Assembly: GCA_017540505.1 (NCBI GenBank)
Contig: JAFYAW010000005.1
Coordinates: forward strand, 2,197-66,196
Length of the DNA: 64,000 bases
Direction of reading: 5' to 3'
DNA from: Bacteroidales bacterium
GTDB taxonomy: Bacteria; Bacteroidota; Bacteroidia; Bacteroidales; WCHB1-69
How positions within the stretch are numbered: the stretch's first letter is position 1; the number at the start of each line of letters is the position of its first letter. A model generated the notes under the pieces. That model did no database searches, was not told the DNA's origin, and saw only the letters and a list, made by a program, of their open reading frames with translations. The position numbers and the translations under genes were made by a program. Shown piece after piece: positions 1 through 64,000 of the stretch.

Positions 1-1
1 T

Positions 2-532
2 AATGGATACTCCCCGCTTGAGGAATTCGATTTGCGTTACATTATGTCAATAGGTACTAAATTCGACACCCTGTACGAACATGTTGTCCGTCATATAGAT
101 GCCGATGACACCATTCATTATACGACCAAAGGCGCATTCCTCGTTCATTATAACTTCCATCCGCTTTCTTTCAGAGTGGATTGTTATGTGGATTTGGATA
201 AAGATACGGAAAACGATTACCAGACAGTGGTGACCTGTACCAATAGTGGTGTGGATGACTATGCAGAAGAGAATGGCGTGGGCTTGAAGCAGAACGAGCC
301 GAATCCTGCGTCCGACCATACGCGTATTTCGTACGTGCTGCCGGAGGACGGTGCCGCTAATATCAGTATCTATTCCACTTTGGGACAGCAGCTGTATTCG
401 CAAGACCAGTCCGGCACAAAGGGCCAGAACTATCTGGATGTGAACACTTCCAACTGGGCGGCGGGTGTTTATTACTACACCTTGTCCTTCAAAGACACTT
501 CGATAACCAAGAAGATGGTTATTCAAAAATAA
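2..532 (+). CDS. 3' part of a secreted protein ending in a T9SS type-A (Por) C-terminal sorting domain; the 5' end lies outside the window
   Basis: The frame is open from nt 2 with no upstream stop. The last ~85 aa (LKQNEPNPASDHTRISYVLPEDGAANISIYSTLGQQLY...AAGVYYYTLSF...KKMVIQK) fit the TIGR04183-type CTD pattern. A terminator follows. Confidence 0.7.
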   Translation, partial: NGYSPLEEFDLRYIMSIGTKFDTLYEHVVRHIDADDTIHYTTKGAFLVHYNFHPLSFRVDCYVDLDKDTENDYQTVVTCTNSGVDDYAEENGVGLKQNEPNPASDHTRISYVLPEDGAANISIYSTLGQQLYSQDQSGTKGQNYLDVNTSNWAAGVYYYTLSFKDTSITKKMVIQK

Positions 533-553
533 TCGTCTTTTTAACATATCGCG

Positions 554-584
554 AACTACCCGAGTAACATCGGGTAGTTTTTTT
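554..584 (+). terminator. Rho-independent terminator
   Basis: A 9-bp stem AACTACCCG/CGGGTAGTT with an 8-nt loop runs into a T7 tract, 22 nt after the stop codon. Confidence 0.7.
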
Positions 585-613
585 ATCAGAATATTCATAA
601 TAAGACAAATAAA

Positions 614-1804
614 ATGGAGAATTCCCTGAATGTTGTAAAAAATAGATTTCTTGTCCTGTTTTTCTGTCTTGGGGCTTTGATGGTGAATGGGCAGGTTATT
701 ACGGGGGCGGAGCGAATGGAAGAGTATCTCCCGTTGATAGAGGGGAAGCGGGTGGCCGTTTGCGGCAACCAGACCTCTATGGTAGGAGATGTGCATCTGG
801 TGGACACGTTGCTGGCCCGCGAGGTGAAGCTTGTCAAGTTGTTCTGTCCGGAGCACGGGTTCCGGGGCAAGGCTGAGGCGGGTGCGCATATCGCCTCTGG
901 AACAGATCCGAAAACGGGCCTTCCCATCATCTCTTTGTATGGAAAGAACAAAAAACCTCTTCCGGAACAGTTAAAGGATGTGGATGTGATTCTTTTTGAC
1001 CTTCAGGATGTTGGATGTCGATTCTATACATACATCTCCACATTGCATTATGTGATGGAGGCGGCAGCGGAGAATAGTGTGAAGGTTATCGTGCTTGACA
1101 GACCGAACCCCAACGGCTATTTTGTGGATGGTCCGGTGCTGGACCTCAGTTTCAGGTCTTTCGTGGGTATGCATCCTGTGCCGGTGGTGTATGGCATGAC
1201 GATAGGGGAGTATGCCCGGATGATCAACGGGGAGGTTTGGCTGGCCAATGGATTTCAATGTGATCTGACGGTTATTGCTTTGGGAAATTACACTCATAGC
1301 ACCCGCTATAATCTGCCGGTGTCGCCATCGCCCAATCTCCCGAATGCGGAGTCTATATATCTCTATCCGTCGCTCTGCTTGTTTGAGGGTACTAATATCA
1401 GCGTGGGCAGAGGCACGGACCTTCCATTCCAGATATTCGGTGCGCCAGGCCTGCAGACAGGTACTTTCCAGTTTACGCCAACGCCCATACCGGGTGTGTC
1501 GGAAAATCCGCCGCATAAGGGGAAAGAGTGTCGCGGATATTATCTGAAGGAGTTTGCCACAGAGAATCTTGATTCCGTCAATTGTTTCAATCTGGAGTTC
1601 CTTCTTACGGCATACAAGTATTATAGCGACAAGGAGCATTTTTTCACCAGCCCGAGCTTCTTTGACAAGTTGGCTGGCACCGACCAATTGCGCAAACAGA
1701 TTGTGGCGGGCAGAAGTGCGGAGCAGATTCGTGAGTCCTGGCAAGAACCATTGAAGGAATTCAAAGAGATGCGTGCAAAATATCTGCTGTATCCCGATTT
1801 CTGA
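614..1804 (+). CDS. DUF1343 family protein (NamZ-like exo-beta-N-acetylmuramidase)
   Basis: Signal-like N-terminus. The motifs GKRVAVCGNQTS, LFCPEHGFRG, LFDLQDVGCRFYTY and VLDRPNPNG are recalled from the DUF1343 family. Confidence 0.75.
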   Translation: MENSLNVVKNRFLVLFFCLGALMVNGQVITGAERMEEYLPLIEGKRVAVCGNQTSMVGDVHLVDTLLAREVKLVKLFCPEHGFRGKAEAGAHIASGTDPKTGLPIISLYGKNKKPLPEQLKDVDVILFDLQDVGCRFYTYISTLHYVMEAAAENSVKVIVLDRPNPNGYFVDGPVLDLSFRSFVGMHPVPVVYGMTIGEYARMINGEVWLANGFQCDLTVIALGNYTHSTRYNLPVSPSPNLPNAESIYLYPSLCLFEGTNISVGRGTDLPFQIFGAPGLQTGTFQFTPTPIPGVSENPPHKGKECRGYYLKEFATENLDSVNCFNLEFLLTAYKYYSDKEHFFTSPSFFDKLAGTDQLRKQIVAGRSAEQIRESWQEPLKEFKEMRAKYLLYPDF

Positions 1805-1808
1805 AAAA

Positions 1809-3635
1809 CTACCTCTTCTCTTCTGGCGTGACGGCCACGCGGCGGTTGCTGTTGTCGTTCATCACCTGCCACACGATGTCCTTGACCATCTGTTTCAGCT
1901 CGTTGATGAACTGTCCGGCATTGTATTTGTGCTGCTCAATTTCGCGCAGTTTCTTCTCCCAGATACCGGTGAGCTCGGCACTTTTGAGAAGTTCTTCATG
2001 GATCAGTCCTATAAGCTCGATACCGGTGGGGGTCGGCACAAGACTCTTGCGTTCCTTGCGGATGTAATGCCGTTTGAACAGTGTCTCGATGATGGCGGCG
2101 CGGGTGGAGGGCCGTCCGATGCCGTTCTCCTTCATGGCCTCGCGCAGCGACTCGTCCTCGATATTCTTGCCGGCGGTCTCCATGGCGCGCAGCAGGGTGG
2201 CCTCGGTGTAAGGCTTCGGCGGCGTGGTCTTTTTCTCTGTCAGCTGGGGCTTGTGCGGTCCGTGCTCGCCTACCGTGAAGACGGGCAGGATGCGCTCCTC
2301 GTTCTTGGTCTCGTCGTCTTTGTCTTTCTTGTCCTCCCCATCGCTTTTAGCCGGCTTGATGACCGTGCGCCATCCTGGCTCTAAAATCTGCTTGCCTCCC
2401 GCCTTGAAAGCCACACCGTTTACATCTCCCATGACTGTGGTCTGCGAAAACACGCAGTCGGGATAGAAGACGGCGATGAAATGACGGCACACCTCGTCAT
2501 ATACGCACTGTTCGTCCGGAGTGAGCGACTGCGGGGCCACACCCGTGGGGATGATGGCGTGGTGGTCGGTGACCTTGCTGCTGTCGAAGACCTTCTTGCT
2601 CTTCGGGAGCTTCTTGCCCAACAGCGGGGCTGTCAGGGTGGCGTATGGTGTCAGCCCTTGGAGTATTTTCGGACATTTGGGGTAGATGTCGTCGCTGAGG
2701 TAGGTGGTGTCCACACGGGGATAGGTGGTGAATTTCTTCTCATAGAGTCCCTGGATGAGTTGCAGCGTCTGGTCGGCGGAGAAGCCGTAACGCTTGTTGC
2801 ACTCCACCTGCAGCGAGGTGAGGTCGTAGAGGCGTGGCGGCGCTTCCTTGCCATTTTTGGTGGTGATATCCGTAACAGTGAACTCGTGACCGAGAATGCG
2901 TTGCAGGTCGGCCTGGCCCTGCTCGGCGGACGGGTACTTGCCCTTGACGGCCGTGAAGGTGGTGTCGCGGTAAAGGGTGGTGAGCACCCAGTAGGGCTGT
3001 GGCTGGAAGTTGTGGATTTCCCAGTACCGGTTGACGATGAGTGCCAAGGTGGGCGTTTGCACCCGCCCGATGGAGAGCACTTGTCGGTTTTGGCCGTATT
3101 TGAGTGTGTATAGGCGTGTGGCGTTCATGCCCAAAAGCCAGTCCCCGATGGCACGCGACAGTCCTGCCTCGTATAGCGACTGGTATTCAGACTGCTCTTT
3201 CAACGAGGAGAATCCTTCGCGGATGGATTCCTCGGTCAGGGAGGAGATCCAGAGGCGGGAAACGGGGCATGTGGCGCGGGCCTTCTGCATCACCCAGCGT
3301 TGAATGAGCTCGCCCTCCTGGCCGGCATCCCCGCAGTTGATGATGCGGTCGGCCTTCTGCATCAGCTGCTCGATGATATGGAACTGCTTGGTTATGGTGG
3401 GGCTATCGATGAGCTTGATGCCGAAACGGGGCGGTATCATGGGCAGGCGGCTCAGGGCCCACGGCTTCCACAGCGGGGTGTAGTCGTGCGGCTCCTTGAG
3501 GGTGCACAGATGTCCGAAGGTCCACGTCACCTGGTAGCCGTTGCCCTCCATGTAGCCGTCGTGCGACTGCGTGGCCCCGATCACGCGGGCGATGTCCTTG
3601 GCAACACTTGGCTTTTCGGCGATACAGACAATCAT
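1809..3635 (-). CDS. topB: DNA topoisomerase III (type IA)
   Basis: Toprim N-terminus MIVCIAEKPSVAKDIA, YQVTWTFGHL and a type-IA core throughout; 608 aa. Confidence 0.85.
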   Translation of the reverse strand: MIVCIAEKPSVAKDIARVIGATQSHDGYMEGNGYQVTWTFGHLCTLKEPHDYTPLWKPWALSRLPMIPPRFGIKLIDSPTITKQFHIIEQLMQKADRIINCGDAGQEGELIQRWVMQKARATCPVSRLWISSLTEESIREGFSSLKEQSEYQSLYEAGLSRAIGDWLLGMNATRLYTLKYGQNRQVLSIGRVQTPTLALIVNRYWEIHNFQPQPYWVLTTLYRDTTFTAVKGKYPSAEQGQADLQRILGHEFTVTDITTKNGKEAPPRLYDLTSLQVECNKRYGFSADQTLQLIQGLYEKKFTTYPRVDTTYLSDDIYPKCPKILQGLTPYATLTAPLLGKKLPKSKKVFDSSKVTDHHAIIPTGVAPQSLTPDEQCVYDEVCRHFIAVFYPDCVFSQTTVMGDVNGVAFKAGGKQILEPGWRTVIKPAKSDGEDKKDKDDETKNEERILPVFTVGEHGPHKPQLTEKKTTPPKPYTEATLLRAMETAGKNIEDESLREAMKENGIGRPSTRAAIIETLFKRHYIRKERKSLVPTPTGIELIGLIHEELLKSAELTGIWEKKLREIEQHKYNAGQFINELKQMVKDIVWQVMNDNSNRRVAVTPEEKR

Positions 3636-3647
3636 ACGCGTTTCCGG

Positions 3648-4028
3648 CTATTTGTTCTCTGTTAAAGTGGTAAGGATAACCGACATCTTGGAAAAAACGG
3701 TGTCGTTGTTCGACACAACAACTTTTACTTGAAAGCTGTTATCCTCTAAAGGTTCCCATGTCAGGTGGTAGTCCACCTGCTCGTGTTCATTAGGCCGGAT
3801 AATCTGGATGAACTTGATGCTTTTGGCCTGCGAAAGGATATATTCCTGCTGGTGGATATGTGAAAATAGGTCGATGGCGATTTGCACCACGCACACGCCC
3901 GGCGTGATAGGGTCGTTGGGGAAATGGCCGCCATATATGGGATGCAACGGATTCAGCCCAACTGTGAAAGTGGCTTCACTATCGTTAATGGTTTTAGAAT
4001 CAATGTGGAATAATGTATCAAGAAACAT
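3648..4028 (-). CDS. FabA/FabZ-like hotdog 3-hydroxyacyl-ACP dehydratase (aryl-polyene-type cluster)
   Basis: The GGHFPNDPITPGVCVVQ motif is typical of FabZ-type dehydratases; 126 aa; cluster context. Confidence 0.7.
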   Translation of the reverse strand: MFLDTLFHIDSKTINDSEATFTVGLNPLHPIYGGHFPNDPITPGVCVVQIAIDLFSHIHQQEYILSQAKSIKFIQIIRPNEHEQVDYHLTWEPLEDNSFQVKVVVSNNDTVFSKMSVILTTLTENK

Positions 4029-4036
4029 GGTTGTCG

Positions 4037-4681
4037 TTATTTGAACAGCGAATCCGAAAGGCTCAGGTTGGTCTTTTTATCGGAGAAGGTAATGGTGGTG
4101 GTGTCACCGCTGACCTCCTGCATGACCACTTTGTCGGCCAGCAGCGTTTTGGCATCCAGCGTGATGGTCATCTTAGTGTAGTATGCTTTGATGCGCTTGT
4201 TGACAGGGGTTAGCACGACTGTTATGGTGCCGGTTTTGCTGTTTTTATAATATTTTGCACTGAAATTGGTGGCGTCATTCAGGAAACTGCCGTTGATGGT
4301 GCCGATAATCATCGTTCCCATCTCGTTGAGCATCTTGTTGGGGTTCTGGACGGTGCCTTTGTCGGTCTTCAGCAACACTTTGCCATTGGCGAAAATGACC
4401 GTCATGGCTTTGGGCGATGTGTATTCCCAACGGAGCATCTTGGGGGATTTGTAGTTTAGCTTGCCTTTTTGGACAGCATCTTCCGTGAAGAGTGCGGAGC
4501 TCTTCCGCTGGGTGAATTGCGCACTCAGGGAGGTCATTTGCTTGTGGGCTTTCTCAATGGAGGCCGTCAGCGCACTGCGCTTGTCGCCAGTCTGCTCCAC
4601 ATCGCCGGCACTCTGGGCCTGCAACATCATGCACGATAGAAGTAGGGTGAATAGGAAGAGTGTTTTTTTCATAAGGTTCAT
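4037..4681 (-). CDS. LolA-like outer-membrane lipoprotein carrier family protein
   Basis: Signal peptide MNLMKKTLFLFTLLLSCMMLQAQS, an SLSAQFTQ motif, size near 210 aa, and the position that LolA-like genes take in APE clusters. Confidence 0.65.
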   Translation of the reverse strand: MNLMKKTLFLFTLLLSCMMLQAQSAGDVEQTGDKRSALTASIEKAHKQMTSLSAQFTQRKSSALFTEDAVQKGKLNYKSPKMLRWEYTSPKAMTVIFANGKVLLKTDKGTVQNPNKMLNEMGTMIIGTINGSFLNDATNFSAKYYKNSKTGTITVVLTPVNKRIKAYYTKMTITLDAKTLLADKVVMQEVSGDTTTITFSDKKTNLSLSDSLFK

Positions 4682-4862
4682 TTTTCAAACGCGGTTTGCT
4701 GTGACGGTGTTGTGAGCGATATGTTTAATTTTTTCCGAACAATCCTATAATTGTTTTTAATTAGATGTATTGGAGAACGATAATTGTTTTATTATATTGT
4801 GTTTTCAATAAAATTTTTATAATAAAATTAAAATAAATGTTTAAAATAATCTGATAATCAGA

Positions 4863-5219
4863 CTATTTTACAATGAAGAAAACCCCAATCATGATGATGA
4901 CGACCCCGATCCAGCGGGTGAGCGGCACGGCTTCGTGGAAGACAAACTGCGCGGCTATCAGCCCGATGATGTAGCTGATGGACAGTAACGGGTATGCCAC
5001 GCTGAACTCGTAGTGCTTCAGCACGTACATCCAGACCAGCATGGCGGACAAGGCGCAGAGGCCCGATGCCGCGAACTGCCAGGTGGTGAACACCGTCTTG
5101 AAGTAGGACCACGACCAGGAGAAGCTCCCGAATAGCTCCACGGAGATTTTCAGGAACGATTGTGCGGCCACTAACAGGACGGATTGTACTATAATCAATA
5201 TGATGAGTAGAATGGTCAT
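4863..5219 (-). CDS. Small 4-TM membrane protein (SMR/EamA-half, ArnE/F-like)
   Basis: 118 aa, almost entirely hydrophobic helices. Its start overlaps the upstream stop in an ATGA arrangement, suggesting translational coupling. Confidence 0.55.
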   Translation of the reverse strand: MTILLIILIIVQSVLLVAAQSFLKISVELFGSFSWSWSYFKTVFTTWQFAASGLCALSAMLVWMYVLKHYEFSVAYPLLSISYIIGLIAAQFVFHEAVPLTRWIGVVIIMIGVFFIVK

Positions 5220-7498
5220 TTTGATAGGAGTGTTAGGGCTTGGTCTTTGTTTTTAAAATGATTGAAGACCAAAATATTATGCGGGTTTTGAATTTCGGGG
5301 GCGGGATGGTAGAGCAGGTGGTTGGGAATGCGTCCGCGATGCAGGCATACAGCTCCGGCATAGAGTCCGAAAGCGGAGGCGCAGAAGGATTCACCGAAAA
5401 GATGCTTGTACCAGACGATGGGGATGTTGGGACAGAACTTCTGGTGGAAATCCTTATATACGAGGTCGTTGTCATTATCTCCACTGATGCCCATGACCAC
5501 GGCATCCACGTCGGAAAGCGTAATGCCGGCGCGGTTGAGCATCTCTTGAAGGATGTTACGCATCTCCTCATCGGAAGGCTGGTACAACATCCTCATGTCG
5601 TGGATGGCGCAGAGGGTGTTGCCGTCCCGCTGGTTTGTGAGCAGCATGTTCAGCGAGCAGCTGCCCGAGAACGAACCTTGCCGGTCGGAGGCTCGGAGCG
5701 CATCGGGCGAGATGTCGCCGTTTCTCCAATATCCGATCTTGCCTAACATCTCGAAATAGGCGGGGGTCATCTCCTCCTGGCCGCCCACGAGGGCGTTGCG
5801 GATGCGCCCGTGCCGTATCTGCGTGAGCGCGTCCAACAGCCCGCTGTCAAACGAGGTGCCGCGGTGCGAGTAGGTGCAGTTGTACCCGTGGCATTGGAGC
5901 TGGAGCGCCACCTGCGAGCTGATGGTGTTGTGCGTTGATTGCATGAAATAGGTGGGCTGCAGGTACTCCTCGCCGTTTTCTAACATGGAGACAAGGAATT
6001 TCTCTGTATTCTCAATACAGCCCAGTCCCGTGCCGGTGATGATGGCCTCCGGGATTGTCTCCCCTAAAGCCTGCTTGGCGGTGACGATAGCCCGTTTGAG
6101 CAGTTTCCCGAGGCGGCGGGCCACCATGGGAGGAAAGTGGTTTTTATAGTCGGGATCGTTGGATTCGTTGTAGGGTTGCGTGTGCGGTACCGGCATGTCG
6201 AACCAGTCGTCGCAGAGGGGTTGTTGGATGGAGATTTGCGCCACGGACTGGATGTAGCATGGCGATGTCTCGGGGAACGGGACAACGGGAGCGGCATTTT
6301 CAGGAATAGAGAAGATGCAGGAGGAGTCGTTGCCGCCGAATCCGAACGAGTTGGTGAGCACATGCTGCAATCCAGCCGGTTGGAGGACGTGGTCCACGGG
6401 GCGGAAGTTGTGTTTGTCGATGGCGTTTTGGAATCCTATGTTGGCGGGGATGAACTGATGTTGCAGAGCCAAAATGGAGATGACGCTTTCCACGCCGCCG
6501 GCGGCACTGGTGGTGTGTCCGGTGTAGGATTTTGTGGATGAGACGGGTGGCACGGTGTCGCCGAAGATGCGCATCATGGCGATGCCTTCACATTCGTCGT
6601 TGTTGCCAGTGCCGGTACCGTGCGCGTTGATGTAGTCGATGTCGGACGGTTGCAGGCCGCTTTGTTCCAACGCCTGACGCATGGCCAAGAAGGGCCCTTC
6701 GCCGTTAGGGGAGGTGGCGGTCTGGTGGTAGGCGTCGCAGGCGTTGCCGTAGCCAGAAAGTACGCACAAAGGCTTGATGTTGCGCTCGCAGGCACTCTCC
6801 GCACGCTCAATCACGAGGTAGGCGGCCCCTTCGCCGAGGTTCAGCCCATGACGGTCCGCGTCGAAGGGACGACAGGGCTGCGGGTCCAGAATCATCAGCG
6901 TGTTGAAGCCGTTGAGGTGGAAGGCAGAGAGGCACTCCGTGCCACCCACAACGGCCATGTCCACTTGTCCCGAGCGGATGAGGTCGGCGCCGAGGATGAT
7001 GGCGTTGGCCGCCGAGGAGCAGGCTGTGGAGATGGTGGTGATGAGGCTGAACTTGCCGGCATACTCTTCGGCAATCAGGTCGGTACAGGCTCCGCAGTCG
7101 TGCATAGCGATGTATTCCTTATGCTCTTCGTTAGTGCGGAAGTCATGGTAATAGCGCTCGCTCTTCTCCATGCCGCCGACAGTATTGCCGGAGATGAAGG
7201 CGATGCGCTTCCCGTCGGCGGTATCGGTCAGGTGTGCGTCCTCTATGGCTTCGCGCAAGGCCACACGGCCTAACAGGGATGTGCGGGTGATGATCCGGTC
7301 ATCGGGGAATCCGATGAGCGCCCTCAGCTCCTCATCGCTGTAGGGCACCTCGCCCACGGGCAGGTCCTTGTGCCGGGTTTGCAGATGACGGATGGGGGCG
7401 ATGGCTCGCTCTCCGGCCATCAGCATGCGGAGGGTGGACTCTTTGCCAGCCCCCAAAGCGGAAATAATCCCCATGCCGGTCACCACAATGCTGCCCAT
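5216..7498 (-). CDS. Fused beta-ketoacyl synthase plus chain-length-factor-like (KS-CLF) protein
   Basis: The N-terminal half has a Cys-His-His triad (ISTACSSAANAI, INAHGTGTGNND, YTGHTTSAAG). The C-terminal ~350 aa is KS-like but has no active-site Cys; 760 aa. Confidence 0.8.
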   Translation of the reverse strand: MGSIVVTGMGIISALGAGKESTLRMLMAGERAIAPIRHLQTRHKDLPVGEVPYSDEELRALIGFPDDRIITRTSLLGRVALREAIEDAHLTDTADGKRIAFISGNTVGGMEKSERYYHDFRTNEEHKEYIAMHDCGACTDLIAEEYAGKFSLITTISTACSSAANAIILGADLIRSGQVDMAVVGGTECLSAFHLNGFNTLMILDPQPCRPFDADRHGLNLGEGAAYLVIERAESACERNIKPLCVLSGYGNACDAYHQTATSPNGEGPFLAMRQALEQSGLQPSDIDYINAHGTGTGNNDECEGIAMMRIFGDTVPPVSSTKSYTGHTTSAAGGVESVISILALQHQFIPANIGFQNAIDKHNFRPVDHVLQPAGLQHVLTNSFGFGGNDSSCIFSIPENAAPVVPFPETSPCYIQSVAQISIQQPLCDDWFDMPVPHTQPYNESNDPDYKNHFPPMVARRLGKLLKRAIVTAKQALGETIPEAIITGTGLGCIENTEKFLVSMLENGEEYLQPTYFMQSTHNTISSQVALQLQCHGYNCTYSHRGTSFDSGLLDALTQIRHGRIRNALVGGQEEMTPAYFEMLGKIGYWRNGDISPDALRASDRQGSFSGSCSLNMLLTNQRDGNTLCAIHDMRMLYQPSDEEMRNILQEMLNRAGITLSDVDAVVMGISGDNDNDLVYKDFHQKFCPNIPIVWYKHLFGESFCASAFGLYAGAVCLHRGRIPNHLLYHPAPEIQNPHNILVFNHFKNKDQALTLLSK

Positions 7499-7504
7499 GA
7501 CGCT

Positions 7505-7762
7505 TTATTTTGTGCGGTTTGCTTGGATGTATTCGGCCATGACACGCACGGATTTGAAAATCTCCTTGCCTTGCTCGGCGTTGGCCAGCTTGATGCCGTA
7601 GTTCTTGTCCATGAGCACGATGAGTTCCAGTGCGTCGATAGAGTCCAGTCCGAGACCTTCCCCGAAGAGGGGTGCGTTCTCGTCGATATCGGCGGGCGTC
7701 ATGCCTTCTAAGTTCAACACGTCAATAATGCCTTCTTTTAATTCTAAAATCAAATCTTCCAT
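7505..7762 (-). CDS. Acyl carrier protein
   Basis: 85 aa with the phosphopantetheine-site motif GLGLDSIDALELIV. Confidence 0.85.
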   Translation of the reverse strand: MEDLILELKEGIIDVLNLEGMTPADIDENAPLFGEGLGLDSIDALELIVLMDKNYGIKLANAEQGKEIFKSVRVMAEYIQANRTK

Positions 7763-7794
7763 GTTATTGTGTTATATTTTAAAAATGATAAATT

Positions 7795-7829
7795 CTCTAA
7801 ACTCTAAACCCTCAACTCTCAACTAATTG
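7795..7829. repeat. Degenerate heptamer array (CTCTAAA)2 CCCTCAA CTCTCAA CTAATTG
   Basis: Read directly from the sequence. It overlaps the last 5 codons and the stop of the KS gene. Its reverse complement belongs to the same GAGTTKA family as 62801-62835. Confidence 0.8.
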
Positions 7830-9629
7830 ATAAAGGAACATCCTCACATCACACCTCCCCTCATCATAGTCCACCCAGCCGCAGATGAGGTGCTTGAGTT
7901 CGGGGTTCGCGGCCAAGGTCTGCACGGCTATGCGTTCCAAACGCTCGGGTGCGAAGTCGGGGAAGATGAGGAAGGAAGTCTCCCCGCCGATTTTGTGCCG
8001 GATGGCGATTTCGCCGGTGACGATGTTGGCCAACGTATAGACGAAGATGGCCGGGCTGGGGTAGTAGTTGCCCGCATCTCGGATGGTGGTCTGGTAATGG
8101 CGGTCGTCGTCCAAGGAAGACGCTTGGTTCATCAGCAGGATGCCCCAGTCTTCCTTGACCTGTTCGCGGTCGAAGTCCACGTCGCGCAGCAGGATTTCGG
8201 CGGCGAGGATGCCGGCCTTGCACAGGTTGTCCATCTTGAAGAATTTGGGGTACTGCATCCCGCTGGCGTGGTAGATGTCGGCCAGCCAGTTCTCGCATTG
8301 TACCCCGCGGGTGATGAAGGTTTCCCCGTTCAGGATGACCGCGTTATCCGTGATTTGGCACGTTGAGGCGATATGATGTTCCTGTAGAGACGCGATTAAT
8401 CGCGTCTCTACGGTTGACGGTTCGTTGGTTTTTGATTCAGACGCGATTAATCGCGTCTCTACAACGGATGATGGTTCGTTGGTGTGTGTGTGGTTTTCCA
8501 TCAGCAATGCCGCGTTGCTGCCGCCGAAGCCGGAGATGAGCTTCAGGAAGGTGTTGCCGTCGGTGGGCTGGTTTTGCAGGCTCACGTTGAGGCTTTGGAC
8601 GGTGCCGGGTTGTTCGGTGCCGAGTGTTCTGAGGATGGTGTGATGCTTGAGGGCCTGGTGCGACAGGATGGTTTCCAGCACGCCGGCAGCGCCTAAGGTG
8701 TGCCCGAAATAGCCTTTCAGACTGTTGACGGGTGTGTCTTGCAGGCCTGCGCGGTTGACGGCCACCGATTCCATGTCGTCGTTGTACAGGGTGGCGGTGC
8801 CGTGGGCGTTGATGAAGGCCAGACGGGAAAGGTCGTGCCCGTCGGTGACTTTGCGGATGGAGCGCAGAAGGCCTTCGCCCGTGCGGGAGGGCCCGGAGAT
8901 GTGGTTGGCATCGTTGTTGATGGCTCCGGCACGGAGAATCAGGGTGTTGTCGGGCAGGGCGATGTCGTCATCATCAATAGTATAGACGATGGCGGCGGCG
9001 GCTTCTCCCAAATTGAGACCGCAGCGGTTCGTGTCGAAGGGTTGGCATCGCTCTTTTGAGAGGGCCTTGAACGACTGGAAGCCGGAAACGATGAATTTGG
9101 AGAGTGTCTCGGCCCCGACGACTACAGCATATTTGTAGCCGCCGTGGCGGAGCAGGTTGGCAGCCGTTATCTGGGCGGCGCATCCGGAGATGCATGCGTT
9201 GCTGACCACCACCGGGGTGTTGGGGTTGTCAAAGAACTCAGCGATGAGTTGTGCCGAACGCCACAGATAGACGCGCTCCGGTTCGTATGGATTGTCTTCC
9301 AGCAGATCCACATTGCCCTTGGTGGTGGAGAGGATGAAGACGACATTGTCGCGGTCGGCGGCGATGTTGGCCTCTCCGATGGCCTGGCTGGCGGCGACGA
9401 TGGCGGCTTTTTCCATTCGGGTGTAACCGGCGGTGCCGCAATCCCACAGGGCGCTGAAAGCCTGGTCAAGGCGCTCCTCTTCAAAAAGGGAGAGGAAAGA
9501 TGGCTCGGGCAGTCCGAAGGCATGTTCGTAGTATTGCAGGCGGCTCTCTCCGCGAAGCACGGCCTCGAAGTTGCCGTGACTGGTCATGGCAAGGGGGGAA
9601 ATGATGCTGTCTCCAATACTGTAAATCAT
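7812..9629 (-). CDS. Beta-ketoacyl synthase fused through a palindrome-derived linker to a ~190-aa KS-partner-like domain
   Basis: KS triad SNACISGCAA, INAHGTATLYND, GYFGHTLGAAG, with the KS domain ending at GFGGSNAALLMEN. A 38-aa repeat linker follows, then a C-terminal domain (YPKFFKMDNLCKAGILAAEILL...). The ATG at 9629 (MIYSIGDS) is preferred over the GTG at 9650. Confidence 0.75.
   Translation of the reverse strand: MIYSIGDSIISPLAMTSHGNFEAVLRGESRLQYYEHAFGLPEPSFLSLFEEERLDQAFSALWDCGTAGYTRMEKAAIVAASQAIGEANIAADRDNVVFILSTTKGNVDLLEDNPYEPERVYLWRSAQLIAEFFDNPNTPVVVSNACISGCAAQITAANLLRHGGYKYAVVVGAETLSKFIVSGFQSFKALSKERCQPFDTNRCGLNLGEAAAAIVYTIDDDDIALPDNTLILRAGAINNDANHISGPSRTGEGLLRSIRKVTDGHDLSRLAFINAHGTATLYNDDMESVAVNRAGLQDTPVNSLKGYFGHTLGAAGVLETILSHQALKHHTILRTLGTEQPGTVQSLNVSLQNQPTDGNTFLKLISGFGGSNAALLMENHTHTNEPSSVVETRLIASESKTNEPSTVETRLIASLQEHHIASTCQITDNAVILNGETFITRGVQCENWLADIYHASGMQYPKFFKMDNLCKAGILAAEILLRDVDFDREQVKEDWGILLMNQASSLDDDRHYQTTIRDAGNYYPSPAIFVYTLANIVTGEIAIRHKIGGETSFLIFPDFAPERLERIAVQTLAANPELKHLICGWVDYDEGRCDVRMFLYQLVES
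8384..8492. repeat. Tandem REP-like unit (x2) containing GTAG-headed perfect palindromes, followed by (TG)5
   Basis: GTAGAGACGCGATTAATCGCGTCTCTAC at 8384-8411 is a perfect 28-bp palindrome. A second copy has a perfect 20-bp core at 8439-8458. Each copy is followed by GGTTCGTTGGT, with a period of 51-54 nt. (TG)5 lies at 8483-8492. Confidence 0.9.
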
Positions 9630-9668
9630 ACACTTATGTGTAAAAACCACCTAATTTAAAATAGGGCG

Positions 9669-9676
9669 CAAATATA
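9669..9676 (-). promoter_or_regulatory. Candidate Bacteroidetes -7 promoter box (TATATTTG) for the lower half of the PKS cluster
   Basis: Matches TAnnTTTG, 40 nt upstream of the ATG at 9629. Confidence 0.4.
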
Positions 9677-9699
9677 CAAAAATTCGGCAATTACGGGGA

Positions 9700-10016
9700 T
9701 TCCCCTCACATTAGAACGTGATCTATGCCCCGATAGGGTCAAAAGCCCGGTAGAAACGTGCCACATGCCCCCACGTCCCGTCAGGAACTTGGGGAGATTC
9801 CGCCGCTCCTTTCGTCGCCGGCGGAATGGTGCAAACCTCACTTGCTGTTCAGGCGGCGGCAGACGGTCTTTCCCCAAAAACCAAATTCTTGTGCCGCCGC
9901 ATTCTTGTTTTGGCCTACACGCACCATTCCGCGAAACGCAATAGCGTTGAGCGGAATCCCCAAACATTCAGTAAACCGCAAACCGAAAAATCACTACCTT
10001 TGCCCCCGCAATGAAC
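9700..10016 (+). repeat. Mosaic hairpin repeat, copy A (core 9791-9961 bounded by inverted termini GGGGAGATTCCGC / GCGGAATCCCC)
   Basis: The 9791-10016 stretch aligns by eye almost base-for-base with 40990-41217. The upstream module 9726-9788 matches 35004-35068. Conserved stems include ATTCCGCCG/CGGCGGAAT, GCGGCGGCA/TGCCGCCGC and ATTCCGC...GCGGAAT. Confidence 0.8.
9995..10002 (+). promoter_or_regulatory. -7 promoter box TACCTTTG at the 3' edge of repeat copy A
   Basis: TAnnTTTG match, identical in sequence and position to the box in copy C (41196-41203). The next plus-strand gene starts at 10323. Confidence 0.4.
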
Positions 10017-10122
10017 CGACTTCGCACATATAGCCCCACCACCTCCCGCCGCGCGTTTCCCGCTCCGCCCGCGCAGGCGTACGCGCCCGCCAGTAGGACG
10101 CAGAGGCGCGGGAACTCCCATA

Positions 10123-10150
10123 CTGACCACTGTTCACTGATTACTGCTCA
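10123..10150. repeat. Heptamer array CTGACCA CTGTTCA CTGATTA CTGCTCA
   Basis: Read directly from the sequence. It is the reverse complement of the TGAACAG/GTGAWYA family seen at 11832-11887. Confidence 0.6.
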
Positions 10151-10322
10151 CAGGACCCACACCTTCTCCCCAAAAGAAAAGGACACCGAAACCGGCTTTT
10201 CAGTTACCTCGCTGTGCTCGGGTTCCTCCTTTTCGCTTAGCCAAACCCAAACAAGTTTGGTTTGGCATTCGCTCATGCGTCGGTTTGGCGCAAGGTATTA
10301 TTAAAAAATAAGTGTTTTTGTT

Positions 10323-10979
10323 ATGAAAAGAGTCATGACACTTTTGGCAATCCTGACGACAGCCGTGCTCTCTTCGGCTCAGAACGACAATGATCGCTAT
10401 GGCTACGACAACATCTTGTTTTCCTATGAAATAAGACAAATGGATAGTGTGATTTTTGTTGATAAAATTGCCAACCAGTCAACAACGGCGATATGTGTTG
10501 AAAAGAAAAACTTGTTAAAGTTTGCAGATAAGGATTCTTCCTTCTATACCTACTGGGAAGTACTGCCGGATGCATTCAGATTTTTGGATCCGGACTGGTT
10601 TCCTTTTATTTTCCATTATGTCATACCGTTCATTTCGGACACAGCTGTCGTTTCAACAATAAAAAAACAATATTTTGAAAACGGGTTATGCAAAGTTGGA
10701 TATAGTGACCTGTGGGGTGGCACCCGACGCGAGCGTATTCCTTTCCATAATCTTACATATTCCTATTTGAATTGTAATCATTATTTGGTTTTGTTGATGC
10801 CATACAAGTTTTATGACGAACATGTGGAGTATTTATGTATTCTTGATTATGATACTCATACTAAAAGACATTTCCAAACAGCCTTGCTGAAAACACCATT
10901 TGCCGAAGGATTCTATATAAAGTTGCTGTTGCCGTTGTTTTATTATCAAGATTCCGCAAACAAAAATGTATCAGAATAG
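10323..10979 (+). CDS. Hypothetical secreted protein (AT-rich orphan)
   Basis: Signal peptide MKRVMTLLAILTTAVLSSAQ. No motif recognised. Visibly lower GC than its neighbours, and on the opposite strand to the surrounding cluster. Confidence 0.5.
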   Translation: MKRVMTLLAILTTAVLSSAQNDNDRYGYDNILFSYEIRQMDSVIFVDKIANQSTTAICVEKKNLLKFADKDSSFYTYWEVLPDAFRFLDPDWFPFIFHYVIPFISDTAVVSTIKKQYFENGLCKVGYSDLWGGTRRERIPFHNLTYSYLNCNHYLVLLMPYKFYDEHVEYLCILDYDTHTKRHFQTALLKTPFAEGFYIKLLLPLFYYQDSANKNVSE

Positions 10980-10986
10980 TTTTATA

Positions 10987-11090
10987 CCCAACTCCCAATA
11001 ACCAACTGCCTTAACTCCTTAGTTCCTTAACTTCTTAACTATAGCCCCAACTCCCCAACTGCCAATGGCCAACAGCTAACACCCAATCCC
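10987..11090. repeat. Low-complexity array of 7-8-mers (CCCAACT-like units plus TTAACTCC TTAGTTCC TTAACTTC TTAACTAT)
   Basis: Read directly from the sequence. The octamer block 11011-11042 matches the block at 15818-15849. Confidence 0.75.
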
Positions 11091-11107
11091 ACGTCTTCAA
11101 ATTTTAT

Positions 11108-11115
11108 TACCTTTG
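11108..11115 (+). promoter_or_regulatory. -7 promoter box TACCTTTG
   Basis: TAnnTTTG match, 25 nt upstream of the ATG at 11140. Confidence 0.5.
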
Positions 11116-11139
11116 CAGCGGATTTTAAAAACACGGATT

Positions 11140-11382
11140 ATGAAACGATTCCTACTTATAATGACGGTAGTGGCCGGTGTGGGCCTCCTCTTTTCGGCCT
11201 GCACCAAACAGTGCGACTGCCACAAGGTTACGCATTACAGCACTACCAGTACAGAACAGTATTATACGGAAACGGTGGATGCGGAAACTGCCTGCAGCAG
11301 CCTCAACGGCGAATTTTTCCATGAGGATATGTATGGCAATACGGTCAGTGTGGATGTGGTGACCTGCACGAATGCCATGTAG
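11140..11382 (+). CDS. Small Cys-rich lipoprotein, hypothetical
   Basis: MKRFLLIMTVVAGVGLLFSAC gives a lipobox, and the mature part has five further Cys residues; 80 aa. The TTG at 11113 in the ORF track overlaps the promoter box, so the ATG at 11140 is preferred. Confidence 0.5.
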   Translation: MKRFLLIMTVVAGVGLLFSACTKQCDCHKVTHYSTTSTEQYYTETVDAETACSSLNGEFFHEDMYGNTVSVDVVTCTNAM

Positions 11383-11388
11383 CGTCCG

Positions 11389-11814
11389 TTAGCAAAGACC
11401 GTTGATTTTTTTCCATTCGGTATAAAACGCTGGAGTCTGCCATACCAGCTGGTGTTGCATATCTAAAAACACCTGCACCGAGTGTCCTGTGACGAGAATC
11501 TCGTCGGTGTCGGCGTGGCGTATCTCATAGTCGAAAATAATCTTCGCCGCATCGGTCTCCCGATAGGTGCAGATGACCCGTAGCTTGTCGTCGAGTGTGG
11601 CAGGCCTCTTGTATTGGATGCTCAACTCCACCAAGGGCGCGTAAAAGCCCATCTCGTACATGTGCAGGTACTCAAGATGGTAGGTCTTCCCAAAAAGCTC
11701 GCGGGCATCCTCAAAATACAGGGCGTAATTTCCATGCCATACGATGCCCATGGAGTCCACCTCGCTGAAACGCACCTCCACCTCTTTCTCAACTTGCAAT
11801 TTCTTTTGGGTCAT
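11389..11814 (-). CDS. 4HBT/YbgC-type acyl-CoA (acyl-ACP) thioesterase
   Basis: Hotdog thioesterase motif RFSEVDSMGIVWHGNYALYFEDAR; 141 aa; cluster context. Confidence 0.75.
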   Translation of the reverse strand: MTQKKLQVEKEVEVRFSEVDSMGIVWHGNYALYFEDARELFGKTYHLEYLHMYEMGFYAPLVELSIQYKRPATLDDKLRVICTYRETDAAKIIFDYEIRHADTDEILVTGHSVQVFLDMQHQLVWQTPAFYTEWKKINGLC

Positions 11815-11831
11815 GATTTTCGGTTTTATAT

Positions 11832-11887
11832 GTGAATAGTGAATAGTGATTAGTGATTAGTGAACAGTGAACAGTAGTCAGTGATTA
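11832..11887. repeat. Heptamer array (GTGAATA)2 (GTGATTA)2 (GTGAACA)2 GTAGTCA GTGATTA
   Basis: Eight consecutive heptamers read directly from the sequence. The array abuts and overlaps the stop codon of the dehydratase gene. Confidence 0.9.
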
Positions 11888-12295
11888 ATTGCCAATAACA
11901 AACACTTTCATGTCGCACTGCGCAATCATCTCTTCCTCCTGTCGTATCTCGGCGTGTACGATGATGGCCTCGAAGACCTCATTGGCGACGGTGACGGTGG
12001 TCTGCAGCACCTCGTCGGCAGCGGGCCGCCGGAAGACTTCGAAATGGTTGATGGAACCGATGACTCCGATGCGGACGGGCTTGTCCTGATTGAGCCATCC
12101 GATACGCGCGGCGCAGGTCTGCGCGATGTTCTCCATCAATCCCGATTCCGATAGAAGCTCGTCGCGCAGGAAAATGCAGTCGGTGGGGATGCGGAAGTCG
12201 GTGCGCACCGTGATAGGGTCGCAGCTCAGGAGATTGTCCACCATGACCATAGGTGGACGTTGCGGGATGAATGGAAGAGCAGGTGTGGGGAACAT
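11885..12295 (-). CDS. Hotdog-fold dehydratase (ApeI/ApeP-like)
   Basis: 136 aa. An N-terminal LPFIPQRPPMVMVDNLL motif is recalled from APE-cluster dehydratases. The call rests mostly on context. Confidence 0.55.
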   Translation of the reverse strand: MFPTPALPFIPQRPPMVMVDNLLSCDPITVRTDFRIPTDCIFLRDELLSESGLMENIAQTCAARIGWLNQDKPVRIGVIGSINHFEVFRRPAADEVLQTTVTVANEVFEAIIVHAEIRQEEEMIAQCDMKVFVIGN

Positions 12296-12301
12296 GTTGT
12301 C

Positions 12302-13387
12302 TTATTTGAGTTTGCACTGCATGATGCTGTGTCCGAGGCCAAGTCCGTCGTGGATGCACTCAATGGCCAGTCCGGCATCCGCCACACAACGGGCCATGTC
12401 GCCAGAGTAGTACATCTTGCTATTTCCGTTGGCTAATGCGGTGAAATAAAGGCTGATCTGTGCCATACAATAGGAGGCGGTCTCAAAACGCTGACGGTCC
12501 CAAAAGGTCTCCATGATGTAGAGCCGGCTGTCGTGGTTCATGGCAGCGGCGGCGCGACTCAATATGCTGGTGACCTCCTCTTCGGAAAAACAGTCGAGGA
12601 ACTGGCTCATCCAGATGGCGTTGAATCCCGTGGGGAAGGGCACGCTGGGGTCCAGGAGGTTGCAGCCGTGCCCGTGGATGCGGTCGGCACCCTCTAATCC
12701 TTTGGTCTGTTCGCGCATCATCGCCAACTGTTGGGGCAGGTCCATGATGGTGACGTGCACCTGTGCGTCGAAGCCCACACAGCGCATGGCCCAGCGTCCG
12801 GTGTTGCCTCCCACATCCAACAGCGTCTTGGGCTGCCGTGAAAAGACAATCTCCAAGGCTTGCGAGAAGGAATTGTCGGAGTAGAAATGGTCGAAGCCAA
12901 ACCAGCTTTTCTGCACTTGCGGGGGCAGCTGTGAGAGCCCTTCGTAGATGGTGGGCCACTCGCCAAACACTTTCAGCCCTTCCGGCTTGCCGTTGAGGAT
13001 GGCCTCTTCCAGACGGAACAGCCCGAGGTAGTTCACGTCGTGGTTGAAGTCCATGTTCACGCGGGCCATCTCGTCGTTGAGCAGGAACCAGCCGGCCTTG
13101 GCCAGATGGAAGTGGTCATCACGCATGGTGACGGTGCCGGTGGTCAGCGAGGATTCTAACAGGACCTTGGCCCCGTAGAGCGAGATGCCGGCCCGTTGGG
13201 CCACCTCCTCCATCGTAAGCCCCTCTTTCTCATCACCCAACATCTGGAAGATGCCGAATTTGACCATGAGACGGGCCACTTGGAACACGATGGGACCGAA
13301 GGCGATTTCCTGGGCCAGACGCTGTGCCTGCATGGCGGTGAAGCGGTCTTTGGCGTACATTTCTTTTTGCGGAGAGGATAATTCCAT
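12302..13387 (-). CDS. Class I SAM-dependent (O-)methyltransferase with an N-terminal dimerisation/winged-helix domain
   Basis: SAM motif I LLDVGGNTGRWA; 361 aa. Confidence 0.75.
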   Translation of the reverse strand: MELSSPQKEMYAKDRFTAMQAQRLAQEIAFGPIVFQVARLMVKFGIFQMLGDEKEGLTMEEVAQRAGISLYGAKVLLESSLTTGTVTMRDDHFHLAKAGWFLLNDEMARVNMDFNHDVNYLGLFRLEEAILNGKPEGLKVFGEWPTIYEGLSQLPPQVQKSWFGFDHFYSDNSFSQALEIVFSRQPKTLLDVGGNTGRWAMRCVGFDAQVHVTIMDLPQQLAMMREQTKGLEGADRIHGHGCNLLDPSVPFPTGFNAIWMSQFLDCFSEEEVTSILSRAAAAMNHDSRLYIMETFWDRQRFETASYCMAQISLYFTALANGNSKMYYSGDMARCVADAGLAIECIHDGLGLGHSIMQCKLK

Positions 13388-13401
13388 GGGATTATGTTTT
13401 T

Positions 13402-14316
13402 TTAGGATTTTACGTTTTGAGGTTCCAACTGCCAGAAATCATACAGGTTGAACCATTGTTCCGGATATTGTTTGAGGATGTTCTCCACGGCGGTCACATA
13501 CTGGTGGAGCAGATTTTCCGTTTGCGCGGTGACACTGGTCAGGGTATGGTCTGCCGTCAGTGGGATGATGTAGCCCTTGTAGTCTCTTCTTTTCTCTTTC
13601 ATCAGAAAGACGGCCAGCATTGGAATCTCCATCTGGGCGGCCAGTCGGAACGGCCCGACGGGGAATTCAGCGGGATGTCCGAGGAAATCGACCACTTTCT
13701 TTTTGGGGCTTCCGAAGATGCGGTCGCAGTGGATGGTGAGGATCTCGCCGTTGTCAAGGGCGTTCTTGATGGCGAACAGGTGCGACATATCCGGCATCAC
13801 CGGGATGAGCCTGACGTGGTTTTCCTTGAAGGTGTCGATTCTCCGTTGCTGCATCTCCGGATTCTCACCGCCAAAGATGATGCCGTTGATGGGCTTCTTG
13901 TCCTGTTTGAGGCAATGCCCCAACAGTTCGAAGTTGCCGATGTGGGAACCTGCCAGCATAAACCCGGAGGGCTGGTCCAGCAGGTCGTGGAACAGATGCC
14001 GGTCGGGGATGTCCACCGTGAACTGGTCGCTGCGACCGGCCAGCAGGGCGAACTTGTCAATGACCACTTTGCCGAAGGTGTGCGCCGTGCGGGCCGTGGC
14101 TTTCAGGGCACGCCACCGGCTGTAGCCATGTATCTGATGGAAATAGTTGTAAAGAGCCCGGTTGGGCTTTCGCGATAACAGCAGGCAGAATGGGATGATC
14201 AGGTAGAGGATGGGGTAGAGGGTTGTGACCTTGATGTGCCGCAGCAGAACGAACAGGAAATGCTGACCGAACTTGCCGCCGCTTGTCTTGCCTTGCCACT
14301 GCCGCGTTTCCGCCAT
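13402..14316 (-). CDS. LpxL/HtrB-family lysophospholipid/lipid A acyltransferase
   Basis: A HIGNFE catalytic-type motif (HxGNWE family) and an N-terminal TM segment; 304 aa. Confidence 0.7.
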   Translation of the reverse strand: MAETRQWQGKTSGGKFGQHFLFVLLRHIKVTTLYPILYLIIPFCLLLSRKPNRALYNYFHQIHGYSRWRALKATARTAHTFGKVVIDKFALLAGRSDQFTVDIPDRHLFHDLLDQPSGFMLAGSHIGNFELLGHCLKQDKKPINGIIFGGENPEMQQRRIDTFKENHVRLIPVMPDMSHLFAIKNALDNGEILTIHCDRIFGSPKKKVVDFLGHPAEFPVGPFRLAAQMEIPMLAVFLMKEKRRDYKGYIIPLTADHTLTSVTAQTENLLHQYVTAVENILKQYPEQWFNLYDFWQLEPQNVKS

Positions 14317-14317
14317 C

Positions 14318-14569
14318 TTATTCTTTCACTTTGTTGGCGATATAATCGTAAAATTGCCCCAGTGTCTTCACATCCTTCATCTCTTCCGGCTTGATCTTGA
14401 AGCCGAAGTTGCGTTCTACGATGACGACGATATCCACGAAGTCCAGACTGTCAATGCCTAAATCTTCCTTGAGCAGGGCTTCCTCTTTCAGCAGATTCTC
14501 TTCTATCTCAATCTCTTCAACTAAAAAGTTGTTCACCGTTTTGATGACGTCTTCTCTTTGCATATTCAA
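14318..14569 (-). CDS. Acyl carrier protein
   Basis: 83 aa with the DLGIDSLDFVDIVV motif. Confidence 0.85.
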   Translation of the reverse strand: MNMQREDVIKTVNNFLVEEIEIEENLLKEEALLKEDLGIDSLDFVDIVVIVERNFGFKIKPEEMKDVKTLGQFYDYIANKVKE

Positions 14570-14574
14570 TTTTA

Positions 14575-15795
14575 TTATTTGATTTTCTTAATGACCAATG
14601 CGCTGTTGGTACCGCCGAATCCGAAGGAGTTGGAGAGGTACACATCGATGTTTTTTTCTATGGTTTTGTTGATGATGTTCAAATGTTGGGAATATTCGTC
14701 GGGATTCTCGAAGTTGATGTTAGGGGCGATGAAGGAGTTGAGCATCATCAGGTTGGAATAGACGATCTCGCTGGCACCGGCCATCCAGCATTCGTGGCCG
14801 GTCATGGCTTTGGTGGAGCTGATGGGAGTGTGACACTCGCCGAACAGTGCCTGCAGGCTCATGGCTTCAAAGGCGTCGCCCTGAAGGGTGGAGGTGGCGT
14901 GTGCGTTGATGTAGTCGATGTCCGCAGGCATCACGCCGGCATCCTGCATGGCGCGGCGCATGGCGGTGGCGGACCCGTGGTCGCTGGGTTGCGAGATGTT
15001 GGCCCCGTTGGAGGAGAACCCGTACCCGGCGACCTCGGCGATGATGGGTGCGCCGCGCCGGACTGCGTGTTCGTACTCTTCCAAAATCAGCGTGGCGGCA
15101 CCGCCGCTGGGCACTAACCCGTCGCGGTCGCGGTCGAAAGGACGCGAGGCCTTCGTGGGGTCGTCGGTCCGAATGGAAAACGCTCCGATGCCATCGAAAC
15201 TTCCCATGGAGAGGTAGCTCGTCTCCTGCGCACCGCCGCAGATGACCACATCCTGCATCCCGTTGCGGATGAAGAGCAGACCTAACCCGATGGCGTGCGA
15301 GCCGCTGGCACAGGCCGCGCTGATGGTTATGTTCACCCCACGCAGCTTGAAGATGGTGGACAGGTTCATGGTCACCGTTGAGTTCATAGATTGGAAGATG
15401 GCTCCGGAACCCATCATCTGGGTGTCTTTGTACTGCATGGCCGTGGAGTGGGCCTCAATGACCGCCTTGGCCGACGAGTCGTTGCCGTAGAAAATGCCGA
15501 CTTCGTTTTGGGCGAGATAGTCCAGGTCGATGCCGGCGTTTTTCAGGGCTTCGGCAGTGGCCATGTAGGCGTATTCGCCCTCCTCGGCCAGACACACGCG
15601 CGAACGGCGGTCCAACAGCCCCTTCAGCATCGGACGCTCCAACAGACCAGTCAGCGGCGAACGATAGCCGTACTCCAACCGCGCCGGGTCAATGCCGATG
15701 CCCGACTTTCCGGCATACAACGACTTCGTCACCTCGTCCAGATTCTTCCCCAGACAAGAGTAAATACCCATTCCCGTAATGACAACACGTCTCAT
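14575..15795 (-). CDS. Beta-ketoacyl-ACP synthase (FabB/FabF-like)
   Basis: ISAACASGSHAIG (Cys), INAHATSTLQGD and MTGHECWMAG (His, His), and FGFGGTNSALVI at the C-terminus. Confidence 0.85.
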   Translation of the reverse strand: MRRVVITGMGIYSCLGKNLDEVTKSLYAGKSGIGIDPARLEYGYRSPLTGLLERPMLKGLLDRRSRVCLAEEGEYAYMATAEALKNAGIDLDYLAQNEVGIFYGNDSSAKAVIEAHSTAMQYKDTQMMGSGAIFQSMNSTVTMNLSTIFKLRGVNITISAACASGSHAIGLGLLFIRNGMQDVVICGGAQETSYLSMGSFDGIGAFSIRTDDPTKASRPFDRDRDGLVPSGGAATLILEEYEHAVRRGAPIIAEVAGYGFSSNGANISQPSDHGSATAMRRAMQDAGVMPADIDYINAHATSTLQGDAFEAMSLQALFGECHTPISSTKAMTGHECWMAGASEIVYSNLMMLNSFIAPNINFENPDEYSQHLNIINKTIEKNIDVYLSNSFGFGGTNSALVIKKIK

Positions 15796-15809
15796 TTTGA
15801 ACTGTGAAC

Positions 15810-15849
15810 TTTCAATCTTAACTTCTTAGTTTCTTAACTTCTTAACTTA
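15810..15849. repeat. Octamer array TTTCAATC TTAACTTC TTAGTTTC TTAACTTC TTAACTTA
   Basis: Read directly from the sequence, in the spacer between fabG and the KS gene. Confidence 0.8.
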
Positions 15850-15869
15850 ATTGATAGGGGTCTCTGCAT

Positions 15870-16598
15870 TTACGTATAAAGCCCCCCATTAATCGAAATC
15901 GCCTCCCCGGTGATGTAGGCGGCGTCGTCCGAGGCGAGGAAGCCTACCAGTGCGGCCACCTCTTCCGGCTTGCCGAAACGTCCGGCGGGAATCATCTTCT
16001 TGAAGTCAGCCTCGTTGAAATCCTTGGTCATATCCGTCTGGATGAACCCGGGTGCCACGGCATTCACGGTGATGTTCCGCGATCCGATCTCCTGGGCTAA
16101 TGCCTTCGTGGCTCCGATCAGGGCCGCCTTGGCCGCCGAATAGTTGGTCTGGCCGGCCTGTCCCTTCAGTCCGGAGAGGGAGGCCATGTTTATGATGCGT
16201 CCCTTGCGGTGCCCGATCATGCCCTTGAGCAGCCGGCGCGTCGTGTAGAAGAATCCGTTGAGGGTGGTGTTCAGCACAGACTGCCAGTCGCTGTTCTGCA
16301 TGAAGACCATCAGCGTGTCTTTCCGGATGCCGGCATTGTTGACCAGCACCCCGATATAGTCATCAGGATGGGCGGCCTGCCACGTGTCGATGGCCTGGTC
16401 CACGGCCTCGCTGTCGCACACGTCGAAGGGCAGTAGCTCGGCCACGCCGCCCGCCTCTGCGATGAGTTTCTGTGTCTCTAAAGCCGCGTCACGGTTGGAC
16501 TGGTAATTTATCAGGACCGGGAATCCCATAGCGGCGAGTTTCTGGCAGACAGCTCTGCCAATTCCGCGGGAACCACCGGTAATGAGTGCATAATTCAT
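15870..16598 (-). CDS. fabG: 3-oxoacyl-ACP reductase (SDR)
   Basis: TGGSRGIGRA Rossmann motif and NYSAAKAALIG catalytic YxxxK; 242 aa. Confidence 0.85.
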   Translation of the reverse strand: MNYALITGGSRGIGRAVCQKLAAMGFPVLINYQSNRDAALETQKLIAEAGGVAELLPFDVCDSEAVDQAIDTWQAAHPDDYIGVLVNNAGIRKDTLMVFMQNSDWQSVLNTTLNGFFYTTRRLLKGMIGHRKGRIINMASLSGLKGQAGQTNYSAAKAALIGATKALAQEIGSRNITVNAVAPGFIQTDMTKDFNEADFKKMIPAGRFGKPEEVAALVGFLASDDAAYITGEAISINGGLYT

Positions 16599-16647
16599 AT
16601 TGATGCAAAATTACTTACAATAAAAGTATTATTCTAAAAAAACGGTG

Positions 16648-16655
16648 CAAAAGTA
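16648..16655 (-). promoter_or_regulatory. -7 promoter box TACTTTTG for the fabG-led operon
   Basis: TAnnTTTG match, about 50 nt upstream of the fabG ATG. Confidence 0.45.
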
Positions 16656-16677
16656 GTAATTTTTTTGATATGCTTCG

Positions 16678-17604
16678 TTATCCCAATATGGCTTTGAATG
16701 GCAGATAGTTACCGCCGCCAGGTCCGCCTTTGATGGCGAAGACGATATGTTGGAAGCATCCGGCAAATTCGGGCTCGTCTAGGGTCTCGCGGAAGAGCTC
16801 GGCGATGTGCTTGGGCGGATTGGCGAAGGCTCCGCATCCGAACGCCCCCAACACGAGGTTGTGCTGCCGGTTGTCGATGGCGATGCGGAAGATGGTACGC
16901 ATCTTGTCGCGGACGGTGGGGATGAGGTTGTCGGTGATTCGTTTCTCGCCGTCCAGAACATGCAATGTGGGATGGTTCAGGGCGGCCACCGCGATGAAAT
17001 TGACCTTCCAGGGGTCGTCTATCAAAGCGTAACCTTGGCTCTCCGTGTCGCGGAAGACGGTCGCATTGGGGGTATAGCAGCCCCCGAAATGACGGTCCAT
17101 GGGATAGCTGTCCGAGGAACGCGGCACCTGGTAGAGAGTTCCGAAATCCACAAACTGGAAGAGCGAACGGTAATAGTCGGAACAGCGGAAAAGGTACTCC
17201 TCCTGGGCGGCGGCCCCGTTCTGCACACCTCCGCCCGGGTGCGTGGCGCTGGCGAAGTTCAGCACACAGACCGGCTCGTGCAGATCCCCGAGCATCTGTC
17301 GGGCGCATGCGAGGGTGTCGGCCTGCACCACCGTGACGGTGTTCGCGTAAGGTCGGGACGTGATCTCCAGGGCGATGCGTTTGCGGTAGTAGCGCGTCTG
17401 CAGGTGGATGTCCGTGTTGAAGGCGGGAACGACCTCCTGACCGCTCCGGCTGATGTAACGGCCCTCTTTTACGATTTGTACGGTATTGAAAAAGACTTGT
17501 TGCCGCAATTGCTTCAGGGCGACATAGTTGATGGGATGCTGGGAGGTCGCGAAACGTTCTTTCCAAAGCGTGTCATCCCAGTTGGGAATGTTGTTGTTTT
17601 CCAT
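16678..17604 (-). CDS. Bacterial-type poly(ADP-ribose) glycohydrolase-like macrodomain protein (TIGR02452/DUF2263)
   Basis: NFASATHPGGGVQNGAAAQEEYLFRCS contains the PARG signature GGG-x6-8-QEE; 308 aa. Confidence 0.75.
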   Translation of the reverse strand: MENNNIPNWDDTLWKERFATSQHPINYVALKQLRQQVFFNTVQIVKEGRYISRSGQEVVPAFNTDIHLQTRYYRKRIALEITSRPYANTVTVVQADTLACARQMLGDLHEPVCVLNFASATHPGGGVQNGAAAQEEYLFRCSDYYRSLFQFVDFGTLYQVPRSSDSYPMDRHFGGCYTPNATVFRDTESQGYALIDDPWKVNFIAVAALNHPTLHVLDGEKRITDNLIPTVRDKMRTIFRIAIDNRQHNLVLGAFGCGAFANPPKHIAELFRETLDEPEFAGCFQHIVFAIKGGPGGGNYLPFKAILG

Positions 17605-17630
17605 AGAAATAAAAATGATAGATAGAAAGA

Positions 17631-19475
17631 TTATGGAGTGTTGGCGGTCTTTTTCAGGATGTTGGAATCCTTATAGTAGATGTCTTCCCGATATTGGATG
17701 CGACCGTCCTCCCGCACGAAACAGGTGTAATATTCGATGTAAAGGGGCATTTTCTTTTTCAAGGTGATGCCGGTGGGTTTCAGCTTGCGGTAGAACATGC
17801 GTTCGCTGTCGGTGAGGCGTTCGTACCGTATGGAATCCCGTTTCTGCATATCCTCCAGGAATTTCTCGCCCTTTTCTGTGGTAGGCGCGTCCCCCACAAT
17901 GATGCCGTACTGCTCGATGGTGAGCGTGTCGAAGTCGTTGAACTTGTAGATGACATGGGCCAGTGCGAAGGGGTTCTCCACACGCACGCAGCCGTGGCTG
18001 AAAGTGCGCTTCCGACGTTTGAAGGCCCCTTTGTTGTTGGTGTCGTGCAGATAGACGGACTCGCTGTTCGGGAAATCGAATTTGATGCGGCCTAAGGCGT
18101 TGTACCGCCCCGAGGATTGGATCAGCCGGTAGGGGATGTTGTTGCTGCTGACCTTGTTCCAGTCGATGGAGTCCGGCACAACCTGTTTGCCACCTCTCAT
18201 GACGTAGAGGTGCTCGCGCTTGATGACCGCCATGTTGTTTTTACGCAGCTTCGGCAGGTATTCGTTTTTGAGGATGTCGTATGGGATGTTCCATTCCGGA
18301 TTCAGGATGATGCGGTTGATGTTACTGTGCAGCAGCGGGGTTTCAGCCTTGTAGGCCATGATCATGCCGTTTCGTTTGCGCCCTTCACCAGGGGCTTGTG
18401 TGCGGCCGCAGCAGATGTTGGTCTTGAAGGCCACTGTGTCGCTGACGAAGGCTTGTAAGGTGAAGTCGGGCAGGTTGACCTCGATGCGGTTCTCGCCCTT
18501 TTCGGGAATCACTTTCCAGCGCAGCCGTTCGAGGTTGGCGGCGATGCGGTTCTGGTAGTAGGCGATGGGCCGGTTCAGTTTCTCGATGGTCTCCTTGTCT
18601 AAGGAGTCGCTTTCGGGGATGGCGTTGTCGCTGCGGAAGAGGTTGATGCCGGCTATCAGCTCCGATGTCAGCAGGGTGGTGTCTGGAAAGGTTTCCGGGA
18701 GTTCGCCGGTGAGTCGGAGCCGCTGGCAGATTTTGGGCAGATGGCGGTTGGCCTCTCCCTGACGCACGCGTATCTGCGGGATGCGCGTGAAGGCGGTGTC
18801 TTTTAGCTCATGTAGGCGGAAAAGCTCCTCCTGCAGAAGGGCGTATAGCTCCATGTTGGGCTGCATGACTCGCAACGATTTGGGGGTGTTTTCGCTGGAA
18901 ACTAAAGCGTTGTGCAGAAATAGCGAGTCGGCGTATTGGGTTTCGTAGAGCCAGTTGCCTCCGTTCACCACCTTGGGGTCGGTGGCCCCGAAGGCGAGGG
19001 CGTTGGCATAGCGCAGATAGTTCTCGGTGAGCATCATCTCCAGATGGAAGAGTGTGGACATGAGGTCGCCATCCCCGATGCGGTTCTCCCGCAAGCCGGC
19101 AATGAGGGATGCGATGCTGTCGTATTGGAAGTAGTTGCATCCGATGCCGTGTTGCCACGATAGGTCGAAATAGTGGAGCAGGGTGTCGATTTTGTGCTCC
19201 TGAAACCCGTTGTAGGTCCATATCGGTGCCGCGTTTTCCTTATAATAGTCTTGGATAATGTTCAGATACGGCATATCCGGCATCGAATCGTTCACGCGCT
19301 GGGTGAAATACTCAATGTATTCCTTGTTATTGAACGTGGCATAGTTCTGCTTGAACCAGTTTGGCTCCCGCTCGCTGCGTATTTGTTTGCAGGCCAGTAA
19401 AGTGATGGCCAGCAGCAGGGGGAGGATAAAACATTTTGCCGTATGCCACGGTTCTTTAAAATGGATGCGGTTCAT
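17631..19475 (-). CDS. L,D-transpeptidase (YkuD/YcbB-like) lipoprotein
   Basis: SHGCVRVENP catalytic motif. The ATG at 19475 gives MNRIHFKEPWHTAKCFILPLLLAITLLAC, a lipoprotein signal. The track start at 19547 is a TTG. Confidence 0.8.
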   Translation of the reverse strand: MNRIHFKEPWHTAKCFILPLLLAITLLACKQIRSEREPNWFKQNYATFNNKEYIEYFTQRVNDSMPDMPYLNIIQDYYKENAAPIWTYNGFQEHKIDTLLHYFDLSWQHGIGCNYFQYDSIASLIAGLRENRIGDGDLMSTLFHLEMMLTENYLRYANALAFGATDPKVVNGGNWLYETQYADSLFLHNALVSSENTPKSLRVMQPNMELYALLQEELFRLHELKDTAFTRIPQIRVRQGEANRHLPKICQRLRLTGELPETFPDTTLLTSELIAGINLFRSDNAIPESDSLDKETIEKLNRPIAYYQNRIAANLERLRWKVIPEKGENRIEVNLPDFTLQAFVSDTVAFKTNICCGRTQAPGEGRKRNGMIMAYKAETPLLHSNINRIILNPEWNIPYDILKNEYLPKLRKNNMAVIKREHLYVMRGGKQVVPDSIDWNKVSSNNIPYRLIQSSGRYNALGRIKFDFPNSESVYLHDTNNKGAFKRRKRTFSHGCVRVENPFALAHVIYKFNDFDTLTIEQYGIIVGDAPTTEKGEKFLEDMQKRDSIRYERLTDSERMFYRKLKPTGITLKKKMPLYIEYYTCFVREDGRIQYREDIYYKDSNILKKTANTP

Positions 19476-19498
19476 TTCACAATATTCAAGAAACGCTG

Positions 19499-19506
19499 CA
19501 AAAATA
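19499..19506 (-). promoter_or_regulatory. -7 promoter box TATTTTTG
   Basis: 24 nt upstream of the ATG at 19475. Confidence 0.45.
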
Positions 19507-19561
19507 CATCTTTTCTTTAATAAAATAATAAAAGGTGCTTTTTTCAATTGTTGCCCTGTGG

Positions 19562-22500
19562 TTACAACACCGTGATGGTTCCTTTCAGGGTATGGCGCTC
19601 GCCGTTTTTGTCATAACAGGTTATCTTATATACATATACATTGTTGTAGAAGATCTTGCCGTTGTACGAGCCGTCCCATTTGAAGGACTTGTCGTTGGAG
19701 TAGAAGACAAGTTCGCCCCAACGGTTGAAGATCCGGATGTTGAACCGCTCACCGTCAATCAGGTTTTTCGTCCGTTCATCCAAATAGAAGTAATCGTTGT
19801 TCCCGTCCGGTAGGCTGGGTGTGATGGCGTTGGGCAGGTATATGCTGAACACGCAGGGCGAAATCAGGTAATGGTCCGTCCCACTACAGTTGTTCTTGAT
19901 GACTGTCACCGTATATTCGCCTGGCGATGTCACCGTGATACTGGGCGTGGTCTCCCCGGTGCTCCATAGGTAGTCCGTGTAGATGTCGTCCACACTCAGG
20001 ATTTCGGATGCCCCGTAGCAGAAATCCCCGATCAACGGCGTGATGATGGGGTGTGCGTGGGTGATGTTCACGTTCAGTCGGATGATAGAGTCGCATCCTT
20101 CGATGGTTTGCATCTGCCGCACGCGTAGCAGGGTGTCGGCCTTCATTGTCTCTTGGGCGTAGATGTTGAACCCGTTGGTGTGGTATTCGTCGCCTTCGCA
20201 CAGATGGCTGATAATCGTGGTGTCATAGCTGTTGAGTACCGTCAGCTGGAAGACGAGGATGCTGTCGGTGCCGTCGGCCGCCTGTAGTTTCCTTACCACG
20301 GTGCTGCTCTCGTAGAGGGCGGTGTCTAGCCAGATGAAGGGCAGTTCGTTCCAGCAGGTCTCGTCAGTGAGGGTGTCCGCGCTGTTCCACAGCACCCGCA
20401 ACGAGTAGTGCACGAGACTGTCGCAGCCGTTATGGTCCGTCAGCACGAAGAGGGTGTCGGTGTTTTGGTAGAACGGGAACCCGTTGCTGAAGAAAGGCAG
20501 GAGGTTTTCGACGACGGTGTCGGCAACAATGGTGTCTTGGGTTTGGAAATAATGCAGGTGCATGGTGATGGCGTCGTCCAGACCGTTGGGATTGAACAGG
20601 ATGGTGGACTTGGGCAGGGTGTCGTTGAAGGTGATGCCGTGCCATACGATGGGCAGTGCTCCCGGGCAGATGCTCGTGTCAATGTCGCGGTTGATGAGCA
20701 CCTGCACGCTGTCATGACTGCTGCAGTTCCAATTGTAGCCGATGACACGATAAAGGGTGGACTGGCTGGGTGTGGCCGTGGTCTGCAAGGTGAAGGCTGA
20801 CGACAAAGTCTCACTTGGCAGCCATTTGCAGGAATCTGCGCCCGTCACCCAGAGAGCGGCGCTTCCACCGAAAAGGATGACCGTGTCACCGCAAGTGACG
20901 AGGGTTGGGTAGTCGTTTACCTTCAGCAACAAGGTGATGATGCTGTCGCAACCCTCGGCGTTCCCATGTCTTCTTGTGTGGGTGAAGGTTCCTGTGTTGG
21001 CCGTTTCCGTTGCCAGCAGGTTGAAACCGTGCCGTACATACGGATTTCCAATGCAGATGGTGTCCCGTATCGTGTCCCGCAGACTTTGCTGGATGGTCAG
21101 GTGCAGATAGACGGTGCTGTCGCAGCCGTTGGTTCCCACCAACGTGTCAATGTAAGTGCCACTGACGGTGTAGATCCTATTTCTCCACTGTAAGGAATCA
21201 CATTGGGTAATGATGGTGTCGCTGCGATGAGGTGTCTTGAAATGCAGGGCAATCAGCGTATCATAACGGCATCCACGCTCGTTGATGGTGGTGAGCTGAT
21301 ATAGGATGGTGGTGTCGTGCGGGAGCGTTATGGGTGGCGTCACCCGGAAGGTGCTGTCCGACAAGGGCTGAATCCATGGACCGGTAAGCTGTTTCTGCAC
21401 AATGGAATAGACGGTTTTGGCGAACAGGTCGGGGGCCAGCGACAGTTCCCATTCGGTGAGGTATCCATTGTCATGGATTTCCCTGTCTTCAACCTGAATC
21501 TGCCATGTCCCGTTCACAGGACAGCCCACTAATTGTTGGAACGATTCTTTCGGATGGTAGAATTGGGTCCCGGCGTGCACGTCGGAGGAATCCACTTTGT
21601 ATGAATAGTTGCCTTGGTTGTAGCTGTTGTCCCAAAGCGGATTGGGCGTGAAATGTATATTGGGGATTTCGTAAAGATATCCGTATGTCCCTCCGGCATA
21701 ATTGTACCCTTGGTCGGTGTTGTTTGACCATACATAGTTCCATGGTATTCCGATGGGGTTGGTTGCAGGATTGCAGTTTGTTGTCTCCATAATGCGGTTG
21801 GCCACTCCCATGTTGATGCGCCCTATGTTCTGGAACGGGGTGTTGTTGCCTCTCGGGTCTTGTCCCGGCCATCCGTCATACAGGCGGGATGGCAGCATGA
21901 CGGCCGTATCGCCGCTTGGGCAGCGGAGCAGGATGCGGAGATCTTCAATGGCGGAATGCTCAATCTTCAGGCGCACGAATCGAATGTCGTTAGCATTGCG
22001 TATCTGCGCATTGTCCCGACCGCTGTTTATGATAAGAGGTGAACGGTAGATGTTGCCGTAAATAGGACAATCCAAATCGTCGGGCAGGAAGATGGGTTCA
22101 GGGAAATAGATGGTGTGGTTGGGTCTGAAAAGCTGTATCTCCGCATTCGCATCGTAGCTGATGGTGATTATGGCAGTGTCACCCGCACAGATGCTCGGAA
22201 TATTGAGCGATGCGACCGGATTGACTGAATCCAAAATGGTTACGCTGATATGCAGGATGGTGTCACAGCCGCCACCAATGCCTGGATGCAGCTCCGGAGT
22301 CAGCGTATATGTGCCCGGCTCCCGGATAGTGTCGTTGAGATGGATGTACGGAAGTATCTCATGACAGAATGTGTCGGCTTGGAAAAGGGTGATAGATGTT
22401 GTGAAATGGATGAAGAAAGCCGTGTCGTACTCGCAGGCATGCCCGTCTGTAACGTGAAGCTGGTATAGGATGTTCGTATCTGCAGATAGGGATGATGGTG

Positions 22501-25500
22501 GCTGGATGTGGTAATGCCCCGCCACTCCCGAAAGCCAAGGTCCGGTCATGCTTATTCCACCGATAATGGGCAGCGAGTCGGGCAGGCCTGCGTATTGTAT
22601 CCGGATGTCCGAGTTGGAACTGGTGCCAATGGACAGACTGTCAACATGCCCGGCGCAGATGTCGGTCATTGGGTGCGTGAACCTGCTCTCCAGAACAGGG
22701 AAAGTGTGTACGTGGTAATGGGTGATATGGTAGGAGTGGTTGGCGTTGACACTAGTGTCCGTGGCAGTTGTGTCTGTCAAGGTGAACAGATGATTGTGCC
22801 AGGTCAACGGCAAAGCCTCCCGGCAGACGGTTGTGTCAAGGGTGTCCGATGTGTTGTCGAAAATCTGTAACGTATAGTGGAGGAGACTGTCGCAGCCAAA
22901 CTGGTTTTCAAGGATGATAATCGTGTCTGTCACCGCTTGGTGGAACCAAACTCCGTTGAATGGATGCGGAAGCTCTTGTGCACCAATCTGTTGTGTGATA
23001 TGGCTATGGGTGGTGTCGTAAACCGTCAGGTGCAGGATGGCAGTGCTGTCGCAGCCATTGGCAGCCTGATGGGGCATACTCGTAAGCCTGTAATAACCGG
23101 TGTCGGTGATGTTGTGCCCCTCCCAAACGAAGGGAAGATCGGTACGGCAGATGGTGTCGTGAAGAATCGTGGTTTTGGGTGCTCTGTAATGAATGCTTAC
23201 AATGGTGTCGAAATGACATCCATAGTTGCTGAACACGGTGATAAGGTATTGGACAGTGGTGTCTTGTGTGATGGTGGCGGGAGGTGTGACCCAATAGGTG
23301 GAGTCGTTCCGCCGATCACTCCACAGACCTGTCAGTATGGTGCTGTCAATGGGATGGCGCGACACGTTCAGCAACTCGGGGGTCAATGCCAACTCCCAGC
23401 TGAAAAGGTAACCGTTGTCTTGTTTCCATCCGTCAATAACTGTTATTGTCCAGTCGCCGTTCAACGGACAGTTTACAAGGCTTTGGAACGACTGGTCCGG
23501 CTTGTAGAAATGGGTTCCGTTGGCGATGTTAGAGGCTTTGAATCGCTCGGATAATGTATGACCAAAGATTGTTTCCCGTTGGACATTGGCTTCCCTGTAA
23601 ATGATGTCATCATTGGGAGAATTCGTGTTCCCGTATTGGTATCCTTGGTTAGTGTTGTTTGACCAACAATAATTCCAACCTGTGCCGGGAGGGTTCTGAT
23701 TGGCATCGCAGATGGGATTGTGATCACTTGTGTTTGGAATACCGAAATCGGTGCCTTTGTCTGCATTCGATTGACCATTGGGTGCTGCCTGCCAGCCCCG
23801 ATGTGCCGCACCGATGTTTTGAATACAGGGACTGTCCCCTGTATTGGATGATGTTCTGGAAAATTTGAGAATGTCGGCAGATTGAAAACTGGGACATGTG
23901 ATTTTAATATACAGGTCGCCGGCCCATGTGTGTTCCAAATTAAGTCGAACATATCGTATGTCATTCACGTCACGAATGACAGATGTGGCGGGGAAGTTGG
24001 CGAAGTGTATGGATGATTGGTAGGCACAACTGTTGTTGCAGTATTGCCCGTCGGGAAGGAAAGTGGTCTCGCTCAGGCTGATGCGGGCATCCTCCTCGGA
24101 TGCGTAATAGATACTGTTGCTTGGATTATGTCCGATAGTGATGATGCCCGTGTCACCCACGCAAATGTCCGGAATCTGGATGTTGTTGATGGGGTTCGGG
24201 AAATCAGTGATGGTTAAGCGCAGCGTGACAATGCTATCACAATTGTTTGAGCCTACCAAGGTGTCCCTATAGACGCCGCTTTCGGTGTAGGTGTGTCCGT
24301 TCCAGATGTAGGGAGCACAGGCGGTGTCGTAGATGAGGCTTCTGGGCGTGAGGAATGTGTCCACTTGGAAGATGCGGATGAGATAGGATTGGTTCGCCAG
24401 CAAGATAGAATCCACGGTTGTCCCTGCATGGTTAATGACCTTCCCTTCGCATTCGGCAGGGAAGTCGTTGCACAAGGTGCAGCTCTTCCTCAGGGTGTCA
24501 TTGGGACGAATGTAGAGCGAATAAAGCACGAGGCTGTCGCATCCTTGGCTGTTTTGGATGGTGAGGAATGTGTTGTTTACAGGCTGTTGGAATGTATAGC
24601 CGTGATACTGATAGGGAATCTGGCTTGTTCCAATGGTGTCGAAAACAACCGATGTGTCAGAAATGTAATTGCCAACATGGTATGGTTTTACTAAAACCGC
24701 TCCTAACGAATCCGTAATGGTCACTTGATAGTCCCCTTCACAAAGATTGAAAGCCGTGTCTGTGGTCTGATGCTGCGGGTCGTCCCATAGATAGGTGTAG
24801 GGCGGCTTTCCCCCGCGTACGTTAACGGATGCCCATCCGTTGCAGGGATGCTGCGCATCAGGATTACATTGGGTGTTGATGTCGCCGAACGTTTGCGCCC
24901 ACAGTTCAATGGTGAGATGCAACTCCACTACCGAATCACAATAGGGATAAGAATCGGAAATGAAATGAAACAGATAGTTGCCGGAATGGGATCCCGCCTC
25001 GAACAAGGTGTCCAGAGGTCGGTAGTAGTGGGGCAATGCACTGTCTGGAAGTGTCAGATTTTGAATGTCATGGGGATTCTCGTGGATGAAAACGTTGATT
25101 ACGGTGATGCTGTCGCAACCCATTCGGGTGGTGTCGTTGAACCAGTACTGGCTACTGTTTGCTCCGACGGGTATCGTCAAACGCTCGCTGAAGGTGTAGG
25201 GTAAATCGGCACGGCAGATATGGAGAATGTGATTGGGGTGATATTCCGGGTGGATGGTGAGATGCAGCGTGACGACAGAATCGCAACCATCTGAATTTGT
25301 CAAGGTGAATGTCGGGATGGAGGTGCTTTCCGTATAGGTGGTGTCGTCAATCCAGGTGAACGATCCGCAGGCGTTCACAGAATCGATGCCGGCGGTGGCA
25401 TGGCGGATGTGGAGTTGCAGGGTTACGATGCTGTCACAACCGTCGGCATTGGTGAGGACCATCGTGTCGCTGGCACTTCTCGTGTAGGTGCGCCCGTTTG

Positions 25501-28500
25501 TCCACGTGAAAAGGTCACAGGTGTCCACCCGAACAGTGTCGTAGCTCTCGGCGGGCAGCAACAGGGTGACCCATACGGTGGAGTCGCACTGCTGCCCGCT
25601 GAGGAATTGTACTGGCGTGGTGCCGGCCACGGTGAGCAGACTGTTGCCGTATGGAACCCCATTGCCCAAGCGGTTTTGGCATACTGTCACTGTGTCGCGG
25701 GTGCTGTAGGGCGGATTCACCACCAAGTGCAGCCGGATGACGGAATCGCAGTCCAGCTGGGAATGGAACAGGATTCGGTAATCGCCGGTCCGGGTCTCAA
25801 TGGGGAAAAGAGTGTCTCCGTACGTGTATGGCAGATCGCTGCCACATAGCGTTACGGTATCGGTGTTTTCATAAACAGGATTTATGGTCAGGTGAAGGGT
25901 GACCACGGAGTCGCACCCTTCCGCGTTAGTTAGCGTGAAGGTGGGTGCGTTGGTGCTTGCCGTATAGGTGCTGTCGTCAATCCAACGGTATGAGTCGCAG
26001 GCGGTTATGGAATCAATGCCAGCGGTGGCGTGGCGGATGTTGAGCAATAGGGTGACCACGGAGTCACATCCGTCAGCATTGGTGAGTATGACGGTATCGG
26101 TAGCACTCTGTGTGTAGGTTCGTCCGTTCATCCATGTGAAAAGGTCACAGGTGTCCACTCGTACGGTATCGTAAGTGTCGGAAATCGGCAAAAGGGTGAG
26201 CCATACGGTGGAGTCGCATCGCTGGCCACTAAGGAAATGCACGGGCACGGTGCCAGTCCTGTATAGCAGACTGTCGCCGTAAGGAATGCCAGCAGCCAAT
26301 TGGGAGGGGCAAACAGACATTGTGTCGCGGGTGGAGTAAGGTGGGTTGACAATGAGCCGTAAATGGATGAGACTGTCGCATCCGTTTTGCGAATGGAATA
26401 GGATCGGATAGTCTCCGGTTCGGCTTTCAATGAGAAAAGCAGTGTCGCCGTAGGTGTAGGGCAGGTCACTTCCGCAGAGAGAGACGGTATCGAAGTGCTC
26501 ATATTCTGGATAGATGATGAGATACAAGGTGACCACGGAATCGCACAGGCCTCCCGGACGGGGAATGTGTTGCGTATAGTCGCCGCTGGCATCATAACGT
26601 TGGCCGTTCCACCAGTACTCCACGCAGGCAGTGTCGCGGAAGTCGGTGGTGTCCACCGGCACGACGAGTGTCTTCCGGAGCGTATCCAAACAAGCATCCA
26701 GGTTCATGCCGCTGACCAAAGTCACCGTGTAGGTGCCCGGTTGCGCGTAGGTGTGCGTGGCGTTGTACGCCTGGGAGGTGGTTCCGTCGCCGAAGTTCCA
26801 ATAGGCACTCTCGCACTCGGTGGCGTATGGTGTGGGTGTGCCGTTGGAGATGATACTGTTGTTGTGGAAGGTGTAATGCCGGCTGCAGGGCGTTCGCACG
26901 ATGTCGAAGTCGGATTCCGGAACAATAGGATGGAGCACACCCTGCAACTGGAATCCGCAGCCATTGCCCTCCAAATCCGAGACCTCGCAGGCCAGCATTC
27001 TCGTGGAATCCACCGGCACGGTGATGGATTGCCCCGTCCCGATAATCGTACTCGGATCGTCTGTGTAGTACCAGTTGTAGTTGAAGCCAGCTGGGGCGGT
27101 GAAGGTGTTGGTCACCGCATCGCCGCATTGCTCCACCGTCAGCTTCCGTTTCATGCACCCCAGATTGAAATAGGCGAATCCCCAATGGGCACCCTCACCG
27201 CAGTCGCGGTTGGTCAGTCGGATGGTGATGGTTTGGCCGTGATAGGCCGAGACATTAAAACCGATGTTAGTCCAGTCTTTCCAGAGAACATCATGGTCGT
27301 CATACCGCGGTTGGGTTCCGTTGTAGATGCCAGATGCCGACCGGTAATGAAACTCATTCCATCCCAAGGATTGGCTGGAGATGAATTGTGCTTGTCCGCA
27401 GTTCGCATCGACAATCCGACCGGACTGATCCAGAATTTCCAGATCAAAACGCGGCTGATTGACTAAAGTGTGATTGGGCAACTCCATAATAGCCGCATAT
27501 TTCAACAAGATGATGTCGCCTATGGTGGTATCTACGGTGTATGTGTATGCAATGCTTTCACTTTCAGCAGGTTTTGCGTTGCCTAATTTGACAGAATAGG
27601 TTTCCCCATCAGGAATCATCTGAAGTAATCCTCCTGTGTAGGGGTCAAAACTTTGTCGGGGAACAACATTGTGATGACTTGCCACAATGCCTATATGCTC
27701 GTAAGGATTGCCCGTGGCTCCGTAACCGCCGTATGTGCAGGTGATATTCGAGCGATTCAGGTCCCGCATGTCAATACACATGATGTTTTCTGGAATGGTG
27801 TAGCTGCCAGTTACGGGATTGGACGTTACGGCACAAGGATAGAGAAGACGGAAGTTGTATTTGTTCTTGGGTATAAGACCTGCAATGTTATAGCGAGGTT
27901 CGGTGATACCGGATACAACGGTACCAGTGCCTGGCACAAATCCGTCAGGACCATATTCCAACGTGTAGCCGGTAGAGGCTCCGGATTGGGTGGGGATCCA
28001 TTCCACCGTCAGTATGTCGTTGTTCCAGGAGAACGTCAACGGATAGTCGTTCTCGCAGCCGCAACCGGCCACACAGCTGTATTTGAGCCGGAATTCGTTG
28101 TATTGGAACAGATAGTTGGTAGTGAATTTTATTGTCATCGGGCCGGTTGAGGTGACATTCACATAGCCGGCATCGGTGGCGTCTGCCAGTAAAGGTGAGG
28201 ATGTGGATAGCCCGTTGTAGATGTAAATGTGGTCCTTGAATTCAACCACACCATTAAAAGTGAAATCGGTGATGATGTACGAGCCTTCCAGATGTACACC
28301 GCATCCGGCGGGCGGATTTATGGTAATCGAACCGTTATTGTTGGTGATGCAGTAGCCGTTGGCATCGGTCGTTGGAACTATGAATCCAGTACATCCTTGT
28401 ATGTTTTTTTGCCCTGTGACGGGTATGGTATCCACCGGCGATTGCCCGAAAACAGAAGCAACCAACCATAGGGCAAACAGAAATGTCAGCCCGTATCGCA

Positions 28501-28528
28501 GTCCCCGGCGTTGTTTTATATTATACAT
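19562..28528 (-). CDS. Giant (2988 aa) multidomain surface protein with a T9SS type-B C-terminal domain
   Basis: The protein has a signal peptide. An FN3-like segment follows it. A PKD-like motif is present (WNFGDGTT...HTYAQPGTYTVTLV). One SprB-type repeat is recognisable (GGKPPYTYLWDD...GDYQVTITDSLG). There are about 20 repeats of roughly 65 aa ending in GCDSxVxLxLxI. Two proprotein-convertase P-domain-like segments are present. The C-terminus LPNAITP..GNNDYF...IFNRWGELVF...WDG...KGTITVL matches the TIGR04131 pattern. Confidence 0.85.
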   Translation of the reverse strand: MYNIKQRRGLRYGLTFLFALWLVASVFGQSPVDTIPVTGQKNIQGCTGFIVPTTDANGYCITNNNGSITINPPAGCGVHLEGSYIITDFTFNGVVEFKDHIYIYNGLSTSSPLLADATDAGYVNVTSTGPMTIKFTTNYLFQYNEFRLKYSCVAGCGCENDYPLTFSWNNDILTVEWIPTQSGASTGYTLEYGPDGFVPGTGTVVSGITEPRYNIAGLIPKNKYNFRLLYPCAVTSNPVTGSYTIPENIMCIDMRDLNRSNITCTYGGYGATGNPYEHIGIVASHHNVVPRQSFDPYTGGLLQMIPDGETYSVKLGNAKPAESESIAYTYTVDTTIGDIILLKYAAIMELPNHTLVNQPRFDLEILDQSGRIVDANCGQAQFISSQSLGWNEFHYRSASGIYNGTQPRYDDHDVLWKDWTNIGFNVSAYHGQTITIRLTNRDCGEGAHWGFAYFNLGCMKRKLTVEQCGDAVTNTFTAPAGFNYNWYYTDDPSTIIGTGQSITVPVDSTRMLACEVSDLEGNGCGFQLQGVLHPIVPESDFDIVRTPCSRHYTFHNNSIISNGTPTPYATECESAYWNFGDGTTSQAYNATHTYAQPGTYTVTLVSGMNLDACLDTLRKTLVVPVDTTDFRDTACVEYWWNGQRYDASGDYTQHIPRPGGLCDSVVTLYLIIYPEYEHFDTVSLCGSDLPYTYGDTAFLIESRTGDYPILFHSQNGCDSLIHLRLIVNPPYSTRDTMSVCPSQLAAGIPYGDSLLYRTGTVPVHFLSGQRCDSTVWLTLLPISDTYDTVRVDTCDLFTWMNGRTYTQSATDTVILTNADGCDSVVTLLLNIRHATAGIDSITACDSYRWIDDSTYTASTNAPTFTLTNAEGCDSVVTLHLTINPVYENTDTVTLCGSDLPYTYGDTLFPIETRTGDYRILFHSQLDCDSVIRLHLVVNPPYSTRDTVTVCQNRLGNGVPYGNSLLTVAGTTPVQFLSGQQCDSTVWVTLLLPAESYDTVRVDTCDLFTWTNGRTYTRSASDTMVLTNADGCDSIVTLQLHIRHATAGIDSVNACGSFTWIDDTTYTESTSIPTFTLTNSDGCDSVVTLHLTIHPEYHPNHILHICRADLPYTFSERLTIPVGANSSQYWFNDTTRMGCDSITVINVFIHENPHDIQNLTLPDSALPHYYRPLDTLFEAGSHSGNYLFHFISDSYPYCDSVVELHLTIELWAQTFGDINTQCNPDAQHPCNGWASVNVRGGKPPYTYLWDDPQHQTTDTAFNLCEGDYQVTITDSLGAVLVKPYHVGNYISDTSVVFDTIGTSQIPYQYHGYTFQQPVNNTFLTIQNSQGCDSLVLYSLYIRPNDTLRKSCTLCNDFPAECEGKVINHAGTTVDSILLANQSYLIRIFQVDTFLTPRSLIYDTACAPYIWNGHTYTESGVYRDTLVGSNNCDSIVTLRLTITDFPNPINNIQIPDICVGDTGIITIGHNPSNSIYYASEEDARISLSETTFLPDGQYCNNSCAYQSSIHFANFPATSVIRDVNDIRYVRLNLEHTWAGDLYIKITCPSFQSADILKFSRTSSNTGDSPCIQNIGAAHRGWQAAPNGQSNADKGTDFGIPNTSDHNPICDANQNPPGTGWNYCWSNNTNQGYQYGNTNSPNDDIIYREANVQRETIFGHTLSERFKASNIANGTHFYKPDQSFQSLVNCPLNGDWTITVIDGWKQDNGYLFSWELALTPELLNVSRHPIDSTILTGLWSDRRNDSTYWVTPPATITQDTTVQYLITVFSNYGCHFDTIVSIHYRAPKTTILHDTICRTDLPFVWEGHNITDTGYYRLTSMPHQAANGCDSTAILHLTVYDTTHSHITQQIGAQELPHPFNGVWFHQAVTDTIIILENQFGCDSLLHYTLQIFDNTSDTLDTTVCREALPLTWHNHLFTLTDTTATDTSVNANHSYHITHYHVHTFPVLESRFTHPMTDICAGHVDSLSIGTSSNSDIRIQYAGLPDSLPIIGGISMTGPWLSGVAGHYHIQPPSSLSADTNILYQLHVTDGHACEYDTAFFIHFTTSITLFQADTFCHEILPYIHLNDTIREPGTYTLTPELHPGIGGGCDTILHISVTILDSVNPVASLNIPSICAGDTAIITISYDANAEIQLFRPNHTIYFPEPIFLPDDLDCPIYGNIYRSPLIINSGRDNAQIRNANDIRFVRLKIEHSAIEDLRILLRCPSGDTAVMLPSRLYDGWPGQDPRGNNTPFQNIGRINMGVANRIMETTNCNPATNPIGIPWNYVWSNNTDQGYNYAGGTYGYLYEIPNIHFTPNPLWDNSYNQGNYSYKVDSSDVHAGTQFYHPKESFQQLVGCPVNGTWQIQVEDREIHDNGYLTEWELSLAPDLFAKTVYSIVQKQLTGPWIQPLSDSTFRVTPPITLPHDTTILYQLTTINERGCRYDTLIALHFKTPHRSDTIITQCDSLQWRNRIYTVSGTYIDTLVGTNGCDSTVYLHLTIQQSLRDTIRDTICIGNPYVRHGFNLLATETANTGTFTHTRRHGNAEGCDSIITLLLKVNDYPTLVTCGDTVILFGGSAALWVTGADSCKWLPSETLSSAFTLQTTATPSQSTLYRVIGYNWNCSSHDSVQVLINRDIDTSICPGALPIVWHGITFNDTLPKSTILFNPNGLDDAITMHLHYFQTQDTIVADTVVENLLPFFSNGFPFYQNTDTLFVLTDHNGCDSLVHYSLRVLWNSADTLTDETCWNELPFIWLDTALYESSTVVRKLQAADGTDSILVFQLTVLNSYDTTIISHLCEGDEYHTNGFNIYAQETMKADTLLRVRQMQTIEGCDSIIRLNVNITHAHPIITPLIGDFCYGASEILSVDDIYTDYLWSTGETTPSITVTSPGEYTVTVIKNNCSGTDHYLISPCVFSIYLPNAITPSLPDGNNDYFYLDERTKNLIDGERFNIRIFNRWGELVFYSNDKSFKWDGSYNGKIFYNNVYVYKITCYDKNGERHTLKGTITVL
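25256..26515 (-). repeat. Exact-period 2 x 630-bp tandem duplication inside the giant gene
   Basis: The anchor codons of IYPEY / INPVY / IHPEY sit at 26515, 25885 and 25255. The two 210-aa units are roughly three-quarters identical by eye. Confidence 0.85.
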
Positions 28529-28554
28529 TAATACAAATACCCAATTGTAGTGGG

Positions 28555-28562
28555 CAAATGTA
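28555..28562 (-). promoter_or_regulatory. -7 promoter box TACATTTG for the giant gene
   Basis: 27 nt upstream of the ATG at 28528. Confidence 0.45.
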
Positions 28563-28621
28563 TGATTTTCAATAAGAAGAAAAATGCGGAGATGCGAATT
28601 TTATGAAAGGGGAAATGTTAA

Positions 28622-30073
28622 TTAAATCTTGTAGGTTTTTACCTTGCTTTTCGGCTTGCTTTCCGTGTCGTTATACGGGTTTTCACGGGTTCGGGCCGGC
28701 TGGATTTCAAGCTGGTAATCTTGGGTGGTCAATGTTTTGTAACTGCCACTATCATAGTCATAATAGGTGTATTTTACCCCCGGAATCAGATAAGTACCCT
28801 CCATCCTCGGGATGATGGTGAAACGGAAGGTCTTGGTGCCCGTCACGATGTCGCCTTTGGCGGAGATGTGGCTGATGACTTTCGGATAGGTCACATCGCA
28901 GTCGGCAGGGAAGTCGATGTTGAAATCTTCATCGCTCACATGGTGCAGGTTGCCATTTCCCGACACTGTGACGGTGAAGGTGATGGGCTCGTTGGCGTAA
29001 GCTTCCGTCTTGCTGATGTTGGAGGTGATGTTGAAATTACCGACCACCTCCGTCTTGCCGTCATTGCGTGCGCCGGGAAGGGCTTTTACCTTCACTGTCA
29101 GCTCGTTGGAGGTGAGCTGCACGGTCTGTGTCTGGTAGGTCTGGAACATGCCCCAGAAGGGATCCCGGCTGGTGGCGGGCACACGGATTGCTAAAATGAC
29201 GTTCAATTTGGGGATGACGATCTTGCCGGTTTTGGTCGGATATACGGCCGTCTGCTTGATGGTGAACACCGTGTAGGTCTTGCCGTTCAGGGTCTCGGTG
29301 CTCTTTTCCTGCCGGTTCAGCTCCAACGGATCCATCCACACGTCGTTGCTGCTGCCAAAGGAGGCCCGCTCAATGCTATACCCGCTAATATCCTCTTTCA
29401 CATACAGTTTGTGAGTGACGACCACCGCTTCTCCCTGATAGGCTTCCAAAGTGGTGGTGGTGGCTTTCAGCATCATGTCCTCCTTGCCGATTTTGGCGGG
29501 TGCCTTGGAAGATTTGTCCGGTTGGCTCTTGGGCTGTTGCTCGTTGGGGAACTGAGGTCGCTGCCGGTTTTGGAAGGGCCATTCGAAAGAGAACGAGTCC
29601 ATGTCGGGCATCTGCATGTCCGGCCACTCGAAATGGAACCAGTTGTCGGCCTGCTGCTCCTCCTGCGGCTGGCTCTTGGGCGTTTTCACCACCCGAACCT
29701 CCACCATATTGCTGCGGCAGATGCGCCCGTTGATGGATAGGCTGACCCCCGGAATCGTGAAGCTGCCCTCCTTAGGGGCGGAAAGATAGTACGTGTAGGT
29801 GTAGGTGGTCTGCTGCTGCACGCTCCCGTTGTTGATGGAAATGGACGTGCTGGAGCCGACACTCGGGCCGCTCACGAACTCGAATTTGCCGAAATCCGTG
29901 GATACAACTTCCCCTCTACCTGTGCTGGAAATGGTGTATTTGAACTGCTGCCCAACCCCTACTTCGGCTGGTGCCTTGGCAAAACAGGAATCTTCCGTCT
30001 GGGCTTGCAGCTGCATCGCCCAGCAAAAAATCATTGCAGTGAAAATCGTCTTAACCAACGTTTTTATATACAT
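28622..30073 (-). CDS. BatD-like secreted protein
   Basis: Signal peptide plus an N-terminal pattern (VGVGQQFKYTISS...FEFVSGPS...SISINNG...YTYYLSAPKEGSFTIPGVSLSINGR...SNMVEVRV) recalled from the BatD family. No other bat genes are adjacent. Confidence 0.5.
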   Translation of the reverse strand: MYIKTLVKTIFTAMIFCWAMQLQAQTEDSCFAKAPAEVGVGQQFKYTISSTGRGEVVSTDFGKFEFVSGPSVGSSTSISINNGSVQQQTTYTYTYYLSAPKEGSFTIPGVSLSINGRICRSNMVEVRVVKTPKSQPQEEQQADNWFHFEWPDMQMPDMDSFSFEWPFQNRQRPQFPNEQQPKSQPDKSSKAPAKIGKEDMMLKATTTTLEAYQGEAVVVTHKLYVKEDISGYSIERASFGSSNDVWMDPLELNRQEKSTETLNGKTYTVFTIKQTAVYPTKTGKIVIPKLNVILAIRVPATSRDPFWGMFQTYQTQTVQLTSNELTVKVKALPGARNDGKTEVVGNFNITSNISKTEAYANEPITFTVTVSGNGNLHHVSDEDFNIDFPADCDVTYPKVISHISAKGDIVTGTKTFRFTIIPRMEGTYLIPGVKYTYYDYDSGSYKTLTTQDYQLEIQPARTRENPYNDTESKPKSKVKTYKI

Positions 30074-30230
30074 ACTGATCCTCCTTTTTAATGCGTCCGT
30101 ATTAACGATTCAGCACGCGTTTTATTGCATGAAATGCGAAATGATTGTTGTTCGTATATGGCATTTGAAATTGCGAATACAATGAACGATTAATTTTAAT
30201 GATGGTTGCCCCAATTGTTTGCCCTAATCG

Positions 30231-30310
30231 TTGGGCCGCCAAATCATGACGGATTGTTGGGCCGCCAAATCATGACGGATTGTAGAGCCGCCATACTATG
30301 ACGGCTCTAC
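30231..30310 (+). repeat. REP/BIME-like array: two identical 26-nt degenerate units plus one full GTAG-headed hairpin
   Basis: TTGGGCCGCCAAATCATGACGGATTG occurs twice (30231-30282), followed by GTAGAGCCGCCATACTATGACGGCTCTAC (30282-30310; 9-bp outer stem). Confidence 0.85.
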
Positions 30311-30388
30311 GGAATCCGATTCGCGAATAATATTTTATTGTTAACAATAATTTAAATATAAAAATCGTTATAAATAAAAAACAATAAT

Positions 30389-30946
30389 ATGTCGGATGAT
30401 AAATTTCAAAACAAATATCGAATTAAATCTGTGCGCGCAGCATGGCATGATTATAATGGGGGTGGGTATTTTGTGACAATATGCACACGTAATCGTGAAC
30501 ACTATTTTGGTGAGATTTCGGGAGGTGTTATGCATTTAACCCCAATAGGCAGATTTGCAAATGATTGTTTGATGAAAATGGAAATATTACATAATGATGT
30601 GCAAATTCCGATTTGGCAAATAATGCCGGATCACATTCATGCAATTGTTATAATCGAAAACGTAGAGCCGCCATATTATGTCGGCTCTACGACAAATCAA
30701 TTGAATGTTAGAAAATCCGTTACAATTAAAAATGCATATATGCAGTATGTTGCCAATAAATGCGGACGATTATCACATGTTATATCCAGAATGAAAACGG
30801 CAATATCCAAATATGCCCATCAAAACGGCCTGCCTTTCGGTTGGCAGTCGCGGTTTTATGACCGGATAATCCGCAACGGTAAGGAAATGAATAGAATAGC
30901 CACTTACATTGAACAGAATGTGGCAAAATGGGAGAGTGAAAGGTGA
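30389..30946 (+). CDS. REP-associated tyrosine transposase (RAYT; IS200/IS605-like Y1 HUH enzyme)
   Basis: HUH motif MPDHIHAIV and a catalytic-Tyr region GWQSRFYDRIIRN; 185 aa. AT-rich. REP hairpins lie upstream and inside the ORF. Confidence 0.75.
   Translation: MSDDKFQNKYRIKSVRAAWHDYNGGGYFVTICTRNREHYFGEISGGVMHLTPIGRFANDCLMKMEILHNDVQIPIWQIMPDHIHAIVIIENVEPPYYVGSTTNQLNVRKSVTIKNAYMQYVANKCGRLSHVISRMKTAISKYAHQNGLPFGWQSRFYDRIIRNGKEMNRIATYIEQNVAKWESER
30662..30690 (+). repeat. REP hairpin inside the RAYT ORF
   Basis: GTAGAGCCGCCATATTATGTCGGCTCTAC differs at 2 positions from the upstream hairpin. It encodes VEPPYYVGST between the HUH and Tyr motifs. Confidence 0.9.
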
Positions 30947-31004
30947 TACCTTGACAGGTTTACAGGTGTAAAACTTGGTCGTTAATAGAAGAATTCATCG
31001 GATT

Positions 31005-31751
31005 TTACCGCAGGTTGAATCCGAACACATCGCCGGGTTTCTTCGCGCCGGGTTCCTGGCCGTACCGCAGGATGATCATTTCCCGCGTGCCACGCAGCGT
31101 GATGCGCTCGTTCTCCACCCACAGGGCCGTGCCCTCGCGCAGACCGGCCACCGTCATCTGCTGGTTGACAGCCAAGTATTCGTTCAGTCGCACTTGGCGC
31201 GTTTCCCCACCATGACGGATGGTGTCGTTGATGTCTTGCGGGTACGGGTCGATGTAGTGTGGGTTGATCTGGAACGGCACCAGATCCAGGCACTTGAAGC
31301 TCTCGGGCATCACAATGGGCATGTCGTTGGTGGTGCACAGGGTGGGGCAGGCCACGTTGCTGCCGGCACTCCATCCGATGTAGGGCGTGCCCTCCATCAC
31401 CTTGCGGCGGATGGGCTCAATCAGCTTGTTGCGGTGCATCTCGGCCACCAAGTGGAATGTGTTGCCACCGCCCACCATGATGATGTCGGCCTTGTTGATG
31501 ACATCTATGGGGTCGTCGCTGGCATGGACAGACAGGATTTTCTTCCCGAAGTTGTCGAACACCTTTTGCACACGGTCCGTGTAGGCGTCATAGCTGGCAG
31601 GATACACCTTGCCGCCCACGTCCACGCCGGCGTAGGGCAGGAAGGCGATGTTTTTCGCGGTTCCCTCTAAAAATTCTGCGATGAGCGGCTGGCACCATCC
31701 TAAATAAGGTTCTTTGTAATTGGTTGAATTGCTGATTAATAAAAGTTTCAT
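31005..31751 (-). CDS. pepE: Dipeptidase E (peptidase S51)
   Basis: MKLLLISNST..., VGGGNTF, YIGWSAGSNVACPT..TTNDMPIV and FQINPH closely parallel E. coli PepE. Confidence 0.8.
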   Translation of the reverse strand: MKLLLISNSTNYKEPYLGWCQPLIAEFLEGTAKNIAFLPYAGVDVGGKVYPASYDAYTDRVQKVFDNFGKKILSVHASDDPIDVINKADIIMVGGGNTFHLVAEMHRNKLIEPIRRKVMEGTPYIGWSAGSNVACPTLCTTNDMPIVMPESFKCLDLVPFQINPHYIDPYPQDINDTIRHGGETRQVRLNEYLAVNQQMTVAGLREGTALWVENERITLRGTREMIILRYGQEPGAKKPGDVFGFNLR

Positions 31752-31799
31752 AACGGATTATTTTTAATGATAATAATATTCGGATTAAAAATTTGGAGG

Positions 31800-32675
31800 T
31801 CAGTCTTCCAGCTGTTTCAGCTTGTCCACCACGTAGGCACGGTCCTCCTGATAGGTCACCCCGAACCATTCAGCGTTGCTGTGCAGCACTTTGATTTTCG
31901 CCTTGCCCGTGGCCATCAGGTGGGTGATGACATCCGGAATGGGGAACTCGGCGGTGATGTTCTGCTCGTTCTTGCGGAGGAAATCCTCGAAAAGGGCGTT
32001 CAGCCCGTCGAAGAAATCCGGCGTGAAGCCCCAGAAATTCATCGATACGGGCTCGCTGCCGTCATAGCGCGCCATCAGCCCCTCCTCGATATTCTCGATG
32101 CCGTTGTCGGTGTAGCCCACCTTGTGGTTTTCCACGATGGAGACGAGGTGGTTGTCCTGGTCCGTCTGGCACACGCCCCTCGACACGGTCCCGTGCTTGG
32201 AAAGGGTTTTGTCCAATCGGTAGCCCACCATGGCGTAGGTGGCGGGCTTTGTGTCAGGCACATGCGTGAGGAAGTCGGCCATCACCTGGAAGGCGTCGCG
32301 CCCGTAGAAATCGTCGGCGTTGATGACCGTGAAGGGCTCGCGGATAGCGTCTTTGGCCACTAAGATGGCGTGGGCCGTCCCGTAGGGCTTTTTGCGCTCC
32401 GGATTGACGCTGAATCCCGCTGGCAGCATATCCAACTCCTGGAAGACATAGCGCACGGGGATTTTGTCGGCATAGCGGGGCAGGATGAGCTTGGCGAAAT
32501 CCTCCTCCATGCTGCGCCGGATGACGAAGACCACGCCGCCGTAGCCGCTCTCCACCGCATATCGGACTGAATAGTCCATGATGGTTTCACCATTGGGCCC
32601 CATTGGGTCTAATTGCTTCAATCCGCCGTAACGACTGCCCATGCCGGCCGCCAAAATGAGTAATGTAGGTTTCAT
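31800..32675 (-). CDS. Sugar-phosphate nucleotidyltransferase family protein
   Basis: N-terminal LILAAGMGSRYGGLKQ (GxGxR loop); 291 aa. Confidence 0.65.
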   Translation of the reverse strand: MKPTLLILAAGMGSRYGGLKQLDPMGPNGETIMDYSVRYAVESGYGGVVFVIRRSMEEDFAKLILPRYADKIPVRYVFQELDMLPAGFSVNPERKKPYGTAHAILVAKDAIREPFTVINADDFYGRDAFQVMADFLTHVPDTKPATYAMVGYRLDKTLSKHGTVSRGVCQTDQDNHLVSIVENHKVGYTDNGIENIEEGLMARYDGSEPVSMNFWGFTPDFFDGLNALFEDFLRKNEQNITAEFPIPDVITHLMATGKAKIKVLHSNAEWFGVTYQEDRAYVVDKLKQLED

Positions 32676-32702
32676 AAGTTTCTTAATTTAATAATCTTAA
32701 AT

Positions 32703-32737
32703 CTACTATTCACTAATCACTATTCACTATTTACTGT
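32703..32737. repeat. Heptamer array (TCACTAW family, reverse complement of GTGAWTA)
   Basis: CTACTATTCACTAATCACTATTCACTATTTACTGT read directly from the sequence; it abuts the stop codon at 32737. Confidence 0.8.
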
Positions 32738-34038
32738 CATGGTGACATATTAAAATACTCCTCCAACATATTGTCTTCCAACTGCTCTAAGGATTTGTTT
32801 ATGTAGTGTTTGACCAAAGCCTTGTCGGGGCGTGTGTTGCAGAGACGTCGCATCGCCTCATTCACCTCGCGGATGGTACCCACGCACTCGAAGGGCTTGG
32901 TCTTTGACATTCCATCCAACTCATCCAAAGTAGGGGCCAGTTCCGCGTTGTCGAGCAGGTCCTCCCCGAAGATGCGGACCATGGTGCTGTCGTCGATGAA
33001 CGGCGACAGGATGACGTAGGCGAAGAGGCACTTGGGACAATGGCAGCACCATTTGTCCTCCTTGCTCCCCACATTGCAGCTCTTAAATACGGGAAAATAT
33101 TGCGGGTGCTGTGCGAAACGTTCCGCAATCTGCAGTTCGGTGAGTTTGCGCAGATGGCTGTAGTAGTGGTTGCAGCCATTCATGAAATGGTCCACGTAGT
33201 CGCGGAAATCCAGCTCGAATTCCAACGATTTGGAATACTGATGGTTGATTTGGGTGCCGGGGATGGTGGGTTCGTTGGCGCTCGACTCGTTCGACAGGGC
33301 CACGTCGCGGATGCCCGTGACGGCGCTCAGCAGGGTGGTGTAGAAGGCTAACATGGCGGAGAAAGGCGTGTGCCCGTTGAGGTAGCCTTCTTTGTTGAGC
33401 TGGATCAGACGCGGGTCTATCTCGCGCTGCAGGATAAGCATATCTTTATTGTCGGGGAATCCCGCCACACGGGCACATTCGATGGTCGCTCCGCGCGGGT
33501 TGATGATGAACGGGACCACCTCGCGGCTGGTCCGCAGCTCCTCCAACGTGACGACGGAGTCCTTGCCGCCCCCAATTGGCACGATGACGCGGTTGTCTGG
33601 CTCCACGTGCGGATACGCGGATGCGGGAATCTCGGTGGCCTCCTCGGCAAACTCGAAGTCGAAGAAATCGGTTGGGGTGGTGTGCAGGTTATTGGTGTAG
33701 CGGAACTCGCCCAAGCCCAGCCAGAAGAGCTTGCGCCACCACTCCTGCTGGTCGGCGCTCAGCTGGTGCGGCAGGATGCGGACCACGGGACTGCAGGTGC
33801 ATTTCCAATAGCTGATGAGCTCAATCATCCCGATGTGGAAGATGATGCCCTCCAACGTCTTAAGGTTGGCGGGATATCGTGCGTTCCGACCTGCCGAGAG
33901 CGTCATGGTGGGGTCGAAACGGATGGCATCGCCAATCCGGTAGTGGAATTGGATGCGCAGGCCTTCACCCTCAAGCGAATAGTCGTACCCTTCGTAGGTG
34001 AATACGGGATGTTGTGCACGGAGTTCGTCAAAGGTCAT
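32737..34038 (-). CDS. Uncharacterised PP-loop (adenine-nucleotide alpha-hydrolase-like) protein with a C-terminal Cys cluster
   Basis: VIVPIGGGKDSVVTLEEL is an SGGxDS-like PP-loop, and a KSCNVGSKEDKWCCHCPKC cluster is present. The ATG at 34038 is preferred over the TTG at 34062, which overlaps the -7 box. Confidence 0.5.
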   Translation of the reverse strand: MTFDELRAQHPVFTYEGYDYSLEGEGLRIQFHYRIGDAIRFDPTMTLSAGRNARYPANLKTLEGIIFHIGMIELISYWKCTCSPVVRILPHQLSADQQEWWRKLFWLGLGEFRYTNNLHTTPTDFFDFEFAEEATEIPASAYPHVEPDNRVIVPIGGGKDSVVTLEELRTSREVVPFIINPRGATIECARVAGFPDNKDMLILQREIDPRLIQLNKEGYLNGHTPFSAMLAFYTTLLSAVTGIRDVALSNESSANEPTIPGTQINHQYSKSLEFELDFRDYVDHFMNGCNHYYSHLRKLTELQIAERFAQHPQYFPVFKSCNVGSKEDKWCCHCPKCLFAYVILSPFIDDSTMVRIFGEDLLDNAELAPTLDELDGMSKTKPFECVGTIREVNEAMRRLCNTRPDKALVKHYINKSLEQLEDNMLEEYFNMSP

Positions 34039-34059
34039 ACGGTTTGGTTTTAGAAGCCG

Positions 34060-34067
34060 CAAAAATA
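34060..34067 (-). promoter_or_regulatory. -7 promoter box TATTTTTG
   Basis: 21 nt upstream of the ATG at 34038. Confidence 0.45.
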
Positions 34068-34152
34068 GGAATTTTTATTTGAATGACAGTTGCCTTACTG
34101 CTGACCACTGCATCCTTTTTTTCCGTATTTTCGCCGCCGAATTCCGAAACCT

Positions 34153-34740
34153 ATGCGAATCGAACCCTCCTTTTTTCTCCAATCGGATGTTCTGACTGTT
34201 GCTCGCAACCTGTTGGGCAAGTCCGTGTTCACCTTCAAGGATGGGCAACTAACGGGTGGGATTATAGTGGAAGTGGAAGCCTATAAGGGCGTTTCCGACA
34301 AAGCATCGCATGCATTTGGGGGCCGGCGTACGCGACGCAATGAGATGATGTACCATGCGGGCGGGGTGATTTACATGTATCTGTGCTATGGCATCCATTC
34401 TATGTTGAATATTGTCACCAATGTGGAAGATGTTCCCGACGCGATCCTTATCCGTGGCATTGTGCCTACACATGGGGAGGAACTGATGCTCCGCCGGACC
34501 AGCAAAGCACAGATAACCAAGGATATCGGCATTGGCCCGGGCAAGGTAAGCAAACTGTTAGGCCTTACCGTGGCCGACAACGGGTTGTCTTTGTCTTCGG
34601 ATGCCGTTTGGATAGAGGATAGGGGATTGGTGGTGCCGGATGGGCGGATACATGCCACTCCGCGCATCGGGGTGGACTACGCCGGAGAGGATGCCCTGCT
34701 GCCGTATCGTTTTTGTATGGATTTGTCAGACTATAAATAA
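34153..34740 (+). CDS. mpg: DNA-3-methyladenine glycosylase (Mpg/AAG family)
   Basis: VARNLLGK..., GGIIVEVEAY and ASHAFGGRRTRRNEMMYHAGG..YMYLCYGIH are typical of PF02245. Confidence 0.8.
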   Translation: MRIEPSFFLQSDVLTVARNLLGKSVFTFKDGQLTGGIIVEVEAYKGVSDKASHAFGGRRTRRNEMMYHAGGVIYMYLCYGIHSMLNIVTNVEDVPDAILIRGIVPTHGEELMLRRTSKAQITKDIGIGPGKVSKLLGLTVADNGLSLSSDAVWIEDRGLVVPDGRIHATPRIGVDYAGEDALLPYRFCMDLSDYK

Positions 34741-35300
34741 ACGATTTGCGGTTTGCGATTTACGATTTTCGATTGGATTTTGGATTATGGGGATTCCGCT
34801 CAACGCTACCGCATTCCGCCAGCGACGATAGGAGCGGCGGAATCTCCCCACGCCTCGGTTGGTTTTTCCCCCAACTTTTGGGGGGCAGTTCGCAAAACAT
34901 CCCCGTCAGGGGATCCATATCTGTAGCCAGGGAACGCGTCAGTCCTGCCACAACGCCGTTAGGCGTTGCATATCTGTAGGAATTGGGCCCAATCACACAA
35001 AAATGTCCCGATAGGGGCAAAAGCTTGGTGGAAAGGTGCCCCCGCACACACCACGTCCCGACAGGGACGAAAGCTAGGTAGGAGATGGACACCACGCACA
35101 CCCCCTCGCGGCGCGGTACACGCGTGCCTGTGCAATGTCTCGAAGAGACATCCTCTCAATAACCCCACATAAGCGAGCGTGGCGAGCGCAATGTGGGGAC
35201 TGGGCGATGCGTCCCACCCCCTCGCGGCGTGGCAAACATGTGCCACGAAGAACGGAATAGGACCGCCGCGAAACGAAAATGATATCCGGTAACGTGGCAA
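34741..35300. repeat. Mosaic hairpin repeat locus B (modules of the A/C family in mixed orientation, including an internally deleted core)
   Basis: 34789-34849 is the reverse complement of the two termini of the A/C core joined directly, with about 110 bp missing. 35004-35068 matches 9726-9788. 35230-35280 matches the reverse complement of 40880-40925. Several perfect hairpins are present, for example ATGTCTCGAAGAGACAT and CCCCACAT...ATGTGGGG. Confidence 0.75.
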
Positions 35301-35460
35301 ACAGGACCATTTGAAAAGGTGTTTCCTGTTGCGGGCGGATGTCGTATATTTTGTATTTTTGTACCCGTAAAGGGGGCTTTCTACACATTGTAATTCATCT
35401 AAGCAAATTTTAATGAGGAATAACGTAAAATATTATATAACATCAATCATTTAAACAAAA

Positions 35461-35500
35461 ATAGCCGCTCAGGCTGTCCCGAACGGCTATTTGTTTTATA
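35461..35500. terminator. Possible bidirectional terminator
   Basis: ATAGCCG...CGGCTAT is a 7-bp stem with a large loop, flanked by an A-run on one side and a T-run on the other. It lies 15 nt beyond the GH57 stop. Confidence 0.3.
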
Positions 35501-35514
35501 AAATGTTGGAAACA

Positions 35515-36702
35515 CTATTTTTCCAATTGCAGCTTCACATCGTTCAAAACATTCATATAATTGATGAATGCCTGATAGGGCGATGAGTACACCTCAAAGT
35601 TACGTTTCACAAACCGGTGTCCGAACCATTTGGAACTCATGAAGTTGAAGTGGTCGGCGGCTTGCAGTTGCAGCCAGCTGAGCTTGGCCTGCGGGTTGGT
35701 GGACTGGTCATACAGCTTTTGCAGCTTGAATAGTTGGTTGAAGGCTTCCTGCTGGAGTTCGTTGCCGATCCACTCGTGCGTGTCCTTCTCCTCGCCGGAG
35801 CAGGAGATGGGCCACGGCGCGTGCATGGTGGCGGTGGTGACATCCATGTCTAAAACCTCCTTCGGTGTGATGAAACTGTAGTTCTCGTTGGCAACCAGAC
35901 GGTCCACGAGGTCGCGGAAGAAGTCGAAAATCCCCGTGTCGGCGGTATAGTGCTCACCGATGGTCTCGTAGTCCCAGTACAGATTGATGAACGGCGCCTC
36001 GCTGCCGAAGTTGCTGTTGTTGAGGAACCACATGTACTTGTCGGCGGTCAGCGGGTACTGGTCCCAGCTATAGTCGTTGAAGCGCAGCGTGATGTCGTCG
36101 CACAGTTTGTAGGTGCGGAGTAGCAGGCGCACATCCGTCTGGTAAGGGTTGCAATACAGATAGGTGGGACTCTTCCAGCCTAAAATGTGGCGGGCACCCT
36201 CTGTGAGGATGACACGGTAGCCGGCATCGCCCAACCATTCGCCAATCTCGTCCGAATAGATGATCTCCGTGTTGCAGAAACTCACCGGCTTGACACCAAA
36301 GGTCTCCTGTAACAGGTTCTCCTGTAGGTGGATCTGTTCCATGAAAGCATCTTTCCCATACAAAGAGGCGATGCTGTGGGTGAACGTGGAACCGGTGATC
36401 TCCACGCAGCCGGTCGCGATGAGCTCCTTGAAACTCTCAATCACCTCTGGGCAGTAGTTCTTGAACAGTTCGATGGAACTGCCGGAGATGCTGAAACTGA
36501 GCTTGAAGGTGTCTGGATATTTCTTGATGAGCTCCAGCATCATCTTGTTGGCCGGAAGATAGCATCGTTCCGCCAGACGCTTGGTCAGATAGTGGTTCTG
36601 ATAGTCGTCAAAATAATCGTGGTTTTGATTGATGTCAAAAAAACGATAGGTGCGCAACCGATAGGGCTGGCTGATCTGGAAATGGAAACATATTCTATTC
36701 AT
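35515..36702 (-). CDS. Glycoside hydrolase family 57 (alpha-amylase/branching-type) protein
   Basis: The N-terminal ICFHFQISQPYR resembles the GH57 HQP region. Conserved neighbourhood with GT4 and debranching-enzyme genes. Confidence 0.65.
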   Translation of the reverse strand: MNRICFHFQISQPYRLRTYRFFDINQNHDYFDDYQNHYLTKRLAERCYLPANKMMLELIKKYPDTFKLSFSISGSSIELFKNYCPEVIESFKELIATGCVEITGSTFTHSIASLYGKDAFMEQIHLQENLLQETFGVKPVSFCNTEIIYSDEIGEWLGDAGYRVILTEGARHILGWKSPTYLYCNPYQTDVRLLLRTYKLCDDITLRFNDYSWDQYPLTADKYMWFLNNSNFGSEAPFINLYWDYETIGEHYTADTGIFDFFRDLVDRLVANENYSFITPKEVLDMDVTTATMHAPWPISCSGEEKDTHEWIGNELQQEAFNQLFKLQKLYDQSTNPQAKLSWLQLQAADHFNFMSSKWFGHRFVKRNFEVYSSPYQAFINYMNVLNDVKLQLEK

Positions 36703-37981
36703 GACGCAGTGTTTTTTCGTAAATGACTTTGAGTTTTTGGGCTACATACTCCCATTTGAGGTTGTTGACCTCTTCCTCGCCCTTGTCGGCGAAGAGCTTC
36801 GACAGGGCCGGGTAGTGCAGGAGACCGTAGATGGCATCGGCGGTGGCATCCACGTCCCAGAAATCGACCTTGATGGCGTGCTGCAGCACCTCGGCCACAC
36901 CCGACTGCTTGGAGATGACGACGGGCACTTTGGCGCGCATGGCCTCCAACGGCGAGATGCCGAACGGCTCCGATATGGAGGGCATGACATAAACGTCGCT
37001 CATGCCGAACATCTTGTCAATGTCGGCTCCGCGCAGGAAGCCGGTGAAATGGAAGCGGTCGGAGATGCCTAATTCGGCCACACGGCTGATGATGTGCTGC
37101 ATCATGTCGCCGTCGCCGGCCAGCACGAAACGCACGTTGGGGTCCTTGTCCAACACCCGCTTGGCCGTCTCCACAAAGTAGTCCGGACCTTTCTGGAAGG
37201 TGACACGCCCTAAGAAGGTGACGATTTTCTCTTTCACGAATTTCTCGCGCTCGACCTTTTTGTCGGAAGGCACCACCGCGTTGTGCAGGGTGAACACCTT
37301 CCGGGCATCAATGCCGTATTTCTCGATGACGATGTTGCGGGTGAGGTCGCTGACGGCACATACCGCATCCGCCGCCGACATACCCTCTTTTTCCATGCCA
37401 TACACGATGTCGTTGCGGTTGTGCTCGCCGGAACGGTCGTACTCGGTGGCGTGGATGTGCACCACCAGCGGCTTGCCGCTGATGCGTTTGGCGGCGATGC
37501 CTGCGCGGTAGGTCAGCCAGTCGTGTGCGTGGATGAGGTCGAACTCCTCCTGCTTGGCGATCTCGGCGGCCACCTCGGCGTAGCGGTTCACCTCTTCCAT
37601 CAGATTCTGTCCGTATTTGCCGGAAAACAGATACTTGCGCTTTTCACCGGAGACTTCCTCGTGCATCAGTCCGCTTTCCAACTGGTTGATGACGTTGTAA
37701 TAGTCGTCCAACCCCACGTAGGGCACCAGTTTTGAGTTGACTTGTATGAAGGAGGTTTCCCCGGCTTCGGTATAGAAAGAGGAGTAGCGGGTATCCACTT
37801 CCACGTCGCTGGCGTTCACAATCCTGGCGAAGGTCTGGTCCTCGTCGCCCGATGCCCTCGGCATCACGAAGGTGACATCCACACCGTTCAGCGCCAGGCC
37901 TTTTGTGAGCCCGTAGCAAGCGGTTCCAAGTCCTCCGGAAATATGCGGTGGAAACTCCCACCCGAACATTAATACTCTCAT
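36695..37981 (-). CDS. GT4-family glycosyltransferase (glycogen-synthase-like)
   Basis: MRVLMFGWEFPPHISGGLG and EPFGISPLEAM (E-x7-E); 428 aa. Confidence 0.75.
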   Translation of the reverse strand: MRVLMFGWEFPPHISGGLGTACYGLTKGLALNGVDVTFVMPRASGDEDQTFARIVNASDVEVDTRYSSFYTEAGETSFIQVNSKLVPYVGLDDYYNVINQLESGLMHEEVSGEKRKYLFSGKYGQNLMEEVNRYAEVAAEIAKQEEFDLIHAHDWLTYRAGIAAKRISGKPLVVHIHATEYDRSGEHNRNDIVYGMEKEGMSAADAVCAVSDLTRNIVIEKYGIDARKVFTLHNAVVPSDKKVEREKFVKEKIVTFLGRVTFQKGPDYFVETAKRVLDKDPNVRFVLAGDGDMMQHIISRVAELGISDRFHFTGFLRGADIDKMFGMSDVYVMPSISEPFGISPLEAMRAKVPVVISKQSGVAEVLQHAIKVDFWDVDATADAIYGLLHYPALSKLFADKGEEEVNNLKWEYVAQKLKVIYEKTLRHE

Positions 37982-38023
37982 GAATTATATTGTTTTATTC
38001 GTTTCATAAAAACTCAAACGTCT

Positions 38024-39964
38024 CTATTTGTAGTGCTCAATCCTCCATTTAAGATAAAGGAGGGCAGCCACGCTCCACGCCTGCGAGATGCAGCCGTTGG
38101 GTCTGTATGGAGGGTCGCCGTCCGCAATCTCGGCAATGGTGGAAACCCCGTAGGATTTCATGCAGCTGTCGAATTTGTATAAGATCTTTTGCAAAACGGG
38201 GATGGCGGCGTTTTGGTACACGGCCAGCATCCCGTCGGTGAACGGGAACAGCAGCCACGGCCAGCAGGTGCCCTGATGGTACGCTGCGTCGCGCTCGGCC
38301 TGGTTGCCGGCATAGTGGCCCTTGTATTCGGGATCGTTGGGCGACAGCGTGCGGATGCCCTTCTCGGTCAGCAGCTCCTCGCAGGTGCGCTTCAGGATCA
38401 GCTGGCGGATCTTCTCGCTGATGGGAGTGTAGGGCAGGGAGGTGGCGATCATCATGTTGGGGCGCACCTGGAAGTTCTTGTAGTCGCCGTCCACATAGTC
38501 GGCCAGATAGCCCATCTCCTTCGACCAGAACGTCTCCTTGAAGACGTCCGGGAAATGGGTGGCTATCGGCTCCCACTCGCTCACAAACTCCTTGTCTTTG
38601 CAATATTTGGCCAAGTCGAGGCAGAACTTGAGGGCGTTATACCAGAGGGCGTTGATTTCCACCTGACAGCCGGTGCGCGGGGTGACGGGCTTGCCGTCGA
38701 TGACGGCATCCATCCACGTGAGGGCCAAGCCGGGGCCGCCGGCATAGATCAGCCCGTTATCCAGCATTCGGATGTTATTCAGCGTGCCCTTTCGGTAGGC
38801 GCTCAGGATGTCTTTCAGCGTCTGGCCGTATTCCTCCCAGATGAGGCGTTTCTTGCGGATGCACTCGGCATAGAGTTGCAGGGTGCGGATGAACCACAGC
38901 GGGGCGTCCACCGAATTGTAGGCGGCATCGCTGCCCTCCCCGATGTTGGGGAACAGGCCGTCGCGCATCTCCTTCACCATGTCGTCCATGATCTCCTTGC
39001 AGAGGTCGTTCTTGCCCAATGCCAAGGTGAGGCCCGGCAGGGCGATGAACGTGTCGCGGCCCCAGCGTCCGAACCACGGGTAACCGGCTATGATCTCCGT
39101 CTTGCCGTTACGCTTGACGATGAACTGCTCCGCAGCGTTCCGCAGGCAGTTGAAGAAAGAGGAGCGTGGGGTGTGCTGCTTGGCCTCCACCTCGAATAGT
39201 CCGGCAATGTCGGCAGGATTGATAGGTTCGGTGCCGATGGTGATGTAAAGCTCCTTGTTGCGTACCAGGGCCGTGATGAGGCCCGGAGCCAGCAGGTCCT
39301 CGTGGCCGTCGTAGCCGCGGTTGAGTTCTTCAGCATATTCCACATCGTAAAACCAGAGCGGACTGTGCTGGTAGGAAATCTCCTCCGAACATTGCAGGTA
39401 CACCGGCGTGTAATTGTCGTATAGGCAGTAGCCCACGCCATTCTCCACGGGTTGGAAAGAGGTGTTGGCATAGGGATTCGCATGTGTCAGCGCGTGGATG
39501 TTGCGGAAGGCTAACATCGGCTGGAATTGCATGGAGGCCGATTCGTAATCGTCCAGAATGGTGTATTTTATGATCAGCCTATCGCTGTTGTTCAGGAAAA
39601 GGATCTCCTTGGTGAAATTGAACTTGCCCACCCGGTAGTAACAGGTGGGTATGTTGTCCGCCGTGAAGCGTTGCAGGTATTTGTTCCCTTTGGGCTCGAT
39701 GGCGCCGCCTTTGTACTGATGGACGCTCAGGCGGAAGTCCATGTTGTTCACGATGATGGTCTCGTTCAGGTTGGATACGAGCACATGCCGTTCATGGCCG
39801 AGTTTGTCCTGCGGCACGATGAACAGCCCGTGGTATTTCCGGGTGTTCAGTCCCGCCAGTGTGGTGGTGGCGAAGGAGCCGGTACGGCTGCATCGCAGGA
39901 TCTCACGAGTCATGGAATAGTTGAGGTTTACGAGGTCCGATTTTTCAAATTCTATGTAACTCAT
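38024..39964 (-). CDS. Glycogen debranching enzyme (amylo-alpha-1,6-glucosidase family)
   Basis: GYPWFGRWGRDTFIALPGL motif; 646 aa. Confidence 0.75.
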   Translation of the reverse strand: MSYIEFEKSDLVNLNYSMTREILRCSRTGSFATTTLAGLNTRKYHGLFIVPQDKLGHERHVLVSNLNETIIVNNMDFRLSVHQYKGGAIEPKGNKYLQRFTADNIPTCYYRVGKFNFTKEILFLNNSDRLIIKYTILDDYESASMQFQPMLAFRNIHALTHANPYANTSFQPVENGVGYCLYDNYTPVYLQCSEEISYQHSPLWFYDVEYAEELNRGYDGHEDLLAPGLITALVRNKELYITIGTEPINPADIAGLFEVEAKQHTPRSSFFNCLRNAAEQFIVKRNGKTEIIAGYPWFGRWGRDTFIALPGLTLALGKNDLCKEIMDDMVKEMRDGLFPNIGEGSDAAYNSVDAPLWFIRTLQLYAECIRKKRLIWEEYGQTLKDILSAYRKGTLNNIRMLDNGLIYAGGPGLALTWMDAVIDGKPVTPRTGCQVEINALWYNALKFCLDLAKYCKDKEFVSEWEPIATHFPDVFKETFWSKEMGYLADYVDGDYKNFQVRPNMMIATSLPYTPISEKIRQLILKRTCEELLTEKGIRTLSPNDPEYKGHYAGNQAERDAAYHQGTCWPWLLFPFTDGMLAVYQNAAIPVLQKILYKFDSCMKSYGVSTIAEIADGDPPYRPNGCISQAWSVAALLYLKWRIEHYK

Positions 39965-40022
39965 TGTATATAAAATTGATATATATAATAATCCAAAATT
40001 ACAATTTCGATTTTACGAACTG

Positions 40023-40030
40023 CAAAAATA
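40023..40030 (-). promoter_or_regulatory. -7 promoter box TATTTTTG within the 14-mer TTTCGTATTTTTGC
   Basis: 58 nt upstream of the ATG at 39964. The identical 14-mer recurs at 40797-40810 and 49594-49607. Confidence 0.5.
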
Positions 40031-40225
40031 CGAAAATTAATTTTATCAAACGATGTTTGTTAACAAGTTTCTCGGTGGCGGATGCCGTTTTGCGATTTGC
40101 GGTTTACGGTTTGCGATGAGTGGTTCATAAAACACTGACCGCTAATCACGAACTGTTATCCTTTGGCTGCCCATAAGGCAGGCCAGCGGTCTGCCGGGGT
40201 GGGTAGGAATAGGGCCGACGCACAA

Positions 40226-40792
40226 TTATTCGTTTTGTCTTTTTGGCATCCAATGGCAGGGAAGAACCAATAGTGGAATGAAACGATTGTACCAATAGGC
40301 GTAGATGTTATACGAATGACTGTCATCTTCATAAAAATCGGCTGCATTATAATGATAGAAGAAGGATGCTGTCTCCTCCCTTTCCCTGAAAATAGATTCT
40401 GTCAGGTCCGTATTCCGATGTGTTCTGACGAAGCAGATAATTCCATCATATTGAAAGAAACCGGTATATTCTACCAGAAAAGCATCTTTGTAATTATCCA
40501 TCCAAAAAGCATAGTAGCAATAACTTATGTTTGTATCAGGAATGGACAAAGTATCTACCACGATTACTATACAGATAGTGTCGGTGTAATAGTTGCATAA
40601 ACTTTCCGCTTCTATAACACTGTCAATAACTTCGAATATTGTGGAGTCGCATATTTCATATTGTCGCATGGTGATGATGGTGTCATAGGAATCCCATATT
40701 TTTGAGGGAGTGTCCTGTGCGGTTGCCACAAACACAGCATTGTTGCAACCGAATAAAAGGATGAACAATAAGAAACGATATAAATGATTCAT
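40226..40792 (-). CDS. Hypothetical lipoprotein (AT-rich orphan)
   Basis: The ATG at 40792 gives MNHLYRFLLFILLFGC, a lipobox. No family recognised. Confidence 0.45.
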   Translation of the reverse strand: MNHLYRFLLFILLFGCNNAVFVATAQDTPSKIWDSYDTIITMRQYEICDSTIFEVIDSVIEAESLCNYYTDTICIVIVVDTLSIPDTNISYCYYAFWMDNYKDAFLVEYTGFFQYDGIICFVRTHRNTDLTESIFREREETASFFYHYNAADFYEDDSHSYNIYAYWYNRFIPLLVLPCHWMPKRQNE

Positions 40793-40797
40793 GAGGG

Positions 40798-40805
40798 CAA
40801 AAATA
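40798..40805 (-). promoter_or_regulatory. -7 promoter box TATTTTTG only 5 nt from the ATG at 40792 (possible leaderless mRNA)
   Basis: TTTCGTATTTTTGC CCTC ATG read on the minus strand. Confidence 0.35.
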
Positions 40806-40859
40806 CGAAATATTACGATATTGCCCACAATAGGAAATACCTTTCCGAAGGGGTTTGTT

Positions 40860-41217
40860 TTCTCCCGTCACTCGGTTGTCTTTTTCGTTTCGCGGCGTGC
40901 ATGTCTTTTCTCCGTGGCGCGTGCCTGTCGCGCCGCGACATTGCGTGCGCACGTGCAATGCTGCCAAGCGTCCATCCCTGTCGGGACGTGGGGAGATTCC
41001 GCCGCTCCTGCCGTCGCTGGCGGAATGGTGCACATCGCACTTGCTGTCCAGACGGCGGCAGATTGTCTTTTCCGAAATCCAAATTCTTGTGCCGCCGCAT
41101 TCATGTCGTAGTGGCAACGCACCATTCCGCGAAACGCGGTAGCGTTGAGCGGAATCCCCATACATTCCATGATACCGCAAATCGAAAAAAAACACTACCT
41201 TTGCCTCCGCAATGAAC
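40860..41217 (+). repeat. Mosaic hairpin repeat, copy C
   Basis: 40990-41217 aligns with 9791-10016. The upstream part (40880-40975) is related to the reverse complement of parts of locus B. Confidence 0.8.
41196..41203 (+). promoter_or_regulatory. -7 promoter box TACCTTTG at the 3' edge of repeat copy C
   Basis: 41 nt upstream of the ATG at 41245. Confidence 0.5.
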
Positions 41218-41244
41218 TTTTTAGAATAATCGGACAATTGTAAT

Positions 41245-41727
41245 ATGAAGAAGAAACATTCAATCCTCCGGATAGTTATATGCTTGATTCTCGTTTTATT
41301 TGTGGTTTTCGAATTGGCTTGTATGTTGATCTGCAAGGGGAATTTTGTTGTGGATTCGTTGGTCTTCAATGCTTTTGAAACATGTGCGCCATATAGCCAA
41401 CATACTGTTTTAAGGGAAAACCAATATGTGACAGATGATATCGTTCATACTGTGATCCGGGATTCAGTGGATTTTGAGATTTTCATAGATGATAATCCGT
41501 TGTATATTGACACGCTGTTTCAGGATGACGGATTTATTATCAAACGTAAAAGCTGTTGGCTGCGGCCTGGCAGACACGACATCACCCTGAAATCAGATGC
41601 ATTAAATGTTTCTTACACATATCCTGTACATTGTCTCCTTTTCATGGTTGTATATGTGGAAAGCGGTGATGATCCCTGTTTTTGGATAACCAAACATTAT
41701 CTGCCATTAAGAAGAAGATTGATTTAG
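41245..41727 (+). CDS. Hypothetical membrane-anchored protein (AT-rich orphan)
   Basis: An N-terminal TM/signal anchor (ILRIVICLILVLFVVFELACMLI). No family recognised. Confidence 0.45.
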   Translation: MKKKHSILRIVICLILVLFVVFELACMLICKGNFVVDSLVFNAFETCAPYSQHTVLRENQYVTDDIVHTVIRDSVDFEIFIDDNPLYIDTLFQDDGFIIKRKSCWLRPGRHDITLKSDALNVSYTYPVHCLLFMVVYVESGDDPCFWITKHYLPLRRRLI

Positions 41728-41731
41728 ATAT

Positions 41732-41780
41732 CCCAACGGCCAACGGCCAATAGCTAACGGCCAACTCCCAACCGCCTCAA
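41732..41780. repeat. Heptamer array CCCAACG GCCAACG GCCAATA GCTAACG GCCAACT CCCAACC GCCTCAA
   Basis: Read directly from the sequence. It fills the whole spacer between convergent genes and overlaps the mntP stop codon. Confidence 0.85.
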
Positions 41781-42340
41781 AACACCCCGTGCTCGTACAA
41801 TGTTTTGATGCCGAGGCCGATGAGTACCAGTCCGGCAAGGAGGGAGGCCCATCTCTCCGGCACGGGTATGTGCTGCTTGCCGAGGGTGATGCCAATCAGG
41901 GAGACGATGAACGTGACGACGAAGATGATGAGGACGGTCAGGAGGATACGGGCCAGGCTGGAGTTCATCCCGAAGCCGATGCCCACCACGAAGGCGTCAA
42001 TGCTCGTGGCCACGGCCAATGTGCAGATTACCCAATAGCGGGAGATGTCCAGTACCTTCTGTTCGTCGCCGCTGCGGAAGCCGTCCACGATCATCTTGAT
42101 GCCTACCGCCGCCAGAAGCCCGAAGGCTATCCAGTGGTCAACCGACTCGATGGCCGACAGGCAGGCATTCCCGATCAGGGCACCAATCAAGGGGAACCCG
42201 CCCTGGAAGAGGGCGAAGGTGAAGGCCAGCAACAATCCGCGGGAATAGCTCATTTTGCTCTTCATCGCACACGTGGTGGAAACCACCAGCGAGTCCACGC
42301 AGAGGGCCAAGGCTAACAGAAAGGATTCTAACAGTGTCAT
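41777..42340 (-). CDS. mntP: Manganese efflux pump MntP
   Basis: LALALCVDSLVVS and a duplicated DUF204-type membrane architecture; 187 aa. Confidence 0.75.
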   Translation of the reverse strand: MTLLESFLLALALCVDSLVVSTTCAMKSKMSYSRGLLLAFTFALFQGGFPLIGALIGNACLSAIESVDHWIAFGLLAAVGIKMIVDGFRSGDEQKVLDISRYWVICTLAVATSIDAFVVGIGFGMNSSLARILLTVLIIFVVTFIVSLIGITLGKQHIPVPERWASLLAGLVLIGLGIKTLYEHGVF

Positions 42341-42346
42341 AGACGA

Positions 42347-43390
42347 TTATGCAGTACGCACCTTCTTGGGGTAAATGAGGGAAGCGACAATGGATACAAT
42401 CAAAATGCCCAGAATGATCATCAGTGATGCCGTGGTGGAGATTGTGAGCCCGAAGAACTCATGCCCGATCATCTTGAGCCCGATAAAGCATAACAGGCCG
42501 CCAAGGCCGTATCTCAATAGCCAGAAGGTGTCGGTTACGTTGCTCAGCAGGAAGAACAGCGACCGCAAGCCCATGATGGCGAATATGTTGGAGAAAAAGA
42601 CGATGAAGGTGTCGGTGGTGACGGAAAAGACAGCGGGAATGGAGTCCACGGCGAAGATGATGTCCGAAAACTCAATCACCAACAGCACAAGAAACAGCGG
42701 CGTCATGAAGAGCTTGCCGTCAATCTTGGTGAAGAAGTTGTGCCCGTCGCAGTTGGGCGTGAGACGGAAGTGCTTGGCAGCGAACTTCACCACGGGATGG
42801 TTGGCAGTGTCGATCTTTTCGTCGCCCTTATCGCGGAACATCTTGATACCGCTGTAGATGAGGATGACGCCGAAGATGGCTAAAATCCAGGAGAAGCGTT
42901 CCACCACGGCCCCCAAGGCGAAGATGAAGATGAAGCGCATCACGATGGCCCCGAGGATACCCCAGAACAGCACGCGGTGATAGTACTGTTTCTCAATGCC
43001 GAAGCTGGCAAAAATCATGATCATCACGAAGATGTTGTCGATGGAGAGCGATTCCTCTAAGAAGTAACCTGCCAGAAATTGGTTCGCCATCTCTTTCCGA
43101 TACACATCCAGCGCACTGGCATAATCCAAGCCGGCAATCTCTTGGGCCAGCGTGCTCCCATGCGCGTACAGGTTCAGGTCGGCGAGGCTGGTGATACCGT
43201 GAATCCATTCGGCATGGAAACGGATGAGCAGTGCCATGCCCATGGCCATCAGCACCCAGATGCCCGTCCAGATGGCCGCCTCCTTGATTTTTATGACATG
43301 GTCTTTCTTGTGAAACACCCCCAAGTCCAAAGCTAACATGAAGGTAATGAAGACCATGAAAAGGACGAAGAACAGTATTCGTGATGTCAT
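42347..43390 (-). CDS. TerC-family integral membrane protein (Alx/YkoY-like, putative Mn exporter)
   Basis: EESLSIDNIFVMIMIF TerC motif; multi-TM; preceded by a riboswitch. Confidence 0.8.
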   Translation of the reverse strand: MTSRILFFVLFMVFITFMLALDLGVFHKKDHVIKIKEAAIWTGIWVLMAMGMALLIRFHAEWIHGITSLADLNLYAHGSTLAQEIAGLDYASALDVYRKEMANQFLAGYFLEESLSIDNIFVMIMIFASFGIEKQYYHRVLFWGILGAIVMRFIFIFALGAVVERFSWILAIFGVILIYSGIKMFRDKGDEKIDTANHPVVKFAAKHFRLTPNCDGHNFFTKIDGKLFMTPLFLVLLVIEFSDIIFAVDSIPAVFSVTTDTFIVFFSNIFAIMGLRSLFFLLSNVTDTFWLLRYGLGGLLCFIGLKMIGHEFFGLTISTTASLMIILGILIVSIVASLIYPKKVRTA

Positions 43391-43410
43391 TTTTTATACT
43401 TTTTTTCTTT

Positions 43411-43459
43411 CCAATAAAATAATAAAGACCCATAGACACAGCGGGTGCGTCCATGAGTC
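43411..43459 (-). terminator. Riboswitch expression platform: intrinsic terminator that competes with P1
   Basis: RNA GACUCAUGG (includes the P1 3' strand) pairs with CUAUGGGUC (9 bp including 2 G-U pairs, 15-nt loop), followed by UUUAUUAUUUUAUU. Confidence 0.55.
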
Positions 43460-43544
43460 TTATTGCTTAGGAGCGGCACCATGCCATCCGATGGCAGGGA
43501 TTGTTGATGCCGTTCACGGCTTGCGCCGCCAATTACTCCCTCAT
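43453..43544 (-). promoter_or_regulatory. yybP-ykoY-type Mn2+ riboswitch (candidate)
   Basis: On the minus strand the sequence reads AUGAG-GGAGUAAUUGGCGGCG ... CCUAAGCAAUAAGA-CUCAU. A P1 stem AUGAG/CUCAU brackets GGAGUA and AGCAA(U)AAGAC, which resemble the conserved GGGGAGUAG and AGCAAGAC cores. Internal stems are GGCGGC/GCCGCU, GCCG-UGAA-CGGC and UGCCAU/AUGGCA. It lies upstream of terC-mntP. Confidence 0.65.
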
Positions 43545-43555
43545 ATTCTTTTTCA

Positions 43556-43873
43556 TCAGACCTTGATCTCAACGTCCACGCCGCTCGGTAATTCGAGCTT
43601 CATCAGGGCGTCGATGGTCTTGGAGGTGGTGCCGTAAATGTCCAAGAGTCTCTTGTAGGTGGAGAGCTGGAATTGCTCTCTGGACTTCTTGTTGACAAAG
43701 GTGGAACGGTTCACCGTGAAAATTTTGGTGTGCGTTGGCAATGGAATAGGTCCAACCAATACAACATCCTTGTCGTCCTTGACACCCTTGACCGTCTTCA
43801 CGATCTTCTCGGCTGACTTGTCAACCAGGGTGTGGTCGAATGATTTCAATTTGATTCTAATTCTGTGACTCAC
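43556..43873 (-). CDS. rpsJ: 30S ribosomal protein S10
   Basis: [21 protein letters not shown]...GPIPLPTH...[17 protein letters not shown]. It carries a 4-aa insertion (KDDK region) relative to the Bacteroides sequence as I remember it. Confidence 0.9.
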
Positions 43874-43921
43874 TGTTTTTGTTTTTTAATTATTACGTAA
43901 TATGTTTTTTTCTGTATTTTC

Positions 43922-46015
43922 CTATAAAATAAATCTTCCGACATTCATGATATAGTCCTTGACTTCGGGTGGAACTTCCGCGTATTTCTGGAATTCCATA
44001 CTGAATGTTGCCCGGCCGGATGTGATGGAACGCAAGGTTGTCACGTATCCGAACATCTCGGCCAGAGGCACTTGAGCCGTAATCACCTGGAATCCGACCT
44101 TGGCGTCGATCTGCTCCAACACGGAGCGACGGCGGTTGAGGTCGCCGGTCACGTTGCCGATGTACTCGTCCGGCGTGGTGATCTCCACCTTCATGATGGG
44201 TTCCAAAATGCAGGTGTCGATTTGCTGGAGGGCGTCCCGGAAACCGATCTTGGCGCAGATCTCGAATGCGAGGGCGTCAGAATCGGCGGGGTGCGTCTCC
44301 CCGTCCAAAACGGTCACCGACATGGATTCCACGGGGAATCCGTATTTGCCGTTCGACATGGCGAGCTTGAATCCCTTCTCGGCGCCGGCCAGATACTCTT
44401 TCGGTATGGCCCCGCCTTTCACCTCGCTCTGGAATTTCAGCCCTTTCTCGCTGTAAGGCAGCGGGTCGAGGCGGAAGTCCATGACGGCGAAGGAACCCTT
44501 GCCGGCGGTCTGCCGTTTGTAGGCTGCGTGGTATTGCAGCGGGGAGGCTAATGCCTCCTTGTAGGCCACGCGCGGCTTGCCGTGGTTGCAGTCCACGTTG
44601 AACTCGCGCTTGAGGCGGTCCAGCAGGATGTCCAAATGCAACTCTCCCATACCGCTGATGAGCGTCTGCCCCGACTCCGAATCCTCCCGCACCATGAAGG
44701 TGGGGTCTTCGTCGGAGAGCTTCTCCAAGGCTTGCATCATCTTGTCCTCATCGTCCTTGGTCTTTGGCTCGATGGCGATTTGGATCACCGGTTCGGGGAA
44801 GGTGATGCTTTCCAGAATCACGGGATGCTTCTCGTCGGTGAGGCTGTCGCCGGTGTGGATCTCCTTCATGCCCACGAGGGCCACGATGTTTCCTGCCGAA
44901 ACGCTCTCTAACGGCTGTTGCTTGTTGGAGTGCATTTGGAGGATCTTGGAGACCCGTTCCCGTTTGCCGGTGGAGACGTTGTAGAGCGTCTCGCCGGATT
45001 TGAGCACGCCGGAATAGACTTTGATGAAGGTCAGTTTTCCGACGTACGGGTCGGTGGCGATTTTGAAGGCCAGAGCCGAAAACGGCGCGTTGGCGTCGCA
45101 AGGACGGGTTTCCTCGGCTTCCGTCTTGGGGTTCGTGCCGGTGATAGCAGGCATGTCCAAGGGGGAGGGAAGGTACATCACGATGGCATCCAGCAGCTTC
45201 TGCACTCCTTTGTTCTTGAAGGAGGACCCGCAGAGCACCGGTTCGATGTGATGCTCCAGGGTGGCTTTGCGGATGGTGGATACCAGTTCTTCGATGGTGA
45301 TGCTGTCCGGGTCGTCGAAGTACTTCTCCATCAGGGATTCGTCTTCTTCGGCCAATGCCTCAATCAGCTTTGTGCGGTATTCGGCCACTTCGTCAGCCAT
45401 GTCGGCGGGAATGTCGATTTCCTCGTAGGTGTTGCCCTGGTCCTCTTCATTCCACTGGTACGCCTTCATCTCCAGCAGGTCAACCACCCCGATGAAGGAA
45501 TCCTCCACTCCGATAGGCAGTTGCAGTGGGATGGGGTTGGCGTTGAGCTTCTCACGGATCTGGTCCACTACGGCGTAGAAGTTGGCCCCTGAACGGTCCA
45601 TCTTGTTGACGTAGCAGATGCGGGCGACATGGTACTTGTTGGCCTGCCGCCACACGGTCTCCGATTGCGCTTCCACACCGCCCACGGCGCAGAAAATGGC
45701 TACGGCTCCATCCAATATTCTCAAAGAACGTTCGACTTCAACGGTGAAATCAACATGTCCCGGTGTGTCGATAATGTTGATCTTGAAGTCGTTCGACTGG
45801 TGTTTCCACATCACCGTTGTGGCGGCGCTGGTAATCGTAATCCCTCGTTCCTGTTCCTGCACCATCCAGTCCATGGTGGCAGTTCCCTCATCTACTTCGC
45901 CGATTTTATAGTTCTTTCCGGTGTAGTAGAGGATCCGTTCCGTGGTTGTTGTCTTACCGGCATCGATATGGGCCATAATGCCAATATTCCGGATGTTCAG
46001 CAGATCTTCAGCCAT
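43922..46015 (-). CDS. fusA: Elongation factor G
   Basis: [28 protein letters not shown] and NKMDR G-motifs; 697 aa. Confidence 0.9.
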
Positions 46016-46065
46016 TGGAATGTCCTCTTTTCAGTCAGAAACTATAGTGAATGTCAGAAGTTTTG

Positions 46066-46533
46066 TTACATGCGCATGTGGGCGAATGCCTTGTTGGCTT
46101 CGGCCATTCTGTGGATTTCCTCTTTCTTCTTGAAAGCGGCACCCTCGCTCTTGTACGCGGCCATGATCTCCTGGGCCAGCTTGTCGGCCATCGTCTGCTC
46201 GTGGCGCTTGCGGGCGAAGGATATTAAGTTTTTCATACCTACAGATTGCTTTCTGCCCGGCTTGATCTCCTCAGGGACGGGGAGGGTGGTACCACCGACG
46301 CGCTTGCTCTTGACCTCAACGCTGGGGGTTACGTTCTCCAGGGCTTTCTTCCAAACCTCGATACCGTTTTCCTTGGTCTTCTCCTCAACGATGTCGATGG
46401 CTTTGTAGAAGATTTCGAAAGCAAGGTTTTTCTTGCCTTTCAACATGATGTTGTTGACGAATTTCGTTACCTGTTCGTCATTGTACTTCGGATCCGGAAG
46501 AATGATCCTTTTTTTTGCGTGTGAATTTCTCAT
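46066..46533 (-). CDS. rpsG: 30S ribosomal protein S7
   Basis: 155 aa. Position between rpsL and fusA, with an S7-like sequence (ILPDPKYND..., [11 protein letters not shown]). Confidence 0.9.
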
Positions 46534-46616
46534 TTTTCTTGTATCTTCAATAATGATTATTTACTCTTGAATCGCCAATCACGGCGTTCAATTTACGATT
46601 TTTGGTTGAAAACAGC

Positions 46617-47000
46617 TTATTTCGCAGCTTTCTTGGGTCTCTTGGCACCGTATTTGGAACGACCTTGGAGACGACCGTCAACACCGGCGGAGTCCAACGC
46701 GCCGCGCACGATGTGATAACGGACACCCGGGAGGTCTTTGACACGACCGCCGCGCACCAGCACGATGCTGTGCTCCTGCAGGTTGTGGCCTTCGCCCGGA
46801 ATGTAGGCGTTCACCTCTTTACCGTTGGTCATTCTTACCCTCGCCACCTTACGCATGGCTGAATTGGGCTTTTTAGGAGTGGTTGTGTAAACCCTCAAGC
46901 AAACTCCGCGACGTTGCGGACAGGCATCCAATGCCCTTGACTTACTCTGTGAAGTAAGCTTTTTTCTTCCTTTTCTTACTAATTGTTGAATTGTAGGCAT
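46617..47000 (-). CDS. rpsL: 30S ribosomal protein S12
   Basis: [12 protein letters not shown]...[30 protein letters not shown]...[17 protein letters not shown]. Confidence 0.95.
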
Positions 47001-47060
47001 ACAATTTAATTTGTTAAACTTTTAATTATTATAGTTTTATACCCCTAATTTTTGGGCTGG

Positions 47061-47068
47061 CAAAAATA
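47061..47068 (-). promoter_or_regulatory. -7 promoter box TATTTTTG for the rpsL operon
   Basis: About 60 nt upstream of the rpsL ATG. Confidence 0.45.
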
Positions 47069-47126
47069 CACTTTTTTCTTTATCGTTCAGTAAGTCAGAG
47101 AATTTTTTTATTCCCGTTCAAAATGG

Positions 47127-47152
47127 CAAAAAAAAACTGCCCGAAGGCAGTC
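47127..47152 (-). terminator. Rho-independent terminator
   Basis: ACTGCC-CGAA-GGCAGT hairpin followed by T9 on the minus strand, 5 nt after the stop at 47157. Confidence 0.7.
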
Positions 47153-47156
47153 TTTT

Positions 47157-47666
47157 TTATCTCCGTTTCTTGCCTGCATTGACAGGGCCTGTGGGTTTCT
47201 CTTCGGCGGCAGCTTTCTTCTTGCTGACCATGTCCTGCTTGTACTTGTTATCGATGTTGAAGTACTCGTGGACGTGTCTCGGAGTGAGTATTCCCTTGAT
47301 TTTCTTGTAGAAACCGGACTCCAGGTTGAGAAGGTTCTTGCGGAGCTCGAACTTCTGGTCGTGGAGATAGGTGAGCTGGCTGTCGGTAAGCCTATCGATC
47401 ACTTCTTTGTTCTGGCCGGAACCGTTCAGTTTGATGCCTTTCTTGGCCAGGTTGTTACGGTAGGTTTCGAAGGCTTTCACCTCGCTGCGCACATACTGTT
47501 CGTAGGCAGTCCAGAAAGTTTTGCTTTCCGTGGCGTTCAGCTTGAGTTTCGCCCGCATGTTGTCCATGCGATCTTTGACAATCTTGTTGGGGTCCTCTTT
47601 CACCTGGGCCTGAAGGGCGCAGAGAAAAGCTGTCATCAGACAGACGAATGCAATCAGTCGTTTCAT
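47157..47666 (-). CDS. Periplasmic helical protein, hypothetical (Spy/CpxP-like flavour)
   Basis: A signal peptide, charged helical repeats and a basic tail. It is the last gene of the ECF sigma module. Confidence 0.4.
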   Translation of the reverse strand: MKRLIAFVCLMTAFLCALQAQVKEDPNKIVKDRMDNMRAKLKLNATESKTFWTAYEQYVRSEVKAFETYRNNLAKKGIKLNGSGQNKEVIDRLTDSQLTYLHDQKFELRKNLLNLESGFYKKIKGILTPRHVHEYFNIDNKYKQDMVSKKKAAAEEKPTGPVNAGKKRR

Positions 47667-47678
47667 ATCGTTTCCTTT

Positions 47679-48002
47679 TTAGTAATTATAATAATCCATT
47701 TGTGCCAATTCGGAGCTGTAGTAGTCCACCATCTGGTCTTCCAACTGGCTGTCGGCGGTGGTGATGGCCGTGTCGGCCACAACTTCTCCCGGAATCCTGT
47801 CGTTGTTCATGTAGCCGATGACGACGGTGCTGCAGATGACCAGCGCCATGACGGCGGCAACGGCAGTGAGCCAGATGTTGCGTCGGCGGGTCTTGTCCTT
47901 GCGTATCACGTTCATCATCTGCCCCGGCAGCTGTTCGAAGTAGCCTTCCGGAATGTTGTAATGCTCCTGTTTGCTTAATTGATCAAGATCTATCATCTCC
48001 AT
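47679..48002 (-). CDS. Putative anti-sigma factor (single-pass membrane protein)
   Basis: 107 aa with one TM segment (IWLTAVAAVMALVICSTVVIGY), immediately downstream of the ECF sigma gene. Confidence 0.45.
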   Translation of the reverse strand: MEMIDLDQLSKQEHYNIPEGYFEQLPGQMMNVIRKDKTRRRNIWLTAVAAVMALVICSTVVIGYMNNDRIPGEVVADTAITTADSQLEDQMVDYYSSELAQMDYYNY

Positions 48003-48039
48003 TTTTTTGAAAAAAACAGATTCGTTGACTATATAAAAA

Positions 48040-48597
48040 CTAAAAGGTTAAATGCTCGGAAATATTTTTTTTGATTTTTTCCGCGGCGAAGTGGTAGGAG
48101 GCCTTGAGGGCGCTCTCGGAGGTGTCGAAAATCTTGGACATTTCGGCGTATGGGGTCTCATCATAGTAGCGCATGGTGAACACGGCGCGCTGCTTGGGCG
48201 GCAGTTTCATGATGGCCTCCTGCAGCAGCTGCTCAATCTCATTCGGGGAGATGAAGTTGGTGTCGGCCTGGCTTACGACAAGGAAATCCATGTAGCTGTC
48301 GTCGGTCAGGTTGAGCAGTTTCTTCTTCTTCTCGATGAAGGAGAGAGCCTCGTTGATGCAGATCTTGGTGATCCACGTCTTCAGGGAGGAGTCGCCGCGG
48401 AATCTGTCGAGGTTGCGCCAGATCTTGATGCACACGTTCTGTGTCACGTCGTTGGCATCCTCGTGCAGCGTCACGATGCGGCGGGCGTTATAGTAGATCA
48501 CCCGCTGGTATTTCTTCAGCAGCATTTCGAATGCCTGCTCGCGGGTCTTGCTGTTCTGGAACAGCGAGAGTATGAATTCGTCGGTTGCTTCGGGCAT
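48040..48597 (-). CDS. ECF-type RNA polymerase sigma-70 family factor
   Basis: Region 2 (DANDVTQNVCIKIWRNLDRFRGDSSLKTWITKICINEA) and region 4 (LPPKQRAVFTMRYYDETPYAEMSKIF). Confidence 0.85.
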   Translation of the reverse strand: MPEATDEFILSLFQNSKTREQAFEMLLKKYQRVIYYNARRIVTLHEDANDVTQNVCIKIWRNLDRFRGDSSLKTWITKICINEALSFIEKKKKLLNLTDDSYMDFLVVSQADTNFISPNEIEQLLQEAIMKLPPKQRAVFTMRYYDETPYAEMSKIFDTSESALKASYHFAAEKIKKNISEHLTF

Positions 48598-48603
48598 GGT
48601 GTG

Positions 48604-49557
48604 TTATTTGCGTGCGATGACTTTCTTGCATGCTTCCACGATGTGCTGCTGGTCCAAGCCGTACAGCTCCATCAGTTCATTGGGGGTACCGCTTTCGCCG
48701 AACTTGTCGTCCACGGCCACCATCTCCACGGGTGCGGGCTGGCGGCGGCAGAGCAGCTGGCAGACGGAATCGCCCAACCCGCCGTTCATGAGATGCTCCT
48801 CGGCGGTGACCACACAGCGGGTCTTGGCCACGGAGGCCAGAATGGCTTCCTCGTCCAACGGCTTGATGGTGGCAATGTCAATGACCTCGGCGGAGATGCC
48901 CTGCTCGGACAGCTCGTAGGCGGCTTGCAGGGCTGGCCATACCAAATGCCCGGTGGCTATGATGGTGACATCGGTGCCCTCCTGCATCGTCAGAGCCTTG
49001 CCGATGATGAAAGGCTGCCCTTCAGGCGTGAAGTTGGGCACGGAAGGACGTCCGAAACGGAGATATACGGGGCCGTTGTACTCGGCGGCGGCAATCGTGG
49101 CCATCTTGGTCTGGTTGTAGTCACAGGGATTGATCACCACCATATTCGGCAGCATTTTCATCAGCCCCAAGTCCTCCATCATCTCGTGGGTGGCTCCGTC
49201 TTCCCCGACGGTGAGGCCGGCATGGGAAGCGCATATTTTGACGTTGAGGTTGGAATAGGCCACCGTCATGCGGATCTGGTCATAGACACGCCCGGTGATG
49301 AACCCGGCGAAGGCACTGGCGAAAGGCACTTTGCCGCTCAAGGCGAGGCCGGCACTGATGCCCACCATGTTCGCCTCGGCAATGCCCACCTGGATGAACC
49401 GGTCGGGAAAAGCCGCTTTGAAATCTCCCATCTTCACACTGCCGGTGACATCGGCCGTGAGGGCGAATACGTTGGCGTTCTGCTTGCCTGCTTCCACCAA
49501 TCCGGCACCAAAGCCGGAACGGGTGTCCTTGAAATCGTTGCACTCTATTTTTTCCAT
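48604..49557 (-). CDS. Transketolase, C-terminal (pyrimidine-binding plus C-terminal domain) subunit
   Basis: FIQVGIAEANMVGISAGLAL... and GEDGATHEMMEDLGLMKMLPNM; 317 aa. No N-terminal subunit gene is adjacent. Confidence 0.8.
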   Translation of the reverse strand: MEKIECNDFKDTRSGFGAGLVEAGKQNANVFALTADVTGSVKMGDFKAAFPDRFIQVGIAEANMVGISAGLALSGKVPFASAFAGFITGRVYDQIRMTVAYSNLNVKICASHAGLTVGEDGATHEMMEDLGLMKMLPNMVVINPCDYNQTKMATIAAAEYNGPVYLRFGRPSVPNFTPEGQPFIIGKALTMQEGTDVTIIATGHLVWPALQAAYELSEQGISAEVIDIATIKPLDEEAILASVAKTRCVVTAEEHLMNGGLGDSVCQLLCRRQPAPVEMVAVDDKFGESGTPNELMELYGLDQQHIVEACKKVIARK

Positions 49558-49582
49558 TATCGTTGTTGGTTTTTGTCAAAAT

Positions 49583-49602
49583 TATTTTTGCGTGCAAAAA
49601 TA
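49583..49602. promoter_or_regulatory. Back-to-back divergent -7 boxes forming a 20-bp palindrome
   Basis: TATTTTTGC-GT-GCAAAAATA gives TAnnTTTG on the plus strand (towards 49674) and on the minus strand (towards 49557). Confidence 0.5.
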
Positions 49603-49673
49603 CGAAATTTGATAATTATGAGTTATCCAAAATAACATTTTCTTATGCGTTTATGTTTTAACGCTCTACAAGC

Positions 49674-52600
49674 ATGCTGAAAATAAGGCTGTGTCGCCTT
49701 TTGATTTTGACAACTTTTACGCTGTCAATCAGTTACGCTTTTTGCCAGTCGGATGGCGAATGGCGTGTGCGACACGTTGTGCCTCAAAGCATGTCGTTCA
49801 AGGCCGACACGCTCTCCATCCGGGCCGAGACGTTCGTTATTCTTGATGTGCCATCCTCCGCCTATCGCCTCGATCCGATAGCCGCTGTGGTCTATCTGCA
49901 GGATTCGGCCCTGTTGGGCAAAACGCTGGTCTATCGCTATCAGACATACGCGCTGGATTTTGCCAAGCCGTACGCTCACAAGTCCCGCGCGCTCATCGAG
50001 TCGCCTACCTATCGCTATCAGCCTGCCGTGGGCCAGCTCCGGACGGTGGCGGACTTGCAACAGGACAACCAACTCCTGAGCAACGGTTCCATCTCACGGG
50101 GCGTTTCCGTCGGAAACCGGCAGGACCTGGTTCTCAACTCCACGCTGAACCTGCAACTCTCCGGACAATTGTCGGAGGATGTGCGGGTGGAGGCCTCCAT
50201 CTCGGACAAGAATATTCCCATCCAGCCGGAAGGGAATACACAATATTTGCAAGATATCAATAATATATTTATAACATTATATATTAAACAATATTTAGAA
50301 ATATCTGCCGGCGATGTGTTGGTTCAGAAACCATCTTCCCAGTTCCTCTATTTGTCGCGAAATCTGTTGGGCATGAAGGCGAAAGGGCTTTTTTCAAAAG
50401 ACAGCGTATTCCGAATGACCAGTCAGTTGGGCGGCGGCGTGACAAAAGGCACATACGCCCGACAGTCGATAGAACCACAGAACGGAGTACAGGGCCCTTA
50501 TCGTTTGTACGGGAAGGCCAATGAAATCAATATAGCCATCGTAGCGGGTTCCGAGCGCGTGTATGTGGATGGCGTGTTGCTGACACGGGGGCAGGATCAC
50601 GATTATGTGATGGATTACAATACGGCGGAAATCACCTTCACACCCGCCATGCTGGTCACGTCCGAGAAGCGTATCGTGGTGGAGTTTGAATATACCGACC
50701 GCCATTACACCCGTTACAGCCTGTTCTCGTACAATTCCATGATGTTAGGGAAACGCCAGCGTTGGACGCTGGACGTGCATTATTTCCGCGAGCAGGATCT
50801 GAAAAACCATCCTGTGCAGCCTGAACTGACCGATGCGGAGAAGCTGTTCCTGTCCCGATTGGACGGAGATACGCCGTATGCCTATTTTGCGCGATGCGAT
50901 TCGGCAGCGTTCTCGCCGGAACAGATTCTCTATGCCCGTCGCGACACGTTGGTGGCGGGACAATATTATCCCGTCTATGTCTATTCCACATCAGAGACGG
51001 AACAGCTTTTTCGCCTCAGCTTCACGTATTTGGGTCCGAATAAAGGGTCGTACCGGCTGCTTCGGAGCACGGCCAACGGACGGGTGTTCGGCTGGGTGGC
51101 TCCCGAGGACGGCGTGCCGCAAGGCGATTACGAGCCGGTGGTCCAACTGGCCACCCCGATGCTGACGCAGATGCTGACCGTGTCGGGGCGGTATGCGTTC
51201 CGTCCGCAGTCGTCGGCCCGTGTCGAACTGGCCCTCTCCCACAAGGATGTCAACACATTCTCCAAACTGGATAATCGTGACAATGTCGGATTCGCTTTCG
51301 ATATGGGCGTCCATCATCAGCAAATGCTGGGTAAGCGTCAGGAGAAAAGTCGGTTGTGGTCCCTGGTGACGGACTTGGACTGGCAGTTCGTACACAAGAA
51401 CTTTCGGGCTGTGGAGCGTTTCCGGGAGGTGGAGTTCGCCCGTCAGTATAATTTGGCAGAAGACCAGTCTTTCACACATTCGGAGCAGATGCTGCATGCC
51501 GAGCTTGCCTTGGCTCACCCGAAGTTTTCCACTACGCATTATCGTGTCAACTGGTTCAACAGGATAGGGGAGCTGAATGCCTTGCGGCAGGAGTTGGTCT
51601 CGGATAATTATCTGAAACACTGGGTGCTCAAAACCAACACCTCATTTCTTTCCACTCGGGATTCCGTGCAGCAAAGTGCGTTCTGGTCTTCCCAAAACCA
51701 GATTGCCTATCGTTTTTCAAAATTGGAGCTTGGTATTCGGAATCTGTTGGAGAACAATATGTTCCGAACAACGGATGCGGGGTTGCTTCGTCCATCCAGT
51801 TATGCTTTTTATGAAACGATGGCCTATTTGAAGAGTGATTCTGCCTCTGTTCAGTATCAGGTTTCGTATAAGAATCGGGAGGAGATGCTTCCTGTGGAAG
51901 ACCGTCTCCGACTTCATACGGACATACATGAGGCGGGGGCTTCCCTTCGAATCGACCGGCTGAAGAACCAGCATATCCTGTTTGCGGCCACTTATCGGAA
52001 CCAGTGTCTGCGGGATTCGACCGACGGGCATGCTTCGGAGCATTATTTCGTCGGAAATGTCGAATATACAGGACGTTTCTGCAAGAATGCCATTGTGTTG
52101 AGCACGTATTACGAGGCGGGTAGTGGCATGGAGTTGAAGAAGGCGTTCACCTTTCTGAAGGTGGCGGCAGGGCAGGGGACGCATATATGGATCGACTACA
52201 ACGGCGACGGTTTGGAGGACATCGGAGAGTTTGAGGTGGCCGTCTTTCAGGACGAGGCGGACTATGTGAAAGTGTGGCTCGCTGGCACGGAGTATGTGAA
52301 CACCTACAACAACCAGTTCACGCAGACAGTGCAGCTGCGACCGGCGGCGGTGTGGCAGCAGGCCGACGGATTCCGTCGCTTCCTGGCCCGTTTCTCCGAT
52401 GTGGCCATGCTCCGTTCGCAACTGAAACACCAAAGGCCGAATTTCAACCCCTTTTATTCGAATCTTGAGGACACCGCTCTGATGGGCAGGCAGTTCACAG
52501 TCACCAATACCGTTTCATTCAACAACAGTGCCTCCAAGTTCGCCTTTGATTTCATTGTGCAGAAGTCCATGAACAAGAACCTCCTCTACTACGGCTATGA

Positions 52601-53129
52601 GCGAAACGGCATCTCATCGCAGCAGGTGGTGCTGAAGAGTGCGCCGAGTGCGGAGTGGTACTTGGAGGCGGGTTACCAGCACGGGGTGACTGTCAACCGC
52701 TCCGATTACCTGACGCAGCGTACGTATGAGATTGTGCGTCATCAGGCGGATGGGAAGGTGCGTTGCCAATACAACAACCGTTATTTTGGAGAGGTGATGT
52801 ATCAGTTTGTAAATCAGCATAATAATCTTGGCGGTGAACATACGCGCTCGCATGAGGCGGGCGGCACCTTCACATACAGGTCGCCGAAATACGGTGCGGC
52901 GGTCGTCACGGTGCGCTATGTGCTCATCCGCGGAGAGGCCGGTACGGGCAATGCGGTCACATACGCCCTGCTCAAAGGATTGGCGGTGGGCCATAATGCG
53001 CTGTGGGGTGTCACCTACCAGGTGCCGGTGTCCGATTTCCTGCAGCTTTCGTTGCAATATGACGGACGTGTTTCGGAAGGGCATCGTACGGTGCATACCG
53101 GCAGTGTGACTGTGAAAGCCCAATTTTAA
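49674..53129 (+). CDS. Large (1151 aa) predicted outer-membrane beta-barrel protein, uncharacterised
   Basis: A signal peptide, alternating beta-strand-like sequence throughout, and a C-terminal ...VTVKAQF (terminal Phe). It sits directly upstream of the porP-gldKLMN operon. Confidence 0.55.
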   Translation: MLKIRLCRLLILTTFTLSISYAFCQSDGEWRVRHVVPQSMSFKADTLSIRAETFVILDVPSSAYRLDPIAAVVYLQDSALLGKTLVYRYQTYALDFAKPYAHKSRALIESPTYRYQPAVGQLRTVADLQQDNQLLSNGSISRGVSVGNRQDLVLNSTLNLQLSGQLSEDVRVEASISDKNIPIQPEGNTQYLQDINNIFITLYIKQYLEISAGDVLVQKPSSQFLYLSRNLLGMKAKGLFSKDSVFRMTSQLGGGVTKGTYARQSIEPQNGVQGPYRLYGKANEINIAIVAGSERVYVDGVLLTRGQDHDYVMDYNTAEITFTPAMLVTSEKRIVVEFEYTDRHYTRYSLFSYNSMMLGKRQRWTLDVHYFREQDLKNHPVQPELTDAEKLFLSRLDGDTPYAYFARCDSAAFSPEQILYARRDTLVAGQYYPVYVYSTSETEQLFRLSFTYLGPNKGSYRLLRSTANGRVFGWVAPEDGVPQGDYEPVVQLATPMLTQMLTVSGRYAFRPQSSARVELALSHKDVNTFSKLDNRDNVGFAFDMGVHHQQMLGKRQEKSRLWSLVTDLDWQFVHKNFRAVERFREVEFARQYNLAEDQSFTHSEQMLHAELALAHPKFSTTHYRVNWFNRIGELNALRQELVSDNYLKHWVLKTNTSFLSTRDSVQQSAFWSSQNQIAYRFSKLELGIRNLLENNMFRTTDAGLLRPSSYAFYETMAYLKSDSASVQYQVSYKNREEMLPVEDRLRLHTDIHEAGASLRIDRLKNQHILFAATYRNQCLRDSTDGHASEHYFVGNVEYTGRFCKNAIVLSTYYEAGSGMELKKAFTFLKVAAGQGTHIWIDYNGDGLEDIGEFEVAVFQDEADYVKVWLAGTEYVNTYNNQFTQTVQLRPAAVWQQADGFRRFLARFSDVAMLRSQLKHQRPNFNPFYSNLEDTALMGRQFTVTNTVSFNNSASKFAFDFIVQKSMNKNLLYYGYERNGISSQQVVLKSAPSAEWYLEAGYQHGVTVNRSDYLTQRTYEIVRHQADGKVRCQYNNRYFGEVMYQFVNQHNNLGGEHTRSHEAGGTFTYRSPKYGAAVVTVRYVLIRGEAGTGNAVTYALLKGLAVGHNALWGVTYQVPVSDFLQLSLQYDGRVSEGHRTVHTGSVTVKAQF

Positions 53130-53220
53130 GTAATTAGCTTATTCACAATATAATACATTATTGTTAGTTTAAATGGTATATTTTTTTGCTGGAAGGGGTG
53201 AAAGCAAAAGAAATTTATAT

Positions 53221-53228
53221 TATCTTTG
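53221..53228 (+). promoter_or_regulatory. -7 promoter box TATCTTTG upstream of porP
   Basis: TAnnTTTG match, about 150 nt upstream of the ATG at 53381. Confidence 0.35.
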
Positions 53229-53380
53229 TCGCTTGAAAAAAAATAATGTCTAATGCGCATTGTAACTTTTTGGTAAAGGAGGGGTATAATGGGAGTTACT
53301 TATAGTAGTAGAATTTTTCGAAAAAAGTTATATATGATTGCAAGACAGGCTGTTATTGTATAACAAAACGAAAAACTAAT

Positions 53381-54502
53381 ATGATAGATTGGCAGAAAAA
53401 ACTCTTGGTCTTATTGCTTTTCACCGGCATGTTCGGGGCGGTGGGTTATGCGCAGGATGATGCACAATTTACCCTTTTCCCTTGGGCAACTTCCTATTAT
53501 AATGCGGGTGGTATTGGTGAGCAGAACAACACTTTGTGTTTTACGGCAATCTATAACAACAAATATGTGGGGTGGAAAGATATATATACGGTGAACGGTG
53601 TGGACTCCTCGAATAAGACGGCCCCGCAGGACTTTCTCTTTAACATGGAATCCTATTTGAAGAAGCTGCACGGCTCCATAGGCATATCGGTTGTGGGCGA
53701 TTGGTTGGGCTTCTACGAGAATGTGGGGGTGAAATTGGGCTATGCGTACAAGTTGCGCATCGGCGGCGGTCATCTGGGTATTGGTGCCCAGCTTTCGCTG
53801 TTCAACCAGAAAATATCGAGCTCCAGTTTCCGTCCCATAGAGTCGGGCGACCCTGTGTTGGGAGGATTGGACAACTCCACGTTGGATATGGACTTCTCCT
53901 TCGGCCTTCTTTACACCACCGACCAGTGGTATGTGGGGGCAGGTCTGACCAACATCGCCGGGGCTTTGGACAAGGACCAGAAGCTGCGCCTCACGGGTGA
54001 CCGCGGTACGCAGCGTAGCTCGCATCTCTATTTGCATGGCGGATACACCTGGATTATACCGGCTAACCCCAATTGGGAACTGCTTCCCCAAACGATGTTG
54101 AAAATGAGTTATTCACCTGTGCCCAAGATGGACGAGAACGGTAATTTCGTCCTGGATTCCAAGGGTAATTACATGTCAAAGGTGAAATTCAACGTGGTCC
54201 AATGGGATGTGATGCTCCTGGCCCGCTATAACGGTGTTTTCTGGGGTGGTCTCGGCTACCGTCTGCAGGATGCTGTTTCGGTGATTTTCGGAGCACGTCC
54301 GTTCTACAATTCCTCCAATATCTATCTCAAAGGTCTGGATGCCGGTCTTTCCTACAGCTTTACAGCCAATAAGTTGGGCTATCGTATCAACCGCAGTTTC
54401 GGTGATATTGAGGTGATGGTCCGCTACTGTTTCGACATCTACAAACCGGAGATTTTCTCAGGCTACGGTTCCACTCGTTCCATCTACAAGAACCAATATT
54501 AA
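53381..54502 (+). CDS. porP: T9SS membrane protein PorP/SprF family
   Basis: A signal peptide followed by AQDDAQFTLFPWATSYYNAGGIG, the PorP/SprF N-terminal pattern. Its position is immediately 5' of gldK. Confidence 0.75.
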   Translation: MIDWQKKLLVLLLFTGMFGAVGYAQDDAQFTLFPWATSYYNAGGIGEQNNTLCFTAIYNNKYVGWKDIYTVNGVDSSNKTAPQDFLFNMESYLKKLHGSIGISVVGDWLGFYENVGVKLGYAYKLRIGGGHLGIGAQLSLFNQKISSSSFRPIESGDPVLGGLDNSTLDMDFSFGLLYTTDQWYVGAGLTNIAGALDKDQKLRLTGDRGTQRSSHLYLHGGYTWIIPANPNWELLPQTMLKMSYSPVPKMDENGNFVLDSKGNYMSKVKFNVVQWDVMLLARYNGVFWGGLGYRLQDAVSVIFGARPFYNSSNIYLKGLDAGLSYSFTANKLGYRINRSFGDIEVMVRYCFDIYKPEIFSGYGSTRSIYKNQY

Positions 54503-54573
54503 CATTTGTAAAGAAAATTAATGATAATAAATCAAATATACTCACGTTAGAAAAATCAATAAAATTTATACAA

Positions 54574-56004
54574 ATGAAAAGGGTAGTTATTTTTCTTGCA
54601 GCAGCCTTAGTTGTGCTCTCCTCCTGTTCCAACGGTGGTGATGGACAACTTGTCGGCGTAAAGGATCGTCCGGATTTCTATGATGTGGATCCTTTCGGAA
54701 TGGTCTATATCCCGACGGGCCACTACATCATGGGTGGCGGCGATCAGGATGTGCCGTTCGCTCTGACGCAACAGTCAAAGAACGTGACCGTTGCCGCGTT
54801 TTGGATGGACGAGACGGAAATCACGAACAACGAATACCGCCAGTTCGTGTATTGGGTCCGCGACTCCATCGCACACGTGCTCCTCGGTGACGCCGAAATC
54901 ACCGAAGCCGAGAAGTACGGCCACTATCTGAAATACAAGAGTGGTGAGAACGAAGGTGAAGTCATAGAGCCCAAATTGATCAACTGGAAAGAGGAGATTC
55001 CTTGGGATTCCGACAACGAGGAGGTCCAGGCTGCTCTCAGCCCGTTGTACAACAAGGTCAACACGCGCTTCTATCACTATCGTCCCAACTCGACCAATGT
55101 CGCCATGTACAATTACGAGTACTGGTGGTATGACTACCGCAACTTCCGTGATCCGAAGGATCCCGACAACTTCGGTGCCTCCACCAAGGAGTTCGACAAG
55201 GAGGGCAGCGAATATGGTGGTCTCTATGCCAACCGTCCCAGCAGCTTGGGGAACGGATATCAGCGCTTTATCAAACATGAGGTGGTCAACATCTACCCGG
55301 ACACCCTCTGCTGGGCGCATGACTTTGTCTATTCCTACAACGAGCCTATGGTGCTGAACTACTTCTCCAACCCGCAATACGACAACTATCCCGTGGTGGG
55401 TGTGAGCTGGCAGCAGGCCAAGGCCTTCTCTTACTGGAGAACACACCTCCGCATGTCCTGGCTCTCTTCCAAGGAGTATGCCAACGAGCATGAGTTCAGA
55501 TTGCCCACCGAGGCGGAATGGGAATGGGCAGCCCGTGGCGGCAACAGCCTTGCCTCCTATCCGTGGGGTGGTCCTTATACCACCAACCAGAACGGCTGCT
55601 TCCTGAGCAACTTCAAACCCCAGAGAGGTAACTACATCGCTGACGATAACTTCTATCCCAGCATTGTGGCCCACTATCACCCGAACGACTGGGGTCTGTT
55701 TGACATGAGCGGCAATGTGGCTGAATGGTGCGAGGATGCCTTCGACAAGTCGGCTACGAACTTCACGCATGACATGAACCCGGTGTACACCTATTATGCC
55801 AAGAAGGACGACTCTCCGGCCAAGAAGAGAAAAGTGATCCGCGGCGGTTCCTGGAAGGATGTCAGCTACTATACGACCGTTTATGCGCGCACGTACGAGT
55901 ATCAGGACACTTGTAAGTCCTACGTCGGATTCCGTAACGTGCAGTCCTACATGGGTCGTCAGCGTGGCGACGGTTCCAGCAAGAACGCATCTCACGTTTA
56001 TTAA
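54574..56004 (+). CDS. gldK: T9SS lipoprotein GldK/PorK (FGE-sulfatase/SUMF1 fold)
   Basis: Lipobox VLSSCS, then GQLVGV, GMVYIPTGHYIMG and RGGSWKD. Confidence 0.9.
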   Translation: MKRVVIFLAAALVVLSSCSNGGDGQLVGVKDRPDFYDVDPFGMVYIPTGHYIMGGGDQDVPFALTQQSKNVTVAAFWMDETEITNNEYRQFVYWVRDSIAHVLLGDAEITEAEKYGHYLKYKSGENEGEVIEPKLINWKEEIPWDSDNEEVQAALSPLYNKVNTRFYHYRPNSTNVAMYNYEYWWYDYRNFRDPKDPDNFGASTKEFDKEGSEYGGLYANRPSSLGNGYQRFIKHEVVNIYPDTLCWAHDFVYSYNEPMVLNYFSNPQYDNYPVVGVSWQQAKAFSYWRTHLRMSWLSSKEYANEHEFRLPTEAEWEWAARGGNSLASYPWGGPYTTNQNGCFLSNFKPQRGNYIADDNFYPSIVAHYHPNDWGLFDMSGNVAEWCEDAFDKSATNFTHDMNPVYTYYAKKDDSPAKKRKVIRGGSWKDVSYYTTVYARTYEYQDTCKSYVGFRNVQSYMGRQRGDGSSKNASHVY

Positions 56005-56059
56005 TAGAAAATTATTATAACAAATTCATAAATCATTAACCAAATTAAATCTATCAAAA

Positions 56060-56779
56060 ATGAATGCTATTGAAAGATTAGTCAGAACTAACGGGTACAA
56101 GAACTTCATGGCCAAGTTGTATGGCTGGGGTGCTGCTGTTGTGATTTTGGGCGCCTTGTTCAAGATCCTCCACTGGCCGGGTGCCAACATCATGCTTATG
56201 GTGGGTATGTTTACGGAGACCATCATTTTCTTCTTCTCCGCATTCGAACCCCTGCATGTCGAATACAACTGGGCTTTAGTATATCCGGAGCTGGCCATCG
56301 CCGAGGAACCGGCAGAGCCGAGCAAACGTGAGAAGAAGAAACTGGCCCAGAACGGTACGCCGACCCAGCAGCTTGACAAGATGCTGGAAGAGGCTAAGAT
56401 CGGTCCCGAACTGATTGAGAGTCTGGCAACAGGTATGCGCAATTTGAGCGATAACGCCAAGAAACTGGCCGGCGTTTCGGATGCCGCCGTGGCTACCGAC
56501 AGCTTCGTTGGCAACATGACCAAGGCCGCCGAATCCGTCCGCAATCTGACATTGAAATATGACAAGGCCGCTGCCGCCATCGATAGCGATGGTAGCGCTT
56601 CTGCCGCTTACGTCGAGAGCTTGAAGAAAGCCACCACGGCTGTCAACCAGCTCACCGCCGCCTACGAGCAGACCACGACCTACAAGGCTGAAATGGACAA
56701 ACTCACGAACAATATCGCCGCCCTCAGCAAGGTTTATGGCAACATGCTTGCCGCCATGGGCGTCAACCCCAATAAATAG
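56060..56779 (+). CDS. gldL: T9SS motor component GldL/PorL
   Basis: YGWGAAVVILGALFKILHWPGA...ETIIFFFSAFEP. Confidence 0.9.
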   Translation: MNAIERLVRTNGYKNFMAKLYGWGAAVVILGALFKILHWPGANIMLMVGMFTETIIFFFSAFEPLHVEYNWALVYPELAIAEEPAEPSKREKKKLAQNGTPTQQLDKMLEEAKIGPELIESLATGMRNLSDNAKKLAGVSDAAVATDSFVGNMTKAAESVRNLTLKYDKAAAAIDSDGSASAAYVESLKKATTAVNQLTAAYEQTTTYKAEMDKLTNNIAALSKVYGNMLAAMGVNPNK

Positions 56780-56833
56780 TCCGCATCATTTTAATCACTG
56801 TTTACACTAAATCATTAACTTAATTTATTAGAT

Positions 56834-58465
56834 ATGGGTGCAACAAATTGTCCGGAGACCCCGCGACAGAAAATGATTCAGATGATGTACTTGGTCTATA
56901 CCGCCATGTTGGCGTTGAACGTATCTGCGGATATCTTGAACGCTTTCATCGTGGTGGACGACACATTGGCTATTTCCACACGCAACGCCACACAACAGAA
57001 TTTCGCCGACTACAACTGGTTTGAACAGCAGAAGACGATTCTGGGTGAGGCTAAGATTCACGATGCATACGTTAACGCGCAGAACCTCAGAAAAGAGACT
57101 GACAAGATGGTGAAATACATTGAGAATATGCGCCAGGACCTGATTTTCTACGTTGATGGTGACACGTTGGTTGAAATCAAGAACGAGAAAGGCAAGAAGG
57201 TGAAAGTCCCCTCCACGGTCTCCACAATGAAGGCGAAGGAGAACTTCGACAAGCCTACCGACTATATGATCAACAAGAAGCACGCTTACGAGCTTGCAGA
57301 TAAGATCCGGGAATACAAGAAGAACATCCTTAAGCTGGCGAAACCCGCCGACCGCGAGAGACTTTCTGAAGGTCTGGGTCTGAATGTGGACCAGAAGTTC
57401 ACCAAGGAAGGTGCCGTGCAGACGTGGGCGGAGCACAATTTCGACCATATCATCGCAGCGGCTGCCGTCACCCTCTTGAATAAGGAGGTGGGTGAGGTCC
57501 GCAACGCCGAGTCCATGATGCTCACCTACCTGAAGGCCTCCATCAGTGCCGAGGACTTCAAGTTCGACCATGTGGAGGGCCGTGCCATCCCGAAATCCCA
57601 GATGGTGTTCTCCGGCGACAATTACGAGGCTGACATCATCGTGGCTGCTTACGACACGAAATCCACTCCGGAAGTCTTCTACAAGATGGGTGCTGACACG
57701 CTGACCGAAGCCGGTCTGGCGGGTGCTACCAAGCTGGAGGGCGAAAACGGCGTCGTGAAACTGAAACTCGCCGCGGGCGATGTGGGTGAGAAACGCTATG
57801 CCGGTTTGATTAAGATTATGGACCCGAGCGGCCAACCGAAATACTACGGCTTCAGCGACAAATACGCTGTGCTGAAACCGTCTGCTACGATTGCGGCTGA
57901 CAAGATGAACGTGCTTTACGCAGGTATTGCCAACCCTGTGTCCGTATCCGCTCCGGTGGATCCCGGCAAGTTGAGCATCTCGTTCCCCGGCTGTAATGTG
58001 AGCAGCCAGGGTGCCGGCAAGTTCGATGTGTCGGTTCCCGCTTCCTTGATCGGAAGGACCGTCACTGCCACAGTTTCTGCCAAATTGGGTGAGTCCACCA
58101 AGCAGCTCGGTGCCACCACCTTCCGTGTGAAGAAGGTTCCCGATCCTCGTGCCGTGCTGGGTGCCAACATCCGCGGTGGCAAACACGCCAAGGCTGAGCT
58201 TACCGCCAACCCGGTGCTTCGTGCCACGATGGGTGAGGACTTTGCCTACGACTTGAAATGGAAAGTCAACTCTTTCCGCGTTATCTTCGTGAGCAAGGGT
58301 ATGGAAGACCCCGCCATGGTTTGCCAGGGCGGTGCCCTCTCGGAGGCTGTGAAAGCCAAAATCCAGAAGTCTCCCGCCAATACGGTTATCTACTTCTCGG
58401 ATATCAAAGTGTCGTCCGAGGCCGGATCCCGTACACTTGACGAATTTTCTGTTCGTATCAGATAA
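56834..58465 (+). CDS. gldM: T9SS component GldM/PorM
   Basis: N-terminal PRQKMIQMMYLVYTAMLALNVS; 543 aa. Confidence 0.9.
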   Translation: MGATNCPETPRQKMIQMMYLVYTAMLALNVSADILNAFIVVDDTLAISTRNATQQNFADYNWFEQQKTILGEAKIHDAYVNAQNLRKETDKMVKYIENMRQDLIFYVDGDTLVEIKNEKGKKVKVPSTVSTMKAKENFDKPTDYMINKKHAYELADKIREYKKNILKLAKPADRERLSEGLGLNVDQKFTKEGAVQTWAEHNFDHIIAAAAVTLLNKEVGEVRNAESMMLTYLKASISAEDFKFDHVEGRAIPKSQMVFSGDNYEADIIVAAYDTKSTPEVFYKMGADTLTEAGLAGATKLEGENGVVKLKLAAGDVGEKRYAGLIKIMDPSGQPKYYGFSDKYAVLKPSATIAADKMNVLYAGIANPVSVSAPVDPGKLSISFPGCNVSSQGAGKFDVSVPASLIGRTVTATVSAKLGESTKQLGATTFRVKKVPDPRAVLGANIRGGKHAKAELTANPVLRATMGEDFAYDLKWKVNSFRVIFVSKGMEDPAMVCQGGALSEAVKAKIQKSPANTVIYFSDIKVSSEAGSRTLDEFSVRIR

Positions 58466-58483
58466 TTTTAAAACTACTATATT

Positions 58484-59416
58484 ATGAAAAAGTTTGGTTT
58501 GTTATTAATCGGAATTTTCGCCTTCTCATTCGCTTTTGCACAGGATGATGAGGAAGGCAGCACCATGCAGCAGCCTATCAACCGCGCCCCGGCAGAATTT
58601 GCTTGGGAGCAGGTGGATGTGGGCGAGTTCTCGGACCCCGTTCCGTATGCGCCCATCCGGCAGGCTGACGTGATGTACTATTACACCATCTGGAGAACCA
58701 TCGACCTCCGGGAAAAGGTGAACCACCCGCTCTACTTCCCCACGGAAGTGCGCGGCACGTGGCGCAGCCTTGCCCAGACCATCTTCGATGCCATCGATAT
58801 GGACAACCCCGAAAAGACGGAAGGAGTTCTGCCCGTCTATACGGATGACATGTGCCTGGAGCCCACTCCGCGTGGAGATTTGAGAGGCAACCTGGCCATT
58901 TCCTACAATATCGATGATATTGACATTGAAACGGGTGAGGTCATTGGTACCAAGCCGGTGGAGATTCCCTTCGAGCCGAAGGACATTATTTCCTACAATA
59001 TCAAGGAAATATGGTATTTCGACAAGCAGACCTCCACATTCAAGACCCAGATTCTGACTCTCGAACCCATTATGGAGTATGTGCGCCCCAACACATCTTC
59101 CAATTTCGATGAGGATCAGGAGGAGAATGTGAGTGAGGCCCCGGTGAAGAAACGTATCGGTTACATCTATTATAGTGAGCTGAGACCGTTCCTCGCCAAG
59201 CAGGAGGTTTATAATGTGCGCAACAACGCCCAGCGTCTCTCTTTTGATGATCTGCTGACCTGGAAGCGCGAGTTTGCCTCCCTGATTTACAAGCAGGCCA
59301 ATGTGTATGACCGTGAGATTCAGGAATACATTACCAATTCCCGCGACCAGCGCATTGAATCCGAGCGGATTACCGACGAGCTTCGTAAATTCGAAAGCGA
59401 CCTTTGGGAATTTTAA
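58484..59416 (+). CDS. gldN: T9SS component GldN/PorN
   Basis: A signal peptide, size of 310 aa, and the conserved position after gldM. Confidence 0.8.
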   Translation: MKKFGLLLIGIFAFSFAFAQDDEEGSTMQQPINRAPAEFAWEQVDVGEFSDPVPYAPIRQADVMYYYTIWRTIDLREKVNHPLYFPTEVRGTWRSLAQTIFDAIDMDNPEKTEGVLPVYTDDMCLEPTPRGDLRGNLAISYNIDDIDIETGEVIGTKPVEIPFEPKDIISYNIKEIWYFDKQTSTFKTQILTLEPIMEYVRPNTSSNFDEDQEENVSEAPVKKRIGYIYYSELRPFLAKQEVYNVRNNAQRLSFDDLLTWKREFASLIYKQANVYDREIQEYITNSRDQRIESERITDELRKFESDLWEF

Positions 59417-59450
59417 AAACAAAAACCAGACTTTTTTCATAGAATATAAA

Positions 59451-59479
59451 ACGGGTGCCGAGGGTACCCGTTTTTTTTT
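59451..59479 (+). terminator. Rho-independent terminator after gldN
   Basis: ACGGGTGCC-GAG-GGTACCCGT (9-bp stem with one G-U pair) followed by T9. Confidence 0.75.
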
Positions 59480-59486
59480 ACCTTTG
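59479..59486 (+). promoter_or_regulatory. -7 promoter box TACCTTTG
   Basis: 16 nt upstream of the ATG at 59503. It overlaps the end of the terminator T-tract. Confidence 0.45.
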
Positions 59487-59502
59487 CAAAAAAAATATTC
59501 CT

Positions 59503-60489
59503 ATGATTGTAATTACGGGTGCGGCCGGTTTTATTGGCAGTTGTATGGTGGCTAAAATGAATGAGATGGGCCGCCGTGACATCGTTATGGTGGATGATTT
59601 TTCCAAGGAAATCAAACGCCGGAACTGGGAGGATAAGTTGTATCTGGACAAGATACATCGGAATGATTTCTTCCAGTGGGCTGAGCAGCATGTTGACGAC
59701 ATCGAATGGATTATCCATCTGGGTGCCCGCACGGACACCACGGAGTTTGATTATTCCGTCTTTGAGGAATTGAATGTGGACTACACACGGCGGGTATGGA
59801 ATCTGGCCGCCAAACATGGGATTCCGCTTATATACGCCTCCTCGGCGGCCACGTATGGCGCGGGTGAGTTGGGCTATGTGGATCAGGAACAGTTGGCATA
59901 CCGCCTACAGCCCCTGAACCCGTACGGCAAGTCCAAGAACGAGATCGACAAGTGGATTCTGAAGCAGCCTTCAGCCCCGCCGTATTGGTACGGGTTCAAG
60001 TTCTTTAATGTCTATGGCCCGAACGAGTACCACAAGGGGCGGATGGCGTCGGTGGTGTTCCATGCGTTCCATCAGATTCAGGATACAGGGAAGGTGAAGC
60101 TCTTCCGCTCGCACCGTCCGGATTACGCGGACGGCTACCAGTTGCGCGATTTTGTGTATGTGAAGGATCTGGTGCGGGTGCTGTACTGGTTCATGAACCA
60201 TCATCCGGCCAGCGGGATTTACAACCTCGGTACCGGTCTGGCGCGGCCTTTCTTGAGCTTGGCGGAATCGACCTTCGCTGCGATGAAGATGGAACCGAAT
60301 ATTGAATTTGTGGATATGCCGGAGGATATACGGGAAAAATACCAGTATTTCACGGAAGCGGATATGCATAAGATGCGTGGGGTGGGCTATAGGAGGCCGT
60401 TTTACTCGTTGGAAGATGGGGTCAAGTCGTATGTGCGGCGTTATCTGCTCAAAGACCGGGTTTATTCGTTATCCACAAAAAGGTTTTAA
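59503..60489 (+). CDS. hldD: ADP-glyceromanno-heptose 6-epimerase
   Basis: MIVITGAAGFIGS, IYASSAATYG, FKFFNVYGPNEYHKGRMASVVFH and RDFVYVKD closely parallel E. coli HldD. Confidence 0.85.
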   Translation: MIVITGAAGFIGSCMVAKMNEMGRRDIVMVDDFSKEIKRRNWEDKLYLDKIHRNDFFQWAEQHVDDIEWIIHLGARTDTTEFDYSVFEELNVDYTRRVWNLAAKHGIPLIYASSAATYGAGELGYVDQEQLAYRLQPLNPYGKSKNEIDKWILKQPSAPPYWYGFKFFNVYGPNEYHKGRMASVVFHAFHQIQDTGKVKLFRSHRPDYADGYQLRDFVYVKDLVRVLYWFMNHHPASGIYNLGTGLARPFLSLAESTFAAMKMEPNIEFVDMPEDIREKYQYFTEADMHKMRGVGYRRPFYSLEDGVKSYVRRYLLKDRVYSLSTKRF

Positions 60490-60529
60490 ATTCTTTTTTT
60501 TAGTGCGCTTGTTATATTAAAGTTTTTTA

Positions 60530-60537
60530 TATCTTTG
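60530..60537 (+). promoter_or_regulatory. -7 promoter box TATCTTTG
   Basis: About 60 nt upstream of the ATG at 60599. Confidence 0.4.
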
Positions 60538-60598
60538 TCTTCCCTAAAACTACAAATTTTTATTGTCGATAGTCTATTAGTCTAATAAATTTTTGCCA

Positions 60599-62800
60599 AT
60601 GAAAAACTATACGGATAAGGAGATTCTGCAGACCTTGAAAACGGTTTTTGGTTACGACAAGTTCAAAGGTGACCAATTGAAGATTATTAAATCGTTGCTC
60701 AAGGGCAAAGATTGTTTCGTTATCATGCCTACTGGTGGTGGCAAGTCTTTGTGCTACCAGCTGCCGGCACTGATGAAGGAGGGCACGGCCATCATCATCT
60801 CCCCGCTGATCGCCTTGATGAAGAACCAGGTGGATGCCATCCGGAACTTCGGCACGGACATGGGTATTGCCCATTTCCTCAACTCCTCGCTGACGAAAAT
60901 GGAGATCAACGAGGTGAAGCAGGACCTCATTTCCGGTAAGACGAAACTGCTGTATGTGGCTCCCGAGTCGCTGACGAAAGAGGAGAACGTGAAGTTCTTC
61001 CAGGATGTGAACATCTCCTTTTACGCTATCGATGAGGCTCACTGTATTTCGGAATGGGGACACGATTTCCGTCCGGAGTACCGCCGCATCCGCGCCATTA
61101 TCAACAAGATTGGCAAAAAGGTTCCGGTGATTGCGCTGACGGCCACGGCCACTCCCAAGGTGCAGAGCGATATCCAGAAGAACCTCGGCATGGATAAGGC
61201 GGAGATTTTCATCTCGTCGTTCAACCGGCCGAATCTGTATTATGAAATCCGGGAGAAGACCAAGGACGTGGACAAGGAGGTGGTGAAATTCATCAAGAAC
61301 CACCCCGGCAAGTCGGGTATCATCTACTGCCTGAGCCGGAAGAAGGTGGAGGAGCTTGCTTCGTTCCTGCAGGTGAACAAGATCCGGGCCCTGCCGTATC
61401 ATGCGGGTCTGGACTCGCGCACGCGTGTGCAGAACCAGGATGACTTCCTGATGGAGAAGGCCGACGTCATCGTGGCCACCATCGCCTTCGGTATGGGTAT
61501 TGACAAGCCCGATGTGCGTTTTGTCATCCACTACGATATGCCCAAAAGTCTGGAAGGCTACTATCAGGAGACCGGTCGTGCCGGCCGTGACGACGGCGAG
61601 GGCCTCTGCATCGCCTTCTATGATTACAAGGATCTGCACAAGTTGAAGAACTTCTCCAACAAGAAGTCGGTGGCCGAGCAGGAGGTGGTGAACCAGCTGC
61701 TGGCGGAGACCGCCTCGTATGCGGAATCGACCAGCTGCCGCCGCAAACATCTGCTCCACTATTTCGGTGAGAACTATGAGGAGGAGAACTGCCACAACTG
61801 CGACAACTGCAACCATCCGAAACCCAAGATGAACGCTTCGGAGCTTATTGTGTTGGCTATGGAAGTGATTCAAACGGTGAAACAGCAGTTCAAGGAAGAC
61901 CAGATTATCGACATTCTGATTGGTAATAAAACAACTTCCATCGTCAAATTCAAGCATAACAAGCTCAAACAGTTTGGCGAGGGACAGGATTACGACGAGA
62001 AATTCTGGTCCAACATCATCCGTCTGGCCATTTTCGATGGCCTTATTGTAAAGGATGTGGAGAATTACGGTCTGCTCAAAATCACCCCGAAAGGGGAGAA
62101 GTATATGCTCAACCCCTATTCCATCATGACCACCAAGCCGGCGAAGGAGAATGAGGAGGAGGAAGACGAGGTGATTGACAATGTGGTCGGTGGCGTAGAA
62201 GAAGCCTTTGATACGGCCCTCTTCGGTCTGCTGAAAGATTTGCGGAAGGATATCTCCAAGGAGGAGAATTTGCCTCCGTTCGTGATCTTCCAGGATCCCT
62301 CGTTGGAGGATATGTGTATCCAGTATCCCACCACGATGGAGGAGATGACGCACATCGCCGGTGTGGGTGTGGGTAAGGCGCAGAAGTACGGCAAACGTTT
62401 TATCGAACTTATCCGCAATTATGTGGAGGAGAATGAGATAGAGCGTCCACAGGACTTTGTGGTGAAATCCGTGGTCAAGAAGTCGGCCATCAAGGTGTTC
62501 ATCATCCAGAGCATTGACAGGAAGGTGAGCTTTGAAGATATCGCCATCGCCAAGGGTTTGGATATGAATGAGTTGTTGAGCGAGATAGAGATGATTGTCT
62601 CCTCCGGCACCAAGATTGACATCAGCTATTATATTGATGAGGAGATTGAGGAGTACCACCAGGAGGACATTCTGGACTATTTCGCCAATGCGGAATCGGA
62701 TTCGGCAGAGAAGGCACTTGAAGTGCTGGGTGAGGACGAATACACCTTGGAGGAGATCCGCGTGATGCGCATCAAGTATTTGTCGGATGTAGGGAATTAA
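60599..62800 (+). CDS. recQ: ATP-dependent DNA helicase RecQ
   Basis: [42 protein letters not shown], a Zn-binding CRRK...C..CDNC motif and a C-terminal HRDC-like region. Confidence 0.9.
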
Positions 62801-62835
62801 GAGTTTAGAGATTAGAGTTGAGAGTTTAGAGTTTT
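62801..62835. repeat. Heptamer array GAGTTTA GAGATTA GAGTTGA GAGTTTA GAGTTTT
   Basis: It starts at the nucleotide after the recQ stop codon and belongs to the same family as the reverse complement of 7795-7829. Confidence 0.85.
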
Positions 62836-62856
62836 GAAAAAAGAAATAAGAATAAA

Positions 62857-63660
62857 ATGGAAGAGATTAGAGAAAACAATTTGTTAAATGAGAATGTTGT
62901 GCCGGACGAGGTTATGCCTGGCTTTGTAGCGGCGGAATCGAAAGAGAAGAGTGAGCGTCAGGCACCGGAAACGCCGGAGCAGCCGGATGGTGAACCCGAG
63001 ATGCGGATGGAACCGGAAGAGGCCAGCAAAGGCAATGATGGCACCTGTGATGCGCGAGCCAAGCGTTGTCGGATAGGGCAGTGGATTTTCAACGCCCTGA
63101 TGCTGGCGGCGGTGGTCACGCTTTTTATCCTCCATTTCTGCCATAAGCCGGAGAAGTATGCCGCACCGTTAGTGTCGGGACAGCCTGGCAACGGGGATGT
63201 GGTCTATGTGAATATCGACACCATCAACGAGAAGTATGAGATGGTCTCATTGCTGACGGACAGCATTGAGATGGAGAAGCAGCGTCAGGCGGTGGTGTTC
63301 CAGAACCGTCAGAAAGCGCTGGAGCAGAAGCTGAGCAACTACCAGAACAATATGCAGAGCGGCCAGCTTACAGCCCAGCAGGCACAGTACGCCGAGGCCT
63401 CGCTGCAGCAGGAGAGCCAGCGTTTGCAGAACGACTACGCAGTGGCGGTGGAAGCCCTTGAGGCCCGCTATACGGCAGCACTGGCCCAGATTGCCGATTC
63501 GTTGAAGGCGGCCACTGCACGCGTCAACAAGAAGTACAACGCCTCGTTCGTGTTCAGCTACGGCGCCGGCGGACAGATGCTGTGCGCCGACCCCACCAAG
63601 GACATCACCAACGAGGTGCTGGATGAGCTGAACAAACCCTTTACCAGAAAACATAAATAA
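62857..63660 (+). CDS. OmpH/Skp-family periplasmic chaperone-like protein with a long acidic N-terminal extension and a TM anchor
   Basis: A coiled Q/A-rich core (NRQKALEQKLSNYQNNMQSGQLTAQQAQYAEASLQQESQRLQNDY) and a C-terminal ITNEVLDELN. Confidence 0.6.
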   Translation: MEEIRENNLLNENVVPDEVMPGFVAAESKEKSERQAPETPEQPDGEPEMRMEPEEASKGNDGTCDARAKRCRIGQWIFNALMLAAVVTLFILHFCHKPEKYAAPLVSGQPGNGDVVYVNIDTINEKYEMVSLLTDSIEMEKQRQAVVFQNRQKALEQKLSNYQNNMQSGQLTAQQAQYAEASLQQESQRLQNDYAVAVEALEARYTAALAQIADSLKAATARVNKKYNASFVFSYGAGGQMLCADPTKDITNEVLDELNKPFTRKHK

Positions 63661-63671
63661 TAGAATCGGGT

Positions 63672-64000
63672 ATGCAATTGGAAGAGAAGAAGTCGAAAGG
63701 CGTTTGCTGGCATTGTGTGCTGCTGGTTGCGGCGTTGCTGCTGTTGGCCGGATTGTTGGTCTATGCAGCCCTGCGGGAAAAGGAGGCTGTTACGGATGCG
63801 GTGGAGCCAGTGGACCCGGAATTGGCCGCACTGCACGAGTTCCCCCCGATGGATTTTGCCGATACCCTCTATTATGAAAAGGCTGTAGCGACATACGAGG
63901 GGGATGATCCGAAGGATGTCTATTATTATGAGAAAGACAGCCTTGGAATGCCCACGACCAAAAAGGTGCACGAGACGCATTACTATCCCGGCAAGGTGCT
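63672..64000 (+). CDS. Hypothetical membrane-anchored protein; the 3' end lies outside the window
   Basis: The ATG at 63672 opens a frame that runs to the window edge. There is an N-terminal TM segment (CVLLVAALLLLAGLLVYAAL). It is not in the ORF track because no stop lies in the window. Confidence 0.4.
   Translation, partial: MQLEEKKSKGVCWHCVLLVAALLLLAGLLVYAALREKEAVTDAVEPVDPELAALHEFPPMDFADTLYYEKAVATYEGDDPKDVYYYEKDSLGMPTTKKVHETHYYPGKV

Follow-up and report, generated by a model that had tools for sequence, protein, structure and literature searches.

The 64-kb stretch of DNA analysed here, hereafter the window, carries on its minus strand, at 3648-16598, an APE-like set of genes, with Pfam hits across the interval, that comprises a ketosynthase (KS), CLF, ACP, ApeI/ApeP-type dehydratases, a ketoreductase, a thioesterase, a methyltransferase, a lipid-A-type acyltransferase and part of a LolA-like exporter. 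With this co-located gene set, the locus belongs to the aryl-polyene/flexirubin type of cluster; its host is an uncultured Bacteroidales bacterium from the rumen. One of its minus-strand open reading frames (7812..9650), for a pigment-pathway enzyme whose length is 605 aa if translation starts at the ATG (9629) and 612 aa if it starts at the GTG (9650), joins a KS to a smaller partner domain through a linker that contains two copies of a palindrome. An identical protein, P0121, is found on 22 independent contigs, and the hairpin-bearing ORF is therefore not an assembly artefact.

A ketosynthase and its partner joined by a linker with two palindromes

The KS domain (8502-9629, minus strand; residues 1-376; Pfam PF00109 and PF02801, NCBIfam beta-ketoacyl-ACP synthase) ends at GFGGSNAALL, and its Cys-His-His triad (C146, H276 and H310) is invariant in an alignment of 23 homologues. 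It is followed by an interdomain linker of 47 codons (8361-8501, minus strand; residues 377-423), delimited by motif alignment and predicted to be disordered: in the AlphaFold2 model, whose pTM is 0.87 as a whole, residues 384-414 have a pLDDT below 50 and are devoid of secondary structure. The partner domain (7812-8360, minus strand; residues 424-605 and the stop codon) is half-size, is modelled with a mean pLDDT of 88 and has no start codon of its own within the single 605-aa ORF. No Pfam match is found for it, even at E<=10, and it shares 13-20% identity with solved CLFs. Its best Foldseek matches are all CLF chains (6kxe_B, 6kxd_B, 7f28_C (AbApeC), 1tqy_B and 6qsp_B (ApeC)), with TM scores of 0.50-0.67 normalised by query length, in agreement with the CLF-like nature that had been proposed for the C-terminal domain. 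The arrangement is reminiscent of the ApeO:ApeC KS-CLF heterodimer (6QSP; 7F28, PMC8358021), in which a KS is also paired with a half-size CLF of a single thiolase fold; in Xenorhabdus and Acinetobacter, however, ApeO and ApeC are two separate polypeptides, whereas in the window they correspond to one chain with a repeat in its linker.

The downstream copy in coding order, copy B (GTAGAGACGCGATTAATCGCGTCTCTAC, 8384-8411), is a perfect 28-bp palindrome. The upstream copy A (8439-8463) matches it at 25/28 nt: its core AGACGCGATTAATCGCGTCT at 8439-8458 lies exactly 51 nt past positions 8388-8407 of copy B, identity extends via CTCTAC to 8463, and the other foot, TTC instead of GTAG, is degenerate. 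Both belong to a minus-strand tandem duplication in a 51-nt register (8388-8483), the unit of which consists of ACCAACGAACC (TNEP), 7-9 nt and the hairpin. The palindrome, its second copy 51 nt further on and the adjacent (TG)5 at 8483-8492, or (CA)5 in coding orientation with HTHT as its translation, are thus re-found as the original prediction had placed them, and so are its minus-strand reading of the linker and the position of the domain junction. Two of its details can be refined. GGTTCGTTGGT does occur after each copy (8419-8429 and 8473-8483), but 7 and 9 bases away from it rather than adjoining it. Two of the three frames of the palindrome are indeed open, one starting GTA GAG ACG (VET...SLQ) and the other reading RDAINRVS, but the third contains TAG besides TAA.

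On the minus strand, copy B is translated as VETRLIASLQ and copy A as VVETRLIASES. As single-stranded DNA, copy B folds into a 12-bp stem with a 4-nt loop (-13.1 kcal/mol, z -7.0), and the hairpin of copy A is weaker (-8.9 kcal/mol). In the mRNA, pairing between the two copies is a further possibility, giving a helix of 25 bp, and the linker region folds at -51.5 kcal/mol (z -6.7). The 22-mer core and the pattern GTAGAG-N(12-24)-CTCTAC were matched in 0/100 shuffles, so that none is expected by chance. An Rfam search at the hairpin site returned no family. The hairpin pair is predicted to lie in a disordered tether between the KS and the CLF-like domain, and no role of its peptide at the protein level is indicated beyond spacing. 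These results show that such an element is able to live in coding DNA, because each of its strands has two of three frames free of stops and because any sequence is acceptable in the tether.

The repeat family and its RAYTs

According to Quentin et al. (2018; PMC6006769), a 'double-foot' REP starts with GT[AG]G at its 5' end, continues with a stem-loop and ends with the reverse complement C[TC]AC at its 3' end; REPs of subclass 2.4 occur in Bacteroidetes and Cyanobacteria, and REP insertions in unrelated genes are tolerated where they fall in linkers or loops that are flexible. The 28-mer of the window agrees with this definition, with GTAG...CTAC surrounding a 12-bp stem and a 4-nt loop. Its family, of signature GTAGAGACG...CGTCTCTAC, co-occurs with subclass 2.4 RAYTs (TnpA_REP) of Bacteroidota and Cyanobacteria. 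All these results make it probable that we are dealing with two tandem 'double-foot' REPs from a family tied to subclass 2.4 RAYTs, inserted in the tether between the KS and the CLF-like domain. The earlier idea that the linker is the in-frame translation of a mobile hairpin of REP type is supported, and the locus provides a clear case of a known phenomenon.

Within the window, the family is represented at the KS-linker site alone, and its dispersal is seen in other DNA. Viral contigs contain 86 stretches of the family; among the 84 distinct sites analysed, 43% lie under ORFs of at least 150 aa, versus 81% of random positions. Bacteroidales DNA totalling 2.16 Mb contains 11 further sites, and the same 28-31 nt are present in plasmids of cyanobacteria. 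A blastn search of a phage collection with a 32-mer gave no match, and no RAYT was found beside the hairpins on the viral contigs. The family is predominantly extragenic, and the KS-linker copy is intragenic.

The window also contains a RAYT gene (30389-30946, plus strand), whose 185-aa product (TnpA_REP, subclass 2.4-like) is matched by Pfam Y1_Tnp and by NCBIfam REP_Tyr_transpos, the latter with E=8e-12 and 45 bits, under the 80-bit cutoff. It displays the HUH motif PDHIHAI, with DHIH where most of its homologues have NHIH, as well as GWQSRFYD (W-Q-S-R-F-Y-D) and a C-terminal Tyr in ATYIEQN(V), and it aligns with E. coli TnpA_REP (4ER8), with some 39 aa inserted past the HUH motif. Subclass 2.4 is described as having a HuH motif NH[IFV]H, a conserved WQ, a Y motif YIxNNP and, between HuH and Y, a variable insertion bearing a REP (PMC6006769); the gene of the window fits this description, including the REP-coded insertion after HuH. 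The insertion contains the variant GTAGAGCCGCCATATTATGTCGGCTCTAC (30662-30690), read in frame as VEPPYYVGST, as described for the in-ORF REPs of this subclass (PMC6006769). A REP array (30230-30310) lies upstream; it begins with two degenerate units of 26 nt (GTTGGGCCGCCAAATCATGACGGATT) and continues with GTAGAGCCGCCATACTATGACGGCTCTAC (30282-30310), about 80 bp ahead of the RAYT ATG.

The link between the hairpin family and RAYTs, anticipated in the original prediction, is borne out by the homologues of this protein, about 118/120 of which have hairpin-coded peptides just past HUH, at the same position as in the window RAYT. One such peptide, GRDAINRVST, is the 28-mer of the window read in its other open frame; others (VETVHAPSLQ, VETFHETSLQ and ETQNFASLQ) correspond to variants that are also present in KS linkers. 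In L251, a locus from another metagenome sample, the exact 28-mer is found 50 bp upstream of the RAYT P0190 (2424-2451) and again inside it (2796-2823). The proposal that the RAYT of the window itself mobilised the hairpin fares less well: its own REPs are of a different, rare variant, which elsewhere is present on 1 viral contig and in 0 of the other fetched loci, and the exact 28-mer goes with P0190, which is 49% identical to it. A RAYT search in the KS loci gave one weak match. If our reading is right, a P0190-like RAYT with a GATTAATC core is expected in the source organism.

The window pair resembles the REPs of PMC6006769 in its 5' GT[AG]G, its 3' reverse complement and its long stem. 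It differs from them in lying at a KS/CLF junction, which is a boundary between separate genes in many relatives, and in having a history that can be traced at one orthologous site, with core turnover and a polymorphic unit number. Intragenic REPs have also been described by Di Nocera et al. (2013; PMC3733652), who report the GTAG type from Proteobacteria, Cyanobacteria, Chloroflexi and the PVC group and list Bacteroidetes with CGTC repeats only; the sequence family of the window differs from theirs. Both these GTAG/CGTC REPs and the Rickettsia palindromic elements (RPEs) are, like the window pair, small palindromic repeats read in frame in host proteins that are probably still functional, and they often form dimers coding for 20-30 residues. 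Membership of the RPEs was nevertheless rejected on length, sequence and host: these are elements of about 100-150 bp from Rickettsia, whereas the window repeat measures 28 bp, has another sequence and belongs to Bacteroidales, and in-frame insertion is the sole likeness. Intercistronic REPs are known from operons, for instance between malE and malF of E. coli. There too a hairpin marks the border of two functionally coupled cistrons; in the window, however, this border is translated, and no split relatives with this REP in the spacer were found.

Split and fused junctions

Separate polypeptides are the commonest state of the KS and its partner, in line with the original prediction: about 80% of 150 cluster representatives of the partner domain stand alone (about 200 aa), and distant loci are split. 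Comparison of orthologous junctions within Bacteroidales reveals both states, with 44 fused and 36 split among 80 species, and fused forms whose linkers are unrelated occur commonly in other parts of the order, Prevotella and Muribaculaceae among them. The junction therefore appears to have switched repeatedly between split and fused. An ancestral fusion was considered because the 120 best homologues are all 566-667 aa long; it was rejected, as this ranking favours full-length matches and the tblastn HSPs crossed in-frame stop codons.

The original prediction held that the REP landed in, or replaced, the intercistronic spacer and its stop codon, fusing the two genes at the base of the clade to which the window belongs. 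Separate genes are common and probably original, and the two open frames of the REP are compatible with such an event. In the GTDB tree, the fused species that bear the hairpin form one clade (100% bootstrap), which joins all-split species with 95% support. Its nearest species-level sisters are all split (bootstrap 95-100%), and long spacers of 113-237 nt, rich in repeats, occur in some of them; taken alone, these sisters would point to a fusion event basal to the hairpin clade. The long spacers of the sister clades contain heptad-type simple repeats only, with no hairpin remnant, and none of about 57 split junctions contains a hairpin of this family. A fusion clearly derived in this clade, as deduced from the tree of GTDB species, was weakened once the parsimony set was extended with metagenomic fused lineages: fused hairpin-free lineages (P0049-P0053, P0059, P0062, P0069 and P0070) branch among the sisters, so that fusion-first and hairpin-first histories are tied at 5 changes each. 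Relatives that are fused without the hairpin, which had been named in advance as evidence against this scenario, thus do exist among the nearest lineages, although the nearest GTDB sisters are split. Furthermore, the sole insertion that is directly seen entered a linker that was already fused: P0091 and P0101 differ by a 102-nt in-frame insertion containing the hairpin, between near-identical flanks. This filled/empty allele pair is an indirect sign, read from sequences, of REP mobility. The hairpin is probably not the maker of the gene fusion, and this scenario is unlikely.

Retention and turnover of the hairpin

The clade of orthologues (about 70-100% identity) shares the site and the frame of the hairpin: 16 orthologue DNAs carry it there, 4 of them in degenerate form (L089, L090, L173 and L176). 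It is clearly encoded by 43/47 protein clusters of at least 70% identity, with a mutated or degenerate copy in 2 more, and three members of the clade (P0032, P0038 and P0048) have lost it while keeping an intact ORF. Pairwise comparison of the orthologues gives an identity of 0.885 for the outer stem and 0.558 for four-fold sites, against 0.343 for the core, which evolves faster than neutral and yet stays palindromic. Covariation is strong, with 27 cells changed on both sides versus 7.6 +/- 2.2 in shuffles (0/500). Core variants in the KS linkers match other RAYT-linked REPs.

The above-neutral conservation of the outer stem, which includes synonymous positions, could mean that the hairpin is selected, beyond mere tolerance. 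It might be kept as a nucleic-acid element, either as an mRNA structure acting on ribosome pausing between the two domains or on mRNA decay, or as a DNA site for a RAYT or another protein, as the covariation and the very stable mRNA fold would also suggest. The losses and degenerate copies reported above argue against this possibility, as does the presence of the same element in unrelated loops and intergenic sites that share no context; core turnover above neutral, towards other RAYT-linked REPs, fits replacement better than a site-specific function, and the absence of a T run after the hairpin excludes an intrinsic terminator. We therefore regard such a function as quite improbable. It is hardly conceivable, on the other hand, that the peptide VET-x4-SLQ is selected as a protein motif, such as a docking or cleavage site in the linker: V-E-T and S-L-Q do recur in most orthologues, but the codons are fixed (GTA GAG ACG ... 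TCT CTA CA) and do not vary synonymously, other proteins contain this DNA in the RDAINRVST frame, the palindrome is also intergenic, and these residues fall in a predicted disordered region.

Within the preferred reading of a RAYT-linked REP pair, the following history can be proposed. The KS and its partner would originally have been encoded by two translationally coupled genes, and their junction would have flipped many times in Bacteroidales between split and fused, often by a single stop codon. In the ancestor of the clade of the window, a REP would have landed in the junction, most probably in a linker already fused, and the hairpin would since have been retained at this site and in this frame. 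Its apical 8-10 nt would have been replaced repeatedly with the palindrome preserved; swaps with other REP variants and correction templated by the hairpin are candidate processes. In the sub-lineage of the window, the 51-nt unit would finally have been duplicated in tandem, to give the present one or two copies, always in frame.

A bolder idea, which we consider rather unlikely to hold, is that REPs at fixed sites are updated in place, by core swap or by hairpin-templated synthesis that restores the palindrome, with their 9-bp feet kept, and that, separately, REP-rich intercistronic junctions of biosynthetic clusters behave like hinges for gene fusion and splitting. If so, the apical 8-10 nt would take the variant of the currently active RAYT/REP lineage, and the KS-partner junction would be a natural record, constrained by the frame, of how REPs are gained, lost, duplicated and given new cores.

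In-frame copies are useful witnesses of how REPs spread and persist, because the reading frame demands clean gain, loss, duplication and recombination and because orthologues give dated before/after states. The KS-partner junction records a filled/empty allele pair, a polymorphism in unit number and a site where the feet of the stem are conserved and the core is fast. It also indicates that a KS/CLF heterodimer can become, and repeatedly became, a single chain with an arbitrary tether, which is of practical interest for the engineering of type II PKS pairs. Finally, peptides such as VET-x4-SLQ and RDA-x3-RVST in Bacteroidales or cyanobacterial proteins should be annotated with caution, as they are translated REPs and not protein motifs.

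Variation between strains concerns the unit number. P0122 and P0123, which belong to the same cluster of at least 90% identity as the window protein, carry a single unit (NEPSSVETRLIASLQEHH) against two in the window, always in frame, which confirms the suspected length variability of the tandem units. The (TG)5, also suspected to vary, shows no variation in length among 10 cluster members spanning the linker. Slippage at this site had been imagined to toggle between fused and split products; a slip of +/-CA leads to a stop at codon 390 or 396, which truncates the protein just past the KS, the partner domain being without a start codon.

Two REP copies in the tether of a KS-CLF fusion

The feature at 8384-8492 is a translated pair of double-foot REPs (small hairpin elements with GTAG 5' and CTAC 3'), belonging to the family of RAYT (REP-associated transposase) subclass 2.4 and lying in the predicted disordered tether between a ketosynthase (KS) and a chain-length-factor (CLF)-like partner domain. 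It contains a perfect 28-bp palindrome, GTAGAGACGCGATTAATCGCGTCTCTAC (8384-8411), and a second copy, offset by exactly 51 nt, in which the inner 20 nt recur (8439-8458) and the match extends via CTCTAC to 8463, the other foot being degenerate. GGTTCGTTGGT is found 7 and 9 nt beyond the two copies, and (TG)5 at 8483-8492. The palindrome core and GTAGAG-N(12-24)-CTCTAC find no match in shuffles of the window, and a scan for perfect hairpins with a stem of at least 9 bp gives five in 64 kb, versus 0-5 in shuffles, two of the five being the palindrome copies. The hairpins are real, and the original prediction was right to call them REP-like. The 10-bp stem with a 6-nt loop at 554-579, followed by TTTTT, resembles an intrinsic terminator and is unrelated to the REP family.

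Both copies lie in a minus-strand ORF (7812..9650; 605 aa from the ATG at 9629), whose product is identical to a database protein found on 22 contigs and whose nearest species-level relative is from a rumen Bacteroidales MAG (84% identity). Residues 1-376 form the KS (Pfam PF00109 and PF02801), with C146, H276 and H310 invariant among homologues. No Pfam family matches residues 424-605, even at E<=10; their predicted fold is confident (mean pLDDT 88), and their top structural matches are CLF chains, namely those of ishigamide (6kxe_B, 6kxd_B) and actinorhodin (1tqy_B), and ApeC of Acinetobacter (7f28_C) and Xenorhabdus (6qsp_B). ApeC is a half-size CLF with a single thiolase fold, forming a heterodimer with ApeO (PMC8358021). 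In the full-length model (pTM 0.87), linker residues 384-414 fall below a pLDDT of 50 and lack secondary structure, and the REP-coded residues are therefore predicted to form a disordered tether between the two domains.

The same-strand neighbours (ApeI-like dehydratase, LolA-like protein, ACP, thioesterase, O-methyltransferase, lipid-A-type acyltransferase, another KS, ketoreductase and a second KS-CLF fusion) fit an aryl-polyene/flexirubin-type cluster. The second fusion (5216-7498, minus strand, 760 aa) has a CLF-like domain with PF13723, and its linker carries no palindrome. A 2,988-aa minus-strand ORF at 19562-28528 has internal repeats and a signal-like N-terminal segment.

The REP family and its transposases

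With feet and outer stem held fixed, the family pattern GTAGAGACGC-N8-GCGTCTCTAC matches 86 stretches of viral contigs, the commonest N8 being GATTAATC (as in the window), AAAATCTT or AAAATATT; the resulting structure is a 12-bp stem, including two variable pairs, with a 4-nt loop. Stop-to-stop ORFs that reach 150 aa or more overlie 43% of the 84 distinct viral-contig sites, versus 81% of random positions; the family thus favours intergenic DNA, with a sizeable intragenic minority. At sites more than 50 codons from both ORF ends, the frame is VET...SLQ in 15 and RDA...RVST in 3. Plasmids from Nostoc, Calothrix, Kovacikia and other cyanobacteria carry the same 28-31 nt as well, and in the Halotia branconii plasmid NZ_CP124544.1 (locus L248, 1501-1529) essentially the same palindrome encodes, in frame, VQTRLIASLH within the variable loop of an adenylation domain in an NRPS. 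Related genomes carry further in-frame copies in other genes around the KS locus (fetched loci L149, 10151-10178; L143, 9874; L100, 17644, and L189, 13286; L103, 16230, and L185, 12518), with the peptides VETFHETSLQ, VETCYGASLL and EETHECASLQ/IETHGRSSLQ; one copy lies in an N-terminal loop of the KS itself, where relatives keep degenerate remnants. In-frame REPs are an already known phenomenon, intragenic ones having been catalogued earlier (Di Nocera et al., 2013); the present case contributes an evolutionary history that is well resolved, and a junction with repeated switching between one gene and two.

The RAYT gene of the window (30389-30946, 185 aa) encodes a HUH motif, W-Q-x-R-F-Y-D and a C-terminal Tyr, and its product aligns to E. 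coli TnpA_REP. Its own GTAGAGCCGCC...GGCTCTAC hairpins lie about 80 bp upstream (30230-30310) and, in frame, directly after the HUH motif (30662-30690). About 118 of the 120 best homologues have at least one hairpin-coded peptide at this position, with variants differing between homologues, a trait matching that published for subclass 2.4. Three of these peptides (VETVHAPSLQ, VETFHETSLQ, ETQNFASLQ) also occur in KS linkers of other genomes, and a fourth, GRDAINRVST, is the window's 28-mer in its second open frame. Subclass 2.4 is plentiful among Cyanobacteria and Bacteroidetes, has double-foot REPs and carries REPs in frame inside tnpA_REP, between HuH and Y; flexible linkers or loops are remarked to tolerate REPs in unrelated genes (Quentin et al., 2018). 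The RAYT/REP set described here matches every listed point.

The neighbouring RAYT had been proposed as a candidate mobiliser of the linker hairpin. Its own REP variant is different and rare, being found in one viral contig and in none of the other fetched loci, and the enzyme is therefore a relative of the cognate one and probably not itself cognate. The exact 28-mer is found at locus L251, 50 bp upstream of RAYT P0190 and, at the DNA level, within the P0190 gene. RAYTs P0182 and P0225 each have their own variant inside the ORF, the latter also with copies just downstream.

One gene or two at the KS-partner junction

As tblastn HSPs concealed in-frame stops, junctions were read directly. Among 80 Bacteroidales species, the gene is fused in 44 and split in 36, and more distant loci are split nearly throughout. 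In the split form, the stop lies 5-8 codons past GFGGSNAALL and the ATG about 10 codons ahead of the conserved C-x-I-T. Since, furthermore, among the 150 best cluster representatives of the partner domain about 80% stand alone as proteins of ~200 aa, two separate genes are the common and probably the original form.

The hairpin was initially thought to have created the fusion. A tree of GTDB species only, in which the hairpin-bearing fused clade (100% bootstrap) joins all-split sisters at 95%, would favour a fusion at the base of that clade. When metagenomic proteins are added, fused hairpin-less lineages fall among the split sisters, and equal-cost parsimony is tied at 5 changes either way. 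None of roughly 57 split spacers carries a family hairpin; fusions whose linkers are unrelated occur commonly throughout Bacteroidales; and the sole difference between the near-identical homologues P0091 and P0101 is a 102-nt in-frame insertion in P0091, made of two hairpin units and GGNGACA heptads, in a linker already fused. The balance therefore tips towards a fusion that preceded the hairpin, creation of the fusion by the hairpin being less likely.

At the 36 split junctions (loci L089-L168), KS and partner are in the same frame in 26 (binomial p = 2e-6 against 1/3, ignoring kinship), 23 of them parted by a single stop (TAA 12, TAG 8, TGA 3), a pattern that might stem from frequent switches between stop and sense codons or from read-through; the split junctions of distant relatives have no such bias (5/24). 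Spacers of the distant relatives L234, L241 and L243, of about 145 nt, contain a different inverted repeat, CACTAATT...AATTAGTG; unrelated repeats have thus colonised this junction in other lineages.

Turnover of the linker hairpin

Among 16 DNAs of orthologues from the window's clade, hairpin position and frame are identical, while the cores vary: CGATTAATCG (window), CAAGGCCTTG, CACGGCCGTG, GTGCATGCAC, CATAATTATG and CAAAATTTTG. The 18 positions of the outer stem have a mean pairwise identity of 0.885 and the 10 of the core one of 0.343, compared with 0.558 for four-fold degenerate sites in the domains on either side. The two sides covary strongly: pairing is kept in 91% of cells, and changes on both sides occur in 27, versus 7.6 +/- 2.2 in shuffles (0/500). 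Core self-complementarity reaches the very centre, which a 4-nt-loop hairpin does not need; we infer that the core changes result from swaps for other REP variants or from palindrome-restoring template switching, and not from point-mutation drift under selection. The hairpin is degenerate in four orthologues (L089, L090, L173, L176). It is clearly encoded in 43 of 47 protein clusters at >=70% identity, mutated or degenerate in P0001 and P0003, and not seen in P0032 and P0038; P0048, within the clade by tree, lacks it with its ORF intact.

The tandem units do form a length-variable site, as had been suggested: P0122 and P0123, of the cluster at >=90% identity, have one unit versus two in the window. 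P0124 and locus L001 have two, the downstream core differing from the window's, and L091 and L178 are one 18-nt half-hairpin unit apart. Slippage at the (TG)5 had also been expected to toggle between fused and split products. A slip of +/-CA would bring in a stop at codon 390 or 396, and the first Met of the partner lies 34 residues inside the domain; slippage would therefore abolish the partner, without separate products, and (CA)5 is constant among 10 close variants spanning the linker.

In the neighbouring clade, at ~55-60% identity, linkers have gained and lost hairpins, duplicated in tandem (P0090 versus P0088) and recombined between two hairpins (P0105 versus P0108), in frame in every case. 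In fused P0071-P0110, the first beta-strands of the partner (C-x-I-T...LNG) are seemingly swapped for a repeat-derived linker (QGSG.SDQ, NSQFTIHN, QGTGDRGQ); the split members of that clade, L143 and L149, keep these strands.

Follow-up and report, generated by a model that had tools for sequence, protein, structure and literature searches.

The closest described relatives of the gene analysed here are the TnpA-REP proteins of subclass 2.4 (Quentin, Siguier, Chandler & Fichant 2018, BMC Genomics 19:475, PMC6006769), the equivalent of group 4 among the RAYTs in Bertels et al. 2017. In the sections of the 2018 paper that deal with this subclass, in-frame REPs placed after the HuH motif and before the Y motif are given as its hallmark; the REPs are of the 'double-foot' form (5' GT[AG]G and 3' C[TC]AC) and the enzymes carry the signature NH[IFV]H / WQ / YIxNNP. 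The TnpA-REP protein of E. coli, for which the GTAG tetranucleotide is the recognition foot, has been described by Nunvar 2010, Ton-Hoang 2012, Messing 2012 (PDB 4ER8) and Corneloup 2021 (PMC8266576). The initial annotation of the present locus held that REPs flank RAYT genes rather than enter them, a view that the in-frame REPs of subclass 2.4 have made outdated, as far as these are covered in PMC6006769. Since the in-gene REP of this subclass was published in 2018, the RAYT gene with its own in-frame hairpin reported here is a new example and not a discovery. It is a further, well-documented case, found in an uncultured genus of the Bacteroidales, of a peculiarity already published for one subclass of RAYTs. 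What it modestly adds is a series of orthologues in which the gene is clearly kept (dN/dS about 0.1) and stem and feet of the external REP persist; the internal REP drifts and loses feet in two of them. This is a first kind of evidence that bears on whether REPs inside the gene have a function or are only tolerated; a literature search that included PMC8266576 found no paper testing this question. If functional, in-gene REPs would be a rare case in which the DNA substrate of an enzyme is embedded in the sequence that encodes it, to serve regulation or inheritance.

The window, i.e. the whole 64-kb stretch of DNA that was analysed, contains the gene and its catalytic motifs at the following positions:
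30389..30946, plus strand: RAYT / TnpA-REP-like Y1 (HUH) gene, 185 amino acids, single copy in the 2.5-Mb assembly
30632..30640, plus strand: codons of the HUH motif, H82-I83-H84 (PDHIHAIV), aligned to HMH of E. coli TnpA-REP
30842..30862, plus strand: WQSRFYD motif (W152, Q153), aligned to WQPRFWE of 4ER8
30905..30919, plus strand: catalytic Tyr motif Y173-I-E-Q-N177 (ATYIEQN), from the alignment to 4ER8

The copy number of one was obtained by tblastn of the assembly. Both phmmer and Foldseek gave E. coli TnpA-REP (4ER8) as the best PDB match of the 185-amino-acid protein, in agreement with its first description as a RAYT-type Y1 transposase. In the Foldseek search with the AF2 model (pLDDT 78.5), 4ER8 (E 8e-7) was followed by ISDra2 and IS608, IS200 was also matched, and all top 30 matches were Y1 transposases. 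Scoring with profile HMMs, which the initial annotation had proposed, gave a match to Pfam Y1_Tnp (PF01797), but with 21.9 bits it fell below the gathering cut-off of 23; this narrow miss is compensated by the uniform fold evidence. The sole NCBIfam match, REP_Tyr_transpos (NF047646), covers residues 22-178 with 45.2 bits and does not reach the cut-off of 80, which is consistent with a divergent subclass.

Residues H82 and H84 of the annotated HUH motif PDHIHAIV are located on predicted strand 82-89 and are invariant in 97 homologues. The catalytic homology that had been assumed for both motifs thus holds for HUH; for the tyrosine it applies to Y173, not to the one in SRFYDRIIRN that had been put forward. 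The latter is ruled out by the 4ER8 alignment and by homologue conservation: Y157 aligns to W99 of 4ER8, and position 157 belongs to neither the invariant nor the nearly invariant columns, with Y or H in the motif tally. The residues of E. coli TnpA-REP that align with Y173 and N177 are the catalytic Y115 and N119, and Y173 is invariant in the 97 homologues and sits in predicted helix 164-184. The WQSRFYD sequence, taken for the Tyr motif in the initial annotation, represents the 'W' motif known from class-2 Y1 enzymes, with which the family pattern agrees. A tally over 120 homologues gave PNH[IVL]H in 102 and PDHIH in 16, WQxRF[HY]D in 119/120 and YI[EQ]NN[VP] as the dominant Y motif; the ORF itself has DHIH / WQ / YIEQNV. 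Expressed as [ND]H[IVL]H, WQxRF[HY]D and YI[EQ]NN[VP], the motifs of the family fit the subclass 2.4 signature as given in Table 1 of PMC6006769.

The gene is AT-rich, as noted before, with a GC content of 38% compared to 55% in the flanks. Recent horizontal acquisition as the cause is ruled out, since the gene has the same neighbours in four related assemblies (BatD - RAYT - peptidase S51 - NTP-transferase - MurL) and dS among the four orthologues reaches 0.4. Most homologous RAYT genes likewise have a lower GC content than their flanks, which also argues against recent acquisition. The core of the gene is under purifying selection, with a dN/dS of about 0.1 (0.04-0.20) in the four orthologues. 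It is very probable that the ORF at 30389..30946 is an intact, vertically inherited, single-copy RAYT of the subclass 2.4 type of Quentin 2018 that carries an in-frame REP.

Hairpins and repeats are found upstream of the gene and within it:
30230-30255 and 30256-30281, plus strand: two identical 26-nt partial REP units, GTTGGGCCGCCAAATCATGACGGATT, exact copies (genome C4:32426 and 32452)
30282-30310, plus strand: upstream double-foot REP hairpin GTAGAGCCGCCATACTATGACGGCTCTAC, 9-bp stem, 11-nt loop, 5' GTAG and 3' CTAC
30335-30350, no strand assigned: 16-bp perfect palindrome TTATTGTTAACAATAA, located 38 nt upstream of the ATG, which extends the 12-bp ATTGTTAACAAT at 30337-30348
30656..30733, plus strand: hypervariable, predicted-disordered loop, codons 90-115, linking the HUH strand to the helix that follows
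30662-30690, plus strand: in-gene double-foot REP hairpin GTAGAGCCGCCATATTATGTCGGCTCTAC, in frame, encoding V92-T101 (VEPPYYVGST)

The GTAG...CTAC feet give both hairpins the double-foot form, and the two sequences differ at 2 positions, both in the hairpin loop. The stem of the in-gene hairpin reaches 10 bp with a flanking C/G pair (30661-30691) and its predicted ssDNA fold has -12.7 kcal/mol (z -6.2), whereas the upstream hairpin extends to 30276-30318 with flanking CGGATT/AATCCG and folds with -15.7 kcal/mol (z -5.9). The initial annotation of these elements was largely accurate: the 29-bp in-gene hairpin is in frame, encodes the peptide listed and still lies between H84 and the true catalytic Y173, and the gap from the end of the upstream hairpin to the ATG is 78 nt instead of the 80 bp given. 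The two identical 26-nt units are also present, with a start at 30230 that had been placed off by one. Each unit consists of the hairpin's 5' part followed by ATT, and the copy number of the array differs among orthologous loci, with about 8 (counted by eye) in that of G024, a relative with 96% identity, vs 2 here. A search downstream of the RAYT gene at this locus found no REP. That the in-gene palindrome is a REP and shares its family with the upstream hairpin is supported.

The palindrome between the array and the ATG, described before as 12 bp, grows to 16 bp, is identical in 4/4 orthologues and is unique in the genome. It was not found upstream of 85 other RAYT loci and is thereby ruled out as an operator common to RAYT genes; in this orthologue group it is a candidate operator or promoter element.

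Counting the hairpin family throughout the genome, as had been suggested, gave 41-43 GTAGAG-footed hairpins vs 0 for the reversed control pattern, so the palindrome is not a chance feature. The 29-nt variant of the locus accounts for its two copies there and 2 diverged relatives elsewhere. About 37 other genomic REPs are 28-nt GTAGAGACG variants, some of which sit inside other long ORFs; a literature search for the literal stem GTAGAGACG returned primer matches only. The peptide DAINRVST, which the initial annotation named for Bacteroidota homologues, is confirmed as the frame-3 reading of GTAGAGACGCGATTAATCGCGTCTCTAC, which occurs in the genome and inside homologous genes. A role of this RAYT as mobiliser of the main REP variants of the genome is unsupported, its own variant being confined to the locus and the 2 diverged copies, and congeners carry other RAYT paralogues with hairpins that match the main variants (L003 and L012 match CGCCATGGCA).

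The hairpin pattern occurs in 23/24 congeners, with 6-262 copies. Outside the genus it was detected in 8/10 genomes with a RAYT homologue vs 0/6 without one. Within the genus hairpin count did not correlate with the presence of a RAYT homologue, in a test confounded by draft assemblies and other RAYT paralogues; two genomes with 149 (G005) and 102 hairpins (G019) both lack a homologue. Among the dispersed REPs of G043 and G044, the variant of the RAYT itself dominates. In three genomes (G034, G037, G057) the single pattern match of the assembly is inside the RAYT gene, and the single matches of G049 and G054 are probably also located there.

The segment that carries the hairpin is a poorly ordered part of the predicted structure. 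Residues 93-113, directly after strand 82-89, have a pLDDT below 50 in the AF2 model, and the hairpin-encoded residues 92-101 open this low-confidence loop. In homologues the same loop (codons 90-115) is the site of hairpins and half-hairpin repeats. The survey of homologues proposed earlier detected a hairpin of at least 8 bp between HUH and WQ in 43 of 67 independent loci (64%), compared to 8/67 in a control segment of equal length (225 nt) before HUH. These loci belong to Bacteroidota, Cyanobacteria, Chloroflexota, Ignavibacteria and CPR bacteria, and in 15 loci the in-gene hairpin shares a 12-mer with a flanking hairpin. Hairpin-derived peptides, for example VETPYYDVST, RDVPWRVST, VETRRATSLQ and RDAINRVST, are found at the loop in nearly all 120 homologues, often with tandem half-units. 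A hairpin at the loop is absent in homologues P0030, P0098, L004, L016 and L019.

All four orthologues have the hairpin at the identical codon. Its divergence per site (0.03-0.21) is like that of the rest of the loop (0.06-0.18), compared to 0.03-0.11 for the rest of the gene. The CTAC foot is lost in orthologue P0001 and both feet are lost in P0003, which has a compensatory change at one stem pair (A-T to G-C). In the upstream hairpin all 18 stem and foot positions are unchanged in 4/4 orthologues and changes are confined to the loop. The resulting contrast of 0/18 changed stem and foot positions upstream vs 4/18 in the gene is based on four sequences and is not statistically significant. Of the three meanings offered in the initial annotation (autoregulation, self-targeting and a permissive loop capturing hairpins), the permissive loop fits best, because the hairpin sits at the start of a predicted disordered loop and the in-gene copy drifts at the rate of that loop. 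Repeated recent capture in this lineage is unsupported, with the same hairpin at the same codon in 4/4 orthologues; hairpin turnover is likely across the wider family.

By analogy with E. coli TnpA-REP, the RAYT would bind GTAG-footed hairpins on single-stranded DNA and would cut and rejoin the strand beside them, with a metal held by H82/H84 and Y173 as the nucleophile. The cognate site would be the 29-nt double-foot hairpin, one copy of which lies in the divergent promoter region upstream, and a second inside the gene would be translated as ten residues that open a disordered surface loop. The generation or insertion of REPs may favour the vicinity of the gene for the enzyme itself, and within that gene only copies in frame in the one loop that tolerates extra residues would survive. 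Slippage or repeated events at a hairpin could give rise to the partial units in tandem that are found upstream at this locus and in the loops of many homologues. We consider it rather likely that the in-gene hairpin is such a tolerated passenger, presumably close to neutral, and hold with good confidence the explanation as a whole, in which a subclass-2.4-type RAYT and its cognate double-foot hairpins are accompanied by a tolerated in-gene copy. The explanation as a whole is weakened by the sub-threshold profile scores, by the limited spread of the locus variant and by the lack of tracking between hairpin counts and homologues within the genus. Against a passenger specifically, 64% occupancy of one loop across phyla is high for a purely neutral element, hairpins found only in the RAYT gene (G034, G037, G057) fit a gene-owned hairpin better than sampling from a genomic pool, and there is the compensatory stem change in P0003. 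In addition, the length of a unit, 28 or 29 nt, is not divisible by three, so that the reading frame cannot be kept by simple insertion alone.

Some of the same evidence would suit a selected self-recognition device, in which the RAYT binds or nicks its own single-stranded DNA or mRNA at the in-gene hairpin and thereby throttles RAYT synthesis or biases its action in cis. One site is occupied across phyla (43/67 loci), and the palindrome is kept while the peptide and even the frame differ among clades (VET...SLQ vs RD...VST), so that it is the DNA structure that recurs and not the protein sequence. Within one locus the hairpin in the gene and those flanking it are often of one variant, the sole match lies within the RAYT gene coordinates in G034, G037 and G057 (with one match each in G049 and G054), and one compensatory stem change is present in P0003. 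A self-recognition device is nevertheless unlikely: the in-gene hairpin drifts at loop rate and loses its GTAG/CTAC feet in a gene whose core is under purifying selection, about one third of the loci have no hairpin, its distance to HUH is variable and decayed half-copies are often found alongside. The broader proposal that the in-gene REP is a selected part of subclass 2.4 systems, whether as a site of self-recognition or autoregulation or in the role of a 'seed', appears quite unlikely. Such a part would preserve a substrate copy within the only sequence that selection is unable to remove; as a seed it would allow enzyme and hairpin to be inherited and transferred together, and it would explain why the same loop is used in about two thirds of the loci across phyla and why some genomes have their sole copy there.

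Alternatively, the two hairpins could be the left and right ends of an IS200/IS605-like element, with a 409-nt segment comprising the promoter and codons 1-101 excised as a single-stranded circle, as an irreversible off-switch or a miniature mobile unit. The hairpins are nearly identical same-strand direct repeats 380 nt apart, with their orientation given by loop asymmetry (CCATAYTATGW), and Y1 transposases such as IS608 and ISDra2 use two same-strand subterminal hairpins as ends, according to the relevant part of PMC6006769. The lack of a downstream REP at the locus makes the in-gene copy the sole partner of the upstream hairpin. We judge excision very improbable: across four diverged assemblies the arrangement has stayed stable and in synteny and no deleted form was seen, neither the 409-nt segment nor the gene has a second copy in the genome, and the in-gene foot decays in relatives while the gene is retained. 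A chance palindrome or assembly artefact unrelated to REPs, which has only the small size of the element in its favour, is refuted to near certainty by the 2 copies in the window (the pattern search found exactly the two locus hairpins vs 0.01 expected), the same hairpin at the same codon in four independent assemblies, the 41 genomic copies vs 0 in the reversed control with 6-262 in 23/24 congeners, and the hairpins at the same place in homologues from many phyla (67-locus count).

Read as a RAYT with a tolerated in-gene REP, the locus is most similar to the subclass 2.4 systems. It shares with them, in the parts of PMC6006769 devoted to this subclass, the N/DH[IVL]H, WQ and YIxNN motifs, a length of about 190 amino acids, occurrence in Bacteroidota and Cyanobacteria, and double-foot REPs that flank the gene and are also present in frame in a peripheral variable region. 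Differences are the Y motif, which here ends mostly in V instead of P (YIEQNV), and the DHIH form of the HUH motif in the orthologue group. Those parts of the paper carry no report of an upstream array of 26-nt half-units with variable copy number, the lack of a downstream REP, the decay of in-gene feet in orthologues, or a cognate variant that has barely spread in the genome.

The E. coli TnpA-REP/REPtron system is similar in fold and catalytic residues (HUH; Y115/N119 = Y173/N177) and in combining a single-copy gene with GTAG-tagged hairpins dispersed in the genome. In contrast, the REPs of the E. coli enzyme (subclass 2.2) carry a single GTAG foot, have bulged stems and form BIMEs; they are found flanking the gene and do not enter it. 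The connection from the HUH strand to the next helix is about 10 residues in E. coli TnpA-REP and about 27 here, at a sequence identity of about 20%. In-frame palindromes in protein loops or linkers are also known from the Rickettsia RPE and from REPs in unrelated genes (Di Nocera et al. 2013, PMC3733652), but here the host gene encodes the putative mobilising enzyme and the site recurs across the enzyme family. With the IS200/IS605 elements (IS608, ISDra2) the protein shares the HUH/Y1 fold and would share the recognition of subterminal hairpins on ssDNA. Those elements are mobile ISs present in multiple copies, their left and right ends are distinct and their coding sequence contains no hairpin, whereas the RAYT gene described here is single-copy, syntenic and under purifying selection.

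The RAYT gene is present as a single copy in the 2.5-Mb draft genome (51 contigs). The features of its locus are:

28622..30073, minus strand: BatD-family gene, divergent from the RAYT gene
30230-30281: two identical 26-nt units, 5' of the upstream hairpin
30282-30310: upstream hairpin, with two loop differences from the in-gene copy
30335-30350: 16-bp perfect palindrome TTATTGTTAACAATAA, 38 nt before the ATG
30389..30946, plus strand: RAYT ORF, 185 aa
30662-30690: in-gene hairpin GTAGAGCCGCCATATTATGTCGGCTCTAC, 29 nt, in frame, codons V92-T101
31005..31751, minus strand: peptidase-S51 gene, convergent with the RAYT gene

As the initial annotation had stated, the gene is AT-rich compared with its neighbours (38% GC vs 55% in the flanks). 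Orthologues occur in three further assemblies (protein identity 96, 92 and 86%), and all orthologous loci share BatD, peptidase S51, NTP-transferase and MurL genes as neighbours. The gene is thus vertically inherited, and its low GC content does not point to recent transfer. The core dN/dS among the orthologues is 0.04-0.20.

The ORF had been described as a RAYT-type Y1 transposase. The Pfam Y1_Tnp profile fell short of its cut-off (21.9 vs 23 bits), as did REP_Tyr_transpos (45 vs 80 bits), the sole NCBIfam match; at the sequence level, these scores are weak but specific. The top PDB sequence match is the E. coli RAYT enzyme TnpA-REP (4ER8), and here the Y1 assignment held, the alignment covering the HUH region (MPDHIHAIVI vs LPEHMHCIWT), the WQ region (WQSRFYDRIIRN in the RAYT protein vs WQPRFWEHAIRN in 4ER8) and the Tyr region (ATYIEQNVAK vs VDYIYINPVK). 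It identifies H82 and H84, within the proposed motif PDHIHAIV, as the HUH histidines and makes Y173 and N177 equivalent to the catalytic Y115 and to N119, respectively. Across 97 aligned homologues, H82, H84, W152, Q153 and Y173 do not vary. The segment SRFYDRIIRN had been mistaken for the Tyr motif: its Y157 pairs with W99 of 4ER8, and the family motif WQxRF[HY]D has Y or H at position 157. An AlphaFold2 model (pLDDT 78.5) also gave 4ER8 as first match, followed by the ISDra2, IS608 and IS200 transposases. In the model the HUH strand (82-89) is followed by residues 93-113 with pLDDT <50 and a helix (116-123); this low-confidence loop starts with the residues encoded by the hairpin (92-101).

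The hairpins and 26-nt units listed for the locus had all been noted before, and the in-gene hairpin lies between H84 and Y173. A pattern search of the 64 kb returned exactly two sites, the in-gene and upstream hairpins, vs 0.01 expected, and folding as ssDNA gave -12.7 and -15.7 kcal/mol, respectively (z about -6 for each). The 26-nt unit consists of a degenerate copy of the hairpin's first 23 nt plus ATT. The window carries 2 such units vs ~8, counted by eye, in G024, the relative with the 96%-identical orthologue (locus L002, G024:C61, about 1200-1392), where the in-gene stem is also 13 rather than 10 bp long owing to a 3-nt insertion (TGT). No REP, the short GTAG-footed hairpin, was found downstream of the gene at the window locus. 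The reported 12-bp palindrome ATTGTTAACAAT was confirmed as the core of a 16-bp one. The four orthologues share this without change, the genome has no second copy, and it was not found upstream of 85 other RAYT loci; it is a candidate operator.

In the best 120 homologues, nearly all of them from Bacteroidales metagenome bins, peptides derived from the hairpin are almost always found in the stretch that follows PNHIHxIVxI. Examples are VETPYYDVST, (C)RDVPWRVST, VETRRATSLQ, VETVHAPSLQ, RDAACHVST and GRDAINRVST, the last of which shows that the peptide DAINRVST, named in the initial annotation, was correct. The peptides are frame-1 or frame-3 readings of GTAGAGACG...CGTCTCTAC, often with tandem half-units ahead of the full peptide (VETPS repeats before VETPYYDVST, RDAAC repeats before RDAACHVSS). 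At the DNA level, the survey covered 67 independent loci in which the gene could be recognised, from Bacteroidota, Cyanobacteria, Chloroflexota, Ignavibacteria, Gammaproteobacteria and CPR bacteria. The interval from the HUH codons to the WQ codons, 222 nt on average, contains a perfect stem of at least 8 bp in 43 of the 67 loci; for the 225 nt preceding HUH the figure is 8 of 67. In 15 loci a 12-mer is common to the in-gene hairpin and one that flanks that gene. The assemblies G034, G037, G057, G049 and G054 each have a single pattern match, which falls inside the RAYT gene coordinates in G034 and G037 and equals the in-gene hairpin sequence in G057.

The two hairpins drift differently in the orthologues. 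In the upstream hairpin all 18 stem and foot positions are kept in 4/4 orthologues, its three changes all lying in the loop. Divergence per site is 0.03-0.21 for the in-gene hairpin, 0.06-0.18 for the rest of the loop and 0.03-0.11 for the rest of the gene. One orthologue has lost the in-gene CTAC (CTAT); another has lost both feet (GTAG to GCAG, CTAC to CTAT) and shows one compensatory stem pair (A-T to G-C). This suggests that the external site is conserved and the internal copy is free of constraint, the contrast being only suggestive because the numbers are small (4/18 in-gene vs 0/18 upstream stem positions).

Most likely, the in-gene copy arose as REPs formed close to the gene of the enzyme itself, and has been tolerated. 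If it works like E. coli TnpA-REP (4ER8, PMC6006769), the RAYT would recognise its GTAG-footed hairpin in single-stranded DNA and use Y173 for cutting and rejoining next to it. The in-gene copy would have been retained where it landed in frame, in the sole loop accepting extra residues, and the half-unit arrays may be by-products of slippage or of repeated events at the hairpin. Two facts count against a purely neutral copy: this one site is occupied at a high rate in different phyla, and some genomes have no copy other than the one in the gene. Two minority readings are therefore kept: the in-gene hairpin may serve in self-recognition, autoregulation or as a 'seed', or the upstream and in-gene hairpins may be the same-strand ends of a 409-nt segment in an excision switch.

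The genome-wide count suggested in the initial annotation gave 43 GTAGAG-N14-20-CTCTAC hairpins with unrelated flanks. The majority are 28-nt GTAGAGACG-N10-CGTCTCTAC units with a constant outer stem and a variable yet complementary inner stem; variants include CGCCATGGCA (12 copies) and CAATGCATTG (four copies). The stricter pattern GTAGAGNCG-N9-12-CGNCTCTAC has 41 matches vs 0 for the reversed control, and 6-262 copies in 23 of 24 same-genus genomes. Outside the genus it occurs only where a RAYT homologue is present (8/10 vs 0/6 genomes). Within the genus hairpin counts do not follow the presence of a homologue, which draft assemblies and several RAYT paralogues may explain. The 29-nt variant of the RAYT locus has only two diverged copies elsewhere, at C13:429 and at C14:31269, where the stems are compensatory (GGGCCG/CGGCCC); the main REP variants are therefore not the enzyme's own, and in congeners other RAYT paralogues carry them (loci L003, L012). 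At same-genus loci the variant differs from one RAYT paralogue to the next and occurs both next to the gene and within it (L003, L007), and in G043 and G044 the RAYT's own variant is the dominant dispersed REP.

REP load varies >40-fold among congeners (0 to 262 copies; survey including G005, G019, G018 and G022), and two congener assemblies with >100 copies hold no homologue of the window RAYT. Three of the 43 hairpins (C5:64968, C20:28792, C51:613) are located 5-6 nt past a tRNA gene (Asp, Gly, Ser), a terminator-like or preferred insertion position. About 18 of 43 fall within stop-free frames of at least 150 aa, although a few of these frames cross tRNA genes and are spurious. At window 8384-8411 (C4:10580) the 28-nt REP GTAGAGACGCGATTAATCGCGTCTCTAC is read as VETRLIASLQ inside a 612-aa minus-strand ORF, which holds a partial second copy ~45 nt downstream. 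REPs also appear to be translated within long ORFs outside the window: C10:11275 follows a lipoprotein-like Cys and lies in a Gln/Asn-rich linker (CNGQNNN-VETFHETSLQ-DNKQ), C13:258 and C31:2235 occupy the equivalent spot in paralogous segments (GHV-VETRLIASLQ-QGTH and GRI-VETRSIAALQ-PGVH), and C45:191922 and 191973 are separated by 23 nt within one ORF of 1272 aa. At C28:65741 and C28:100383 full hairpins are followed by tandem 3'-half copies (ATAATATCGCGCCTCTAC twice, AATATTGCGTGCAACGTCTCTAC once), mirroring the 5' half-unit arrays upstream of the RAYT gene and in the loops of homologues.

In sum, the observation at this locus is confirmed with one motif error, and its interpretation is supported. 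The in-gene hairpin habit is already published (Quentin, Siguier, Chandler and Fichant, BMC Genomics 2018, PMC6006769), and GTAG REPs inside unrelated ORFs were catalogued earlier by Di Nocera et al. 2013 (PMC3733652). A literature search found no later paper testing the role of an in-gene REP; a term search of Corneloup et al. 2021 gave no match for in-gene REPs. Quentin et al. defined TnpA-REP subclass 2.4 by the signature NH[IFV]H / WQ / YIxNNP, with a mean length of 194 aa, abundance in Cyanobacteria and Bacteroidetes, and REPs that are often 'double foot' (5' GT[AG]G and 3' C[TC]AC). The motifs tallied in the homologues, [ND]H[IVL]H, WQ and YI[EQ]NN[VP], are closer to this subclass than to the Bacteroidetes subclass 2.6, which has YIH[QN]NP and atypical structures (PMC6006769).
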